A DNA stretch of 64,000 nt from Planctomycetota bacterium (GTDB lineage Bacteria; Planctomycetota; UBA1135; UBA2386), in contig OZ245838.1 in the NCBI GenBank assembly GCA_965228735.1, positions 928,001-992,000 of the forward strand, in the 5' to 3' direction. Within the stretch, counting starts at the first letter, position 1; each line of letters starts with the position of its first letter. Under the pieces are notes generated by a model that saw only the letters and a program-made list of their open reading frames with translations, did no database searches and was not told the origin of the DNA. Shown here piece by piece: positions 1-64,000 of this stretch. Made by a program: the position numbers and the translations under genes.

Positions 1-1796
1 TCGAGCACGCCGACCTCGGGGATCGCGGCGCCGACGAGGTCCGGGCGCTGGGTCATCACGGCGCCGACGAGCAGGCCGCCGTTGCTGCCGCCGCCGATCG
101 CGAGGCGCTTCCGCGAGGTGTAGCCGTTGCGCGTCAGATACTCGGCGCACGCGATGAAGTCGTCGAACACGTTCTGCTTGTTGCCGAGCATGCCGCCCTC
201 GTGCCAGGCCTCGCCGTACTCGCTGCCGCCGCGCAGCACGGCCTGGGCGTAGATGCCGCCGCGCTCGACGAACACGAGGTTGGGCACGGAGAACCGCGGC
301 GTGAGCGGGATGTTGAAGCCGCCGTAGCCGTAGAGGTAACACGGGTTGGTGCCGTCGAGCGCGGTGTCGCGGTGGCGCACGATGAACAGGCAGAGCCGCG
401 TGCCGTCGAGGCTCTGCAGGAAGCGGCGCTCGGTCACGATACCGCTCGTGTCGGCCGGCAGCTCGCTCTGCGTCAGAACCGTCGTCTCGCCCGTGCGGAA
501 GTCGTGCTGCAATACCCGCGGCGCCTCGACGAACGAACGCCAGGTGGCGAATGCCAGCGGGTCCGTCATGCGACCGGAGAAGCCGCTCACGGTGCCGATG
601 CCGGGCAGCTCGATCGTGCCCTTGCTCGTGCCGTCGAGCTCGTGAACGCAGACCCGGCTGCTCGCGTCGGTCAGGTAGGTCAGGACGAAGTGCCCGCCGC
701 GCAGCCTCGCGTCGCGCAGCGCATCTTCGGTCTCGGCGACGACGACCTCGCGGCGCGTCTTGTCACGTTCGTCGACGGCGAGGATGCAGCCCAGCGGCGC
801 TTCGAGGTTGGTCTTGAACCAGAACGTGCTGTCACGCTGCCCGACGAAGTCGTAGTGCGCGTCGTTGTCGAAGAGCATGGGCAGCACGGCCCACTCGGTG
901 CTCTCGAGGTTCACGTATGCGATGCGGTTGGTGCTCGACGACCCCTCGCGCACGTTGATCAGCAGGAACTGACCGCTCTCCGTGACCTCGGGCGAGAACA
1001 TCCAGCGCGGCTGGTCCGGCCGTTCGTAGACGATGCGGTCGGCGGCCTGCTCGTTGCCGAGCTCGTGGTAGCACAGTTGCGGGTTCTCGTTGGACGACTC
1101 GTAGACCTGGCCCTCGGGCGGCGTCGGGTAGCGCTGGTAGAAGAAGCCGAGGCTGTCGCGCGTCCAGGCGGCGCGCGTGAACTTCGCCCACTCGATGCGA
1201 TCGTCGAGCACGTCGCCCGTCGCGACGTCGAGGACCTGCCAGGTCTGCCAGTCGCTGCCGGCGGCCGACGTCGAGAACGCTACGAGCTTGCCGTCCGGCG
1301 ACGGCACGGTGCCGCCGAGAGCGACGGTGCCGTCCGTGCTCATCGTGTTGGGGTCGAGCAGCACGCGCCCTTCACCGGCGGGGGTGTCGGCGACACAGAA
1401 CACGTCCTGGTTCTGCAGGCCGTCGTTCCGGCGGAAGAACCAGTGGTCGCCGCGGTGCAGCGGGGCGCCGCGACGCGGGAAGTTCCACAGCTCGGCGAGG
1501 CGCGCGCGGATGGCATCACGCTCGGGCACCGCGTCGAGGAACGCGCGACTCGCGATGTTCTGCCGCCGGACGAAGTCCGCGGTCGCATCCCCGTCCTGGT
1601 CCTCGAGCCAGCGATACGGATCGCTGACCTCCGTGCCGTGGTAGGTGTCGACGACGGCCTCCTGCCGGACGGGGGGCGCCGCGAACGCCGGATAGCGCAG
1701 CGTGACTGCATCCGCAGGGCCGGCGCAGGTCGTGAGCAGGACCGGCAGCAGGAGGACAACGAGCAGCGGGGTGACGGCAGCCGCGGAATCGCGCAT
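1..1796 (-). CDS. Prolyl oligopeptidase (S9A), exported; 3' end runs off the window
   Basis: Not in the ORF track; translated by hand. [26 protein letters not shown] signal, then [37 protein letters not shown] and the catalytic [11 protein letters not shown] motif. Confidence 0.93.
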
Positions 1797-1919
1797 GCCG
1801 GGACGTTAGCCCTGGGCCGCGGCCGGGAATCGGACTTTTCGGCCGGTTCCATGCCCCATCATCCCACATCTGTGCAACCGGGTACCGGAATCCGGCCCGC
1901 GCCGAGGTATACGTTCGCC

Positions 1920-3206
1920 ATGCGATTCGTCACGGGCCTCGCCCTCACCCTCGCGCTCGCGGTCGGTCTCTCCGCCCAGGATCAGGAGAACGGCTGGCGC
2001 CCGCTCTTCGACGGCAAGAGCCTCGCGGGCTGGCACGGCCAGCGTCACTTCAACCCGTACAAGCTCGCGTCGATGCCGGCGCCGCAGCGCAAGGCGATGC
2101 GGGCCGAGGACGACGCTTCGGTGAAGGAGCACTGGCGCATCGAAGGCAACGAGATCGTCAACGACGGTTCGGGGGCGTACCTGACGACCGACCGCGACTA
2201 CGGCGACGCGGAGTTCCGGCTCGAGTATCGCACCGTCGCGAAGGCCGATTCCGGCATCTATCTGCGCGGGTCGCCGCAGGTGCAGATCTGGGACTACACC
2301 GAGGCCGGCGGCAAGTGGAAGCTCGGCGCCGACAAGGGCAGTGGTGGGCTGTGGAACAACCAGAAGCACGAACGCTTCCCGCCTGCGTGCTACGACAAGC
2401 CGTTCGGGGAATGGAACACGCTCTGGATCCGGCAGGTCGGCGCGCTGACGTGGGTCAGGCTGAACGGCGAGACGACGGTCGACGGCGTCGTCATGGAGAA
2501 CTACTGGGATCGCAAGCTGCCGCTGCCGGCACGTGGCCCGCTGCAGCTGCAAACGCACGGCGGTGAGATCCGCTTCCGCAATCTGCAGGTGCGCGAGCTC
2601 GACGCCGCGGCGAGCAACGCGATCCTGCGCGAGCACGCGGGCGAGGGTTTCGAGTCGCTGTTCGACGGCAAGACGTTCGCCGGTTGGCGCGGCGCGACCG
2701 AGCACTACGAGATCGTCGACGGCGCGCTGCGGTGCAAGCCGAACCACGGCGGCAACCTGTTCACCGATGCGACGTTCTCCGAGTACGTGATGCAGCTCGA
2801 GTTCAAGCTGCCGACGGGCGGCAACAACGGACTCGCGATCCACTACTCCGGACAGGGCAATCCGGCGCGCAACGGCTTCGAGATCCAGGTGCTCGACAAC
2901 ACGCACGAGAAGTACAGCAAGCTCAAGCCGTGGCAGTATTGCGGCTCGATCTACGGGGTCGCACCGGCTGCTCGGGGCTGCCTGCGGCCGGTCGGGGAGT
3001 GGAATCACTACGAGCTCACGATCCGCGGGCCGAAGATGCGCGTCATGCTCAACGGGTTCTTGATCGTCGATGCCGACGTGAGCAAGCTCAGCTCGGCCCT
3101 CGACGCGCACGACGGCAAGGACCGCACCTCCGGGCACTTCGGGTTCTGCGGGCACAACGATCCGGTCGAGTTCCGCGCGATCGCGGTGAAGCGGCTCGGC
3201 CAGTAG
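1920..3206 (+). CDS. Secreted tandem DUF1080 (3-keto-disaccharide hydrolase-like) protein
   Basis: Real start is the ATG at 1920 (MRFVTGLALTLALAVGLSAQ signal). Two repeats: LFDGKSLAGW...DSGIYLRG...LQTHGGEIRFRNL and LFDGKTFAGW...NNGLAI...GHNDPVEFR. Confidence 0.9.
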   Translation: MRFVTGLALTLALAVGLSAQDQENGWRPLFDGKSLAGWHGQRHFNPYKLASMPAPQRKAMRAEDDASVKEHWRIEGNEIVNDGSGAYLTTDRDYGDAEFRLEYRTVAKADSGIYLRGSPQVQIWDYTEAGGKWKLGADKGSGGLWNNQKHERFPPACYDKPFGEWNTLWIRQVGALTWVRLNGETTVDGVVMENYWDRKLPLPARGPLQLQTHGGEIRFRNLQVRELDAAASNAILREHAGEGFESLFDGKTFAGWRGATEHYEIVDGALRCKPNHGGNLFTDATFSEYVMQLEFKLPTGGNNGLAIHYSGQGNPARNGFEIQVLDNTHEKYSKLKPWQYCGSIYGVAPAARGCLRPVGEWNHYELTIRGPKMRVMLNGFLIVDADVSKLSSALDAHDGKDRTSGHFGFCGHNDPVEFRAIAVKRLGQ

Positions 3207-3452
3207 GCCCGGGGGCGAGCGGGCCGACGTGGGGGTCCGGCCCGGGAATTGCGCCCGGGTCGGGCGTTCTCGGCGAACATTCGGACCGAAAATCGAAGGC
3301 TGGCTGTCGATGTCGGCGGCGTCTCCGCGACTACGTCGACGATTCCGTTCGGCGCGCGCCCCCAGCGTTGCGCGCGCCAATCCATGGCGGCCAGTTCCCA
3401 GGGTAGCTGCCGGTAGCAGCCCCACTGGCCGTTCGTCTCGCAGGAGCCCCCG

Positions 3453-4529
3453 ATGCAAGTCACTCTCACTCGTTCCCTCGCTCTCTCCTTCGTTCTCGCC
3501 GTCTCTGGCACCGCCGCCGCCCAGGAGGCCACCGACGCCAGTCACAGCGACCTCGTGCAGAGCGGTCGCATGGCGCTGCAGGCCTCGGACTGGAAGGCGG
3601 CCGCGAAGAGCTTCAAGAAAGCCGTCGAGATCAATCCCGAGGACGGCACGTCATGGCAGCTGCTCGGCTACAGCCTGCATGCGATGCAGAAGCTCGACGA
3701 AGCGCTGCCGATCCACAAGAAGGCCGCCGAGTTCGCGGAGGTCGCGCCCGTCGCGAGCTACAACGTCGCGTGCGTCTACGCGCTCAAGGGCGAGAACGAG
3801 CTCGCGCTGAAGTGGCTCGAGAAGGCGGCGGCGAAGGGTTTCGCCCGTCCCGACCACATCGCGAACGATCCGGACATGGACCCGCTGCGTGACGACGATC
3901 GCTTCAAGGCGGTCGTGAAGAAGATCAGCAAGAACGCGGGTGGCGCGTCGACCGGCATGCAGGTCTTCCAGATCACGACCCCGCGCGAGAGCGCGCGCGT
4001 GGCGTGGTTCACGCGCAACGGTTCGCCGGGTCAGATCGCGATCGACTACACGCCCGTCAAGTGGCAGGAGAAGTACGACGCGATGGTCGGCAGCGAGAAG
4101 ATGATGGGCCGGAAGTGGCGCCTCGGCGCCGATTTCTGGACCTCGCTCGACACGTCGGTCGACCTCGTCATGGGCGGCACCAAGGTACCGGCCGGCTACT
4201 ACTACCTGACGCTCGAGCAGCGTGAGGGCGGTTCGTTCATCCTCGGGGTGCACGACGCCAACAAGATCAAGAAGCAGCGCCTCGACGCGTTCCAGGCCAA
4301 TCAGGTCAAGGGCGGCATCGAGGTCGAGCTGAAGCATCACGAGGCCGACTCCGTGCAGGACACGCTGAAGATGGCGATCCTGACCAAGTCGGGCAGCCAG
4401 ACCGAAGGCAAGTTCAAGCTGCACTTCGGCGGCCACGCGCTCGTCGCACCGGTCGAGATGCACGTCGGCGGCAAGCCCGCCGCCGATGCGAGCGCCGAGA
4501 AGAAGCACGCGAAGAAGGCCAAGTACTAG
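3453..4529 (+). CDS. Secreted TPR + DUF2911-like domain protein
   Basis: AGGAG Shine-Dalgarno and signal peptide. TPRs end in YNVACVYAL...DPDMDPLR. C-terminal WRLGADFWT...VPAGYYYL resembles DUF2911. Confidence 0.75.
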   Translation: MQVTLTRSLALSFVLAVSGTAAAQEATDASHSDLVQSGRMALQASDWKAAAKSFKKAVEINPEDGTSWQLLGYSLHAMQKLDEALPIHKKAAEFAEVAPVASYNVACVYALKGENELALKWLEKAAAKGFARPDHIANDPDMDPLRDDDRFKAVVKKISKNAGGASTGMQVFQITTPRESARVAWFTRNGSPGQIAIDYTPVKWQEKYDAMVGSEKMMGRKWRLGADFWTSLDTSVDLVMGGTKVPAGYYYLTLEQREGGSFILGVHDANKIKKQRLDAFQANQVKGGIEVELKHHEADSVQDTLKMAILTKSGSQTEGKFKLHFGGHALVAPVEMHVGGKPAADASAEKKHAKKAKY

Positions 4530-4578
4530 GCTGGACCGGCGCCGGAACCGAGAAGATCCGGCGAGCGAACGGTTCGCG

Positions 4579-5703
4579 CTACCCGCCGAACATCTGCGTC
4601 CAGTGGTGCCCGGCCTGACCGAGGCCGGTGCGCCCGTGGCCGCCCAGCATGTTCTTGTGGTGGCCCGGGCTGTACCACCAGGCGCGGATCGCGCCGCGGC
4701 CCGAGTCCTGGCCGGCCGCGATGTTCTCGGCGCCGCCGGTCGTACCGGCGAGCGCGGCCCGCATGCCCGGCGTCTTCTTCTCCGGGATCGGCGAGGTGTG
4801 GGAGAAGAACTTGAGGCGCTGCATGTCCTCGCTGTGGCCGCGGGCGGCGTCGCCGAGCTTGGGATCGATCCGCAAGGTCGGCAGGCCGAGCGCGATGCGA
4901 ATGCGGTTGAGCTCGAGCGTGCCGACGAACTCCTCGTGGACCATGCCGGCGCGCAGTTCCTCGTTGCGCTCGAGGTTCTTGCGATCGCGGGCGGCCAGCG
5001 GCAGCGCGTAGAGACAGCGGCGCTCGAGCCCGGGCTCGATGTCGTCGAGCGCGGGTGGGGGCGGCAGTTCGTCCTTGCGGCCGAGGAAGGCCTGGCCACC
5101 CTCCGTGTCGCCGATTCCGCGCCTCGTGTCGACGTAGAGATCGAACCAGCCGAGCAACTCGTCGTGCACCTCGGCCAGATCGTCGAGGTCGTCGCTGAGC
5201 TTCTCGTCGCCGTCGAGCACGTCGTCGAGGCTCGGCAGCAGGAGCGCGCGCAGGCGCTCGAGGGCCGGGTCGATCTCGGCCTTGATCATCGCCTTGGTCA
5301 GGCCTTCGCGCCGGGTAACCGAGAGCGCCGAGTCGCGCAGCGTCGCGATCTCGTCACCCTTGGCTGCCGCCAGCAGGCGGCGTTGGGCCTTCGGCACCTC
5401 GCGTTCGAAGTCACGTCGCAGATCCGCGCGTTGCTGCGCGAACGCGGCGAGTTCCTTCTGGTAGCGCTTGCGCAGCAGGCCGAGGAACTGGCCGCGCACC
5501 GACAGCTTGCGGGTGCCGATCTCGACGGCGACCTCGCGGGCCGTGTCGAGGGTCGCGCGCGGCGCCCGAACGCGCAGCAGCAGGGCGGACGACGGCACGG
5601 GCTCCGGCCCCGGGGGCGGAGTCGGCGTCTGGGCGGTGGCGCGGGTTGGGGCGCTGGCGGCGATCGCTAGGGTCGCGGCCAGCGCGAGGCGGGTGGCGGT
5701 CAC
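4579..5703 (-). CDS. Secreted CAP (SCP) domain protein
   Basis: Signal peptide. C-terminal LNRIR...AARGHSEDM...FFSH...AENIAAG...WWYSPGHHKNML...WTQMFG. Confidence 0.88.
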   Translation of the reverse strand: MTATRLALAATLAIAASAPTRATAQTPTPPPGPEPVPSSALLLRVRAPRATLDTAREVAVEIGTRKLSVRGQFLGLLRKRYQKELAAFAQQRADLRRDFEREVPKAQRRLLAAAKGDEIATLRDSALSVTRREGLTKAMIKAEIDPALERLRALLLPSLDDVLDGDEKLSDDLDDLAEVHDELLGWFDLYVDTRRGIGDTEGGQAFLGRKDELPPPPALDDIEPGLERRCLYALPLAARDRKNLERNEELRAGMVHEEFVGTLELNRIRIALGLPTLRIDPKLGDAARGHSEDMQRLKFFSHTSPIPEKKTPGMRAALAGTTGGAENIAAGQDSGRGAIRAWWYSPGHHKNMLGGHGRTGLGQAGHHWTQMFGG

Positions 5704-5774
5704 GCGGCGAGTCTACTCTTCGAAGCCCCTGGCTTCCCCGTTCCTTGCTTCACCGTTCCCGAGACGTCTGTTTG

Positions 5775-6584
5775 CTACTTGCCCGACCCGGGTGGCTCCC
5801 AGCGCGGGTTCTTGTTCTCCCAGCGCTGCCAGTCCTCGAACTTGGTCATGCGCTGGCCCGTCAGCCGCGACAGCGTGTTGATCCACTTGTCCTCGACCGC
5901 CCGCAGCGTCCGACGCGCGTTCTGCGGGTCGAAGTCGACCGGCGCATTGGGATCGTTGTTGACGATCCGGGTGGCGCGGGCGTGCAGTGCGCCCCAGGCC
6001 CGGATCAGTTGCTCGACGATCTCACGCTTCTCCTTCACCTTCGCGTTGGTGAACTCGGCGAGGGCCTTGCCGGCGGCCGCCTGGATCTCGTCGTGCGGCG
6101 ACCGGGTCGCCTCGTCGAGGATGTAGTCGATGTGATCGGTGACCTTGGTGCGGCCGAGCGCCTCGATGAGGTGGGCCCGGAGTGGCACGTTGTCCGCGAT
6201 CCGCTTGTGCTCGATGACCCGGCTGAGCTCCTTGGCACCGTCCTCGCCGAACTTCGCGAGCGCGTCGCCGGCCTCGCGATAGAGATGGTCCTTGCCGGCT
6301 TCGCGCGGCCGCCCGGTGCGGAACACGCCGTGCAGCGCCTTCACGAGCTTCTTCTGGTCCTTCGGGTTGACCTTCTCCGGCTCCTTGGACAGGGCCTGGA
6401 TCAGACCGATGGCCTGGAAGTCCTTGGTCATCTTCCGATCGCTGACCATCGACTTCAGCTCCTTGAGCTTGTCGGGCAGGGTCGGATCGATCGGTGGCGG
6501 GGTCGGCTTCTGGGCCGCCAGCACGGCGGCGGTCAGGCTCCCGACGACGAACGTCCGCAGGAGATTGCGCAGGGAAGGGGTCAT
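5775..6584 (-). CDS. Secreted HEAT-repeat-like hypothetical protein
   Basis: Signal peptide, alpha-helical repeats (LIEALGRT, AAGKALAEF), ending TLSRLTGQ...WQRW. Confidence 0.7.
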   Translation of the reverse strand: MTPSLRNLLRTFVVGSLTAAVLAAQKPTPPPIDPTLPDKLKELKSMVSDRKMTKDFQAIGLIQALSKEPEKVNPKDQKKLVKALHGVFRTGRPREAGKDHLYREAGDALAKFGEDGAKELSRVIEHKRIADNVPLRAHLIEALGRTKVTDHIDYILDEATRSPHDEIQAAAGKALAEFTNAKVKEKREIVEQLIRAWGALHARATRIVNNDPNAPVDFDPQNARRTLRAVEDKWINTLSRLTGQRMTKFEDWQRWENKNPRWEPPGSGK

Positions 6585-6726
6585 GACGCCACTGTATCGT
6601 CCACCGAACGCCCACGACCAGATCCCCCGTGGATTCGGGCTCCCCGTTCCGCTAGCAAGGTGGCCCCGCTAGGCTGTCTCGCCCGTTTTTTCCAGGTTCG
6701 TTACTCGTCCGGATTCGCCCGCTCTC

Positions 6727-7703
<977 letters not shown>

Positions 7704-7707
<4 letters not shown>

Positions 7708-8711
7708 GCCGCGTGCTCGTAACGGGCGGCGCGGGCTTCATCGGCTCGCACGTGATCGAGGCCCTGTGCCGGGACGGACGCGCGGTGACCACGATCGACG
7801 ACCTGAGCACCGGCGAGCGCGGCACGCTCGAGGCCCTGGCTGCGGCGGGCGCGAACTTCGACTTCGTCGAGGGCTCGATCGCGGATTCGGACGCCGTCGC
7901 TCGCGCGATGGCCGGCGTCGACAAGGTCGTGCACCTCGCGGCGATCCCGTCGGTCGCGCGCTCGGTCGAACGCCCGTTGGCCACGCACCATGCGTGTGCG
8001 ACCGGCACGGTCACGTTGCTGCACGCGGCCGCCGAACGACGGGCTCGCGTGGTCTACGCCGGGAGCAGTTCGGCGTACGGCAATCAGCAGGCGAAGTTCA
8101 AGCAGGAGGACCTGCGTGAGGATCCGCTGTCCCCGTACTCGGCGGCCAAGCTCGCGGGCGAGCTGTATTGCCGGTCCTTCGCGCGGGTCTACGACCTGGC
8201 CGTCGTGGTGACGCGGTTCTTCAACGTGTTCGGTCCCCGTCAGCCCGCGAACAGTCCGTACTCGGGCGTCGTCGCGGCGTTCTGCCGCGCGCTCGTCTCG
8301 GGCCAGCGGCCGCGGATCGACGGCGACGGTCTGCAGTCCCGCGACTTCACCTACGTCGAGGACGTGGTGGCTGGCGTGCTGCGGTGCCTCGACGCCGATT
8401 CCACCGGCTGTGTCACCGTGAACCTCGCCTACGGCCAGGCCGCCACCGTGCGTGATCTGTGGGACGAACTCGGCAAACACGCGCAGGCGAGCCTCGGCAT
8501 CACGGAGTTGCCGGAGCCGCAGATGGCGCCCCCGCGGCGCGGCGACGTGCGCGACTCGCTCGCGGACACGACGCGGGCGCGCGAGGTCTTCGGCATCGAG
8601 CCCGAGGTCGGGTTCTCGGAGGGGCTGCGGCGCACGTTCGCGTGGTATCTCGACGCCTGGCGACTCGAGCAACGAGTGGCCGGTGAGTCGACCAAAGGCG
8701 GGCCGGCGTGA
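7704..8711 (+). CDS. NAD-dependent epimerase (UDP-Glc/GlcNAc 4-epimerase-like)
   Basis: ATGA overlap with the previous gene. GGAGFIG, HLAAIPSVARS, YSAAK, FNVFGPRQ...YSGV. Confidence 0.88.
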
Positions 8712-8757
8712 ACGCCGGCTCGGACGATCGAATGAACTCTCTCTCGGAGATCGGGAA

Positions 8758-9525
8758 ATGAAAGGTGTCGTTCTGGCCGGCGGCCTCGGCAGCCGCCTCT
8801 ATCCGCTGACGAAGATCACCAACAAGCATCTGCTGCCGGTGTTCGACAAGCCGATGATCTACTACCCGATCCAGTGTCTGGTGAACGCCGGGATCACGGA
8901 CATCCTCGTCGTGACGGGCGGCAACTCGGCGGGGGACTTCCTGCAGCTGCTGCGCAACGGCGCGGACTTCGGTCTCGCGCGGCTGAGCTACGCCTACCAG
9001 GAGGGGGAAGGTGGCATCGCCGACGCGCTCAAGCTCGCGGAGGCGTTCGCCGACGATCAGCCGATCTGCGTCGTGCTCGGTGACAACATCATCGAGGGCA
9101 ACATCAAGCGGGCGGTCGACGACTTCCACGCGCAGAATGGCGGCGCGAAGATCATGCTCAAGGAGGTGCACGACCCCGAGCGCTTCGGCGTCGCCAAGGT
9201 CGACGGCGGCAAGGTGCTCGAGATCGTCGAGAAGCCAAAGGACCCGGAGAGCAACCTCGCGGTGATCGGCATCTACCTCTACGACGCCCAGGTGTTCGAG
9301 ATCTGCAAGACGCTCAAGCCGTCGGCGCGCGGTGAGCTCGAGATCACCGACGTGAACAACGAGTACATCCGGCGCGGCAACCTGACCTGCGACGTGCTGC
9401 AGGGTTGGTGGACCGACGCGGGCACGTTCGAGTCGCTGCACCGCGCGGCGACCCTCGTGCGCGACGGCGGCGCGAACCGCATGGACCTCGACGAACGCGT
9501 GACGCCGGGCGACGACGACGCATGA
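8758..9525 (+). CDS. rfbA: Glucose-1-phosphate thymidylyltransferase (short form)
   Basis: MKGVVLAGGLGSRLYPLT, KPMIYYP, LGDNI, RGELEITD, WTDAGT. Confidence 0.92.
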   Translation: MKGVVLAGGLGSRLYPLTKITNKHLLPVFDKPMIYYPIQCLVNAGITDILVVTGGNSAGDFLQLLRNGADFGLARLSYAYQEGEGGIADALKLAEAFADDQPICVVLGDNIIEGNIKRAVDDFHAQNGGAKIMLKEVHDPERFGVAKVDGGKVLEIVEKPKDPESNLAVIGIYLYDAQVFEICKTLKPSARGELEITDVNNEYIRRGNLTCDVLQGWWTDAGTFESLHRAATLVRDGGANRMDLDERVTPGDDDA

Positions 9526-10460
9526 GTCAGCTCGATTTCCTGGTGACCGGCGCCCGTGGTCAGCTCGGACGCGCCGTCACGGCAGCGATCGCCGCCCGCG
9601 GCAAGCGCGCGTTCGGCGTCGACGTGGACGAGATGCCGCTCGAGAACCGGGCAGCCATCGCGTCGATGGTCATGACGCACCGCCCGCGGTGCGTGATCCA
9701 CTGCGGCGCGATCACCAACGTCGACGGCTGCGAGAGCGATCCCCTGACCGCGCATCGGGTCAACGGGCTCGCGACGGCCTGGGTGGTGGAGGCGGCGGCC
9801 GCGGTCGATGCCCGGCTCGCGTACGTCAGCACCGACTTCGTCTTCGACGGCGATGCCGACGGCGTCCCGTACCCCGTGGATGCGCCGGTCGCACCCCTGT
9901 CGATCTACGGCAGCAGCAAGCGACTCGGCGAGGAAGCCGTGCTGGCGCACGATCGGCCAGCTTTCTTCGTCGTGCGAACGGCCTGGGTCTTCGGGCCCGG
10001 CGGGCGCAACTTCCCGCGCGCGATCCTCGAGCGAGCGCGTTCGGGGCAACCGCTCAAGGTCGTCACGGACCAGGTCGGCAGTCCGACGCTGACGCTCGAC
10101 CTCGCCGAGGCGCTGCTCGATCTCGTCGAGTCCGACGCGGCGGGCGGGGTGTATCACGCGACGAACGGTGGGCATTGCTCGTGGCATCAGTTCGCGGTCG
10201 ACGTGCTGGCGGCCGCGGGGTTGTCCGACATCGAGGTCGGGACGCAGCTCGCGGCGGACCTCGGCCAGGCTGCGACGCGGCCGCAATGGTCGGTTCTCGA
10301 CAACAGCGCGATCGAGGCGGTGCGCGGCAAGGCGATGCCGAGCTATCAGGACGCGATCACGCGCTACCTGGCGGCGGAGAGCGCGAGTCTGGCGGCGGAC
10401 GGCGCCGAGGGCGGCGAAGCAAGCGATGCCGGGCCCCTGCGTGGGAAGGAGTACAAGTGA
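9522..10460 (+). CDS. rfbD: dTDP-4-dehydrorhamnose reductase
   Basis: GARGQLG, STDFVFDG, YGSSK, DQVGSPT; ATGA overlap. Confidence 0.93.
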   Translation: MSQLDFLVTGARGQLGRAVTAAIAARGKRAFGVDVDEMPLENRAAIASMVMTHRPRCVIHCGAITNVDGCESDPLTAHRVNGLATAWVVEAAAAVDARLAYVSTDFVFDGDADGVPYPVDAPVAPLSIYGSSKRLGEEAVLAHDRPAFFVVRTAWVFGPGGRNFPRAILERARSGQPLKVVTDQVGSPTLTLDLAEALLDLVESDAAGGVYHATNGGHCSWHQFAVDVLAAAGLSDIEVGTQLAADLGQAATRPQWSVLDNSAIEAVRGKAMPSYQDAITRYLAAESASLAADGAEGGEASDAGPLRGKEYK

Positions 10461-11467
10461 GCAAGATCCTCGTGACTGGCGGCGCCGGCTTCATCGGTTC
10501 GAACTTCGTGCGGCTGCTGCTGGAAGGCAGTGAGCACGAGATCGTCAACGTCGACAAGCTGACCTACGCGGGCAACCTCGAGAACCTCAGCGACGTCGAA
10601 GAGCACGCGCGCTACGGGTTCGTCCGCGCGGACATCGTGGACGTCGAGGCGATGACCGCGGTGTTCGCCGAGCATCGGCCCGAGGTGGTCGTGCACTTCG
10701 CGGCGGAGAGCCACGTCGACCGGTCGGTGCTCGACGCGACCGAGTTCGTGCGGACGAACGTGGTCGGCACCCAGGTGCTGCTCGATCAGAGCCGTCACCA
10801 TGGCGTGCAGCGCTTCGTGCACGTGAGCACGGACGAGGTCTACGGGTCACTCGGACCGACCGGCCTCTTCACCGAGGAGACGCCGCTGCAGTCCAACTCG
10901 CCGTACTCGTCGAGCAAGGCGGGGAGCGACCTGCTCGTGCGCGCCGCCGTTCACACTCACGGCATGGATTGCGTGATCACGCGCTGCTCCAACAACTACG
11001 GCCCGTTCCAGTTCCCCGAGAAGCTGATCCCGCTGATGATCGCGAACGCACTCGAGGACAAGAAGCTGCCGGTCTACGGCGACGGCAAGAACGTGCGCGA
11101 CTGGATCCACGTCATCGACCACGCGCGCGGCATCCAGGCATCGATGGAGCGCGGCAAGGCCGGTGAGGTCTACAACTTCGGCGGCGACGCGGAGCGGGAG
11201 AACATCGACGTCGTGAAGCAGATCCTCGGCCTCGTGGGCAAGGACGAGAGCCTGATCGAGTACGTCACCGACCGCCCGGGCCACGACCGGCGCTACGCGA
11301 TGGATTCGCGCAAGGCGCACAAGGAGCTCGGCTGGCAGCCGGAGTTCACGTTCGAGGACGGTCTGAAAGCGACCGTGGACTGGTATCTCGCGAACAAGTC
11401 CTGGTGGGAACGCGTCCGCAGCGGCGCCTACCAGGCCTACTACGAGACGCAGTACGGCGGGCGTTAG
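10457..11467 (+). CDS. rfbB: dTDP-glucose 4,6-dehydratase
   Basis: GTG start overlapping the upstream TGA. GGAGFIG, FAAESHVDRS, STDEVYG, YSSSK, NNYGP, DRPGHDRRY. Confidence 0.95.
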   Translation: MSKILVTGGAGFIGSNFVRLLLEGSEHEIVNVDKLTYAGNLENLSDVEEHARYGFVRADIVDVEAMTAVFAEHRPEVVVHFAAESHVDRSVLDATEFVRTNVVGTQVLLDQSRHHGVQRFVHVSTDEVYGSLGPTGLFTEETPLQSNSPYSSSKAGSDLLVRAAVHTHGMDCVITRCSNNYGPFQFPEKLIPLMIANALEDKKLPVYGDGKNVRDWIHVIDHARGIQASMERGKAGEVYNFGGDAERENIDVVKQILGLVGKDESLIEYVTDRPGHDRRYAMDSRKAHKELGWQPEFTFEDGLKATVDWYLANKSWWERVRSGAYQAYYETQYGGR

Positions 11468-11470
11468 TTC

Positions 11471-11532
11471 CCGGCACCATGAACCCGGTACCGTACGGAA
11501 TCGGCCGTACGGTACCGGGTTCATGGTGCCGG
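11471..11532. repeat. Perfect 28-bp inverted repeat with a 6-nt loop between convergent rfbB and lutC (REP-like or bidirectional terminator)
   Basis: CCGGCACCATGAACCCGGTACCGTACGG (11471-11498), loop AATCGG, exact reverse complement at 11505-11532. Confidence 0.92.
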
Positions 11533-11534
11533 TC

Positions 11535-12172
11535 TCACGTCAGTATGACGTGCAGTTCGCGGGGGCCGTGGACGCCGAGCACGAGTTGGAGTTCGATGTC
11601 CGCCGTGCGGGACGGGCCCGTGACGATCGTGACCGCGTGCGCGAGCGGGCGGTCGAGCGTCTTCAGGAGTTCGCCGAGGTTGCACAGGATCCTCGCCGTA
11701 GGGAGCAGCGCGATGTGGATCGGCGGCACGAGCGAGGCCAGGCGATGGCGTTCGGCGTTGCCGTCGAGCACGAGGCTGCCCGTGTCGGCGATCGCCCACT
11801 GCGCGCTCGTGATGCCGGTCCCCGCGGTGAAGAGCTCGTCGCCGCCGCCGGTCTCGGCGAGCCAGCGGACGCCGCGCAGCTCGGGAGCAGCGCGCAGCTC
11901 GCGCACGGCCGGCGAATCGCTCACGGCGACGAAGGCGTCGGCTGCGCCGTGCTGGTCGAGCAGCGCCGCGACCGTGGGACCGGCCGGATCGGAATGCAGG
12001 TGGCCGCCGACGGCGCGCAGCCGTTCGCCGAAACGCTCGACCCGCTCCTGGATCGACAGGTCGACCCGACCGAGCAGCGGCACGGGCGGCGGCGCGGGCG
12101 GGCGTGGTGGCGTTGCGGTTTCGCGGCGGCCGAGGTGGCCGCGGACGGACTCGAGGATGGCGTCGCGCGCGT

Positions 12173-12176
<4 letters not shown>
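11535..12176 (-). CDS. lutC: Lactate utilization protein C (LUD domain)
   Basis: AIADTGSL...SLVPPIHIA...GPSRTADIELQLVLGVHGP; its ATG overlaps the lutB stop. Confidence 0.92.
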
Positions 12177-13599
<1,423 letters not shown>

Positions 13600-13600
<1 letters not shown>

Positions 13601-14325
13601 CAGAACGCGCCCTCGGTGAGCACCTCGGCGAGATGCATCGTCCGCACGGCAATGCCGCGCCGCTCGAGGCGGCCGCGCAGGTGCAGCAGACAACTCGCGT
13701 CGCCGCTCGCGAGGACCTCGACCCCGTCCTCGGGCAGGCGATCGAGCTTGTGGTCCGCGATCGCAACGGACAGGTCTGGCAGCTTGATCGCGAACGTGCC
13801 GCCGAACCCGCAGCACGCCTTGGCAGCGGCGAACTCGACGACCTCGACGCCCGGGACCGTCGCGAGCAGTCGCCGCGGGCCGTCCTCGATGCCGAGCTCG
13901 CGCAATGCATGGCACGCGTCGTGCCACGCGACGCGGCCCTGGAACGAGCCGGGGGCGCGATCGAGGCCGCGCTGCAGCAGGAACTCGCCGAGCTCGACCG
14001 CGGACCTGGCGAGGTGCTCCGCGCGTTCGCGCCACGCGGCGTCATCGTCGAAGAGCCCGGGGTAGTGCTTGACCTGCGCGGTGCACGACCCCGACGGCGA
14101 GATCCAGAACGCCGCGCGCGAGCGTTCGAACGACTCGATCACGCGCTTCACGACCGGGATCGCGGTGCGCGGGTAGCCGCTGTTCACGAACGGCTGGCCG
14201 CAGCAACTCTGGTCGAGGTCGACGTCGACCTCACAACCAACGTGCTCGAGCAGACGCGCAGCCGCGAGGCCGATCTCGGGCCAGCACTGGTCGACGATGC
14301 AGGTCGCGTAGAGCTGGACCTTCAC
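13600..14325 (-). CDS. lutA: Lactate utilization protein A (two CCG domains)
   Basis: GTG start VKVQLYATC; SCCGQP, SGSC, HDACH, CCGFGGTF, DASCLLH. Confidence 0.93.
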
Positions 14326-15389
14326 CGCCGCGTCCCGGGCTGCCGCGGCTGGCCGCCGTCCACCGCTTCCGCCTGGCCCGAAGTCATGGCGCGGGCGATG
14401 GCGTCGAACACGCGCATGTCGGCCGTCGCCTGCTCGCCCGGGCACGGGAAGTCGTCGCGGTCGTCGATCCAGCGCGCGAAGCGGCCGTGCAGCTCGGCGG
14501 CCGCGGCCTGCTGCTCGACCGCGGCGGCGACGTCGCGCCGCAGCAACGCGAGCTCGGTCCCCGGATCGGGGTAGTCGAACACCGGGCCCCGGTACTCCTT
14601 CTTGCCCTGCAGCACGATGCGATCCCCGGCGATCCGGACGAACCCGTCGGTGCCGTGGATCGCGAACTGGTTGGCCGCGAGCAGGTGGGTCGCCGCGAAC
14701 GAACACAGCACGCCGCCGCGCAGCTGCACCGTGGCGACCGCGCTGTCGGCGGGCAGGGGCAGGAAGCCGGTCGTCGTCTGGGTCGTCACGGAGACCGGCC
14801 GGTTGCCGATCAGCCAGCTCGCGAGGTGCACGTGCGGCGCGGCCAGCTGCAGGAGCGGATGGTGCGCGATCAGGGCGTCGAGGCGCGGATCGCCGGCGGT
14901 GGGCGGCTGCCGCAGCAGCCCGTTCTCGCCCGCGAGGCTCTGGGCGTAGACGACGCCGCCGAGCCAGTCACCCGCGAGCATCTGGCGCAGCTGGTCGAAC
15001 ACCGGATCGCCCTGGGCGCGGACGAGGACGCCGAGTCTGAGGTTCGCGGCGGTCGTCGCCGCCAGCATCGCCGCAGCGTCGGCGCCCGTCAGCGCCATCG
15101 GCGCGTGCAGCAGACAGTGCACGCCCTGCGCGGCAGCGGCTTCGACCCGCGCCACGCGGTCACGGCGCGCCCCGGCGAGGATCACGACGTCGATGCCGGT
15201 CTGCAGCAGCGCGTCGAAGTCGTCGCAGCGGATCCCGACGCCGGTCTCGGCGACGAAGTGATCGAGCGTCGCGGGGTCGGCGTCGGCGACGGCGACGAGC
15301 CCGATGTCCTCCTGCAGCCGCATGCGCGCGGCGGACCACAGCGCGTCCGGCCCCGTGCCATACACTCCGGCGCGCAGTCGATCGTTCAC
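14322..15389 (-). CDS. Gfo/Idh/MocA-family oxidoreductase (divergent)
   Basis: LRAGVYGTG Rossmann start, VAVADAD, GVHCLLHAPMA in place of the EKP motif, C-terminal IHGTDG. Confidence 0.75.
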   Translation of the reverse strand: MNDRLRAGVYGTGPDALWSAARMRLQEDIGLVAVADADPATLDHFVAETGVGIRCDDFDALLQTGIDVVILAGARRDRVARVEAAAAQGVHCLLHAPMALTGADAAAMLAATTAANLRLGVLVRAQGDPVFDQLRQMLAGDWLGGVVYAQSLAGENGLLRQPPTAGDPRLDALIAHHPLLQLAAPHVHLASWLIGNRPVSVTTQTTTGFLPLPADSAVATVQLRGGVLCSFAATHLLAANQFAIHGTDGFVRIAGDRIVLQGKKEYRGPVFDYPDPGTELALLRRDVAAAVEQQAAAAELHGRFARWIDDRDDFPCPGEQATADMRVFDAIARAMTSGQAEAVDGGQPRQPGTRR

Positions 15390-16129
15390 GCCCCGAGAGT
15401 ACTGCGCCGGCGCAGGACGTCCAGTTGGCCGGTGAGCACGGCGAGGGCGGTCTCGGTCCGGAGCGGCGCGCTGCCGCACGACAGCGGCGTGAACCCGCGG
15501 CGCGCGAGCTGGTCGATCTCGTAGGGCAGCAGGCCGCCGTCGGGACCGAGCGCGAGCGCGAACGGCCGGTTCGCGGGGAGGTCGAGTTCCGCGGTCGTCG
15601 TAGTCGCGGTCGGATGCCCGACGAACCGATCGGCCGGCAGGCCGAGGCCGTCGAGCTCGTCCTCGACGAACGGCTTGAACAACGGAAAGAATCGGACGCT
15701 CGGCAGCCGCGTGCGGCCCGCCTGTTCGAGCCCCAGGACGAGTTGTTCCCGCCAGGCGGTCGGGTGCATCGCGGTGCTCGACAGCCAGCTCTTGTCGACG
15801 CGCCAGGTGCGGAGGAGCACGATGTCGGCGAAGCCGAGGGCCGCGGCGTGCGCGAGCATGCGCGCGAGGACCCGGGGGCGCGGCACCGCGAGGAGCAGAG
15901 CGTCGGTGGCCGGCGGGGCGGGCTGATCGCACGAGGCCCGCACGACCAGCTCATCCGGCGTCGCGCGTTCTACCTCGGCGGTTCCCACGCCGCCGTCGAG
16001 CACGCCGGCACGCAGCCGCTGTCCCGCCGTCGCGCCGAGCACGGTGTGGGCGTGCTCGGCCCGGCGGCCGCGGATCGTGGCGCGCCCGTCGGCATCCAGT
16101 TCGTCCGGTGTCAGGAGCAGGAGATTCAT
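15386..16129 (-). CDS. rsmE: 16S rRNA m3U1498 methyltransferase
   Basis: AVPRPR, GLEQAGRTRLP, LGPDGG, LRTETA. Confidence 0.9.
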   Translation of the reverse strand: MNLLLLTPDELDADGRATIRGRRAEHAHTVLGATAGQRLRAGVLDGGVGTAEVERATPDELVVRASCDQPAPPATDALLLAVPRPRVLARMLAHAAALGFADIVLLRTWRVDKSWLSSTAMHPTAWREQLVLGLEQAGRTRLPSVRFFPLFKPFVEDELDGLGLPADRFVGHPTATTTTAELDLPANRPFALALGPDGGLLPYEIDQLARRGFTPLSCGSAPLRTETALAVLTGQLDVLRRRSTLGA

Positions 16130-16163
16130 GCGCTGGCGCGGTCGGCAACCGCCACGTCGGACC

Positions 16164-16378
16164 TTAACCCGCTTCGCTCACCAGGATCGCGGGCCAGTGC
16201 GTCGAAATCGGTCGTGAGCAAGGAAGACGAGGAAAGTCCGCGGAAGCGGGTCGGTGGACCCGCTGAGCAGACTGACCGAGCCCGCCTCGCGGGCGGCCGG
16301 CGAACGCCGGCCGTCTGACGCAGCTCACGGGCGATTGCGGCGTGGTGGCGCGTGATCCTGGTGAGCGAAGCGGGTTAA
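16164..16378. mobile_element. MITE-like non-coding element, 215 bp, with perfect 25-bp terminal inverted repeats bounded by TTAA
   Basis: TTAACCCGCTTCGCTCACCAGGATC (16164-16188) and its exact reverse complement (16354-16378); several internal hairpins; no credible ORF. Confidence 0.78.
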
Positions 16379-16426
16379 CGGCAAGGGCGGATGCCCGGGC
16401 GCCCGGTTCGGCGTAGCGTTCACGAT

Positions 16427-17710
16427 ATGCCGACCACCCGTGTCCGCCGGTCCGTTCTCCTGGCCTTCCTCGTTCTCGCTGGCTGCGCGATGGGCCACGG
16501 TGGGCTCGACCGCGCGCGCCACGACGAGACCAGGCACTGGTTCAAGGGCAACCTCCACACCCATTCGCTGTGGAGCGACGGCAACGACTTCCCCGAGGTG
16601 ATCTCGCGCTGGTACAAGGACCAGGGCTACGACTTCCTCGCGATCTCGGATCACAACCGCCTGCAGGAGGGCGAGCGCTGGATGAAGGTCGACGATGTCG
16701 TCCGCCGCGGCGGCCGGACGGGACTCAAGCGCTATCGCGAGCAGTTCGGGCGCGACTGGGTGCAGACCCGCGAGACCGACGGCAAGCTCGAGGTGCGGCT
16801 CCGGCCGCTGGCCGAGTATCGCGGGCTGCTCGAGGTGCCCGGCGAGTTCCTGCTCGTGCAGAGCGAGGAGATCACCGACAAGTTCACCGTGCACATGAAC
16901 GCGACGAACATCCAGGCGAAGATCGCGCCGCAGGGTGGCGCGAACGTGCGCGACGTGATGCGCAACAACCTGCGCGCGGTCGCCGAGCAGAGCCACGAGC
17001 ACGGCGAGCCGATCGTGCTGCACCTCAATCACCCCAACTTCGGATGGGCGGTGACTGCCGAGGACCTGGCGCACGTGACCGAGGAGAAGTTCTTCGAGAT
17101 CTACAACGGCCACCCGTCCGTGCATCAACGTGGCGACCACGTCCATTGCTCGGTCGAGATGATGTGGGACATCGCCAACACGCTGCGCATCGGCGAGCTG
17201 AGAGCGGAGCCGCTGTTTGGGCTCGGTACGGACGACTCGCACAACTACTTCAACGCCTCGGGGAGCACGCCAGGGCGTGGCTGGGTCATGGTGCGCGCGG
17301 CCGAGCTCACCCCGCGGGCGCTCTGCGAAGCCCTCACGGCGGGGGACTTCTACGCGTCGAGCGGCGTGCTGCTCGACGAGGTCGCGTTCGACGGCAAGTT
17401 CTTGCGGCTCGAGATCGACGCGCAGGATGGCGTGACCTACACGACCGAGTTCCGCGGCACGCGTCGGACGTGGGATCAGACGACCGAGATCGTCGAGCAC
17501 GACGGGCACCGCCACGAGAACGTGACGCGGCGCTACAGCGACGACGTCGGCGAGGTCTTCGCGACCGTCGCGGGCCCGTCGCCGAAGTACGAGCTGGGTG
17601 GCGACGAGCTCTATGTCCGCGCGATCGTCACCGCGAGCATCGCGCCGCAGAACCCGGTATGGGACGGGCAACGGGCGCAGGCCTGGACGCAGCCCGTCGG
17701 CTGGCGGTAG
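16427..17710 (+). CDS. PHP-domain (CehA/McbA-like) metallohydrolase lipoprotein
   Basis: LAGC lipobox; KGNLHTHSLWSDG, SDHN, NHPN, EIYNGH, TDDSH metal ligands. Confidence 0.85.
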   Translation: MPTTRVRRSVLLAFLVLAGCAMGHGGLDRARHDETRHWFKGNLHTHSLWSDGNDFPEVISRWYKDQGYDFLAISDHNRLQEGERWMKVDDVVRRGGRTGLKRYREQFGRDWVQTRETDGKLEVRLRPLAEYRGLLEVPGEFLLVQSEEITDKFTVHMNATNIQAKIAPQGGANVRDVMRNNLRAVAEQSHEHGEPIVLHLNHPNFGWAVTAEDLAHVTEEKFFEIYNGHPSVHQRGDHVHCSVEMMWDIANTLRIGELRAEPLFGLGTDDSHNYFNASGSTPGRGWVMVRAAELTPRALCEALTAGDFYASSGVLLDEVAFDGKFLRLEIDAQDGVTYTTEFRGTRRTWDQTTEIVEHDGHRHENVTRRYSDDVGEVFATVAGPSPKYELGGDELYVRAIVTASIAPQNPVWDGQRAQAWTQPVGWR

Positions 17711-17736
17711 GGGTTGCGCCGGGTATCGTCGCGCCG

Positions 17737-18129
17737 ATGCCGAAGTTCCTCCTCGTGATGCGCGGCGACCCGACGATCTGGCAGCAGCGCGAGCCGGCCG
17801 CGATCGAAGAGCTGATCCAGAAGTTCGAATCGTGGGCTGGCCGCATGGTCGGCGCGGGGCGGTTCCTCGACGGCAAGAAGCTCGCCGACGGCGAGGGCGT
17901 CGTGCTGCAGTCGGGCGCTGCGGCCGGTCAGGAGGTCCGCGTCACCGACGGGCCGTTCGGCGAGACCAAGGAGCTCGTCGGCGGCTTCCACCTGATCGAG
18001 GCCGACAGCTACGACCACGCGGTCGAGCTGTGCCGCGATCACCCCGGTCTCTTGCTCGGCAGCATCGAGATCCGCCGCCTGGATCCGATGGGCGAGTCCG
18101 GGGGCGAGTCCGGGGGCGAGAGTGGCTGA
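17737..18129 (+). CDS. YciI-family (DGPF) protein
   Basis: MPKFLLVM...VTDGPFGETKELVGGF...IEIR. Confidence 0.9.
   Translation: MPKFLLVMRGDPTIWQQREPAAIEELIQKFESWAGRMVGAGRFLDGKKLADGEGVVLQSGAAAGQEVRVTDGPFGETKELVGGFHLIEADSYDHAVELCRDHPGLLLGSIEIRRLDPMGESGGESGGESG
18091..18126 (+). repeat. 12-bp tandem repeat x3 encoding GESG at the YciI C-terminus
   Basis: GGCGAGTCCGGG GGCGAGTCCGGG GGCGAGAGTGGC. Confidence 0.8.
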
Positions 18130-18144
18130 AGCCGGCGACGGACT

Positions 18145-19680
18145 TCAGCGCTGGTAGATCTCGGCCGTGGGCAGCCCGCCGCCGACGACGAGGATCGTGC
18201 CGTCGGGCAACGGCACGGTCACCGGGAACGCGCGCGGCGCGCTCATCGCGCCGGTCGGCTGGAGCGTGTTCGGGTTGATCGTGAACACATCGGCCGTGGC
18301 GGTCGGTGCGAACACGAACTGCTGGCTGGCCACGTCGATGGTGAGCTCGAACCCGCCGGCGACGAGGGCGCCGCCGTTCGGCAGCGGTGCGATGGCCGCG
18401 CCGGCGCGACCCTGCTGCAGGCCGGGCACGGTCTGGAACGTTCCGAAGCCGAACGTGCCGACGGTGTAGAGCTGACAGTTCGTGATGGTGCCGAAGATGA
18501 TGTCGAGGATGTTCCCGGTCTGCAGGAACGTCGACAGATCGAGCGAGATGCCGCCCGCGATCAGCACCTTGCCGTTGTCGAGCGCCGTCGCCGTGTGCAG
18601 GAAGCGTCCGCCCTGGAAGAACGCCGGCAGGCCGAAGCCGTTCGTCGCAGGATTGAAGCGATACGCGGTGTTGGACACCGTCGGCAGGTTGATGATCGGG
18701 AGCAGGGTGATGCCGCCGGCGATGAGCACCTGACCGTTCGTGAGCGTCGTGGCGGTGTGCAGCGCGCGCGCTTCGAGCATGTTCGGGCCGTTGGAGAACG
18801 TGCCGGTCTGGGGATCGAAGAACTCCGTCGAGTTCAGCACGCCGGTGAACAGGCTCAGCGGGTTGGTGAGATCGAACGACTGCGAGCCACCGGTGATCAG
18901 CACCCGGCCGTCGTCGAGCAGGCTCGCCCCGTGACCGGCGCGCGCGACCGCCATCGCGATCGTCGTCGTCGTCTGGGCCACGGGATCGTAGATCGCGGCG
19001 GCGGTCGTCGGTTGGCCGGTCACGAGATCGAGGCCGCCGGTGAAGAGCACGCGCCCGTCCGCGAGCGCCGTCGTCTGGCCGAGCAGTCCGACGCCGAACG
19101 TCGTGCCCGCGGCTTCCCATTCCTCGAGCCGCTCGGAGTAGCGCTGCGCGGCCGGGCCGGAGCCGCCGACGAACAGGAAGTCGCCGTCGCCCTCGGGGGC
19201 AGCACCACCGCCGAGGATCGGCAGCACGGGCGCGTTGAGCGCCGGCGCGAACGTGCCGGCGGCCTGTGGCGTGAGGCGCACGAGATTGCTCGCGCGGAAC
19301 GGGCCGATGCCGACGACGGCCTGCAGGGACACGGTCAACGCCGTCAACGCGGGGTCGGGCGGCAGGATCAGGCTCGCCGTCGCCATGCCTTGGGGATCGG
19401 TGTTCGAGAAGAACCCCGGCAGCGTGAACGACGACGCGGCCCAGATGTCGCGGATCTCGAGCGTCAGACCGAGCGCGGGCACGGGCGTCGGTTGTTCGAG
19501 GAAGTCGAACAACACGATGAACGTCTCGTTCGGGTTGGCGACGACGTGGAACGACGCGTCGCCACCGAGCGCGCCGCCGGTCTTGTCCAGGGTCACGTTC
19601 TGGGCGGTCGAGACGGACGCAACAGCGGCGGCGAAGAACGCGGTGCGAGCGGTGGCGAGGGAGCGCATGGCGCGGATCAT
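18145..19680 (-). CDS. Secreted Kelch-repeat beta-propeller protein
   Basis: Signal peptide and repeated R..H(T)A(T).L.DG.VLI.GG motifs. The start could instead be the ATG at 19668. Confidence 0.85.
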   Translation of the reverse strand: MIRAMRSLATARTAFFAAAVASVSTAQNVTLDKTGGALGGDASFHVVANPNETFIVLFDFLEQPTPVPALGLTLEIRDIWAASSFTLPGFFSNTDPQGMATASLILPPDPALTALTVSLQAVVGIGPFRASNLVRLTPQAAGTFAPALNAPVLPILGGGAAPEGDGDFLFVGGSGPAAQRYSERLEEWEAAGTTFGVGLLGQTTALADGRVLFTGGLDLVTGQPTTAAAIYDPVAQTTTTIAMAVARAGHGASLLDDGRVLITGGSQSFDLTNPLSLFTGVLNSTEFFDPQTGTFSNGPNMLEARALHTATTLTNGQVLIAGGITLLPIINLPTVSNTAYRFNPATNGFGLPAFFQGGRFLHTATALDNGKVLIAGGISLDLSTFLQTGNILDIIFGTITNCQLYTVGTFGFGTFQTVPGLQQGRAGAAIAPLPNGGALVAGGFELTIDVASQQFVFAPTATADVFTINPNTLQPTGAMSAPRAFPVTVPLPDGTILVVGGGLPTAEIYQR

Positions 19681-19936
19681 GCGGCCACCTCGCGCTTGCC
19701 GCCAGCCGGTAGGCTCGCCCGTGCGGTCGACGATTGGGCGGTTACGGCGAGCCGTGACCCGAAACCGGCGATCGTCTCGACCACGGACGCCGCTGTTGCC
19801 GCGTTGGCATGGCGCCGTCGGAAAACCGTCGTGCGTCCGACGCCCGGGGCAGTGGAGGCATGGTCTCGTTCCCGGTAGGCTTCCACACCCCTGCGCGCGA
19901 CCGCCGGTTCACGACCTTCGCCGTACTCGATATCGC

Positions 19937-21724
19937 ATGACGCGACTCTGGTTCCTTTGTCTCACCCTCGCCGTCGCGTTCGCGGCGCCCGCGCAGTCGG
20001 ATCCGACGAGCACGAGTCTCAGCGGCCTCACGTTGTTCAACAACCCGGACTGCGAAGGCGTGCCGCGGCACTGGCAGTGGCCCCTGCCGCCGGACGCGTG
20101 TCATCGCGCGACGGTGCTCAGCATCCTCGGAGAACGCGAACTCGCGCCCGCGGTGCGGCCGTTCTCCTACGTCACGGGCCACACGGACCCGGCGACCGGC
20201 CGCGAGTTCGCGCTGCTGAGCGCGATCAACGGCCTCGTGATCGTCGATACGCACGTGATCTCCGAGTTCGGGCCGACGCGACTCGTGCCGAACTACTGGG
20301 TGCTGCTCGACGGCGTGCAGGCGGTGCATCGCGGGACCGCGTCGTTCGGTGAGTACGTCTACGAATCGAATGCCTTTCGACCGTCGCTGCGCGTCGCGCG
20401 CGTCGACGTCGTGCCGGGCCCGACGACGAGCGTGTCGGTGACGCAGCTGCCCGACGTGCCGCTGCCGGCGATCGGAACGTCGTATCGCCTGACCGTCGAT
20501 CGTGAGCGGGGCCACCTCTACGTGCCGACGATCAACGGCCTGTTCATCTACGACGTCAACGGCACGAACGGCGCGACGCCGCAGCTGCTCGCGGTGTGGA
20601 AGGGCTGGTTGCCCGGCGGCGGCATCGTGCCGTCGTTCGACGTGCATCTGCAGCGGGACGGCGCCACGACGCGGGCGATCGTGTCGGAGTATCTGTCGAC
20701 GGCCGCGACCCACATCTCCATCCTGGACGTGACGAATCTGCCGGTTGGCAGCCCGCCCGTCGATCCCTGGACGCCGACCAACTGGTGCTCGTTCGTCGCC
20801 GGCTTGCCGATGTCGGGCGCGGCGCACAGCGCCTGGATGACGAAGGACGGGCGCTACCTGTACAGCTCGCTCGGTGACGTCGTGACGGTGCCCTACGACA
20901 TGCTGGGCTTTCCGTTCTACAACGCCAACCGGGTGTTGACGATCTCGGAGGGGCCGCCGCGCGTGCCGCTCACGGGGTCGAACCCGACGAGCTACGTGAC
21001 GTGGCCGCAGTCTCCGATGCGTCAGATGGCGATGCTCGGACTCGGATACACGGCCTACGTGTCGTCCTGGGAGGATGGACTCGTCGTCTACGATGCGCGG
21101 CCGACCAACACCGATCCGAATCAGATCCTCGCGTCGGTCGACACGTGCTTCAGCTCGTCGAGTCAGCCGTACGGCGGGCCGACGTGGCACACGCTGTATC
21201 CCGGCGCATTCGCCGTCCACCGGTCGCAGGACTCGGGGGTGATCTACGTCAGCGACGAGACCAACGGGCTGTTCCTCGTGCGGCTCAACGTCGGGCACGT
21301 GCACCGCTTCGGCCAGGGTGTCGGCGAGCTTCACAACGGTGAGGTGCTCGTGCCGAGGATCGTCTCGGACCAGGCCCCGCCGCGGCAGCATCCGGGCTGG
21401 AACCCCGACCCGGACCAGAAGCTCACGGTCGAGAATCTCGTGCCCGGCCGCGCCGTCCTCGTGCTGGCTGGCACGGAGGGCCGCGTGTCACCGTTGCCGT
21501 TCCCGACCGCGGCCGGCCCGTGCCTCAACTACCTCGGCGGGTTCGTCACCCAGACGCCGATCTTCCTGACTGCGGATGCGTCGGGAACGGCCAAGCTGCC
21601 GCTGCCGCCGGGTCTTCCGGAGCAGTTCCGGCTGTTCGTGCAGGCGTGGTCGTTCGTGCCGAGCACGACGACGTGCATGGCGAGCACGCGCGGGACGTTC
21701 TTCGGCATCGCTCGGCCCCGCTAG
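19937..21724 (+). CDS. Secreted LVIVD/choice-of-anchor-B-like beta-propeller protein with C-terminal beta domain
   Basis: MTRLWFLCLTLAVAFAAPAQ signal; TGREFAL, GLVIVD, GLFIYDV, AHSAW, YVSSWEDGLVVYD, IYVSDETNGLFLV. Confidence 0.72.
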   Translation: MTRLWFLCLTLAVAFAAPAQSDPTSTSLSGLTLFNNPDCEGVPRHWQWPLPPDACHRATVLSILGERELAPAVRPFSYVTGHTDPATGREFALLSAINGLVIVDTHVISEFGPTRLVPNYWVLLDGVQAVHRGTASFGEYVYESNAFRPSLRVARVDVVPGPTTSVSVTQLPDVPLPAIGTSYRLTVDRERGHLYVPTINGLFIYDVNGTNGATPQLLAVWKGWLPGGGIVPSFDVHLQRDGATTRAIVSEYLSTAATHISILDVTNLPVGSPPVDPWTPTNWCSFVAGLPMSGAAHSAWMTKDGRYLYSSLGDVVTVPYDMLGFPFYNANRVLTISEGPPRVPLTGSNPTSYVTWPQSPMRQMAMLGLGYTAYVSSWEDGLVVYDARPTNTDPNQILASVDTCFSSSSQPYGGPTWHTLYPGAFAVHRSQDSGVIYVSDETNGLFLVRLNVGHVHRFGQGVGELHNGEVLVPRIVSDQAPPRQHPGWNPDPDQKLTVENLVPGRAVLVLAGTEGRVSPLPFPTAAGPCLNYLGGFVTQTPIFLTADASGTAKLPLPPGLPEQFRLFVQAWSFVPSTTTCMASTRGTFFGIARPR

Positions 21725-21828
21725 CCGCAGCGGCCCGGTCAGCGGTCCCGGCAGCGTCTCGCGGCGACGTGGCGGTGCCCGCCCCGGGCGCCCGGTGTCA
21801 ATGCGGGTGAATCGAAACGGCGGGTCGC

Positions 21829-21834
21829 TACACT
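21829..21834 (+). promoter_or_regulatory. Candidate sigma70 -10 box upstream of miaB-ribD
   Basis: TACACT about 60 nt upstream of the miaB GTG; no good -35 box seen. Confidence 0.3.
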
Positions 21835-21895
21835 GCTCCGCCCGCCCGACCGGGCCACCCGATCGCCCGCCCGCTTCGAGACCGACACCGACCCC

Positions 21896-23347
21896 GTGAC
21901 CGCCGAACGTCCGCGTTACCACCTGACCAGCTACGGCTGTCAGATGAACAAGCTCGACAGCGAGCTCGTCGAGAGCAAGCTCCAGCAACGCGGTTACGCG
22001 CCCGCCGCGACGGAGGACGAGGCCTCGGTCGTCCTCGTGAACACGTGCAGCGTGCGGCAGCACGCCGAGGACCGCGTGTGGTCCAAACTCGGCAAGCTGC
22101 GGATCCGCAAGCGCACCGACCCGGGCCTCGTGGTCGGCGTTCTCGGTTGCATGGCCCAGGAGCACAAGCGCTACATGCTGGCGCGGATGCCGCACGTCGA
22201 CCTCGTCGTCGGGCCGTCGGCGTTCGGCGACATCGACGCGACGGTCGAGCAGGCGCGGAGCAAGAACGCGGACCTCGTTCGCGAACGCGAACCGGCCCGC
22301 ACCAAGCACGACGTGGCCGGTGCAGGGGTGGTCGTGGTCGGCGACGGCACGAGCGGCGACACGATCCGACGGAACGTGAGGGTGCGGCCGCATCGTTCGC
22401 AGGCGTTCGTCTCCGTGATGCGCGGCTGCAACATGCCGTGCACCTACTGCATCGTGCCGTCGACGCGTGGGGACGAGATCTCGCGCCCGATCCCGGACAT
22501 CGTCGAGGAAGCGCAGCGGCTCGTGGACGACGGCGTCACGGAGATCACGTTGCTGGGTCAGACGGTCAACGCCTACGGGCGTGACCTCAAGGGGCAGGAT
22601 GCGACGCTCGCGCGGTTGCTGCGGGCGCTGCACGAGATCCCCGCGCTGCGCCGGCTCGCGTTCATCACGTCGCACCCGAACTTCCTCAACCAGGAGCTCA
22701 TCGACGCGATGGCGGAGCTGCCGCGCGTCGCCCGCTACCTGCATCTGCCGGCGCAGTCCGGCAGCAACGCGGTGCTGAAGACCATGCGGCGGGGCTACAC
22801 CGTCGAGCGCTACAGAAAGCGCGTCGGCCAGCTGCTCGAGAAGGCACCGGACTTCGAGCTCCACAGCGACTGGATCGTCGGCTACCCGGGCGAGACCGCG
22901 GCGGACTTCGATGCGACGGTGCAGTTCGTGCAGGACATCGGGTTCGCACAGAGCTACGTCTTCAAGTACTCGCCACGGCCCGGGACGATTGCGGCCGAGC
23001 TGCCGGACGACGTGCCGACCGCCGAGAAGGAGCGCCGCAACCAGGTGCTGCTCGAGGTGCAGGGCGAGCTCACGGCCGCGCGCAACCGCGCTCTCGTCGG
23101 GCAGCAGGTCGAGGTGCTCGTCGAGGGCGAGAGCAAGGTCGCGGGTCGCGTCAGCGGCCGCACGGTGCATCACCGACTCGTGCACTTCCCGCCGCCGCGG
23201 GGGCAGGCGATCGCGGACCTCGTGGGCGAGTACGTGACCGTCCAGGTCACGGAGGCGCTCGCGCACTCGGTCGTCGGTGAGGTCGTCGCCCAACAGGATC
23301 TGGAGCAGGACCTGCGGCGCGGCGTCGAGTCCGAGGCGACGCAGTGA
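21896..23347 (+). CDS. miaB: tRNA-2-methylthio-N6-dimethylallyladenosine synthase
   Basis: GCQMN, NTCSVR, GCMAQ, radical SAM CNMPCTYC, C-terminal TRAM domain. Confidence 0.95.
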   Translation: MTAERPRYHLTSYGCQMNKLDSELVESKLQQRGYAPAATEDEASVVLVNTCSVRQHAEDRVWSKLGKLRIRKRTDPGLVVGVLGCMAQEHKRYMLARMPHVDLVVGPSAFGDIDATVEQARSKNADLVREREPARTKHDVAGAGVVVVGDGTSGDTIRRNVRVRPHRSQAFVSVMRGCNMPCTYCIVPSTRGDEISRPIPDIVEEAQRLVDDGVTEITLLGQTVNAYGRDLKGQDATLARLLRALHEIPALRRLAFITSHPNFLNQELIDAMAELPRVARYLHLPAQSGSNAVLKTMRRGYTVERYRKRVGQLLEKAPDFELHSDWIVGYPGETAADFDATVQFVQDIGFAQSYVFKYSPRPGTIAAELPDDVPTAEKERRNQVLLEVQGELTAARNRALVGQQVEVLVEGESKVAGRVSGRTVHHRLVHFPPPRGQAIADLVGEYVTVQVTEALAHSVVGEVVAQQDLEQDLRRGVESEATQ

Positions 23348-24447
23348 ACTACGAGGCCTTGATGGCCGAGGCGCTCGAGTTGGCGCAGCGCGGCCGGTTT
23401 CAGGTCGAGCCGAATCCGCGCGTGGGCTGCATCCTGCTGCGCGGCGGCGAGGTCGTCGGTCGCGGTTGGCACGAGTTCTTCGGCGGCCGTCACGCCGAGG
23501 CGATGGCGCTCGACGAAGCGGCCGGCGCCGAGCCGGACACGGCCGTCGTGACGCTCGAGCCCTGTTCGTCGGAGAAGGGTGAGCACGGCAAGAAGACCGC
23601 GCCGTGCGCTCAGGCGCTCATCGACGCCGGCATCCAGAAGGTCGTGATCGGCAGCACGGATCCCAATCCGCGGCACCGCCGGGCGGGCATCGAGCGGCTC
23701 GAGAACGCGGGTGTCGAGGTCGTCGACGGTGTGCTCGCTTCGAAGTGCGACGCGAGCACGGCGCTGTTCCGCAAGGCGCTCGAGCTCGAACGGCCGTGGG
23801 TGCTCGCGAAGTGGGCGATGACCCTCGACGGCAAGACGGCCGCGCCGACGGGTGAAGCCCGCTGGATCTCGGGGCCCGAGGCCCGGCGCCGGACTCACGA
23901 ACTGCGGGCGCGGTGCGGCGGCGTCATGGTCGGGTTTCGCACGGCGCAGATCGACGATCCGGAGCTCACCGTTCGCCACGTCGAGGGCGAGCAGCCGATC
24001 CGCATCGTCGTCGACCCGCTCGGCGAGGTCGACGACGACAGCAACCTCGTGCGCACGGCGACCGAGCTGCCGACCTGGCTGCTCGCGAGCGAAGACGTCG
24101 ACCCGCGCCGCAGCGGCGTGCTGTCGGACCACGGCGTGCAGGTGATCCACGTGCCGACCGCGGAGGGCCCGCGCCGGCTGCACCTCGGTCAGGCGCTCAA
24201 GGAGCTGCACCGCCGCGGCCTGCGCCGCCTCCTGGTCGAAGGCGGCGGCGGCCTCGTCGCCCAGCTCTTCGCGTGGAACTGCGTCGACCAGGTGCTCGCG
24301 TTCGTGGCCCCGAAGATCATCGGCGGCAAGACCTCACCGACCCCGGTCGCCGGCGACGGCCGCCCGTTCATGGCCGAAGCCTGGCAACTCCGCGACGTCG
24401 CGTTCCAGCCCTGCGAAGAGGACATCGCGATCCAAGGCTTCCTCTAA
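23344..24447 (+). CDS. ribD: Riboflavin biosynthesis deaminase/reductase
   Basis: PNPRVGC, HAE, TLEPC...C, KWAMTLDGK, DDPELTVR, VEGGG. Confidence 0.95.
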   Translation: MNYEALMAEALELAQRGRFQVEPNPRVGCILLRGGEVVGRGWHEFFGGRHAEAMALDEAAGAEPDTAVVTLEPCSSEKGEHGKKTAPCAQALIDAGIQKVVIGSTDPNPRHRRAGIERLENAGVEVVDGVLASKCDASTALFRKALELERPWVLAKWAMTLDGKTAAPTGEARWISGPEARRRTHELRARCGGVMVGFRTAQIDDPELTVRHVEGEQPIRIVVDPLGEVDDDSNLVRTATELPTWLLASEDVDPRRSGVLSDHGVQVIHVPTAEGPRRLHLGQALKELHRRGLRRLLVEGGGGLVAQLFAWNCVDQVLAFVAPKIIGGKTSPTPVAGDGRPFMAEAWQLRDVAFQPCEEDIAIQGFL

Positions 24448-24488
24448 GGGTTGGGTACGGTGTCTGGCACGAACAACAACCCGTAGGT

Positions 24489-26030
24489 TCACTTCAGGAC
24501 GACGACCGGGCTCTGGATGCCGGTGCGGCCGATGCCCGAGACTGCGATTGCGCGGTAGCCCGCCGGGATCGTGCAGCGGCCGTGGTCGGCGCCGACGACG
24601 CTCGCCGTGTGCCAGCCGAGCGTGTCGAGGACCTGCACCGCGACGAAGCGGGTGTCACGATCCGGCGGCCAGCGCACGGTGACGCCGTCGCTGCCGCGCT
24701 CGAGGCGGGCCTTCGGTTTCGGCGGTGCGGTCGTTCCGAGCCACGGGGACTCGGGCGCGATCGCGAGTTCGCCGTAGAGGCGTTTGCGCAGCGCGCCGCC
24801 GACGTTGGGTGCGTCGGTGCGCAGCGCCTTGAAGCTGAAGTGGACGTGACCCAGTGACACCTGACCGTTCCTGCCCTCGCCGCGGATCAATTCGATCTGG
24901 TCCGTGAGCTCGTTCGGTCGGCACGGCGGCTTCTGCTGCAGGCACCGCCCCGGGTTGATGCCGGGCCAGACGTGGCGGTAGATCACGTTCTTGCGGTGCC
25001 AGTAGCGCAGCAGGACGGGGAAGCTCTGCGGCTTCTGGTCGATCGGCCAGTAGAGCTGCGGTGCGAGATAGTCGAGCCAGCCCTGCCGCAGCCAGTGCGG
25101 CACATCGGCGTAGAGATCCTCGTATTGATCGATGCCGGCCTTGATGCCGGCGGGCTCGCCGGGGCGCGCGATGCCGAACGGGCTGATGCCGACCTGCACC
25201 CAGGACTTCTCGTCGTGCACGTTCTCGTAGAGGTCGCGGACGAAGTCGTCGATGTTCTGCCGCCGCCAGTCCGACCGCCCGAGTTTGCCGCCGCGCGCGC
25301 GATAGCCGGCGTAGCTGCGCTCGTCGTCGAACTTCACCCCGCGCACCGGGTACGGATAGAAGTAGTCGTCGATGTGCACGCCGTCGACGTCGTAGCGCCG
25401 CACGACGTCGAGGATCACGCGCATCGACCACTCGCGCGCCTTGGGATCGCCCGGGTCCATCCATTCGTACGACCCGAACTTCACGCACGCCTCCGGCAGG
25501 ACGCGGCGGACGCTCGACCGATCGGGCGGCGACTTGCCGCTCGGGTGACCGCAGCGGAACGGATTGAACCACGCGTGCAGTTCGAGTCCGTGGCGGTGGC
25601 AGCGATCGATCACGTACTCGAGCGGATCCCAGTCCGTGCCCGGCGCCCGGCCCTGCTTGCCGGTCAGCCACTCCGACCACGGCTCGAGCACCGAACGGTA
25701 CATCGCGTCGGCTGCCGGGCGGACCTGGAACACGAGCGCGTTCAGCCGGAGTTCGGCCGCGCGGTCGACGATCGCGTCGAGCTCGGCCCGGGCCGCAGCC
25801 GTCGAGAGCCCGGGGCGTGACGGCCAGTCAATGTTGGCGACCGTCGCGACCCACGCGGCGCGGAACTCGCGGAGGAGCGGCGGTGGCGTCTCACGTCGTT
25901 GCGCCGCTGCGGGTTCGGTGCACGCGGACAACGTCAGAGCCAGCCCGAGCACCAGCAGCAGCCAGCTCGGTGGCCGGCCCGCGAGTCGCGAGAGTCGTGA
26001 GGAGAACCAGTTGCGCCGCCACCCAGCCAT
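24489..26030 (-). CDS. GHL10/DUF187 (YddW/DigH-like) glycosyl hydrolase lipoprotein
   Basis: LSAC lipobox; EFRAAWVATVANIDWPS, FQVRP, HAWFNPF, YDVDGVHIDDYFYPY, ISPFGI, PQLYW. Start position approximate. Confidence 0.9.
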   Translation of the reverse strand: MAGWRRNWFSSRLSRLAGRPPSWLLLVLGLALTLSACTEPAAAQRRETPPPLLREFRAAWVATVANIDWPSRPGLSTAAARAELDAIVDRAAELRLNALVFQVRPAADAMYRSVLEPWSEWLTGKQGRAPGTDWDPLEYVIDRCHRHGLELHAWFNPFRCGHPSGKSPPDRSSVRRVLPEACVKFGSYEWMDPGDPKAREWSMRVILDVVRRYDVDGVHIDDYFYPYPVRGVKFDDERSYAGYRARGGKLGRSDWRRQNIDDFVRDLYENVHDEKSWVQVGISPFGIARPGEPAGIKAGIDQYEDLYADVPHWLRQGWLDYLAPQLYWPIDQKPQSFPVLLRYWHRKNVIYRHVWPGINPGRCLQQKPPCRPNELTDQIELIRGEGRNGQVSLGHVHFSFKALRTDAPNVGGALRKRLYGELAIAPESPWLGTTAPPKPKARLERGSDGVTVRWPPDRDTRFVAVQVLDTLGWHTASVVGADHGRCTIPAGYRAIAVSGIGRTGIQSPVVVLK

Positions 26031-26185
26031 CGTCGCCCGATTGTCGGTCAACCGAGTGACGGACGCCACCGGATGTTGCGAGCAACTCGGGCAAAACCGG
26101 GCAACTGCATGCAGGCCCATCGGCCGCTACGTTCTGCACTCCCGTGAGGCCTCGAATAGTTCGACCGCCCCACGCAGGATCCACG

Positions 26186-29100
26186 ATGCCTCGAATCGCC
26201 CTCCCTTTCGCGATGGCGTTCTGCCTCGCTCCGGTCAGCCTGCTGTCCGCGCAGAACGAGCGGTTGCCAGAAACGTTCCAGGTCGCGCTCGGCATGCAGC
26301 AGCGCGGCATGCACGAAGAAGCCGCGCGCTACTTCAGTCAGTTCGTCGACCAGAGCCCGCGCCATCCGCTGCGCGCCGAGGCGCACTACCGCGCGGGCGT
26401 GAGTCAGGCCGCGGCCGGTGCGGCGCGCGACGCCGTGCGTTCGCTGCAGTCCGCGTTGCAACGCGGCGGCGAGAACTTCCGCCTCAAGCCGGAGTGTCGG
26501 TATCGCCTCGGCAATCTGCTCCAGGAAGCCGAGGAGCACGCGGCTGCCGCGACCCAGTTCGAGGCGCTCGGCAAGGAAGTGAAGAACGACCACTACCTGC
26601 GCGCCCCCGCGTGGTTCGCGGCCGGCGAGTGTCGCCGGGAACTCGGGGATGACGGCAAGGCCGCCGTGGCATTCGCCGCGAGCGTCGAGTCCGCGACCGG
26701 CGAGCAGCGTGAGTATCTGTTCCCGGGGCTGTATCAGCTCGGTTTCTGTCTGCGGCGCGTCGACGCGCTGCCCGAGGCCGCGACCGTGTTCGCGCGCGCG
26801 GCGGAAGCGGCGCCCGATGCAGCGGCGCAGGGTGAGTGCCGTTACCTCGAAGGGGACACCCTGCTGCGGCTCGAGAAGTACGGGCCGGCCCGGGAGGCCT
26901 TCACGGCCGCGCTGCGCGTCGAGTCGGACTTCCGCGACGATGCCCAGTTCGGTCTCGGCTGGGTCGCGCTCGGCGAGGACGACCAGGAGGCGGCGCGGGC
27001 GGCGTTCGCCGCCGTCGTGGGGGAACATCGCGACTCGCCGCTCGCCGGGAAGGCGCGCCTCGAGCTCGGCCGGTCGTGGTATCGCGCGGAGAACTACGAG
27101 GCCTGCCAACGCGCCCTGACGCCGCTGACGGGCAACAACGTGGCGGCCGACCTGCAGCGCGAGGCGCGTGAGCTGCTCGGCCTGTGCGCGCTCGCGACGG
27201 GTGCCGGCGAACAGGCGGTGGCGACGTTGCAGAAGTCGATCAGCGAGGCGGCCGCGGCGGATCGCCCGCGGCTGTCGTTCGCGCTTGGCGAAGCGCACGC
27301 CAACCTCGGGCAGTGGCAGGAGGCGGCCGCGGCCTACGCGAAGGTGCCGGCGGGAGCCGGGCCGGAGCTGTTCGGTGACGCGCTCTACGGCCACTGCTTC
27401 GCCCTGCACATGCTCGGCGCGCACGAACAGTCGAACGATCGCGCGCGGGCGTTGCTGGCCTTGCAGCCGGCGCACCGCCTCGCGCCCCATGCCAGGTTCG
27501 CGGTCGCGGAGAACCTGTTCCTCATGCAGGACTATCCCGGCGCGGCCGAGGTCTACGGCGCGCTCGAGGGCAGCGACGAGTTCGGCGAGCGGGCCGCCTG
27601 GAAGCTCGCCTGGTGCGCCTACCTGCAGGACGACAAACAGAACGCGGCGGCTCGCTTCGGCAGGCTCGCCGCGTCGGACGCGGGGTTCGCCGAGGAGGCG
27701 CTGGCAATGACGGCGCTCGCGCTGCTCGAGGCCGGCAACGCCGACGCGGCGTTGACCGAGGCCGACCGCTACCGGGCGCGGTACCGCGAGGGCGCGTTCC
27801 TCGACCGCACGGAACGGGTCGCGGCGCGCGTGCTGCGGCAGCGCGGCAACCTGGCCGGGGCGCGCCGCCGCCTCGAGCGGGCCGCGGCCGCGGCAGGCAA
27901 CGAGCAGGAGGCGACGGGCGATCGCCTGGAGCAGGCCGAGCTCGCGTACCAGGAGGGCGACTACGAGGCCGCCGACGGTTTGTTCGAACCGTTGATGGGC
28001 CGCGACGACGCGACGGGCGCGCGCGCGATCGCGGGCCGCGCGTGGTGCGCGTTCGAGCTCGGCGACGACGAGCGCTGCAGCGCGCTGATCGCGCGCGGAC
28101 TCGGCCATCCCCACAAAGGCGAGGTGCCGGGTCTCCTCGAGCTGAAGTCGGCGGTGTGTCACCGGCAGTCGGACTGGCCGGGTGCGATCGAGGTCGCGCA
28201 GACCTACCTGCGCTCGTTCGCCGATCACAGCAAGGCGCCGGCGATGCGCTACGCGCTCGGGGTGGCGCAGGCGCGCAACGAGGATCACGCCGCGGCATGC
28301 GCGACGCTCGCGGCGCTCGAACGTGACGGCGGCTACGAGCGGCCGGACCGCGTGCAGTACGAGCTCGCCTGGGCCTGCCGTCGCGCCGGCCAGGAGAACG
28401 AAGCGCTCGCGGCGTTCGCGCGCCTGCTCATCGGGACCAAGGACGAGGAGCTGGCCGGCGAGGCGCGGCTGCATCTCGGCGTCGCGGCGCTCGAGAACGA
28501 CAAGACCCCGGAAGCGACGGGCTTGCTCGCGGCCGTCCGCGGCAGCCACCGTGGCCGCGCGCTGTATCAGCTCGCGTTCGCCGAGTTCGAGCGCAGCGAG
28601 TCGCAGCGCGGGGCCGAGCGGGACAAGACGTTGAGCACCGCCCGCACGCGATTCGACGAGGTCGCGGGGCGTCAGGGTGAGCCGCTGGCCGGCGAGGCGC
28701 TCTACCTCGGTGCCGAATGCAGCCAGAAGCTCGGTGACCACGAAGGGGCGGTCGCGCGCGCCCGGCGGTTGCTGGACGCGATGCCGGACCACGAACGCGG
28801 TGACCGCGCCCGGCTCGTGCTCGGTGAATCCGCCGTCGCGCTCGGTCAGGGGGATCTCGCCGTGCCCGCGCTGGAACGCTTCCTGCGCGACGGCGAACCC
28901 GAAGGCACGGCCGCGGCGCGCGGTCACCTGGCGCTCGGGCGCGCGCGCCTGCTGCGGGGCGAGTGCAAGCGGGCGGAGTCGTCGTTCCAGAAGGTGACGG
29001 CGATCAGCGAGGGGCCGCTCGGCGCCGAGGCGCAGTACCGCATCGGCGAGGCCCGGCAGCAGGACGGCAACCTGCAGGGCGCGGCGGACGCGTTCGTCAA

Positions 29101-29278
29101 ACTGCCGATCCTCTACGCCCACGAGGAGTGGGTGCGGAAGGGGCTGCTCGCGGCCGGGATGACCTACCAGCAGCTGCGGCAACCGCAGAAGGCGAGCCGC
29201 TTCTTCGAAGAACTCCAGTCCAAGTATCCCGACAGCCCCGAGGCGGCCGCAGCGAAGGCGCGCCAGCGCAACGGCTGA
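26186..29278 (+). CDS. Large periplasmic TPR protein (~1030 aa) with CpoB/YbgF-like C-terminus
   Basis: AGGA Shine-Dalgarno and signal peptide; continuous TPR-like helices; ends AEAQYRIGE...EELQSKYPDSPEA. Confidence 0.85.
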   Translation: MPRIALPFAMAFCLAPVSLLSAQNERLPETFQVALGMQQRGMHEEAARYFSQFVDQSPRHPLRAEAHYRAGVSQAAAGAARDAVRSLQSALQRGGENFRLKPECRYRLGNLLQEAEEHAAAATQFEALGKEVKNDHYLRAPAWFAAGECRRELGDDGKAAVAFAASVESATGEQREYLFPGLYQLGFCLRRVDALPEAATVFARAAEAAPDAAAQGECRYLEGDTLLRLEKYGPAREAFTAALRVESDFRDDAQFGLGWVALGEDDQEAARAAFAAVVGEHRDSPLAGKARLELGRSWYRAENYEACQRALTPLTGNNVAADLQREARELLGLCALATGAGEQAVATLQKSISEAAAADRPRLSFALGEAHANLGQWQEAAAAYAKVPAGAGPELFGDALYGHCFALHMLGAHEQSNDRARALLALQPAHRLAPHARFAVAENLFLMQDYPGAAEVYGALEGSDEFGERAAWKLAWCAYLQDDKQNAAARFGRLAASDAGFAEEALAMTALALLEAGNADAALTEADRYRARYREGAFLDRTERVAARVLRQRGNLAGARRRLERAAAAAGNEQEATGDRLEQAELAYQEGDYEAADGLFEPLMGRDDATGARAIAGRAWCAFELGDDERCSALIARGLGHPHKGEVPGLLELKSAVCHRQSDWPGAIEVAQTYLRSFADHSKAPAMRYALGVAQARNEDHAAACATLAALERDGGYERPDRVQYELAWACRRAGQENEALAAFARLLIGTKDEELAGEARLHLGVAALENDKTPEATGLLAAVRGSHRGRALYQLAFAEFERSESQRGAERDKTLSTARTRFDEVAGRQGEPLAGEALYLGAECSQKLGDHEGAVARARRLLDAMPDHERGDRARLVLGESAVALGQGDLAVPALERFLRDGEPEGTAAARGHLALGRARLLRGECKRAESSFQKVTAISEGPLGAEAQYRIGEARQQDGNLQGAADAFVKLPILYAHEEWVRKGLLAAGMTYQQLRQPQKASRFFEELQSKYPDSPEAAAAKARQRNG

Positions 29279-29296
29279 ACCCCGAGGTAGCCAAGC

Positions 29297-29995
29297 ATGC
29301 TCTCGTTCGCGAACACGTTCCCGCAGGAGCCGACGGTCGTTGCGACCGTGGGTGAGTTCTTCGATGCCGGTGGGGCGCTCATGTGGGCGATCCTCGCCTG
29401 CTCCGTCGTCGTCGTCGGGCTCGCGCTCGAACGCTACCTGTCGTTGCGGCGCGGGCGGATCCTGCCGCGCGTCGTCGTCGATTCCGTCGAGCAGATCGAG
29501 CAGGGCCGGGTCGACGTGGTCGCTGACGGGATGCTCGCGTCCAAGGCGCCCGCGGGTCGCGTGCTCGCGGCTGGCATCCGGCGGCGGGGTCGCGTCCTGA
29601 GCGAGGTCGAGAAGGCGATGGAGGACCAGATGCTGAAGGAGCAGGCCCGCCTGCGCGGCAACATCCGCGGCATCACGCTGTGTGCCGCGATCGCGCCGTT
29701 GCTCGGTCTGCTCGGCACCGTGCTCGGCATCGCGGACGCGTTCGCGGCGGTCGAGCAGACCGGTCTCGGTTCGGCGGACGGCAGCGAAGCGCTCGCAGCG
29801 GGCATCAAGTCGGCGCTCTACACGACGATCTTCGGCCTCGGCGTCGCGATCCCGGCGACGCTGCTGTCCGCGCACCTGCACGCGCGCGTGCGGCGGCTGA
29901 TCCTCGTCGCGAGCGATGCCCTCGCGCCGGCGATCGATCGTCTCGCGCCGGCGGTGGGACCGCAGCGCAGCGAAGGGGAGCACCATGCGGCTTGA
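29297..29995 (+). CDS. exbB: MotA/TolQ/ExbB proton channel protein
   Basis: GGALMWAIL, APLLGLLGTVLG, ALYTTIFGLGVAIPA. Confidence 0.92.
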   Translation: MLSFANTFPQEPTVVATVGEFFDAGGALMWAILACSVVVVGLALERYLSLRRGRILPRVVVDSVEQIEQGRVDVVADGMLASKAPAGRVLAAGIRRRGRVLSEVEKAMEDQMLKEQARLRGNIRGITLCAAIAPLLGLLGTVLGIADAFAAVEQTGLGSADGSEALAAGIKSALYTTIFGLGVAIPATLLSAHLHARVRRLILVASDALAPAIDRLAPAVGPQRSEGEHHAA

Positions 29996-30404
29996 CCTCG
30001 AGAGCGGCAGCGAGTCGGACGACGTCATCAACATGATGCCGCTCGTCGACGTGGTGTTCCTGCTGCTGATCTTCTTCCTGGCGGCCACGACGTTCGCGCG
30101 CAACGAGGTCGAGCTCGACCTCAAGCTGCCGAAGGCGCGGTCCGGCGAGGCCAGCACGCCGGTGCAACGCCTCGTCGTCAACGTGTTCGCGGATGGCCGG
30201 ATCGTCGTCGACGGTCGCGAGGTCACGGTGGAGGCGTTGCGGCAGAAGCTCGCGGCGGCCGCGCGCCGCAACCGCGAACAGTCCGTGCTCGTGCGCGGCG
30301 ATCGCTCGGCGCAGTTCGGCGTCGGCATCGCGGTGCTCGACGCGTGCAAGCTCGCCAAGATCACGAAGGTCGACTTCGGCGCGTTGCCCGAAGCCGGTCG
30401 CTGA
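29985..30404 (+). CDS. exbD: ExbD/TolR protein
   Basis: GGGGAG Shine-Dalgarno; INMMPLVDVVFLLLIFF with the conserved membrane Asp; VLVRGDR. Confidence 0.93.
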   Translation: MRLDLESGSESDDVINMMPLVDVVFLLLIFFLAATTFARNEVELDLKLPKARSGEASTPVQRLVVNVFADGRIVVDGREVTVEALRQKLAAAARRNREQSVLVRGDRSAQFGVGIAVLDACKLAKITKVDFGALPEAGR

Positions 30405-30446
30405 GCTCCCAAACCCACCTTCGCCCCGCCTCCTTCCGACGATCCG

Positions 30447-33400
30447 ATGCGTGATGCTTCCCGCCGCTGGTTGATGCGCCTGTGCTGGGCCGGCGCGCTC
30501 GTTTCGGGTGCGTTGCTCGTCGGTCTGCGTGTCGGGCGGCCGGTCTACTACACCGACGGCGGGCGCGAGATCGCCGCGACCGAGGTCGCCGGTGCGGGCA
30601 TGCTCGTCTGGCAGACGCCCGAGGCGACGGTGGAGCTGCCGGGTCCGGTCGAGGGCCGGGTGACCGAGCTGCCGGACGGCAGGTTGCTCTACGGCGTGCG
30701 GACGGCCGACGAGACGACGGACCTCGTCGTGTTCGACCCGGAACGGCCGGACGTGCCGCCCGAGCCCGCGTACGGCCTCAACACCCGCGACAACGAACTT
30801 GCGCCCGCGTGCGCGAGTGACGGCGCGATCTACTTCGCATCGGATCGCGACGGCGACGACGCGGTGGGTGGCTACGACATCTACCGGTCGACCTGGACCC
30901 CGCGCGGCTTCACGCGGCCCGCCGCGGTCGTGGTCTGCAACACGGCGCTCGACGAGACGGACCCGGCGCCGAGCCCGGACGGTGCCATGTTCGCGTTCGT
31001 GCGGATCGATCCGCGTGTCAAGAACGGCGATGACGGCACCCTGCTGCACTGCCGGCTCGGCAGCGGCGTCGAGCCCGAACGCGTTTTCCCCGATCTCGGC
31101 ACCTCGCGCCGGGTCGTCGACCGCGACCCCGCGTTCTCGCCCGACGGCGGCGCGCTGTGGTTCGTGCGGCGCGAAGTGGGCAGGCCGCTCGCGCTGATGC
31201 GCGTGAGCACGCTCGGAGATCGCTTCGATCAGCCGGTCGCGGTCGGTGAAGACTGGGCGATGGGTCACCTGCGCGGCCCGTTGCCCGGCAGCGACGGCAT
31301 GACGCTGGGCCTGCTGCAGGGCGCGTCGGACAGTGAAGGTCGGCACCTCTGGTTCGTCTCGGAGGCGCGCGAGATCTACCCGTGGTGGTCAGGACAGCGC
31401 TGGCTCGAGTACCTGCTGCTCGGCCTGTTCGCGACGTTCGTGCTGCTGCTCGTGCTGCTGCATCTCGGCCGCCGCTGGCGCACGCTCGACCTGCTGGCGC
31501 AGTGTCTGCTGCTCTCCCTGCTCGTCCACATCCTGCTGTTCCTGTGGCTCATGGGCGTCGAGATCACGGGCGCGTTGATGCGCGGGAACGAGGACGGCGG
31601 CAGCCTCGAGGTCACGATCTCGAGCGTGATGGACGCGAGCGACTCGGCAAGCCAGGGCTCGGGGCCGCGGTCGGAAGCGATCGCGGCGCTCGTGCGGTTC
31701 GACCCGACGGAACGCTCGTTCGACGTGAGCGCGCCGACCGCGGCCACCGAACGCGCGCCCTCGCCGCAGCCCGTCGAGGCGTCCGACTCGCAGTACGACG
31801 CGACGATCGCGGCCGAGGACGCCGCGGACCGGGCCGTCGACCAGACCGCGGTCACCGCGGCGATGGCCGATGAGCAGGAGATCGCGCCCACCCGCGACGG
31901 CGCCGACGCCGCGCTCGCGACGTCCGCCCAGGCGCTGCCGACGGTCGAGAGCAGCGAACGCGCCGCGACGGCGGCCACGGAGTCGAACCTCACGCCGAAT
32001 GCGGCGGGTCGGGTCGAGGTCGCGATGCCGGGCGGCGCGGTCGGTCGCGCCGCGACGCGGCCACAGGCGGCCGAGGGCAACGCCGGGCGGGTCATCGATC
32101 CCGCGGCCCGTGAGGTCGCGATGACCGCGGCCGAGGTCGCCGAGTCGTTGCCGGCAGGCGCAGAGGCGCGCCGGGCGGCCACGGACGATGCGCTCGCGAC
32201 GGAGAGCAACCCGTCGGCGGCCGCGACGACGACCCCGACTGCCGTTGCCGCGCGGGCGGCGACCGCCGCGGACCGGGTGGTCGGGACGTTGCCGGCGTCG
32301 CCGACGGCGTCACCGAGCGCGCCTGCCGGTCAGCTCGCCCGGGCGTCGCGCAATGGCGTCGACCTCGCGCCGCAGGCGTCGCGTTCGTCCCTCGAACCGG
32401 CTGCGAGCGCGCGCCGCGCGAATCCGGGAGCGGTCGCGATGGCGGACGAGCGGGCCGCGGTGGCGTTGCCGGCCTCGAACGCGGCGGACGCGGCGGAGCC
32501 CGCGATCGAACGCGTGGCGCGGGCGCTGACCGGGCCCGTGTCGCGCCCGCGGACACCATCGGCGAACGAGCGCGGCACCGTGCAGCCGCGGCGGTTCGAG
32601 GTCGCGGTGCAACGGCCAGCCTCGGCGCTCTCGCGTGCGAACCGGCGCGCGTCCGGGCCGAGCCCGAGCCGCCGACCGTCGATGCGGCCGCAGCTGCGAC
32701 CGGGGCGCGTGGCCGCCGCGCTGCCCGACCTGGCCGATGGCCGCCGCGACATCACGAACCCGAGCCGGCCGGACCGGGCGGGGGCCGCTGGCCAGGACGC
32801 GCCGCTGGCGCCGCCGAAGATCGCGCGCCTCAGCCTTGCGCCGCGGGCCGCGATGCTCGACGAGCCGCGCCGGTCGCCGTTCCTCGGCGCGTTCGGCAGC
32901 GCGATCCCGCCCGTAACCCTGCCGGGTTCGCTCGTCGAACGGGCAGAGCCGGAGTTCCGCGTCGACGTCGCAGTGGCCGCGCCCGTCGCGGAAGCGACGG
33001 CGTACAGCAACCGGTTCGGCCCAGCCAAGGCGGAGGCGCTCGAGCGCTTCGGCGGCACGGCGGAGACCGAACGCGCCGTGGCGGACGGTCTGCGCTACCT
33101 CGCCCGGATCCAGAACCGGAACGGCAGCTGGGGCGACAACCGCGGCTTCGACGACAAGTACGGACTCGTCTACGTCGGCAAGAGCGCCCTCTGTGTGCTG
33201 GCGTTCCTCGGCGCCGGTCATACCCCGGAATCGGACACCGAGCACAGCGCCGTGGTGGCGCGCGCGCTCGCGCACCTCCTCGCGATCCAGGACGAGGACA
33301 CCGGCGCGTTCGGGCCGAGCTCGTGCTACGGCCACGGCATCGCGACCTACGCGCTCGCCGAGTGCTACGGCATGACGAAGGACGAAGCGCTGCTGCGACC

Positions 33401-34106
33401 GCTCGAGGAGGCGTTGACCTGGATCATCGTCAACCAGGGGCCGCGCAACGATCGGCGCAATCGCGGCGGTTGGGGCTACTTCTCGCCGGGCCTGCGACGC
33501 GAGGACAGCTACGCCCGCGTGTCCGTCACGTCGTGGATGGTCATGGCGCTCGAGTCGGCGCGGATGTCCGGCGTCGAGCTGCCGGACGACGTGCTGCCGC
33601 AGGCGCGCGAGTACCTGCAGAACTCGTTCGACGCGCGCCGCAACTGGTTCCGCTACAACCACAAGCCGAGCCGCCTGCGCTCGGGCTGGCCGACGCTGCC
33701 GGCGAGCACGCCGGCCGGCGCGTTCTGTCTGCAACTGCTCGGCACCAAGGCCGAGGATCCGATGATCGCGGCCGCCCTCGAGTACACCGTCGACCGCCGG
33801 CCGCGCGAGTATCGCCGGTACCGCGACGACGACTTCGTGCTGCGCGGTCAGGGCAACGTCTACTTCTGGTACTACGGCACGCTGTGCTGCTTCCTCGCGG
33901 GCGGCGAAACCTGGGAGCGCTGGAACGCGCGGCTGTCGACCCTGCTGCCGGCGGCGCAGTCGGAGGACGGCTCGTTCGCGCCGATCGACGTCTACGCGCG
34001 CTACGCCGGGGACAACGACCGGGATCGCAGCTACACGACGGCGATGTGCGTGCTGAGTCTCGAGGTCTACTACCGCTACTTCACGCCGCTCTTGCTCGGC
34101 AGGTGA
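30447..34106 (+). CDS. Membrane fusion protein: TolB-like PD40 propeller + SxxxH TM helix + Ala/Pro-rich linker + prenyltransferase/squalene-oxidase-repeat barrel
   Basis: PD40-like IYFASDRDG..GGYDIY, DPAPSPDG, DPAFSPDG; TM helix LLLSLLVHILLFLWL; QW-like QNRNGSWG, QDEDTGAFG, QSEDGSF; C-terminal LSLEVYYRY. Confidence 0.8.
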   Translation: MRDASRRWLMRLCWAGALVSGALLVGLRVGRPVYYTDGGREIAATEVAGAGMLVWQTPEATVELPGPVEGRVTELPDGRLLYGVRTADETTDLVVFDPERPDVPPEPAYGLNTRDNELAPACASDGAIYFASDRDGDDAVGGYDIYRSTWTPRGFTRPAAVVVCNTALDETDPAPSPDGAMFAFVRIDPRVKNGDDGTLLHCRLGSGVEPERVFPDLGTSRRVVDRDPAFSPDGGALWFVRREVGRPLALMRVSTLGDRFDQPVAVGEDWAMGHLRGPLPGSDGMTLGLLQGASDSEGRHLWFVSEAREIYPWWSGQRWLEYLLLGLFATFVLLLVLLHLGRRWRTLDLLAQCLLLSLLVHILLFLWLMGVEITGALMRGNEDGGSLEVTISSVMDASDSASQGSGPRSEAIAALVRFDPTERSFDVSAPTAATERAPSPQPVEASDSQYDATIAAEDAADRAVDQTAVTAAMADEQEIAPTRDGADAALATSAQALPTVESSERAATAATESNLTPNAAGRVEVAMPGGAVGRAATRPQAAEGNAGRVIDPAAREVAMTAAEVAESLPAGAEARRAATDDALATESNPSAAATTTPTAVAARAATAADRVVGTLPASPTASPSAPAGQLARASRNGVDLAPQASRSSLEPAASARRANPGAVAMADERAAVALPASNAADAAEPAIERVARALTGPVSRPRTPSANERGTVQPRRFEVAVQRPASALSRANRRASGPSPSRRPSMRPQLRPGRVAAALPDLADGRRDITNPSRPDRAGAAGQDAPLAPPKIARLSLAPRAAMLDEPRRSPFLGAFGSAIPPVTLPGSLVERAEPEFRVDVAVAAPVAEATAYSNRFGPAKAEALERFGGTAETERAVADGLRYLARIQNRNGSWGDNRGFDDKYGLVYVGKSALCVLAFLGAGHTPESDTEHSAVVARALAHLLAIQDEDTGAFGPSSCYGHGIATYALAECYGMTKDEALLRPLEEALTWIIVNQGPRNDRRNRGGWGYFSPGLRREDSYARVSVTSWMVMALESARMSGVELPDDVLPQAREYLQNSFDARRNWFRYNHKPSRLRSGWPTLPASTPAGAFCLQLLGTKAEDPMIAAALEYTVDRRPREYRRYRDDDFVLRGQGNVYFWYYGTLCCFLAGGETWERWNARLSTLLPAAQSEDGSFAPIDVYARYAGDNDRDRSYTTAMCVLSLEVYYRYFTPLLLGR

Positions 34107-34131
34107 GGCGGGCGGTAGCGTCAGTCGCCTG

Positions 34132-34776
34132 ATGGCCGACGCCGACACCAAGACCCCGATCAAGCCGCCACCGTCGCTCGGTGCGCGGGTGTTCCGGACC
34201 ACCGTTCTCGCGATGGCGGCGACCATCCTCGTGTTCCTCGGGGTCGGCATGTTGCTCGACGAACGCTGGGACGTCACGAGCGAGCGGGTCGTCCCGGCCA
34301 CGCCCGCCGCGGTGCGACCGTTCATCGTCGACTTCCGGACGTGGGATCGATGGGCTGGCATGACCGTCGAACTCGGCGCCGGCGTCGAGCGTGAGGTCGA
34401 TGGCGAGCCGGGCACGGTCGGGCACAGCGTCGAATGGCGCGGGGCGCAGGGGACCGCGGTGGTGCGGATCGCGAAGTTGGCCGAGGGGCGGCTGGACTAC
34501 GAGTACCTGACGAAGCGGGCCGGCGAGGGCGATCTCAAAGCCGTCGCGACCGGCTGGATCGAGTGGGCGGCCGAGGGCGACGGCACGCGCGTGAAGTGGT
34601 ACGACGGCGGCGCCTGGCCGACGCTCGTGCATCGCTGGATCGGCTGGTTCGGCGTGCTGCAGGAGAGCGTGCGCCGGATGCAGGACGTGAGCCTCGAAGG
34701 GCTCGCTCGCGAGGCGGCCCTAGAAGAAGACCCGGCCGAGAATCCCGGGAAGGCCGCGGACCCGGGCAAAGACTAG
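34132..34776 (+). CDS. Membrane-anchored SRPBCC (START-like/polyketide cyclase) protein
   Basis: N-terminal TM, VTSERVVPATPAAV...DFRTWDRW, GTRVKW, C-terminal helix. Confidence 0.75.
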   Translation: MADADTKTPIKPPPSLGARVFRTTVLAMAATILVFLGVGMLLDERWDVTSERVVPATPAAVRPFIVDFRTWDRWAGMTVELGAGVEREVDGEPGTVGHSVEWRGAQGTAVVRIAKLAEGRLDYEYLTKRAGEGDLKAVATGWIEWAAEGDGTRVKWYDGGAWPTLVHRWIGWFGVLQESVRRMQDVSLEGLAREAALEEDPAENPGKAADPGKD

Positions 34777-34793
34777 CCCGGACGAACGAACGG

Positions 34794-35342
34794 TCAGCGC
34801 ACCGTCGCGGTGACCGTCACGGGGTTCGGATCCGTGTCGGCGGCGGCGCCGTCGCTGAGCGCGAGAACGGCGTCACGCAGCAGGATCACGTGATCGCCGA
34901 TCTGCCGCGGCGTCGTCGCGACGAGCCGCAGGCGGAAGAGCTCGCCGTTCTGCAGCGGCGTGCCCTGCGGGTTGCGATCGTCACCGCACACGACGCGATA
35001 GACGTTGCCCTTGCGGTTGCCGTCGAGGCGCTCGACGGGCTGGACTGCGACGAGCGGGTCGGTCGCCGCGACGGTCAACGCCGGCGGCAGCTCGATCGTG
35101 ATCTGCACGAGCACGGGGGCGGTGGCCGGCAGATCGGCCAGACTCACGCTGAGTTCGCCCGTGGTCGCGGTCGGCGCGAGCACGGGCCCGGTGGCCGCGA
35201 GTCGGGCAGGGCTGCCGGCCGCGGGACCGCTGCCACCGCCACCGCCGCCGCATGACGACGTCAGCAACAGCAGGCCGGCCGCCAGCGCAGTAGCCCCGGT
35301 CGCCAGCGCGGCAGTTCGGTTCGGGCGGCGGGAGCTGCGCAT
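34794..35342 (-). CDS. Lipoprotein with cohesin-like beta-sandwich
   Basis: LTSSC-GGGGGG lipobox and linker; VQITIELP...GELFRLRL. Confidence 0.6.
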   Translation of the reverse strand: MRSSRRPNRTAALATGATALAAGLLLLTSSCGGGGGGSGPAAGSPARLAATGPVLAPTATTGELSVSLADLPATAPVLVQITIELPPALTVAATDPLVAVQPVERLDGNRKGNVYRVVCGDDRNPQGTPLQNGELFRLRLVATTPRQIGDHVILLRDAVLALSDGAAADTDPNPVTVTATVR

Positions 35343-35415
35343 GACGTCACTCTAACCCGCGGATTCCAGGGGGGAAGGGCTCGCGCATTGCGCCGCGACC
35401 GCCGAGGATGCGAGC

Positions 35416-37602
<2,187 letters not shown>

Positions 37603-37976
37603 ACACGTCCTCGTCCTCGTCCGTGCGCAGGTAGTTGGCGAAGCGTTCGAGGAACCAGTCGAGTTCGTCGGCCACGCCGGTCTGCAGATCGGCGCGATGC
37701 CGGGCCTGCCCGACCGCCTGCGCGAGGCCGGCGAACGCGGGCGTCGCGAGCAGGAACGCCGGGAAGTCCGGGTCGGGCTTCCGGCCCTCGGCGAGGATCC
37801 CGAGTCGGATCAGCCAGGAGTCCTGCTCGGCCGCGAGGCGGTCGGCGAAGGCGCGTCGTTCGTCAAGGGACAGAGCGCGTGGATCGGCGAGAAAGTCGTA
37901 GGTGTCCAAAGTGTTCGGTTTTGCTTCGGTCCGTTGCTGATCGGTCGTTGGCACGGGATCCTTGAGAGGTCTTTTC

Positions 37977-38798
37977 ATGGTTGAGATCCGGCGGATCGAG
38001 CGCGCGACGGAAGCGGCCCTGCGACTGGCGGAACAGGGCGGGGTGCACGGCATGTACGTGCGCAATGCCCTGCTCCGCGGCGAGGTCAACGGCTTCGTGT
38101 TCGGTGCTGACGGGGCGGACGCCGGCGTCTGCTGGTTCGGGCCGCGCGGCAACCTCGTGGTCGTGGCGCCGGACTGGCGCGGGGACGCCGCGACCACCGA
38201 CGAGGCCGGGCAGGCCGTCGCCGAGCGGATCCAGCGCAGCCGGCTGTCATGGCGGATCGCGATGGGGCCGCGCGGGATCATCGACGGGCTGCGGACCCGC
38301 TGCACCGGGCGGCCACTCGTGCACCGCAACCAGGTCTACTACTTCGGGGATGCCGAGTCGGTGAACCGCGAGCTCGTGCGTGATGACATGCGCGCCGCGA
38401 CGGCCGAGGACCGCGATCGCATCGTCCAGGCGACGCTGCAGCTCAACCACGTCGACCTCGCGATCGAGCCCGGCCGCGTCGATCGCCGGTGGCTCTACAG
38501 CACGGTCGACGAGCGGATCGCGGAGGGCACGACTCGCGTCCTCGGACCGGCGGGCGACGTGCACTGCAAACTCGACTTCGGGAGCATCGGGTCGGCCGGT
38601 GTCGTGATCGAGGGCGTGTTCACGTTCGCCGAGCATCGCCGGGCCGGCCTCGCCTCGGCGCTCGTGGCGTCGTGCATCGCGCAGTTGCAGCTGCCCGTCG
38701 GCCTGCACGTCGGCGAGCAGAACACCAGCGCGCGAAGGGCCTACGAACGCGCCGGCATGCGGGAAGTCGACCGCTGCCGTCTGCTGCTGCTCGGATGA
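37977..38798 (+). CDS. GNAT acetyltransferase (DUF4081-associated type)
   Basis: GVCWFGPRGNLV; IEGVFTFAEHRRAGLA; LHVGEQNTSARRAYERAG. Confidence 0.82.
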   Translation: MVEIRRIERATEAALRLAEQGGVHGMYVRNALLRGEVNGFVFGADGADAGVCWFGPRGNLVVVAPDWRGDAATTDEAGQAVAERIQRSRLSWRIAMGPRGIIDGLRTRCTGRPLVHRNQVYYFGDAESVNRELVRDDMRAATAEDRDRIVQATLQLNHVDLAIEPGRVDRRWLYSTVDERIAEGTTRVLGPAGDVHCKLDFGSIGSAGVVIEGVFTFAEHRRAGLASALVASCIAQLQLPVGLHVGEQNTSARRAYERAGMREVDRCRLLLLG

Positions 38799-38813
38799 CG
38801 GGCGGCAGCTCGC

Positions 38814-40610
38814 CTACTGCAGCCGATACGCGTACGCGAGTTCGGGGCCGAGCAATGGGTGCGAGGGCCGGCGGCGCAGCGCGATCGTCGTGAGTTCGCG
38901 CCGCAGTGCGGTGCGCAGCGCGCGTCCGTCATCGCCGCGCCCCATCTGAATCAAGCTCTTCGCGAGCAGGGCCTTCGTCAGCGCGCTGTCCGAGGCGCGC
39001 GCGGCGCGGGCGAGGGCCGCGTGCATGTCGGCGAGCTCACCGCGGACCTCGTGGCCGAACGCCCGCAGGCGCAGGGCGAACGCGCTGTCGCCGCCCTGGC
39101 TCAGGCGCTCCTCGATCTTACGTGCACGCTGGCGAGTGGTCGTCACCGTGACGAGACCGCTGAGGTAGGCGCAGCTGTCGGCGACGGCGCTCCCGGGCAG
39201 CTGACTCTGGATCGCCGCGACGATCGCGGGCAGCCGCTCACCATGGCCGAGTCGCACGAGCACTTCGCCCTGCTCGGCGAGTTCGCCAGGCCGTCGGTCG
39301 AGCAGGGTCGGGTTCGCGAGCAGCCAGTTCAGCGAGTCGGCGATGGCCGTCGCGGCCGCGACCTCGTCGCCGCGCAGCAACGCGTGGGCGGCCTGGATGC
39401 GGCGCAGCTCGTGCACGGGCTCGGGGCCGAGACTCGCCGCGTCGCGCAGGTAACGGTCGAGCAGGCGGGTCAGTCCGTCGTGATCGCCGCAGTCGAACAG
39501 CGCGAGCGCGCGCGGGATCGCGACCCAACCCATGGGCAGCCGCAGTCCCGCGTCCTCGAAGCGTGCCGCCGCGGTCTCGGGATCGCCGGTCGCGAGATGG
39601 GCCCAGCCCGCGTGATACGAGACGACGGCATAGCGTGGCAGGCGCAGCCGCAGTTCTTCGAGCAGCGGCAGCGCCGTCGCGAACTCGCCGAGGAAGTTGC
39701 GCGCGATGGCGACCGTGAACCGGCCTTGCGGATCGTGCGGCCGCTCGCGTTGCATCGCCTGGCCGAGGGCGAGGAGTTCGCGGTCGCGTTCGGGTGCATT
39801 GGTGGGGACGAGCGACGCGCGCGCGAGCAGGAGCGTGCGCGCGAGCTCGTGCCGCGTGTGCGGGCCGAGCCGTCCGCTGTAGCCGAGGGCTTCGCGGCAC
39901 AAGCGTTCCGCCGACCGGGGATCGCCGCGGACCAGCTCGATGGTCGCGAGTCCCGCGAGGACCCAAGGGCTGCCACCGTCCGCGCGCCGCGCGGCGAGGA
40001 ACGCCCGCCGCCCGCTGCTGACGCCGCCATCGCGCAGCAGGGCTTCGCCATCGACGGCGGCCAGGATCGCGCTGCCGCTCGTCGTGACGCAGCGGGCGAC
40101 GGGCACGGGAGGCGTCGCGTCGGCCTCGCCGATCGCGATGCGCGCCGCCCACGCGAGTCGGTCGATCGCGCCCGCGAGATCACCGTTTTGGTAGGCCTCG
40201 CCGGCGAGCGCACGTTCGCGGCCGTTCATCCGGCAGAACGCGGCGAGTCGGCGCCCTTCGACGTCGACGCCGAGGACCAGCGTCGCGGTCGCCTCCGGGC
40301 CGGCCTCGTCCCCGACGTCGAAGCGCACCGACTGACGCAGGGCCTCGCGCCACCAGACGGCCGCGACGCGGAACTCCGGCTTGTCCGGCAACGCCGAACT
40401 CATGGCGGTTCGAATGCGCGCGCCCGCGGGCAGCTGCAGGACGGCCGGCACGGCGGGGCGCGCCGTGGTGACGCGCGCCAGGGGTTCGGAGCCAGGTTCG
40501 GGGGCCGCGGCGCACGCGCTGACCGACAGCAGCGCCAGCAGCGACACCCCGACGCGGGTCCCGATGCGGCGCGTCGCGGCGAACGGGGCGGAGCGGGCAG
40601 GTCGTCGCAC
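38814..40610 (-). CDS. TPR-containing putative lipoprotein
   Basis: LLSVSAC lipobox-like sequence and TPR-like helices; start approximate. Confidence 0.6.
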   Translation of the reverse strand: MRRPARSAPFAATRRIGTRVGVSLLALLSVSACAAAPEPGSEPLARVTTARPAVPAVLQLPAGARIRTAMSSALPDKPEFRVAAVWWREALRQSVRFDVGDEAGPEATATLVLGVDVEGRRLAAFCRMNGRERALAGEAYQNGDLAGAIDRLAWAARIAIGEADATPPVPVARCVTTSGSAILAAVDGEALLRDGGVSSGRRAFLAARRADGGSPWVLAGLATIELVRGDPRSAERLCREALGYSGRLGPHTRHELARTLLLARASLVPTNAPERDRELLALGQAMQRERPHDPQGRFTVAIARNFLGEFATALPLLEELRLRLPRYAVVSYHAGWAHLATGDPETAAARFEDAGLRLPMGWVAIPRALALFDCGDHDGLTRLLDRYLRDAASLGPEPVHELRRIQAAHALLRGDEVAAATAIADSLNWLLANPTLLDRRPGELAEQGEVLVRLGHGERLPAIVAAIQSQLPGSAVADSCAYLSGLVTVTTTRQRARKIEERLSQGGDSAFALRLRAFGHEVRGELADMHAALARAARASDSALTKALLAKSLIQMGRGDDGRALRTALRRELTTIALRRRPSHPLLGPELAYAYRLQ

Positions 40611-40680
40611 GTGGGCAGCATGCAGCGCGACCGAGGCCGGCTCAACCGGGCGGGCCAGGAATGCCGATGGCAAGGGCATC

Positions 40681-41838
40681 ATGTGGACTCTGGTGATCGC
40701 GGCGAGCATCGGTGTGGCAGGGGTGCAGGATCCGAGTGGGCGGCCGGCGGGCGCGGCGACGCCACCACCTGCCGTCCAGCAGCCCGCGGGCCAGGCCGGC
40801 GGGCAGGGGGCGGGCACGCCGTCCGGTTCGAAGCCAGCCGAGGGGCCGGGTTCGGGAGTCAAGTTCGAGTCGTCGGGTTGGCCGGTCGTTCCGGACGAAC
40901 CGGCCGCGCGCTCGATCGTGCCGATGCCGTCCGGGAGTTCGCTGCGGGACCACGCCGCGGCCCGGCGCGGTCGGCAGCCCCGGGCCGAGGCGCAGCGCGG
41001 AACGAAGGCCGGAGTTGCAGAACCGGTCGGGCAAAGCGGCGGCGGACAGTCCACGAGCGTGTCCGGCGCGTTCGGCCGCAGCGGCAGCGGCAGCGCGCGT
41101 TCGGCGGAACCGGCCGTGCGCACCCTGCCCTCCGGCATGGCGCTCGGCTCGCCGCTGCTCGACATCTATCAGTTCACGCGCTCGCCGGCCGCCTTCAAGG
41201 CGCTCGGCGGCCGCCAGGTCTGGTGGCGCATCAAGGTCCTCGGTGCCGGCGGCGAGGTTCTCGGCATCCGCGAGATGACCCAGATCGCCGACTGCGGTTA
41301 TCCCGAACGCGACCAGGTGCGCTACGAACACGACGGTCGGGTGTTCGGGCGCAGCGGCGCGAACGTGTTCGCGGAACGGCAGGGCTTCCCGTGGCCCAGC
41401 GACGCCGATCGCGGGCGCGATGAACTCGCGTTGTTCGGCACGCACCTGCGGCTGCCGTGGTGCTTCGCGGACGGCATCTCGTACGTGGTCGTGGACTCGG
41501 GCACGGTCGATCGCCCCGGCGAGCGACTGCGCCGGGTCGTGCTCGAGCGCCAGCCGCTCGGCGAGAGCGCCCTCGTGGGGCCCGTCGAGCACACCGGGCC
41601 GCGCGACCAGTTCGAGATCATCTACGAGTCGGGCACCGGCAAGCCGCGCGAGTTCGCCCACCGGTTCGCGTCGAGCAACCTGGCCCGGCGCGTCCTCCTC
41701 GAGGACTGGCGTGAGGTGCAGGGCGTGCGGATCCCGCACCGTCGCATCTACGTCGACGAGTCGCAGCGCCAGACGACGGTGCTCGAGATCCTCAACATCG
41801 TGGCCGAGCCGGTCACGCTGACGCAGTTCCGTCGGTAG
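40681..41838 (+). CDS. Secreted protein with long disordered N-terminus and possible LolA-like C-terminal fold
   Basis: MWTLVIAASIGVAGVQ signal; Gly/Pro/Ser-rich linker; EDWREVQGVRIPHRR typical of LolA-like sorting-protein families. Confidence 0.55.
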   Translation: MWTLVIAASIGVAGVQDPSGRPAGAATPPPAVQQPAGQAGGQGAGTPSGSKPAEGPGSGVKFESSGWPVVPDEPAARSIVPMPSGSSLRDHAAARRGRQPRAEAQRGTKAGVAEPVGQSGGGQSTSVSGAFGRSGSGSARSAEPAVRTLPSGMALGSPLLDIYQFTRSPAAFKALGGRQVWWRIKVLGAGGEVLGIREMTQIADCGYPERDQVRYEHDGRVFGRSGANVFAERQGFPWPSDADRGRDELALFGTHLRLPWCFADGISYVVVDSGTVDRPGERLRRVVLERQPLGESALVGPVEHTGPRDQFEIIYESGTGKPREFAHRFASSNLARRVLLEDWREVQGVRIPHRRIYVDESQRQTTVLEILNIVAEPVTLTQFRR

Positions 41839-41843
41839 CGCGG

Positions 41844-42722
41844 CTACTCGAACTTCGCGCCGGCAGCGATCCAGCGTTCGAGCAGCTGCAGCTCGCGCTC
41901 GGTCGGCTGCGGCTTGCCCTCCGGGGGCATGTGCTCGTCGTCGTCGAGCGGATAGCGACAGCGATAGAGCAGCGCGCTCTCCTTCGGATCCCCGGCGACG
42001 ATGACGGGACCGTAGTCGCCGCCCTTCTGGATGCCCTCGACCGTCGTCAGCAGCAGCTCGCCCTTCGTCTTGTCGGGGTTGTGGCACTTCGTGCAGACGC
42101 GCTCGAGGAACGGCTGGATGTGATCCCGGAACGTCACCACCGCGGGCAGCGCGGTCGGTGTATCGCCGGCGGCTTCGTCGCCGTTCGCGGGGCCTGCAGT
42201 GCTGCCGGTGTCGTTGCTGGCGATGTCACTGCTGCCGTTGTTCTGGTCACCGGCGTTCGCCGCCCGGCCCTCCTTTTGCACCTCGAAAGGCTCCGTGAGG
42301 AAGTCCGGGCCGTGGGTGATCGAGCCGCCGAGGTGGCCGGCGGGCAGCATGGCGACGAGGCCGAGCAGCAGCAGGATCCGGAACGGCGCGCGCTTCCGCA
42401 GGCCCGAGACGATCGCGAGCAGCACGCAGACGCTGCCGAGCACGATGCCGGCGATCTTGTGGTTGCCCACGAGCTCGCTCTCGCTGCCGTTCTCGCCGGC
42501 GAGCACGAGGCCGGACGCGGTCGCGAGCGCGGCGCTGATCGCCGTCAGCCAGGCGAGCGCGCAGATCGGTCCGCGTGGGCTCTCGCGCCGGATCAACAAG
42601 GCGCCGAACTCGAGCAGGAACATCGCCGGAACGAGGCCGAGCGGCATGTGCAGGACGACCGGGTGGCTGCGCCCGAGCAGGGTGAACCACGGCGAAGGGT
42701 CTTCGGTCAGCAGGGAGAGCAT
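41844..42722 (-). CDS. Membrane (DUF2231-like) + planctomycete cytochrome c protein
   Basis: GRSHPVVLHMPLG, GHLGGSITHG; C-terminal CTKCH...HMPP...WIAAGA. Confidence 0.85.
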   Translation of the reverse strand: MLSLLTEDPSPWFTLLGRSHPVVLHMPLGLVPAMFLLEFGALLIRRESPRGPICALAWLTAISAALATASGLVLAGENGSESELVGNHKIAGIVLGSVCVLLAIVSGLRKRAPFRILLLLGLVAMLPAGHLGGSITHGPDFLTEPFEVQKEGRAANAGDQNNGSSDIASNDTGSTAGPANGDEAAGDTPTALPAVVTFRDHIQPFLERVCTKCHNPDKTKGELLLTTVEGIQKGGDYGPVIVAGDPKESALLYRCRYPLDDDEHMPPEGKPQPTERELQLLERWIAAGAKFE

Positions 42723-42736
42723 TGGCGACGCGGGTT

Positions 42737-44179
42737 TCAGGCGAGCAGGTCGGTGATCACGTTGCCGAATACGTCGGTGAGCCGGAAGTCGCGACCCTGA
42801 TGACGGTAGATCAGCCGTTCGTGATCGAATCCGAGCAGGTGCAGCATCGTGGCGTGGAGATCGTGCACCGAAACCGGATCCTCCACGATGTTGTAGCTGT
42901 AGTCGTCGGTGCGGCCGTAGCTGAATCCCGGTTTGACGCCGCCGCCGGCCATCCACACCGTGAAGCACCGCGGGTGATGATCCCGCCCGTAGTTCGTCTT
43001 GCTGAGGCCGCCCTGGCTGTAGACCGTGCGCCCGAACTCGCCGCCCCAGGTCACGAGCGTCTCGTCGAGCATCCCGCGCCGCCGCAGGTCCGTGATGAGG
43101 GCCGCGATCGGCCGGTCGACGGCCTGGCACTGCTTGGTCATCTCGCTCGGCAGATTGCCGTGCTGGTCCCAGCCGCGCATGTAGAGCTGCACGAAGCGGA
43201 CACCGCGTTCGGCGAGCCGGCGGGCGAGCAGGCACGAACTCGCGAACGTGCCGGGCTTCTTCGCGTCCTCGCCATAGAGCGCGAACGTCGACTCGGGTTC
43301 GTCGCTGAGATCGGTGAGCTCGGGCACGGACATCTGCATGCGGTAGGCCATCTCCTGCTGCGCGAGTCGGGTCTGGATCTCGCGGTCCAGCGTCGCGCGC
43401 GCCTCGCGTTCGGCGAAGTCGCTGACGAGATCGAGCATCGCGCGGCGGTCCGCGCGCGAGATGCCCGCGGGATCGCGCAGGAACAGCACGGGGTCACCCG
43501 TCGACCGCAGCTTGCACCCCTGGTGCTCGCCCGGCAGGAAGCCGTTGCCCCAGAACCGGGCCGCGAGCGCCTGCATGTTGCCGAAGCCCTGGGTGATCAT
43601 CACGACGAACGTCGGCAGATCGCGGTTGTCCGTGCCGAGCCCGTAGCTCGTCCAAGCGCCGAGGCTCGGGCGACCGGGCTGCTGCGTGCCCGTCTGCGCG
43701 AACGTGATCGCGGGTTCGTGGTTGATCGCCTCGGTATGGACGCTGCGCACGAAGCACAGCTCGTGCGCGACGCTGCCGAGGTGCGGCATGAGCTCGCTGA
43801 TCCATGCGCCGTCGTTGCCGTTGTCCCAGCGCTTGAACTTGAACTTGCTCGGCGCGACGGGGAATCGCTTCTGGCCGGACGTCATGCCCGTCAGGCGCTG
43901 ACCGTTGCGGATCGAGTCCGGCAGGTCCTCGTCGTAGCGATCGACGAGCTGCGGCTTGTAGTCGAAGAGGTCGAGCTGACTCGGGCCGCCCTCCATGTGG
44001 AGGGAGATCACGCGCTTGGCGCGGCCCGTGAAGTGCGGTTGCTGCCGCCCCTCGCCCCGATCGTGAACCACGTCGCCGCTGCTGGCGAGGGCCATCGTAC
44101 CGAGCGCGCCGGTGACGGAGGTCGCGGACCGGCCGAAGAACCGCCGGCGGGTGAGGAGCTTGTTGAGTTCGTCGTACAC
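42737..44179 (-). CDS. DUF1501 protein (Tat-exported, sulfatase-like fold)
   Basis: TRRRFF Tat motif; MEGGPSQLDLFD, GWDQH, WGGEFGRT, GRDHHP, DLHAT, FRLTDV. Confidence 0.93.
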   Translation of the reverse strand: MYDELNKLLTRRRFFGRSATSVTGALGTMALASSGDVVHDRGEGRQQPHFTGRAKRVISLHMEGGPSQLDLFDYKPQLVDRYDEDLPDSIRNGQRLTGMTSGQKRFPVAPSKFKFKRWDNGNDGAWISELMPHLGSVAHELCFVRSVHTEAINHEPAITFAQTGTQQPGRPSLGAWTSYGLGTDNRDLPTFVVMITQGFGNMQALAARFWGNGFLPGEHQGCKLRSTGDPVLFLRDPAGISRADRRAMLDLVSDFAEREARATLDREIQTRLAQQEMAYRMQMSVPELTDLSDEPESTFALYGEDAKKPGTFASSCLLARRLAERGVRFVQLYMRGWDQHGNLPSEMTKQCQAVDRPIAALITDLRRRGMLDETLVTWGGEFGRTVYSQGGLSKTNYGRDHHPRCFTVWMAGGGVKPGFSYGRTDDYSYNIVEDPVSVHDLHATMLHLLGFDHERLIYRHQGRDFRLTDVFGNVITDLLA

Positions 44180-44192
44180 GTTCGGCTCCGGT

Positions 44193-47100
44193 TCAGTCGA
44201 TGTAGAGGGTCGCGTCGAGGTTGAGGAACGCGTTCGCGAGCAGCAGGAACGCCGCGTGCTCGGGCGCCGGGATCGCCCCGTCCCGCGGTGATTCGCCGAC
44301 GGTCAGCAGCTGCTCCGCGTCCTCGGGTGCTGTGTGGTAGCGCCGCCGCATGCGTTCGAGGGTCGCGAGCGCCCGGTCGAGCCGGCCACCGTCGAGGTCG
44401 TGCCCCGTGCAGCGGCGATACATCGCCCGCAGGCGCGTGCGATCGTCACCTGGGGATTGCAGTGCACGTTGCGCCAGCGCCCGGGCCGCTTCGACGAACT
44501 GTTCGTCGTTCCAGAGCGCGAGCGCCTGCAGCGGCGTGTTCGTGACGGATCGCCGGATCGTGCAGAACTCCCGGGTCGGCGCGTCGAACGTCAGCAACGT
44601 CGGCGGTGGACACGCGCGCTTCCAGTAGGTGTAGAGGCTGCGGCGCCACAACGCGTCGCCGTCGTCACGTTCGAAGGTGCGCGTGTTCGACTGCAGCATC
44701 GCGACCTCGCGCCACAGGCCCTCGGGCTGATACGGCTTGACGCTCGGGCCGCCGACCCGTTCGACGAGCAGGCCGCTGACGTAGAGCGCCTGGTCGCGGA
44801 TCGCCTCGGCCGTGAGCCGGCGCCGCGGGAACCACGCCAGCAGGCGGTTGTCCGGGTCGACGCGCGCGGCCGCGGTGTTCGTGCGGGCGCTCTGCCGGAA
44901 CGTGGCGGACGTGACGAGCAGCCGGAGCATCTCCCGCATGCTCGTGCCGCGCCTGCGGAACTCGAGCGTCAGCCAGTCGAGCAGCTCCGGGTGGCTCGGC
45001 CACTCGCCCTGCAGGCCGAAGTCCTCGCTCGTCCTGACGATGCCGGTGCCGAACACGAACTCGAACAGCCGGTTCACCGCGACGCGGTGGGGCAGCGGGT
45101 TGTCCGCGCTCACGAGCCATCTGGCGAGTCCGAGGCGATCGCGCGGCATCGCGGCGTCCCCGATGCCGAACATCGCGGGCAGCGCGGGCTGCACCGGCTG
45201 TGACTCGTCGGCCTTGTCGTATTCGCCGCGTTCGAGGACGTAGGTCGGGCGGCGTTCCATGCGCTCGCTCATGACCATCGTGCGCGGCAGGTTGGCCTCG
45301 AGCTCGCTGAGCTGCTGCTCGAGGGCGGCGACGCGGGCCTTGCGCTCGCGGTAACCCGGCGAGTGGTTCTCACGCCACGCGGCGTGGATGCGGGCCGTCA
45401 TCGCGTCGTCGATCGCCGCTTCGGGCAGCAGCCAGAGCCGCATGTCACCCGTCAGCACGGCAGGAGCTTCCTCGTGCCGCCAGTAGAACCCGCCCGCGCC
45501 GCCGGTGTTGACGACCTCGAGCGTCACCGCCTGCACGCCGCGCGCGACCGTGATGTCGACCCGATCCTGGTTCGCGGCGACGCCGCGGGCGACGCGACGC
45601 TCCGCAACCGTCTGGCCGCCGACGTGCACTGCGAAGCCGTCATCGCTGCCGAGCCAGACCGTGAGCGGGCGCTCCGTGGGGGCGAACACCTCGTGGGCGA
45701 TGAACGTCGAGCCCGCATCGCGTGGCAGGTTCTTGTAGACGGTCGCGGGCCGGAGGTCGGCGTCGTATTGCCAGCGTTGGTCGCCGAAGCGGGCGTCGAG
45801 CGCGATGCGTTTCGCCGACTCGGGGCCGTGCACCGCGTCGTAGGCGTCCTCGTTCGTGCTCGCGAACCGGCCGGTCTTGTAGAAGCCGCTCGTCAGCACG
45901 GGCAGGCGCGCGAGCATCGCCTCGTCGATCCGGCCGAGATGCAGGCGAACGCGGCCGAGCACGTGCTGGCTGTAGACCGAGTCGTAGCGCAGCCGCACCC
46001 GGGCCTCGACGCCGCGGCCGTCGCCGAACGGCGCATCGGCGAGGAAGAGCGCGCGCCGCGCGCCGGGTGGCCGTTCGTGGGCCGCGACCGCCCAGCCCCG
46101 GTTGTCGTCGTGCAGCGCGTTGGCGATGCCGAAGTCGCCGTTCGTCTGCTCGACGTCGGCCATCGCCCAGACCAGCGGCACGTCGCGCCACTCCTCGCGG
46201 CTACCGCGCGCGCGCACCTCGAGTCGAACGTGCTGCAGGACCGCGTTGCCGTTGGGGGACCGGCCGACCTTGCCCTGGCCGAGGGTGCCGTCGGGGAGCG
46301 CCTCGAGGCCCAGCAGGCGCAGATCGCCCGCCGTGGTCGCGACGGTGAGAACGTGCTCGTCGCGAGCCGGGTTGTCCCCGGTCGCGAGAACCGAACCGTC
46401 GGGCTGGAGGGCGAGCGTCGCCCCGGCGGTGCTCGTCGCCGCGGTCACCGTCGCCTCTGGCCACTCGATCCCGCTCGCGCCGCGCAGGGACCGGAACCAG
46501 GCGGCCCGTTGGGCGGCTTCTCCGGGTTGTTCGGCCGCGAGCGCCGCGCGGGCCGCGTCGAGGTCGTTCGCGAGTGCCGTCCGCGCCGCCGACTGCTCGT
46601 CCGACAGCACGTCGAGCGCGGGCTCGAGCGCGCGGTTGGGGTCGCGCGACTGCCGGTAGAGGCCCGGTTCGTCGTTGTTGTAGAAGTAGGCGAACAGGGA
46701 GTAGTAGTCGCGCTGCGTGATCGGGTCGAACTTGTGATCGTGACACCGCGCGCAGCCGACCGTCAGCCCGAGGAACACGCTGCCGACCGTGGCGGTGCGT
46801 TCGGCCGCGTATTCGACGAGATACTCCGCGTCGATCGCGCCGCCTTCGTCCGTCGTGACGTGCGCCCGCAGAAACCCGGTCGCGACCTTCTGCGCCTGGG
46901 TCGCGTCGGGGAGCTGATCGCCGGCCAGCTGCTCGACCACGAACTCGTCGAACGGCTTGTCGTCGGCGAGGGCCTGCAGCAACCAATCGCGCCACGGCCA
47001 GATCTGGCGCCCGGCGTCCATGTGGATGCCGCAGGTGTCGGCATAGCGCGCGGCGTCGAGCCACGGACCCGCGAAGTGTTCGGCGTGGCGCGAACGATAC

Positions 47101-47786
47101 GGCTCTTCGTCGAGCAGCCGGTCGACGAGTCGGTCGTAGGCGTCGGGGCTGCGGTCCGCGTCGTAGTCCGCGAGCTCCGCCGGCGTCGGCGGCAGGCCCG
47201 TGAGGACGAGGAACGCGCGGCGGGCCAGCGTTCTCCGGTCGGCCTCCGGGTTCGGCGTGAGCCCGTGCCGCAGCAGTGCGGCGCCGATGAACCGATCGAC
47301 CGGATTGCGGGCCTGATCGGCGATGTTCGCCGCCGCGGGGATGGTCGGCGGCACGGGCGGCACGAACGCCCAGTGGTCCTCGTACGGCGCGCCGGCCGCG
47401 ATCCAACGTTCGACGAGGTCGCGCTCGCGCGCGTCGAGCGCCGGCTTCTGCGACTCCGGCGGCGGCATGCGATACCCGTCCTCCGTGCTCGTGACGCGAT
47501 GCCAGAGCCGGCTGCTGGCGGGGTCGCCCGGGACGATCGCCGCGCCGCCATCGCGGTCCATGACCGCCGCCGCGCGCAGATCGAGGCGCAGCTCGGCCGC
47601 CCGCGTGCCCTGGTCCGGGCCGTGGCAGCGGAAGCACTTGTCGGCCAGGATCGGGCGGATGTCGCGGCCGTAGCGGACGTCGTCCTGGCTGCGCAGTGAC
47701 GGGCTCAGCGTCACGAGCAAGGCGCTCGCGGCGAAGAGACTCAGGCACCGCCGGGCTCCGGCAAGAACGCGTTCTGACCTCGACAT
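44193..47786 (-). CDS. Planctomycete cytochrome c + DUF1549 + DUF1553 (PSD1) protein
   Basis: CFRCH, HWAF, WLDAARYAD, CARCHDHKFDP, PSHPELLDWL, RRSLYTYWKR, TNTPLQAL. Confidence 0.93.
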   Translation of the reverse strand: MSRSERVLAGARRCLSLFAASALLVTLSPSLRSQDDVRYGRDIRPILADKCFRCHGPDQGTRAAELRLDLRAAAVMDRDGGAAIVPGDPASSRLWHRVTSTEDGYRMPPPESQKPALDARERDLVERWIAAGAPYEDHWAFVPPVPPTIPAAANIADQARNPVDRFIGAALLRHGLTPNPEADRRTLARRAFLVLTGLPPTPAELADYDADRSPDAYDRLVDRLLDEEPYRSRHAEHFAGPWLDAARYADTCGIHMDAGRQIWPWRDWLLQALADDKPFDEFVVEQLAGDQLPDATQAQKVATGFLRAHVTTDEGGAIDAEYLVEYAAERTATVGSVFLGLTVGCARCHDHKFDPITQRDYYSLFAYFYNNDEPGLYRQSRDPNRALEPALDVLSDEQSAARTALANDLDAARAALAAEQPGEAAQRAAWFRSLRGASGIEWPEATVTAATSTAGATLALQPDGSVLATGDNPARDEHVLTVATTAGDLRLLGLEALPDGTLGQGKVGRSPNGNAVLQHVRLEVRARGSREEWRDVPLVWAMADVEQTNGDFGIANALHDDNRGWAVAAHERPPGARRALFLADAPFGDGRGVEARVRLRYDSVYSQHVLGRVRLHLGRIDEAMLARLPVLTSGFYKTGRFASTNEDAYDAVHGPESAKRIALDARFGDQRWQYDADLRPATVYKNLPRDAGSTFIAHEVFAPTERPLTVWLGSDDGFAVHVGGQTVAERRVARGVAANQDRVDITVARGVQAVTLEVVNTGGAGGFYWRHEEAPAVLTGDMRLWLLPEAAIDDAMTARIHAAWRENHSPGYRERKARVAALEQQLSELEANLPRTMVMSERMERRPTYVLERGEYDKADESQPVQPALPAMFGIGDAAMPRDRLGLARWLVSADNPLPHRVAVNRLFEFVFGTGIVRTSEDFGLQGEWPSHPELLDWLTLEFRRRGTSMREMLRLLVTSATFRQSARTNTAAARVDPDNRLLAWFPRRRLTAEAIRDQALYVSGLLVERVGGPSVKPYQPEGLWREVAMLQSNTRTFERDDGDALWRRSLYTYWKRACPPPTLLTFDAPTREFCTIRRSVTNTPLQALALWNDEQFVEAARALAQRALQSPGDDRTRLRAMYRRCTGHDLDGGRLDRALATLERMRRRYHTAPEDAEQLLTVGESPRDGAIPAPEHAAFLLLANAFLNLDATLYID

Positions 47787-47871
47787 GGCGGGGCGATGTT
47801 CGCACCCGGGCGCCGGGCTGTCACGGCCCATGCCGGCGAAAGCGCCGGGCCGAAACCGGTGGCCGGGTCGG

Positions 47872-50346
47872 TCAGCGCGCCGCGAGAACGACGCGAACGG
47901 GCGGCGCGCCCTGGCTCGTGAACGTGATGGGGGTGCGACCCTCGCGGCCGTCACCGTCCCATGCGATCAGTTCGTACTCGCCAGCCGCCATGCAGACGCG
48001 GAAGCGCCCGCATTCGCCGCGTCGCAGGTCGAGTCCGACCATCAGTACGTGCGGCTCGCCCGGTGGCCGCAGCGCGAGCGAGACCCAGTCGTGGTCGTTC
48101 GTCGTGCGGGGATTGGTGACCTCGACCACGCGCTCGATCCCGGGCCGGACGACGATGTTCTTCTGCAGTTCGACGCCCGCGCGGACCGCGATCAGATGGG
48201 CCTCCGCCGCGATCCCGTCGCCGTGGATCAGCAGGCGGTGGGTGCCGGGCGGCACCGCATCGAAGCGATAGCTGCCGGCCGCGTACTCGGCCTCGAAGCG
48301 GGCGTCGCCGGTCGCCGTCTCGATCGCGACCGCGACCACACCGAGCTCGGCTCCGGCTTCGTGCGTGATGTCGCCGAGCACCGCGCCACCGCGACCGAGC
48401 ACGATCGCCCCGAGGTCCTGCGTGCCGCTGGCGTCGAGATCGATCTCGCGCGTGACCCCGACGAAGCCCGGGTGGCTGACGAACAGGATGACCGTGCCGC
48501 TCGGCACGTCCTGGATCACGAAACGGCCCGTGGCGTCGGCGGTGCGTTCGATCGTCTGCTGGCGTTCTCGGTGCCAGCACGAGACCGCCGCGGCGAGCGG
48601 CGTGCCGTCGCGCGACTGCACCTCGCCGGCCACGACGGTCGTCGGCGCGGCGTGATCGACCTGCAGGAGCAGCGCGCCCTCGCAGCTGCCGACGTCGCGG
48701 CGCGTCGTCGCGGCGAACCCGGTCGGCGAGGTGTCGGGCGCGAACACGAGCACGTCGAACCTCAGGTCCGCCTGGGCCGGGATCGTGAACCGGCCGTCGC
48801 GATCGGTCTGGACCTGCACCGCCGGCGTGCCGTCGCCGGGCCGCGCCACCACGATCCAGCCGGGCAGCGGGCGCTGGTCACGGCCGAACACGACGCCGCG
48901 CAGGGCGCTGCCGCTCGGCGCGGCCAGCTGCGGGTTCCAGGTCGCCCGTTCGCCCGGGGTGAGTTCGAGCGTCGTCGTCGCGGCGCGCGGCGCGTGGCTG
49001 CGATCACCCGACCGCAACTCGCGCGCGAGCAGGTGCACCGAGCCGGCCGGCAGGCGCTCGAGCACGAACGTGCCGTCCTCGTGGCAGATCGCTCGCGCGT
49101 GCAGCAGGTCGCCCGCGCTGCCGAACTCGATCATCCCGGGGACGGGATCGCCGGTCGTCGTGCGGAGGCGCCCGCTGACCGCGGTGGGGGCGGTCAACGC
49201 GAGGCGCAGCGCCCGCTGCCCGGGCCGCGCGAGCGTCACGGTGCCGCGGGTGCACGCCCCGTCGAGGCCGCGGGCTTCGAACGCGACCTGACCTGGCGGC
49301 AATCCCGTTACCCGGAACGTGCCATCGGCGGCCGTGCGCAGCTGCACGGGCGGCGCCGAGAGTCGGCCGCCGCGGCGCGCGAGCCCGGGCGCGAACCGCA
49401 GCCGCGCGCCGGCCACCGGTCGACCGTCGGGGTCGACCACGAGCCCCGTGACGACGCACGGATCGACGCCGAGCTCGAGAACGACGCGCGCGACCGCCGT
49501 CGTCGGGTCGCGTGGGAGCGTTCGCGTGTGCAGCATCGCGGACGGCGCATGGTCGGGGTGCCGGGCGCCGAGGAAGCCGCGGTCGACGAGCGGGACGCGA
49601 AACGCGCCGGTCGCGTCCGTGCGTCCGATCGCGAGGGCGGTGGCGTGCGGGGCGATGTCGCCATAGCGCGTCGGGTGGCTCGCGAGGAACAGGACTTCGG
49701 CGTTCTCGATCCCGCGGCCCGCGGCGTCAATGACCCGCCCCGTGGCGAAGCCGCGCGGCTGCCATTCGATCGTGATCGAGCGGCGCTCGCCGGGCGCGAC
49801 GACGAGATCGACCGGTTGGCCGAGCGCGGCCCGGATGCGGATCGCCCGGCGCGCGGCGCCGGCGAGCGGAACGGCGATCGTTGCGCGGCCGTTGTCGTCC
49901 GTGCGGGCCGTCGTGTGCCAAGCGGGGCCCGCGCCATCCGACGGCCAATCCGATGTCCGATCCTGGTCGGCAGTGGCATCGGCCCCAGTAGATGCGGCCG
50001 CCGTGGGTTCGCCCGCGATGAGTTCGACGCCGGGCATCGGCGAACCGGGCAGATGCAGGACGTTGACCGTGACCGTCGCGCGGTCGGTCGCAGCGCCGAG
50101 GTGCGGCGCTTGCGAACGCCCGCTAGGTCCCCCCGGTCCGATCGCGGCCCCGGCCGTCCCGTCGGCGCCCGTGGTGGCGTCCGTCCCGGCTCCCGTCGCC
50201 GGCTCGAGCGGGCCGGTCGCGCCGCGCCGTGGCCCGGTGCTCGGGTGGCCCGGGTTCGGGGCACCGTCGCTACCGAACGAGCGGTAGCACCACAGCGCCG
50301 CAACGGCGACTGCCAGCAGGGTCAGAATCGTGACGAACCGTCGCAC
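47872..50346 (-). CDS. Membrane-anchored carboxypeptidase-regulatory-like (Ig-like) repeat protein
   Basis: N-terminal TM; repeated G.V.D..G.P...A...TD..G.F....LP.G units. Confidence 0.78.
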   Translation of the reverse strand: MRRFVTILTLLAVAVAALWCYRSFGSDGAPNPGHPSTGPRRGATGPLEPATGAGTDATTGADGTAGAAIGPGGPSGRSQAPHLGAATDRATVTVNVLHLPGSPMPGVELIAGEPTAAASTGADATADQDRTSDWPSDGAGPAWHTTARTDDNGRATIAVPLAGAARRAIRIRAALGQPVDLVVAPGERRSITIEWQPRGFATGRVIDAAGRGIENAEVLFLASHPTRYGDIAPHATALAIGRTDATGAFRVPLVDRGFLGARHPDHAPSAMLHTRTLPRDPTTAVARVVLELGVDPCVVTGLVVDPDGRPVAGARLRFAPGLARRGGRLSAPPVQLRTAADGTFRVTGLPPGQVAFEARGLDGACTRGTVTLARPGQRALRLALTAPTAVSGRLRTTTGDPVPGMIEFGSAGDLLHARAICHEDGTFVLERLPAGSVHLLARELRSGDRSHAPRAATTTLELTPGERATWNPQLAAPSGSALRGVVFGRDQRPLPGWIVVARPGDGTPAVQVQTDRDGRFTIPAQADLRFDVLVFAPDTSPTGFAATTRRDVGSCEGALLLQVDHAAPTTVVAGEVQSRDGTPLAAAVSCWHRERQQTIERTADATGRFVIQDVPSGTVILFVSHPGFVGVTREIDLDASGTQDLGAIVLGRGGAVLGDITHEAGAELGVVAVAIETATGDARFEAEYAAGSYRFDAVPPGTHRLLIHGDGIAAEAHLIAVRAGVELQKNIVVRPGIERVVEVTNPRTTNDHDWVSLALRPPGEPHVLMVGLDLRRGECGRFRVCMAAGEYELIAWDGDGREGRTPITFTSQGAPPVRVVLAAR

Positions 50347-50432
50347 GGGAGCGTTACGCCAGCAGTGGTTGGAACGGCTCGGATTCTCGCCGTGCGGGTT
50401 GGCGAGTGACCGGAATCCGGAGAGTTCTGCGG

Positions 50433-53400
50433 TCAAATCCGGGCCGCTTTCGGCCACAGGGCGAGGAACCGACGGCGCGCCCGGCGCTCCGGAATGCGCT
50501 GCGCGATCGTGCGGATCAACGACCGGGCCGAGGCCGGTCGCTTCGAGAGCAGGAGGATGCGGAGATGCTGGAAGAGCTGCAGATCCTGGCTCGCGGCGAG
50601 CTCCTCGAGCACCTCGCGGTGGGCGGCGGGCACCTCGCCCGCGCCCGCCGCCGCGAGCAGCCAGTTCGCGGCGACCGAGGGCATCGCGAGCCGTTCGACG
50701 ACCTCGGCGAGAGCGGTGTCGGTGTCACCGAGGCGGACGAGGTAGGCGCGCGACATCGCTTCGCCGAGCCGGTCGCCGCCGGCGATCGCGAGCACGCATG
50801 CGCGTTCGAAGTGGTCGCGGGCGTCCTCGTCGCGGCCGCGCCAGAACTGACGCTCGCCCAGGTAGAGCTCGGCGCGGCCGCCGTAGGAGGGCAGTGACAG
50901 CTGCTCGGCCTCGTCGATCGCGAAGCGCAGATCCTGGGCCGCGTCGTCGTCGCCGAGCAGCGATCGCATGTGCCCGCGGTAGAGCAGCAGGCGCAGGCGA
51001 ACGCGCGGCAGATTGCGCGCCGCGGGGTCCTTGTCGATCTGCTGCAGCGTCTTCAGCGCCGTCGGGAAGTGGTACTGCAGCGCTTCGAGTCGCGCGAGGT
51101 CGATGCGCAGGTGGCAGCGCAGCTCGTCGTCCTCGGCCGGCAGCCGGCGCAGGGCGGCCTGGAGGTGGCGGTGCCCGGCGACGGCCTGCCCCTGGTAGAG
51201 GAGGATGCGACCGTGCAGGCCGTGGGCGCGCGCGGCGATGCGCGCCGCGGCGGTCGTTCGGGCGTTGCCCGGCGCGAGGTCGTCGTGCACCGACTCGAGC
51301 AGCGCGATGGCCGTCAGCAGGTGACCGGCGGCGAGCTCGAGGCCGGCGAGCCCGACGCGCGCAGCCGCCGACGACTCGCCGTCACCGAGTTCGCGCGCCA
51401 GGGTCTCGGCGGCGCGGTAGTCGCGCACGGCGGCGTCCTGTTGCCGGTTGTTGACGCGGGCCTCAGCGTGCAGGAGCAGCAGGCGGAGCCGGTGGTGCGC
51501 GTTCGCGGGCGTGTCTTCGACGTGTTGCAGGTGCGCGGCGACCCGACCCGCGATGCGCAGCGCGGTGCGGCGCGAGCTCGATCGGACGAGTTCGGCGAGA
51601 CCGTCGAGCAGCGGCGCGATCGCGCGGTCGTGCGCGAGCGCCTGCGAGAAGTGCATGCCGACCTCGGTGGAACTCGCGCCGCGTTCCTGCAGCTGGTCGG
51701 CCGCGAGCAGGTGCAGTTCGCGGCGGCGGTCCAGCGGGGTGACGTCGAGCAGGGCCTTGGCGAAGCGCCGATGGCGGAACCAGACCTGGCCGCCCTGGGC
51801 GCGCACGATGCGACCGCGGAAGAGCGACAGCGTCTCGAGCACCGCGAGTTCGGGGCGGCCCGTGAGGCGCACGAGATCCGCGAGCAGGCCGCGCCGGCCG
51901 AGGACGGCCGCGGCCGTGAGCACCTCGCGTGCTTCGGCGGGCAGGGATCGCACGCGCTGCACGAAGCGCTGCACGTGGTCGGGCGCGGGGTCGAGTTCGA
52001 CGCCGGGTTGCAGGTCGCGGTAGGCGCCCGGACTGCCGGCGAGCCGCCCCTCGCTGACGAGGTGGTCGAGCGCTTCGACGAGGTTGCCGGGCACGCCGGA
52101 CAGCGTTTCGTGCGCCGCGCGCAAGAACGCGTCGTCGACCTCGCCCGGCCGGAACAGCGCGTGGCCGAAGCGCAGGAACTCGCGTTCGGCGAGGCCGCCG
52201 ATCTCGATCCGCCGATCGGCGGGAACGTCGTCCGTGCCCGTCGTGAGCAGAACCAGGATCGGGGAGCGATCGGCGCGGCGCGCGAGTCGCTGCAGGACCA
52301 GTTGCCCACTGGTATCGAGGTGCTCGGCGTGGTCGACGCGCAGGACCACGGCGCGACGCGGCCGGGCGAGTGCGAGGAGCGCCGTCGCGAGTCGGTCGGC
52401 GCGCACCTCGGGCTTCTCCGGGCTTCGGCCCATCGCGACGGCCGCGAGCGCGGCCGCGTCGTCGACCGAGAGGCCGTAGATCGTGCGGGCCGCCGCGGCG
52501 GCCCGCGCCTCGGCCTGCGGGCTGCCGTGATCGTCGCCGCGCAACAGAACGTCGAGCAAGGTGCTGGCGAACGGCTCCGCGTGACCGAGTTCGCGATCGG
52601 CTTCGCCGCCGAGGAGGAGCGGCGGGTCGGGTTGGTCGAGCCAGCGTTCGATCGCGTGATCGAGCAGCCGGCGGCGACCCGCGCCGTGGGGGCCGGTGAT
52701 CGCGACGACCTGCCCGTGTCCCGAGCGGGCGTTCTGCATCGCCCGATCGAGCTGCAGGAGCTCGTCGCGCCGACCGACGAGCTCCGCCTCTGCCGGGCGC
52801 CGCATCGCGAGCAGGCGGCGGCGGCTCGCGCGCACTGGCTCCTGCGCTTCGAGTCGGCGCCAGTACTCCGACTGTTCGCCCTGCGCGAGGATGCGCGACA
52901 GCTCGGCCGCGTCCTTCGGCCGGCGATCCGGATCCTTGCTGAGCATCGCGCGCAGCAGCTGCCCGAGCAGGGGCGACACGCTCGGTCGCACGTGAGCGGC
53001 GGGCGGCGGTTCGCGATGGAGGTGCGCGTCGATCATCGCGTCGGCGGTGGTCGCGTCCTGGAACGGGTGCTCGCCCGTCGCGACCTCGAACAGCACGATC
53101 CCGAGGGAGTAGAGGTCGCTGCGCGGTCCGACCCGGTCGCCGCGCAGCGACTCGGGTGCGGCGTAGGCGACGCTGCCGGCGAGGCCGAACCCCGAGGCCG
53201 AGGAGGACCCCGAGCCGCCGCCCTGGCCGAACGGTCGCACGAGCCCGAGGTCCACGATCTTGAGCTGACTGTCGGGCGTGAGGATGAGGTTCTCGGGTTT
53301 GACGTCGCGGTGGATCAGGCCCTTGCCGTGCAGCGCCGCCAGGCCAGCGGCCGCGTCCGACCCGATGCGGCGCACGAGGTCCTCGACCGCGACCTGGCTC

Positions 53401-53792
53401 TTCTGCAGGAAGTCGCGCAGCGTGTCGCCGGCGACGAACTGCATCACGAGGAACGAGACCTCGCCGTGCTCGGTCTGCACCGTCTCGAGCGCGTGGATCG
53501 CCGCGAGGTTGCCGTGCCGCAGCTTGCGCCCGAGCTCGCCCTCGCTGCGGAACCGCTGCAGCGCGCGTTCGTCGGTCGTCCGGTCGACCCGCAGGAACTT
53601 GATCGCGACCTCGGCCCCGCGGGCGACGTCGCCATACGCCGTGAGCAGCCGCGCCCGGTGGACCGTGCCCGAGGACCCGCGCCCGAGTTCGCCGAGCAGC
53701 TCGAACCGCCCTTCGGCCGCGTCGGCATACAGCCGCGCCGCGCGGGTCTGCGCGGTTGCGCTTCTGTCGGGCGTCTGCGACTCTTCGCTCAC
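50433..53792 (-). CDS. Ser/Thr protein kinase fused to degenerate AAA/STAND ATPase and TPR-like region
   Basis: LGRGSSGTV, AIK, HRDVKPEN, DLG, APE, DLYSLG; then LVGR..EL..L and GPHGAGRRR; helical C-terminus. Confidence 0.88.
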   Translation of the reverse strand: MSEESQTPDRSATAQTRAARLYADAAEGRFELLGELGRGSSGTVHRARLLTAYGDVARGAEVAIKFLRVDRTTDERALQRFRSEGELGRKLRHGNLAAIHALETVQTEHGEVSFLVMQFVAGDTLRDFLQKSQVAVEDLVRRIGSDAAAGLAALHGKGLIHRDVKPENLILTPDSQLKIVDLGLVRPFGQGGGSGSSSASGFGLAGSVAYAAPESLRGDRVGPRSDLYSLGIVLFEVATGEHPFQDATTADAMIDAHLHREPPPAAHVRPSVSPLLGQLLRAMLSKDPDRRPKDAAELSRILAQGEQSEYWRRLEAQEPVRASRRRLLAMRRPAEAELVGRRDELLQLDRAMQNARSGHGQVVAITGPHGAGRRRLLDHAIERWLDQPDPPLLLGGEADRELGHAEPFASTLLDVLLRGDDHGSPQAEARAAAAARTIYGLSVDDAAALAAVAMGRSPEKPEVRADRLATALLALARPRRAVVLRVDHAEHLDTSGQLVLQRLARRADRSPILVLLTTGTDDVPADRRIEIGGLAEREFLRFGHALFRPGEVDDAFLRAAHETLSGVPGNLVEALDHLVSEGRLAGSPGAYRDLQPGVELDPAPDHVQRFVQRVRSLPAEAREVLTAAAVLGRRGLLADLVRLTGRPELAVLETLSLFRGRIVRAQGGQVWFRHRRFAKALLDVTPLDRRRELHLLAADQLQERGASSTEVGMHFSQALAHDRAIAPLLDGLAELVRSSSRRTALRIAGRVAAHLQHVEDTPANAHHRLRLLLLHAEARVNNRQQDAAVRDYRAAETLARELGDGESSAAARVGLAGLELAAGHLLTAIALLESVHDDLAPGNARTTAAARIAARAHGLHGRILLYQGQAVAGHRHLQAALRRLPAEDDELRCHLRIDLARLEALQYHFPTALKTLQQIDKDPAARNLPRVRLRLLLYRGHMRSLLGDDDAAQDLRFAIDEAEQLSLPSYGGRAELYLGERQFWRGRDEDARDHFERACVLAIAGGDRLGEAMSRAYLVRLGDTDTALAEVVERLAMPSVAANWLLAAAGAGEVPAAHREVLEELAASQDLQLFQHLRILLLSKRPASARSLIRTIAQRIPERRARRRFLALWPKAARI

Positions 53793-53825
53793 CGCCGGTT
53801 TGTAGCGCCGGAGGTCACACGTTTC

Positions 53826-55265
53826 ATGCCGATCCGCCTTCACAACTCGTTCACCCGCCAGCTCGAAGAGCTGCGTCCGCTCGTGCCTGGCAAGGTGACG
53901 ATGTACAACTGTGGGCCCACGGTCTACAGCTCGCCGCACATCGGCAACTTCCGCAGCTTCCTCTTCGCCGACGTTCTGCGGCGCTTCCTGGAGGACCAGG
54001 GACTCGAGGTCACGCAGGTGATGAACATCACCGATGTGGGCCACCTCACGCTCGACGATGTCGAGGGCGGCGAGGACAAGATGGAGGCGGCGTCGAAGAA
54101 GACCGGCAAGACCGCCTGGGAGATCGCCGAGCACTACATCCGCGAGTTCGAGGACTGCCAGCAGAAGCTGCGCGTGCGTTTGCCGCACCATATGCCGCGG
54201 GCGACCGACTTCATCCCGCAGATGGGCGCGATCATCGGCGATCTGCTCGACAAGGGCGTGGCGTACCAGGTGAACGGCGACGTCTACTTCGCGATCGAGA
54301 AGTTCCCCGGCTACGGGCAGCTGTCCGGCAAGAAGCTGGAAGAACTCGTCGAGGGCGCGCGCGTCGCCGTGAACGACGACAAGAAGGACCCGCGCGACTT
54401 CGCGCTGTGGAAGACGGACGACCAGCACCAGATGCAGTGGGACGCGCCGTTCCCCGGCGGCGCGCGCGGCTTCCCGGGCTGGCACATCGAGTGCTCCGCG
54501 ATGGCGATGCACTACCTCGGCAAGGCGGTCGACATCCACACGGGTGGCGAGGACAACGTCTTTCCGCACCACGAATGTGAGATCGCGCAGAGCGAGGCGC
54601 ACACCGGTGAGCGCTTCGTGTCGATCTGGATGCACGCGCGCCATCTGCTCGTCGACAACACCAAGATGTCGAAGAGCCTCGGCAACTTCTTCACGGTCGC
54701 CGACATCCTCGCGAAGGGCTACTCCGGGCTCGAGCTGCGCTACGCGCTGATTCGGGTGCAGTATCGCCAGACGCTCAACTTCACGCTCGACGGGCTCGTC
54801 GAGGCGCGAGCGGCGATCGATCGCGTGCAGCGTTGTCGGGCTCGGTTGGCGCGGGTGCGGGACGGCGCCGAGAGCGCGGGTGACGACGACCTCGCCGCGG
54901 CCGTCGACGCGGCCGGCACGGCGTTCACGGCCGCGATGAGCGAAGACCTGAACGTGAGCCTCGCGCTCGGCAAGGTCTTCGACTTCGTCGCGGCGTGCAA
55001 CAAGGCGGCGCCGTCCGTCGCGGGGGCGACCGCGGCGCTCGAGATGTTCGCCCGGTTCGAAGACGTGCTCGCCTGTTTCGGCGAGGAGCCCGCGGCCGAC
55101 ACTGCGGCCGGCGCGCCGCCCGAACTCCTGCAGAAGCTCGAGGCGCGGACGGCCGCGAAGAAGGCGAAGGACTGGCCGGCGGCGGACGCGCTGCGCGACG
55201 AGATCGCCGCGGCCGGCTGGAAGATCGTCGACACGCCGCAGGGCCCGCGGCTCGAGCCCGCGTAG
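53826..55265 (+). CDS. cysS: Cysteine--tRNA ligase
   Basis: [38 protein letters not shown]. Confidence 0.97.
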
Positions 55266-55320
55266 CGCCGAAACGGCGATTCGGGCTGACCGCGCCGAGG
55301 CGCGATCCGTAAGAACGGGC

Positions 55321-56571
55321 ATGCGCGCTGCTCTCTGGCTCGGTCTCGTCGGCTCCGTTCTGCTCGGTTCGTTCGGTGCCGGGGCATGTGCTGGTCTGCT
55401 CGCTCAGGATCCGCAGGGCCATGGTCAGGGGCGGGGCCAGGGCGATCCCGCGCCGCCGGCGCCGGTCTCCGCGCCGGCCGCGGCCGACCCGGCGATCGAG
55501 CAGGCGTTCCGGGAGCACCTGGGCGCGATGCGGGCGGCGCGGGGCTTCTGCGGCGCATCCGTGGCCGCGGTGTTGCCGGGTGGCGCGATCGCCGCGGTCG
55601 CGGTGGGCGAGGACGCCGCCGGCGCGACGCTCACGCCGCACACGCGCCTGATGTCGGGCAGCATCGGCAAGACCTATTGCGCCGCGGTCGTGCTGCAGCT
55701 CGTCGGCGAGGGCAAGCTCGAGCTCGACGGCAAGGTCGTCGATGTGCTGGGCGAACGGGAGTGGTACGCGCGCATCCCGAACGCGCAGTCGATCACGATC
55801 CGGCAGCTGCTCAATCACACGGCCGGGATCCGGGAGCACGTCTGGAACCCGGAGTTCCACAAGGCGCTCGAACGCGAGCCGGACACCGCGTTGACGCCGA
55901 CGCAGTGCCTCGCGTTCGTGCTCGACGACGACCCGCTGTTCCCGGCGGGCGAGCGCTTCGCCTATGCCGACACCAACTATCTGCTCGCCGGCCTCTGCGT
56001 CGAGGAGGTCACGGGCGCGCCGTTCGCGGTCGCGTTGCGGCACCGCCTGCTCGAACCGCTCGGGCTCGAGGATACGGCTTGGAACGACAGCCGCGTGATG
56101 CCGAAGCTCGCGTGTGGGGACGCGAGCGGGCTCGCGTTCACGAAGGGGAAGACCACGCGGGACGGGAAGTACTTCGTCAACCCGGCCTTCGAATACTGCG
56201 GCGGCGGCGTGCGGTCGACGCCGACCGATCTCGCGCGGTGGACGCGCGCGCTGTTCGCGGGCGATGTCGTGCCCGAGGCGCTGCGCGCCGACCATCGCCG
56301 CGGGGTCAAGGCGCCGGGGCACGTCTCCGGGAGCTACGGACTCGGCTGCTTCACGGGCCCGTCACGGCACGGGCCGGCGTTCGGGCATTCCGGTATCATG
56401 CCGGGCTTCCTGAGCTACACGCTGTGGTTCGAGGAGCACGATCTGACGGTTGCACTGCAGTTCCCGACCGACGACGTGCGCCGCCTCGGCGACCTGCGGC
56501 GCCATGTCGAGGACCTCGCGGACAAGGCGCTGGTCGAACTCCGCAAGAAGGGCGCGGCGAAGGACGAGTAG
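55321..56571 (+). CDS. Secreted serine hydrolase (beta-lactamase/D-peptidase family)
   Basis: Signal peptide; GSIGK (SxxK), LLNHTAG, YADTNY, GHSG. Confidence 0.88.
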   Translation: MRAALWLGLVGSVLLGSFGAGACAGLLAQDPQGHGQGRGQGDPAPPAPVSAPAAADPAIEQAFREHLGAMRAARGFCGASVAAVLPGGAIAAVAVGEDAAGATLTPHTRLMSGSIGKTYCAAVVLQLVGEGKLELDGKVVDVLGEREWYARIPNAQSITIRQLLNHTAGIREHVWNPEFHKALEREPDTALTPTQCLAFVLDDDPLFPAGERFAYADTNYLLAGLCVEEVTGAPFAVALRHRLLEPLGLEDTAWNDSRVMPKLACGDASGLAFTKGKTTRDGKYFVNPAFEYCGGGVRSTPTDLARWTRALFAGDVVPEALRADHRRGVKAPGHVSGSYGLGCFTGPSRHGPAFGHSGIMPGFLSYTLWFEEHDLTVALQFPTDDVRRLGDLRRHVEDLADKALVELRKKGAAKDE

Positions 56572-56650
56572 CCTGGGCACCGTACCCAACATGGAACCCG
56601 GAAGAACTTCGCTCGTAGGACCGGCAGTTCTCGTACCCTAGGAACCTGCC

Positions 56651-57301
56651 ATGATCCGTTCTACCGCGCTCGTTTCGCTCGCCCTGCTCGCCCTGCTCGT
56701 TCTGCTGCCGGCATGTGGCACCGGTGCGGCCGAGCGTTCACCCGATGGCGCGCCGCTCGCCGAGGATCAGCCCGATCGCATCGCGCTTGCCCAGCCGGCC
56801 GACGAGCCCACCGTCACCACACCGGCGCAGGAGTCGCCCGCACCCGAGACCAAGAAGTCGATGACCGAGTCCACCGAGAAGTCCGACGTTCCGAACGCAT
56901 CCGACGGCTACAACGAGCTGACCGCGGAGGAGGCGCGCGTGATCCTGCACAAGGGCACGGAATGGCGCGGCACGGGCGAGTACACCGACCTCGACGACAA
57001 GGGCACCTACATCTGCCGGCAGTGCAACATCCCGCTCTACACGAGCGATCAGAAGTTCCACAGCGGCTGCGGTTGGCCCGCGTTCGACGACGAGATCGAA
57101 GGGCGCGTCGATCGCGTGCCGGATGCCGATGGCATGCGCACCGAGATCGTCTGCAACAACTGCAAGGGCCACCTCGGACACGTGTTCCTCGGCGAGGGCT
57201 ACACGAAGACGAACACGCGGCACTGCGTGAACTCGATCTCGATGATCTTCGTGCCGGCGGGCAAGGAACTGCCGGCGCCGATCGTGCTCGACGAGAAGTA
57301 G
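56651..57301 (+). CDS. msrB: Methionine-R-sulfoxide reductase, lipoprotein
   Basis: LPAC lipobox; KGTE, CRQC, SGCGWPAF, CNNC, GHLGHVF, RHCVNS. Confidence 0.93.
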   Translation: MIRSTALVSLALLALLVLLPACGTGAAERSPDGAPLAEDQPDRIALAQPADEPTVTTPAQESPAPETKKSMTESTEKSDVPNASDGYNELTAEEARVILHKGTEWRGTGEYTDLDDKGTYICRQCNIPLYTSDQKFHSGCGWPAFDDEIEGRVDRVPDADGMRTEIVCNNCKGHLGHVFLGEGYTKTNTRHCVNSISMIFVPAGKELPAPIVLDEK

Positions 57302-57322
57302 GGTCCTCGTCGAGCGCGCGGG

Positions 57323-58420
57323 CTACCGCGGTCGCAGCACGTCGAAGCGCACGGGCTCCATCCGCGCCAGCTTGCGGTGGACCTCCTTCAGCTGGTCACG
57401 GCACGCGTCGATGTCGAGCTGCAGACCCTGGCTCTCGACCCGCGCTTCGAACAGCTCCTTGCGCTGCCGATCGAGCCGCGCCATGACCTCGTCGTGGGTC
57501 TTCTGCGTCGCCTCGAGGCTCTGCAGGCGTGCCCGCCGGCGTTCGAGCTCGACCGTGACGGTCGGCAGCTCCGCAAGGACCGACGTCAGCATCTTCTGAA
57601 CGTCCATGTCCTGCTGCAGGAGCCGGTCCCTTTCGACCTGCAGGTTCTCGTGCTCCGCCGTGAGGTTCGCGAGCTCGTCCTGCAGCGCGAGCACCTCCTT
57701 CTTTGCTTGGACCGTCGCGATCCGATCGCGCAACGCGGAGAGCTTGGTCGCGACCGTGTTCAGCTCGACGTTGACCTTGTCCGTGCGCACCATGAGCACG
57801 TGGCGCTGGTTGGAGTAGTCGCGCGTGACCTTCTCGAGCCGTTCCACGGCCCGTTCCTCGGTGGCCACGTTGATCCGGGCCTCGGCGGCGTCGGCCGTGA
57901 CCGCGTGCATCGAGTCGCGGTGGCGGGCGATCTCCGCCGCCAGGGTGCCGGTCTTCTCCGTCAGCTTCTCCTGCACCATCATGAGTTTGCCGAGTTCCAC
58001 CGTCAGGCGGTGGCAGCGCTCCTGCAGGCGGGAACGCGGCTCCTCGTGGAGCAGGTAGTCGATCCGCTTCTCGACGTGCGCCCGGACCGCGTCGATGACC
58101 GCGTCGGGCTTCGGGGGTTCGGCGTCCGACCGAAGCTGCAATTCGATCGTGAAGTGCAGCTGGTAGGTGCCGGGTTCCTGGCCCGACGGCTCCTCGACGT
58201 AGATCGGCTCGAAGCCCTGGATCCGGTCGCCGAACTGGCGCTCGAACGCAGCGCCGACCTCGGGCTCGTTCGCGATCGCGCGGGCGAGGCTGGCGTTGAG
58301 CATCAGGTCGGTCGGCCCGGTGCGCACGATCAGCACGAACTCCTGGGCCGGCAACGACTCGGTCAGGGCCGCGAGCGGCAGGCAGCAGAACAGGGCGGTG
58401 GCGAAGGGTCGGTGCATCAT
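57323..58420 (-). CDS. Secreted long coiled-coil protein
   Basis: Signal peptide; about 220 aa of heptad-rich sequence; ATGA-coupled to the upstream gene. Confidence 0.7.
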   Translation of the reverse strand: MMHRPFATALFCCLPLAALTESLPAQEFVLIVRTGPTDLMLNASLARAIANEPEVGAAFERQFGDRIQGFEPIYVEEPSGQEPGTYQLHFTIELQLRSDAEPPKPDAVIDAVRAHVEKRIDYLLHEEPRSRLQERCHRLTVELGKLMMVQEKLTEKTGTLAAEIARHRDSMHAVTADAAEARINVATEERAVERLEKVTRDYSNQRHVLMVRTDKVNVELNTVATKLSALRDRIATVQAKKEVLALQDELANLTAEHENLQVERDRLLQQDMDVQKMLTSVLAELPTVTVELERRRARLQSLEATQKTHDEVMARLDRQRKELFEARVESQGLQLDIDACRDQLKEVHRKLARMEPVRFDVLRPR

Positions 58421-58896
58421 CGGTTCGTCCTCGATTGGGTGTTCTCGGTTGGTGCCATCCGGCCGGCGCGGGGGCTCCCGGCGAGCGCGAGCGCCGCCTC
58501 GGCGCGCACGGTCGCGAGCTGGTTGTCCAGGTGCGCGCGCCGCGCCGCGTCGGCGACGCGGGCCCGATCGTGCGCCCGGCTCGCGCGTAGGTCGGCAACC
58601 GAGTTCGCGACGTCCCGCTCGAGGCGGTCGGCGGCGCGCGTCAGCGCCGCGATCATCGCCGCGGATGCCGGCTCCGAGTCGCCCGGCGCGTCGCGGTCGT
58701 GATCGAGCGTTTGCGCATTCTGGTAGGCGAACAGGCCCGTCGCGACCACGAGCGCCGCGATGGCGGCGCCGGCGACGCGTCGGCGCGCCCGGTTCCGGCC
58801 GAGCCGCTCGACGTCGATGGGCGGGGCCGACGTCGGGGGCAATGCCGCATCAGTGGCCGCGAGCCGTGCCAGCATCGTGCTCTCGCGCTCGCTCAT
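58417..58896 (-). CDS. Putative single-TM anti-sigma factor
   Basis: Directly downstream of the ECF sigma gene with ATGA overlap; RARRR followed by a TM helix. Confidence 0.6.
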   Translation of the reverse strand: MSERESTMLARLAATDAALPPTSAPPIDVERLGRNRARRRVAGAAIAALVVATGLFAYQNAQTLDHDRDAPGDSEPASAAMIAALTRAADRLERDVANSVADLRASRAHDRARVADAARRAHLDNQLATVRAEAALALAGSPRAGRMAPTENTQSRTNR

Positions 58897-59498
58897 GCGT
58901 CGCGCTCCTGCAGATCGAGTAGCTCACGCAGGCGATTCCGGGCGCGCGAGAGTCGGGCGTCGACGGCCGCGCGTGAACACCCGAGCAGCTCGCCGACCTC
59001 GGTGACGTCTCGCTGTTCGAGGTATCGGAGCACGAGCACCTCGCGATCCTGATGGGACAGCCGCTGCATCGCGGCGTGGGTGGCATCGAGCCGGGTGTCC
59101 CCGTCGCAGGGGCCGCCGAGGGGGCCTGCCGCGGCGACGGGCTCCGTTACGAGCCCGAGCCAGCCGAAGAACCGCCGCCGCCGCCGCTGCGCGCGCGTGT
59201 GGCTGTTGGTCTTGTTCACCGCGATCCGGTGGAGCCAGGTCGAAACGCCCGCATGGCCGCGGAACGAGTCGCGATGGCGCCACGCCGCGAGCAGGGTCTC
59301 CTGCAGAACGTCGTCCACCTCGCTGCTGCCAGCGGGCCAGCCGAGCAGGCGGTGGATGAGTCGGCGCAGACGCGGCTGCTCGGCCGTGAGCAGCTCGACG
59401 GAGCACTCGGTTGCCGCCGGAGCCCCGGCCCGGTCGGCGTCGTTGCCGAGACTGCGGGACTCGTGGTTCCAGGCGGGCATGGCGAACGCAATCGACAC
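58893..59498 (-). CDS. ECF RNA polymerase sigma factor
   Basis: DDVLQETLLAAW, FRGHAGVSTWLHRIAVN, REVLVLRY, ARLSRARNRL. Confidence 0.92.
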   Translation of the reverse strand: MSIAFAMPAWNHESRSLGNDADRAGAPAATECSVELLTAEQPRLRRLIHRLLGWPAGSSEVDDVLQETLLAAWRHRDSFRGHAGVSTWLHRIAVNKTNSHTRAQRRRRRFFGWLGLVTEPVAAAGPLGGPCDGDTRLDATHAAMQRLSHQDREVLVLRYLEQRDVTEVGELLGCSRAAVDARLSRARNRLRELLDLQERDA

Positions 59499-59587
59499 GG
59501 TAGCCGTCTGACTCCGGTCGGTGGGCGGATCTGACAGGCAGTTCGAGGAATCGTGGACGCGACGGGGGAACGGCTATGCTCCGTGGC

Positions 59588-59986
59588 ATGAGACCTGCGC
59601 AGCAACTCGCCGCCGGCTGCGCGATCGTGTTCGCGATCGCGCTGTCTGGCTGCACCGTGTTCGACGACGAACAGCGGCGGACTCTCAACTGGCTCGACGA
59701 GAGTCTCGCCCCGGAAAGCGCCGGTGCGCGCTACGCGGTGCTGCCCGTCGCCGTGCCCGTCGGATTCGTGGCTCTCACGGCCGACGCCGTCGTCGTGAAC
59801 CCCGTGATGTCGATCGACGACGCGTGGCTCGACACCCGCGACCTGCTGTGGACCCGCGGGGAGGACGTCTCGAATCTGCGCCGGGTCCTCGTGGCGCCGT
59901 TCGCTGCCGCGGCGACGCCGATCGTGTTCGCCGGCAACTGGCTGGGCCGGTGCCTGTTCCCGTTCGACCCGTACGAGGCCGAGTGA
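59588..59986 (+). CDS. Small hypothetical lipoprotein
   Basis: LSGC lipobox; hydrophobic PVAVPVGFVAL..DAVVVNP..IDDAW. Confidence 0.7.
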   Translation: MRPAQQLAAGCAIVFAIALSGCTVFDDEQRRTLNWLDESLAPESAGARYAVLPVAVPVGFVALTADAVVVNPVMSIDDAWLDTRDLLWTRGEDVSNLRRVLVAPFAAAATPIVFAGNWLGRCLFPFDPYEAE

Positions 59987-60770
59987 TGCATCGCCGCCGA
60001 TCTGCTGCCGCGCGCGCCGCCGTGCTCGCGCTCCTCGCGATGCTGTCGTCGTCCTGCGCGTTCGCCAACCCGGCCAACCGGCCGGTGTGGAACGCGTTCG
60101 AGGACAACCTCGTGCCCGAATCCGACGGGGCGTTCTGGGCGACCTTGCCGTTGACCGCGCCGGTCGGGGTGCTCGCGATCCTCGTCGATACCTTCGTCGC
60201 GCACCCGCTGCAGGTCGTCGACGACGCGTGGGACGACACGGTCTCGATTGGACGGATCTGCCGTTCGACGAGGAGTACTACACGACGAGCGCGTCGCTGC
60301 CGTTCCGGGCGGTCGGGACCCCGCTGATGTTCGCGGGCTCGTTCCTCGCGCGCAGCGTGTTCGACATCCACGAACCGCTCGATCAGGAGGAACGCCGCCA
60401 GAAGCGCCAGGCGACCCGGCGGAAGGCGGTGCTCGAGTGGCTCGAGCGGATCGAGAACGGGGAGAACCCGAACGTCCAGCGCCGCTTCCCCGAGGTGATC
60501 GACGAGGACGTCGTGGCCGCGGTGCAGCGCGCGCTCGCGCAGGGCGGGGCGCACGCGCGGATCCGGGTCTATCGCGCGGTCACCCGTTCGGAGGATCCGA
60601 CGATCGTCGATTGGCTCGCCGCGCTGCGGGATCCGTCGGGCGTCGTCCGCTACGAGGTGCTCGACCTCATGCCGAAGTCGATCGAGGTGCCGGCGCCGCG
60701 GATCGAGGAGCTGCTGGCCGATCCGGATCAGGCCGTTCGCGAGCGCGCGGCGGAACGTTGGCGACCGTGA
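59986..60770 (+). pseudogene. Paralogous lipoprotein with C-terminal HEAT-like domain, interrupted by a 1-bp frameshift near 60247-60250
   Basis: First frame reads MHRRR...SSSC...VDDAWDDTVS; similarity to the upstream paralog continues in another frame as WTDLPFD...LPFRAVGTPLMFAG. Confidence 0.75.
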
Positions 60771-61711
60771 GCCGGCAAATCGAGCTCACGGCCGCGGAGA
60801 ACGACCAGCGCTTCGACCGCTACCTGCGCAAGCTGCTGCCGGCGATGCCGCTCGGCGCGATCATGAAGCACCTGCGCAGCGGCCGGATCCGCGTCGACGG
60901 CAAGAAGGTGAAGGGCGCGTTGCGGCTCGCCGAGGGCATGGTCGTGGAGCTGCGGCTGTCGCCGGCCGACCTCGCGGCCCTGGCGTCGGCCGACCGGCAT
61001 CCGGCCAGTCGCGGCGAACAGCCGTCTGCTGCCGCGCCGGCGCCCGCCTACCGCGGGCCCGTGCCGCGGCAGGTGCACTCCGACAAGGACGTGCTCGTCG
61101 TCGCCAAGCCGTCGGGTCTGGCGGTGCATCCCGGCAGCGGCCACCGCGGCGACACCCTCGTCGACTGGCTGAACGCCTCCGGGCGCGGCACCCGGACGGC
61201 GACCTTCGCGCCCGCGCCGGCGCATCGCCTCGATCGCGAGACGAGCGGCCTGCTCGCGATCGGGCTGTCGCCCGCCGGGCTCGCCGGCCTCACCGCCGCG
61301 TTCCGTGAGGACGCGGTCGAGAAGGTCTACTACGCGGTCGTCGACGGGCGGTTGAGCCGGGAGTCGGGCACGATCGACGAGCCGTTGCGGACGGTCCGCG
61401 CCGCCAGCAGCAGCGAGCCCAAGGTCGTCGTCGATACCAGCTCCGGCCAGGCCGCCCACACCGACTACGAGGTCGTCGAGCAGCAGCGCAACGCGGCGCT
61501 CGTTCGACTGCGTCCGCGGACGGGACGAACGCACCAGCTGCGCGTCCACCTCGCCGCGCTGGGGCACCCGATCCGGGGCGATCGCCGCTACGGCGGGTCG
61601 GTCGCGCGGCGTCTGATGCTGCACGCCGGCGAGCTGCGCTTTCGCCACCCCGTGAGCGGTGCCGCGTTGCGTCTGACCGAGCCGCTGCCGGCCGGATTCG
61701 CCATGCAATAG
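60767..61711 (+). CDS. RluA/RluC-family 23S rRNA pseudouridine synthase with S4 domain
   Basis: QRFDRYLRK, KPSGLAVH, HRLDRETSG, TGRTHQLRVH, GHPIRGD, LHA. Confidence 0.92.
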   Translation: MSRQIELTAAENDQRFDRYLRKLLPAMPLGAIMKHLRSGRIRVDGKKVKGALRLAEGMVVELRLSPADLAALASADRHPASRGEQPSAAAPAPAYRGPVPRQVHSDKDVLVVAKPSGLAVHPGSGHRGDTLVDWLNASGRGTRTATFAPAPAHRLDRETSGLLAIGLSPAGLAGLTAAFREDAVEKVYYAVVDGRLSRESGTIDEPLRTVRAASSSEPKVVVDTSSGQAAHTDYEVVEQQRNAALVRLRPRTGRTHQLRVHLAALGHPIRGDRRYGGSVARRLMLHAGELRFRHPVSGAALRLTEPLPAGFAMQ

Positions 61712-61741
61712 CGGCCGGCTCGCGCTACGAACGACCGACAT

Positions 61742-64000
61742 ATGGCGGACGGCACTGCCGAGCACGAGCGGCTGCGACTGAGCAAGAACAGGGAGGCCAA
61801 CTGGCACCGGTGGGGTCCGTACCTTTCGGAGCGCCAGTGGGGCACGGTGCGCGAGGACTACTCCCCGGACGGCAACGTCTGGGAGAGCTTCGGCCACGAC
61901 CAGGCGCGCAGCCGGGCGTATCGCTGGGGCGAGGATGGCCTGCTCGGGATCACGGATCGGCGTTGTCGGCTGTGCCTGTCGTTCGCGTTGTGGAACGGCG
62001 CGGACTCGATCCTCAAGGAGCGCCTGTTCGGCCTCACGGGTCCCGAAGGCAACCACGGCGAGGACGTCAAGGAGGAGTACTTCTACGTCGACGCGCTGCC
62101 GACGGCGTCGTGGCTCGTCGCGCTCTACAAGTATCCGCAGCAGAAGTTCCCGTACGACGACCTGCGCGCGGTGAACAAGAAGCGCGGTCGCGACCAGCGC
62201 GAGTACGAGATCAAGGACACCGGGGTGTTCGACGGCGGCTACTTCGACGTCGTCGCGACCTACAGCAAGAGCTCCCCCGACGACATCCTCGTCGAGCTCG
62301 ACGTGCACAACCGCGGCGCGAAGGAAGCGACGCTGCACGTGCTGCCGCAGCTGTGGTTCCGGAACACGTGGGACTGGGGCCGGGATGGTGAGGGCTACTG
62401 GCCGCGCGGTCAGATCCGGCCGGCGTTGCCGAGCGAGGGCGGCCCCGTCGACGGCGCGGCCCGCGTGATCGCACATGGCGCCGATCTGCCGCCGTTCGCG
62501 CTCGATCTCGACCACGTCGAGGGCGGCGAGTTCCGGCGGGTGCTCGCGACGGAGAACGAGACCAACATGGCGCGCGTCTTCGATCTCGAGGTCGACGGGC
62601 CGAAGAAGGACGCGTTCCACGACTTCGTCATCGATGGCGACGAGACCGCGGTCGCGCCCGACGACACGGGGAGCAAGGTCGCGTTCCATTGCGTGCTCGT
62701 CGTGCCGGCCAATGGCACGTCGCGGGTCCGACTGCGGCTGCGGCCGGTCGAGCAGGCCGTCACGATGAAAGCTGCCTTCGGAGCCGCGTTCGGCGCCATC
62801 GTCGCGGCGCGGCGCACGGAGGCCGACGAGTTCTACGCCGCGGTCCTCGGCCGCGCGGCCGCGGACGCAGAGCCGAAGCGGGCCGAGGCTCGCGCGATCC
62901 AGCGCCAGGCGTGCGCGGGGCTCGTGTTCACCAAGCAGTTCTACTTCTACGACGTCGACTCGTGGCTGGCCGGCGATCCGGCGCAGCCCGACCCGCCGCC
63001 GAGCCGCTCCAACGGCCGCAACTCGGACTTCCGGCACCTCTACAACCGCGACGTCATCTCGATGCCGGACAAGTGGGAGTACCCGTGGTACGCGGCCTGG
63101 GACCTCGCGTTCCACATGATCCCGTTCGCGCGGCTCGACGGTGAGTTCGCGAAGGACCAGCTGCTGCTGTTCCTGCGCGAATGGTACATGGCGCCGAACG
63201 GCCAGATCCCGGCCTACGAGTTCGCGCTGCACGATGTCAATCCGCCGGTGCACGCGTGGGCGTGCTGGCGCGTCTACAAGCTCACGGGCAAGCGCGGCGA
63301 ACGCGATCGCGAGTTCCTCGCGCGCGCGTTCCACAAGTTGATGCTCAACTTCGCGTGGTGGGTCAACCAGAAGGACCCGCACGGCAAGCACGTGTTCGGC
63401 GGCGGTTTCCTCGGCCTCGACAACATCGGCGTGTTCGATCGCAGCCAGCCGCTTCCTACCGGGGGGCACCTCGAGCAGGCCGACGGCACGGCGTGGATGG
63501 CGTTCTACTGCGCGACGATGCTCAGCATCGCGCTCGAGCTCGCCGTCGAGGACAAGACCTACGCGGACATCGCGTCGCGCTTCTTCGAGCACTTCGTCGC
63601 GATCAGCCACGCGATCAACTCGCTCGGCGGCAGCGGCCTCTGGGACGAGGAGGACGGCTTCTACTACGACCAGATCTATCGCGACGGCGCCGGCGAACGC
63701 CTGCGGATCCGCTCGCTCGTCGGGCTGCTGCCGCTGTGCGCGGTCGAGGTGCTCGACATGGATCGCATCGCGCAGCTCCCGGGGTTCAGCAAGCGCCTCG
63801 ACTGGTTCCTGAAGAACGAGCGTGAGCTCGCCCAGCGGGTGACGTTCGGCAGCGTCGACGGTCGCGAGTCGGCCCTGCTCGCCCTGCCGTCGCGCAGTCA
63901 ACTCGAACGCGTGCTGAAACGGCTGTGTGACGAGGCCGAGTTCCTGTCGCCATTCGGCATCCGCTCGATGTCGAAGGCGCACCAGAAGCACCCGTTCAAG
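61742..64000 (+). CDS. GH63/MGH1-like glucosidase; 3' end runs off the window
   Basis: Not in the ORF track; translated by hand. WGPYLSERQWGTVREDYS, GNHGEDVKE, SMPDKWEYPWYAAWDLAFH, GGFLGLDNIG, EQADGT. Confidence 0.93.
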   Translation, partial: MADGTAEHERLRLSKNREANWHRWGPYLSERQWGTVREDYSPDGNVWESFGHDQARSRAYRWGEDGLLGITDRRCRLCLSFALWNGADSILKERLFGLTGPEGNHGEDVKEEYFYVDALPTASWLVALYKYPQQKFPYDDLRAVNKKRGRDQREYEIKDTGVFDGGYFDVVATYSKSSPDDILVELDVHNRGAKEATLHVLPQLWFRNTWDWGRDGEGYWPRGQIRPALPSEGGPVDGAARVIAHGADLPPFALDLDHVEGGEFRRVLATENETNMARVFDLEVDGPKKDAFHDFVIDGDETAVAPDDTGSKVAFHCVLVVPANGTSRVRLRLRPVEQAVTMKAAFGAAFGAIVAARRTEADEFYAAVLGRAAADAEPKRAEARAIQRQACAGLVFTKQFYFYDVDSWLAGDPAQPDPPPSRSNGRNSDFRHLYNRDVISMPDKWEYPWYAAWDLAFHMIPFARLDGEFAKDQLLLFLREWYMAPNGQIPAYEFALHDVNPPVHAWACWRVYKLTGKRGERDREFLARAFHKLMLNFAWWVNQKDPHGKHVFGGGFLGLDNIGVFDRSQPLPTGGHLEQADGTAWMAFYCATMLSIALELAVEDKTYADIASRFFEHFVAISHAINSLGGSGLWDEEDGFYYDQIYRDGAGERLRIRSLVGLLPLCAVEVLDMDRIAQLPGFSKRLDWFLKNERELAQRVTFGSVDGRESALLALPSRSQLERVLKRLCDEAEFLSPFGIRSMSKAHQKHPFK

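Follow-up and report, generated by a model that had tools for sequence, protein, structure and literature searches.

The window analysed here, a stretch of 64,000 nucleotides (C1:928001-992000) from a planctomycete genome that is 93% complete, contains a conserved operon encoding a TPR protein, the motor subunits ExbB and ExbD, and a large inner-membrane fusion protein. Judging from its sequence motifs, the fusion protein is very probably a TonB/TolA-like force transducer coupled to the ExbB/ExbD motor of the same operon, and the operon, with its barrel head, is a variant of the transducers with a vWA head that were published in 2025. The preliminary description of this DNA had already proposed that the motor drives the fusion protein; we consider this very likely, because the latter combines a Ser-x3-His membrane helix and a D-box-like strand with a fixed gene order. 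The features are listed in Table 1.

Table 1. Genes and protein features of the locus, with positions in the window.
Feature	Position	Strand	Description	Basis
TPR gene	26186-29278	+	1030 aa from ATG at 26186; core component	
ExbB gene	29297-29995	+	232 aa; ExbB/TolQ-type motor subunit	PF01618
ExbD gene	29985-30404	+	139 aa; ExbD/TolR-type motor subunit	PF02472
Fusion gene	30447-34106	+	1219 aa; inner-membrane; TM - PD40 propeller - TM hairpin - linker - alpha6/alpha6 barrel	
Propeller	30594-31379	+	PD40-repeat beta-propeller, about residues 50-311	AlphaFold2, Foldseek, VIA-align
Third membrane helix	31491-31556	+	S357-x3-H361; TonB/TolA motor-docking signature	
D-box-like strand	31605-31622	+	alternating hydrophobic strand, residues 387-392; candidate ExbD-binding site	sequence pattern
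Linker	31644-32996	+	Ala/Pro/Ser/Arg-rich, periplasmic; mean conservation 0.29	composition
Barrel	32997-34103	+	alpha6/alpha6 barrel, terpene cyclase/prenyltransferase/TED superfamily	AlphaFold2, VIA-align
SRPBCC gene	34132-34776	+	214 aa; membrane-anchored SRPBCC/START-like; not core	PF10604

The five genes are co-oriented and tightly packed, as claimed before, with all five reading frames in the places given and gaps of 18, -11, 42 and 25 bp. Long minus-strand frames beside the operon (e.g. 35347-37452) were rejected as shadows of a plus-strand DUF255 gene. The conserved unit consists of four genes, TPR-ExbB-ExbD-fusion, with the SRPBCC gene outside it. Conservation of gene order had been put forward as a test of the proposed machine, and where the upstream DNA is long enough, the four-gene order is complete in 56 of 57 ortholog loci. 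The order is maintained across 16 families together with both docking motifs of the fusion protein; the flanking genes differ from family to family. We denote as Arg-type the clade of the window's fusion protein, which carries Arg1024 where the wider barrel family keeps Asp. Among Arg-type loci with at least 7 kb upstream, the TPR gene is found in 57 of 57, ExbB and ExbD in 56 of 57. One locus (L028), which counts against our explanation, has a fusion gene with only an ExbD match upstream. In its favour, the TPR gene directly precedes the barrel protein in three loci (L086, L124, L164) with no ExbB/ExbD detected beside it. The Arg-type operon occurs in 38 of 301 genomes (two of the four other family members, five of 13 others in the order), a patchy distribution that fits an accessory role. 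The cultured Engelhardtia mirabilis has an orthologue (P0107), and coral and macroalgae metagenomes are among the sequencing runs in which at least half of the stretch is present. No RNA holder is listed for the stretch; a promoter scan returned 0 promoter-like sites and a terminator scan 3 terminator-like sites, against 3.0 expected by chance.

The ExbB/ExbD motor is intact, in agreement with the preliminary description: pore threonines, TM3 proline and membrane aspartate are all present. ExbB matches MotA_ExbB (PF01618, 9e-26) and ExbD matches the ExbD family (PF02472, 9.5e-29). With residue roles after PMC12215075 and counts that include the window's own sequence, the pore threonines T141, T176 and T177 of ExbB are conserved in 55, 54 and 55 of 55 sequences, P186 of TM3 in 54 and S36 of TM1 in all 55; the membrane aspartate D22 of ExbD is kept in 54 of 55. 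One position stands against the preferred explanation: where E. coli ExbB has Trp38, a residue that contacts the transducer His (PMC12215075), 50 of the 55 sequences have Val or Leu. Both subunits score under the TolQ, TolR, ExbB and ExbD equivalog cut-offs of NCBIfam, and the motor therefore belongs to neither the Ton nor the Tol subtype.

The docking signature lies in the third membrane helix of the fusion protein, which is preceded by a basic cytoplasmic loop. S357 is present in 115 and H361 in 119 of 120 homologues, and both are invariant in alignment A2 (n=44). The later SHLS positions count against the preferred explanation, being only half kept: L368 is found in 85 of 120 homologues and position 372 is mostly Glu, not Ser; the Leu and Ser of SHLS are less conserved in Ton (PMC12215075). 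The D-box-like strand (motif definition in PMC10907165) starts 26 residues past His361, and the first hydrophobic residue of the E. coli D-box peptide 43-54 lies at His+25 (PMC10907165). The pattern occurs at His+25 to +30 in 110 of 119 homologues compared to 84 of 1676 control windows (5%), its six-residue form in 101 of 119 compared to 0.8% of controls. Beyond it, the protein has both a long low-complexity linker and a globular C-terminal head. The linker (~450 residues here, median about 490 among homologues) contains degenerate modules of ~95-100 residues, with the motif at about 423, 521, 609-620, 717 and 820; the spacings peak at 80-100 and at 190-200. Other barrels of the wider family have an S/A-x3-H helix in 21 of 23 cases and lie beside ExbD in 16 of 23.

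The propeller (Pfam PD40, 1.9e-11) sits between TM1 (about 9-29) and TM2 (about 314-342) and is predicted to be five-bladed (AlphaFold2, pLDDT 89, pTM 0.82). Its top Foldseek match is TolB (E 7.6e-12, TM 0.42); VIA-align ranks GH159/GH130/GH43 propellers highest (Z 18-19), with TolB at Z 17.4. A single-sequence PDB search with the propeller gave nothing significant, and it was undetected in the orthologues L093, L094 and L104. Five-bladed in the model, membrane-pinned and without the TolB N-domain, the modelled propeller is not TolB. Since some orthologues do without it, we regard it as a putative accessory docking or sensing module.

The C-terminal barrel was modelled with a pLDDT of 92 and a pTM of 0.92. 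Its highest VIA-align matches are squalene-hopene cyclase (2sqc, Z 26.7, rmsd 3.2, 297 aligned), 8pak (26.1) and cellobiose 2-epimerase (24.8); MstE is among its Foldseek matches. The barrel contains QW-like repeats; the Pfam match to SQHop_cyclase_C (3.2e-5) is under its cut-off, and a single-sequence PDB search with the barrel gave nothing significant. It is the best-conserved part of the fusion protein (mean conservation 0.70), with Y905, K912, Y961, H963, Y1011, R1024, W1030, Y1139 and Y1142 strongly conserved. The acidic residues D1020, D1181 and D1189 are kept as well, and for these reasons the barrel may yet be catalytic. The barrel sequence has no DXDD; a weak profile alignment, one of several registers, places the cyclase acid motif on S959-C-Y961-G-H963. 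R1024 and S1026, both conserved in homologues, would in a tentative register occupy the positions of the prenyltransferase zinc-ligand Asp and Cys. We conclude that the barrel is probably a binding head and not a terpene cyclase. Lipid or terpenoid chemistry, previously suggested as the output, is not supported, as the barrel has no cyclase acid motif and carries Arg1024 in place of the family's Asp throughout the window's clade. The barrel family comprises 7,724 representatives at 50% identity (E<=1e-30) and has matches in 269 of 301 genomes of the phylum.

The TPR protein matches TPR_16 (1.4e-29) and TPR_6 (1.3e-24), and its hydrophobic residues 2-22 form, by hydropathy, a predicted cleavable signal peptide. 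The CpoB-like end reported earlier is borne out by NCBIfam tol_pal_ybgF (TIGR02795), which scores 175 bits over the whole protein, above its cut-off, with the best stretch at 924-1026; the CpoB trimer domain has no match in the 1030 residues. When the barrel was modelled together with two parts of the TPR protein, residues 25-324 and 716-1030, the complex prediction scored 0.00, a result that speaks neither for nor against contact. The SRPBCC protein (Polyketide_cyc2, PF10604, 4.8e-9) had been counted as a component of the machine. Its gene adjoins the fusion gene in 33 of 38 close loci. Other families contribute 32 loci, 30 of which extend at least 1 kb downstream, and none has it next to the fusion gene; weak homologues sit on other contigs; being syntenic only among close relatives, it was rejected as a component.

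Elsewhere in the genome, a separate Ton locus at C1:4.008-4.016 Mb has the gene row receptor-ExbB-ExbB-ExbD-TonB, and a stand-alone TonB_C gene at C1:3,907,366 has no adjacent motor. The genome's three TonB-dependent receptors are all outside the window, as are all its matches to Pal and TonB_C, consistent with the earlier statement that the locus has no Pal, classical TonB or receptor gene. No Pal scores above cut-off in this 93% complete genome (two matches of 43-50 bits, cut-off 125), and the TolB N-domain (PF04052) has no match in it. The fusion protein, whose C-terminus is the helical barrel, has no Pfam/NCBIfam match to TonB_C or TolA_C and no Pfam match to vWA, and the window holds no secretin. 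The operon encodes no outer-membrane protein; it is therefore not the self-contained system once envisaged, and the target must be encoded elsewhere.

We regard it as evenly balanced whether the operon forms a Ton-like machine in which the barrel-tipped arm pulls an outer-membrane target encoded elsewhere, most likely powering the import of large substrates; import as the operon's job is a tentative assignment. By analogy to Ton and Tol structures, the docking helix would bind TM1 of ExbB, an ExbD dimer would grip the D-box-like strand, and proton flow would tension the linker. The conserved aromatic and basic pocket of the barrel might grip a peptide or an anionic ligand, and the exported TPR protein may, from its gene linkage, serve as periplasmic adaptor or guide for the arm, with the membrane-pinned propeller as a possible accessory docking or sensing module. 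The weakest step is the target, which might be an outer-membrane channel, with a secretin as best candidate. In line with an import role, dextran uptake by planctomycetes is CCCP-sensitive, its machinery being uncharacterised (PMC5394234), and the MUL1 locus of Akkermansia, with its ExbD/B, mediates mucin transport (PMC13174399).

The same parts could be read as a Pal-less Tol analogue, whose motor-driven arm, with TolA-like and TolB-like parts fused and a CpoB-like TPR protein beside it, tethers, releases or remodels the outer membrane or cell wall. This is somewhat unlikely. The operon mirrors tolQ-tolR-tolA-tolB-cpoB, TolB is the propeller's top Foldseek match and the TPR end exceeds the tol_pal_ybgF cut-off; the genome (93% complete) has neither a TolB_N match nor a Pal above cut-off, the supplement of PMC12204202 gives no pal in Planctomycetes, and crateriform structures join both membranes (PMC5394234). 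However, an operon in only 38 of 301 genomes, missing in searched close kin (incomplete genomes), is unlike an essential division system; the propeller, anchored in the inner membrane on either side, is predicted five-bladed, without TolB N-domain and undetected in the three orthologues named above, and the operon has no peptidoglycan-binding domain. It is improbable that the motor instead carries an enzyme (a terpenoid cyclase, prenyltransferase or sugar-acting barrel) or a lipid carrier through the periplasm in the form of the barrel, with the SRPBCC protein as lipid shuttle. Squalene-hopene cyclase and class II cyclases of a single domain have the nearest folds (Z 26-27), such single-domain cyclases exist (PMC12414744), and QW-like repeats and a very conserved pocket are present; but sugar epimerases and GH76 are near-equal (Z 24-25), so that the fold does not point to lipids, DXDD is missing, the family's Asp is Arg1024 throughout the clade, and the SRPBCC gene is not co-conserved.

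The operon might also serve surface adhesion or motility in the manner of the myxobacterial Agl-Glt motor, which likewise pairs a TolQR-like motor with TPR proteins; the barrel would then be the binding head of an adhesion complex. We consider this highly improbable. A gliding role has been proposed for the analogous vWA-headed transducers (PMC12204202), and the coral and macroalgae runs count in its favour, but the examined neighbourhoods show no recurring gliding components, whether of the outer membrane or of the cytoplasm, and there is only one motor and one arm. That the partner of this motor is a canonical TonB from another locus, the fusion protein being merely a neighbour, is barely credible: the stand-alone TonB_C gene without a motor would allow it, but the dedicated Ton locus has its own ExbB/ExbD, and the gene order persists over 16 families, as do the two docking motifs of the fusion protein.

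For the Ton-like machine, a secretin pore is suggested as candidate target by one gene row (L153), secretin-TPR-ExbB-ExbD-ExbD-barrel transducer, and by Asp-type barrel transducers that share operons with the motor clade found between twin secretins; three metagenome loci provide this link. All ExbBs of twin-secretin clusters fall into a single clade (SH-like 100; FastTree, as for the barrel tree, supports SH-like only), to which the motors of L175 and L187 also belong; in both of these loci the motor shares its operon with a barrel transducer and with large TPR genes resembling those of secretin clusters (E 1e-53 to 1e-67). The window's ExbB is a different paralogue outside this clade, and its locus has one ExbD, whereas twin-secretin clusters have two and flanking secretins. 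Secretin matches occur in two of 191 loci, neither Arg-type, and no outer-membrane gene was found to recur beside the Arg-type operon. In family f7, eight of nine genomes have no TPR-secretin match at E<=1e-20, yet ExbD-barrel pairs are present (L108, L109). Co-occurrence was discounted: all 28 Arg-type genomes (of G001-G200) have a secretin match at E<=5e-78, but 177 of 201 genomes match at 1e-20, and kinship confounds the comparison. Barrel genes of family f11 lying 6-9 kb from a secretin (L209) were likewise set aside, since they are read from the other strand and unrelated genes separate them from the secretin. In a more far-reaching reading, which we consider unlikely, barrel-headed arms would be the TonB equivalents so far missing in Planctomycetota and related phyla: reeled in by ExbB/ExbD motors, they would act with a long TPR rod to open secretin pores or to draw cargo through them. 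If true, this would imply proton-driven, ATPase-free macromolecule import, unite barrel-transducer operons with twin-secretin clusters and explain CCCP-sensitive polymer uptake, and the ~95-residue linker modules might be successive grip sites.

To our knowledge, the list of output heads for ExbB/ExbD-type motors is short and consists of TonB, TolA, the gliding transducer and a vWA head predicted in 2025. The barrel head, whose family is very large and unannotated, would add one more, and many planctomycete 'squalene-hopene cyclase/prenyltransferase repeat' proteins would then be envelope machine parts. This bears on two questions, planctomycete macromolecule import and outer-membrane management without Pal.

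With the Ton system the operon shares the motor residues, the Ser-x3-His helix, a D-box-like strand at the same distance from His and a long linker; in contrast to it, the operon has no TonB_C or TonB-dependent receptor, the ExbB Trp38 position is Val/Leu, and the docking helix is internal, whereas that of TonB is N-terminal. Common to the operon and Tol-Pal are the motor, a TolA-like anchor, a PD40 propeller and a YbgF-like TPR block. Unlike Tol-Pal, the operon lacks Pal, TolA_C and the TolB N-domain, its propeller is membrane-pinned and predicted five-bladed, its TPR protein has 1030 residues and no CpoB trimer domain match, and its distribution is patchy. Class II terpene cyclases (squalene-hopene cyclase beta domain, MstE, 8paj/8pak) share the barrel fold and QW-like repeats (Z 26-27, 17-20% identity), but the fusion barrel lacks DXDD and is predicted to lie in the periplasm as the end piece of a tethered arm. 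In the MUL1 locus of Akkermansia muciniphila, Mul1A is presumably a TPR protein, and we take the locus to have a vWA gene. MUL1 includes ExbD/B and mediates mucin transport (PMC13174399), mul1A is described as a mucin transport gene, and no barrel-headed transducer is reported for the locus; like the operon, MUL1 is a PVC locus with ExbB/ExbD, there required for macromolecule import.

The closest known systems are the TPR-tolQ-tolR-noncanonical transducer operons with a vWA head of PVC bacteria (Williams-Jones et al., 2025, PMC12204202). The machine had been called undescribed; the kind of operon is thus in print in its vWA-headed version, and the barrel head is not, as far as we found: the terms prenyl and squalene are absent from main text and supplement of PMC12204202, barrel and toroid from the supplement, and no description of a barrel-headed transducer was found in the open-access literature. 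In both cases the transducer gene lies downstream of TPR, tolQ-like and tolR-like genes. The vWA-headed transducers combine a vWA head with an ExbD pair and a linker of about 100 residues, whereas the window has an alpha6/alpha6 barrel and one ExbD, the linkers of barrel-headed fusions have a median of about 490 residues, and the fusion protein carries an extra N-terminal TM, propeller and TM ahead of the docking helix.

The locus consists of five ORFs whose lengths and gaps, recomputed here, agree with those of the preliminary description. The source genome is a single contig of 7.19 Mb (93% complete), the window being C1:928001-992000, and the GC content of the locus (0.71-0.75) lies at the upper end of the window range (0.67-0.75). 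Searches against Pfam and NCBIfam assign ExbB to MotA_ExbB, ExbD to the ExbD family and the SRPBCC protein to Polyketide_cyc2, and bear out the repeats and YbgF-like end ascribed to the TPR protein; the fusion matches PD40 and, below threshold, SQHop_cyclase_C. A gene for a GHL10 glycoside hydrolase-like protein, divergent from the operon, adjoins it in most close relatives and not in other families. The window also harbors a gene for a DUF255 thioredoxin-domain protein, whose shadow is a 701-aa minus-strand frame opposite it, a cluster typical of planctomycetes and a large kinase.

Coordinates of the operon, window genes and related loci (C1, contig of the source genome G000; L, homologous loci)
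Feature	Location	Strand
TPR protein	window 26186-29278	+
ExbB	window 29297-29995	+
ExbD	window 29985-30404	+
Fusion	window 30447-34106	+
SRPBCC protein	window 34132-34776	+
GHL10 glycoside hydrolase-like gene	window 24489-26120	-
DUF255 thioredoxin-domain protein	window 35416-37602	+
PSCyt1/PSCyt2/PSD1 and DUF1501 cluster	window 41847-47786	-
Large Ser/Thr kinase and AAA_16 protein (predicted start uncertain)	window 50436-55322	-
Exported single-domain barrel operon	G000:C1:4,484,997-4,498,616	
Exported single-domain barrel operon	G000:C1:314,808-329,387	
Canonical Ton locus	C1:4.008-4.016 Mb	
Another TonB	C1:3.907 Mb	
Second motor, TPR-TPR-ExbB-ExbD-ExbD	C1:6.775-6.782 Mb	
Twin-secretin region with second motor (L190)	G000:C1:6,769,699-6,784,599	
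Stand-alone Asp-type barrel gene (L191)	G000:C1:3,922,590-3,924,110	
Stand-alone Asp-type barrel gene (L191)	G000:C1:3,926,596-3,928,110	
Orphan ExbD, secretin-cluster type	G000:C1:5,339,918-5,340,442	
Secretin-motor-transducer locus (metagenome)	L153:93-8125	
Secretin-cluster-type motor and TPR genes co-encoded with Asp-type barrel transducer	L175:567-9421	
Secretin-cluster-type motor and TPR genes co-encoded with Asp-type barrel transducer	L187:136-15862	

The unit of TPR, ExbB, ExbD and barrel fusion genes is real and conserved. The gene order is found in 25 of the 38 close loci and recurs in other families with unrelated flanks; the remaining close loci are 12 without upstream DNA and one (L028) with only an ExbD match upstream. 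For a pooled count, loci with at least 7 kb upstream were kept from 159 (some duplicate one genome), dropping 38 Arg-type loci, whose barrels carry Arg at the position of Arg1024, and 41 others. Arg-type barrels are accompanied by TPR in 57 of 57 cases and by ExbB and ExbD in 56; the other barrels have the S/A-x3-H helix (21/23), ExbD (16/23) or all three genes (10/23). The TPR protein and the arm are suggested to be direct partners, since in three loci (L086, L124, L164) the barrel protein gene lies directly 3' of the TPR gene and no motor was detected. Almost all named homologues stem from Planctomycetota, and Engelhardtia mirabilis is a carrier available in culture. Arg-type orthologues, set off by a score gap from 5e-94 to 2e-49, occur in 38 of 301 phylum genomes (16 families), and any barrel homologue in 269. 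The SRPBCC protein, by contrast, drops out as a component of the machine: in 33 of the 38 close loci its gene comes next after the fusion, where other neighbours accompany the fusion just as it does, but this holds for none of 32 loci of other families.

Hydropathy and AlphaFold2 place three membrane helices in the fusion (~9-29, 314-342, 349-370), with the propeller between the first two. Its topology is probably N-in, as judged from a basic N-terminus and a basic loop, and propeller, linker and barrel would all be periplasmic. The best Foldseek match of the propeller is TolB (E 7.6e-12, TM 0.42), but its model shows five strand groups; it scores Z 18-19 against the propellers of GH159, GH130 and GH43, which we take to be five-bladed, versus 17.4 against TolB. 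Some orthologues carry a PDZ domain C-terminal to the barrel (P0154, P0179, P0180, P0222, P0223, P0224) or a second barrel near or within the propeller region (P0129, P0178, P0189, P0210), and L177 has a tandem pair of propeller-barrel genes. In an alignment of the window protein with 119 of 120 listed homologues (260 found in all), 115 of 120 sequences have the serine of S357 and 119 the histidine of H361. An alternating hydrophobic-polar strand follows at His+25 to +30 in 110 of 119 homologues, versus 84 of 1676 control windows taken elsewhere in the linker; the E. coli D-box shares both pattern and position (PMC10907165). The linker spans 255-833 residues (median 490). A profile built from a single stretch finds 2.3 matches per linker, training site included, versus 0.4 in shuffles, with spacing peaks at 80-100 and 190-200; the linker therefore consists of degenerate modules of ~95-100 residues each.

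The barrel, modelled confidently (pLDDT 92, pTM 0.92), is the best-conserved region of the fusion (0.70) and abounds in invariant Tyr, Trp, His, Lys and Arg, which we read as a putative binding pocket. The wider family mostly has Asp six residues before a conserved Trp, on the third inner helix; Arg1024 replaces it in the window clade, a 65-row branch (support 99) of a 138-row FastTree built after thinning had removed most of the closest loci. At two places in the source genome, exported barrels of this family that consist of a single domain are encoded in operons with large membrane and coiled-coil proteins, presumably BatA/vWA-like.

Beyond the canonical Ton locus and another TonB, the source genome contains a second motor flanked by two large secretin genes, with no transducer in the cluster. 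Two stand-alone genes encoding a Ser-x3-His helix, a Pro/Glu linker and an Asp-type barrel, with no motor near either, are candidates for its missing arm. This arrangement recurs across the phylum. Of 20 such regions retrieved, 18 contain two secretins and 14 have ExbD genes between them; no transducer lies between them in the 20 regions, in two of which, of low GC, gene calling failed. L153 is a direct genomic link of a barrel arm to a secretin, with co-oriented genes for secretin, TPR, ExbB, ExbD, ExbD and Ser-x3-His barrel transducer. The secretin-cluster ExbBs form one clade (support 100, 46-row tree, L175 and L153 being long branches), which takes in the motors of L175 and L187, each co-encoded with an Asp-type barrel transducer; the window ExbB falls outside it. 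Three loci thus connect barrel arms with secretin-associated motors, and a secretin is therefore the best candidate target; no tie was found between the window's own operon and a secretin. L175 has a small vWA gene as well, and an orphan ExbD of secretin-cluster type without adjoining ExbB lies elsewhere in the source genome.

Most likely, the motor would hold the arm at its His helix and D-box-like strand and put tension on its linker, and the barrel, with the TPR protein assisting, would engage an outer-membrane target encoded elsewhere. Import is the function we favour: the operon has a patchy distribution, the CCCP-sensitive dextran uptake of planctomycetes is unexplained (PMC5394234), and mucin transport by the Akkermansia MUL1 locus uses ExbB/ExbD (PMC13174399; 10.1101/2025.02.20.639370; 10.1101/2024.03.27.586211). 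The main rival is a Pal-less Tol role, since the operon mirrors tolQ-tolR-tolA-tolB-cpoB; the source genome (93% complete) has no TolB_N and no Pal above cut-off. Terpenoid chemistry is less likely as the machine's job. The barrel resembles squalene-hopene cyclase, and also single-domain cyclases, sugar epimerases and GH76 (all Z 24-27); the DXDD cyclase motif is absent from it, aligning onto S959-C-Y961-G-H963 in a weak profile alignment of uncertain register in this repeat fold. Catalysis of some other kind is conceivable.

No published description of a barrel-headed transducer was found in the open-access literature searched, and passages of PMC12505986 and PMC12414744 do not mention such a protein. 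The closest described counterparts are the PVC operons of TPR, tolQ-like and tolR-like genes with a vWA-headed SHLS transducer, reported by Williams-Jones et al. 2025 (PMC12204202); the window locus appears to work alike, but lacks the head that defines that class. Among 55 sequences including the window's own, ExbB retains S36, T141 and T177 in all and T176 and P186 in 54, and ExbD retains D22 in 54; in the E. coli Ton and Tol structures these residues have their counterparts in the TM1 serine, the pore threonines, the proline of TM3 and the membrane aspartate (PMC12215075). ExbB and ExbD nevertheless score under every Ton and Tol equivalog cut-off of NCBIfam. Where E. coli ExbB has the tryptophan in contact with the histidine of TonB, 50 of the 55 ExbB sequences carry Val or Leu, a real difference.
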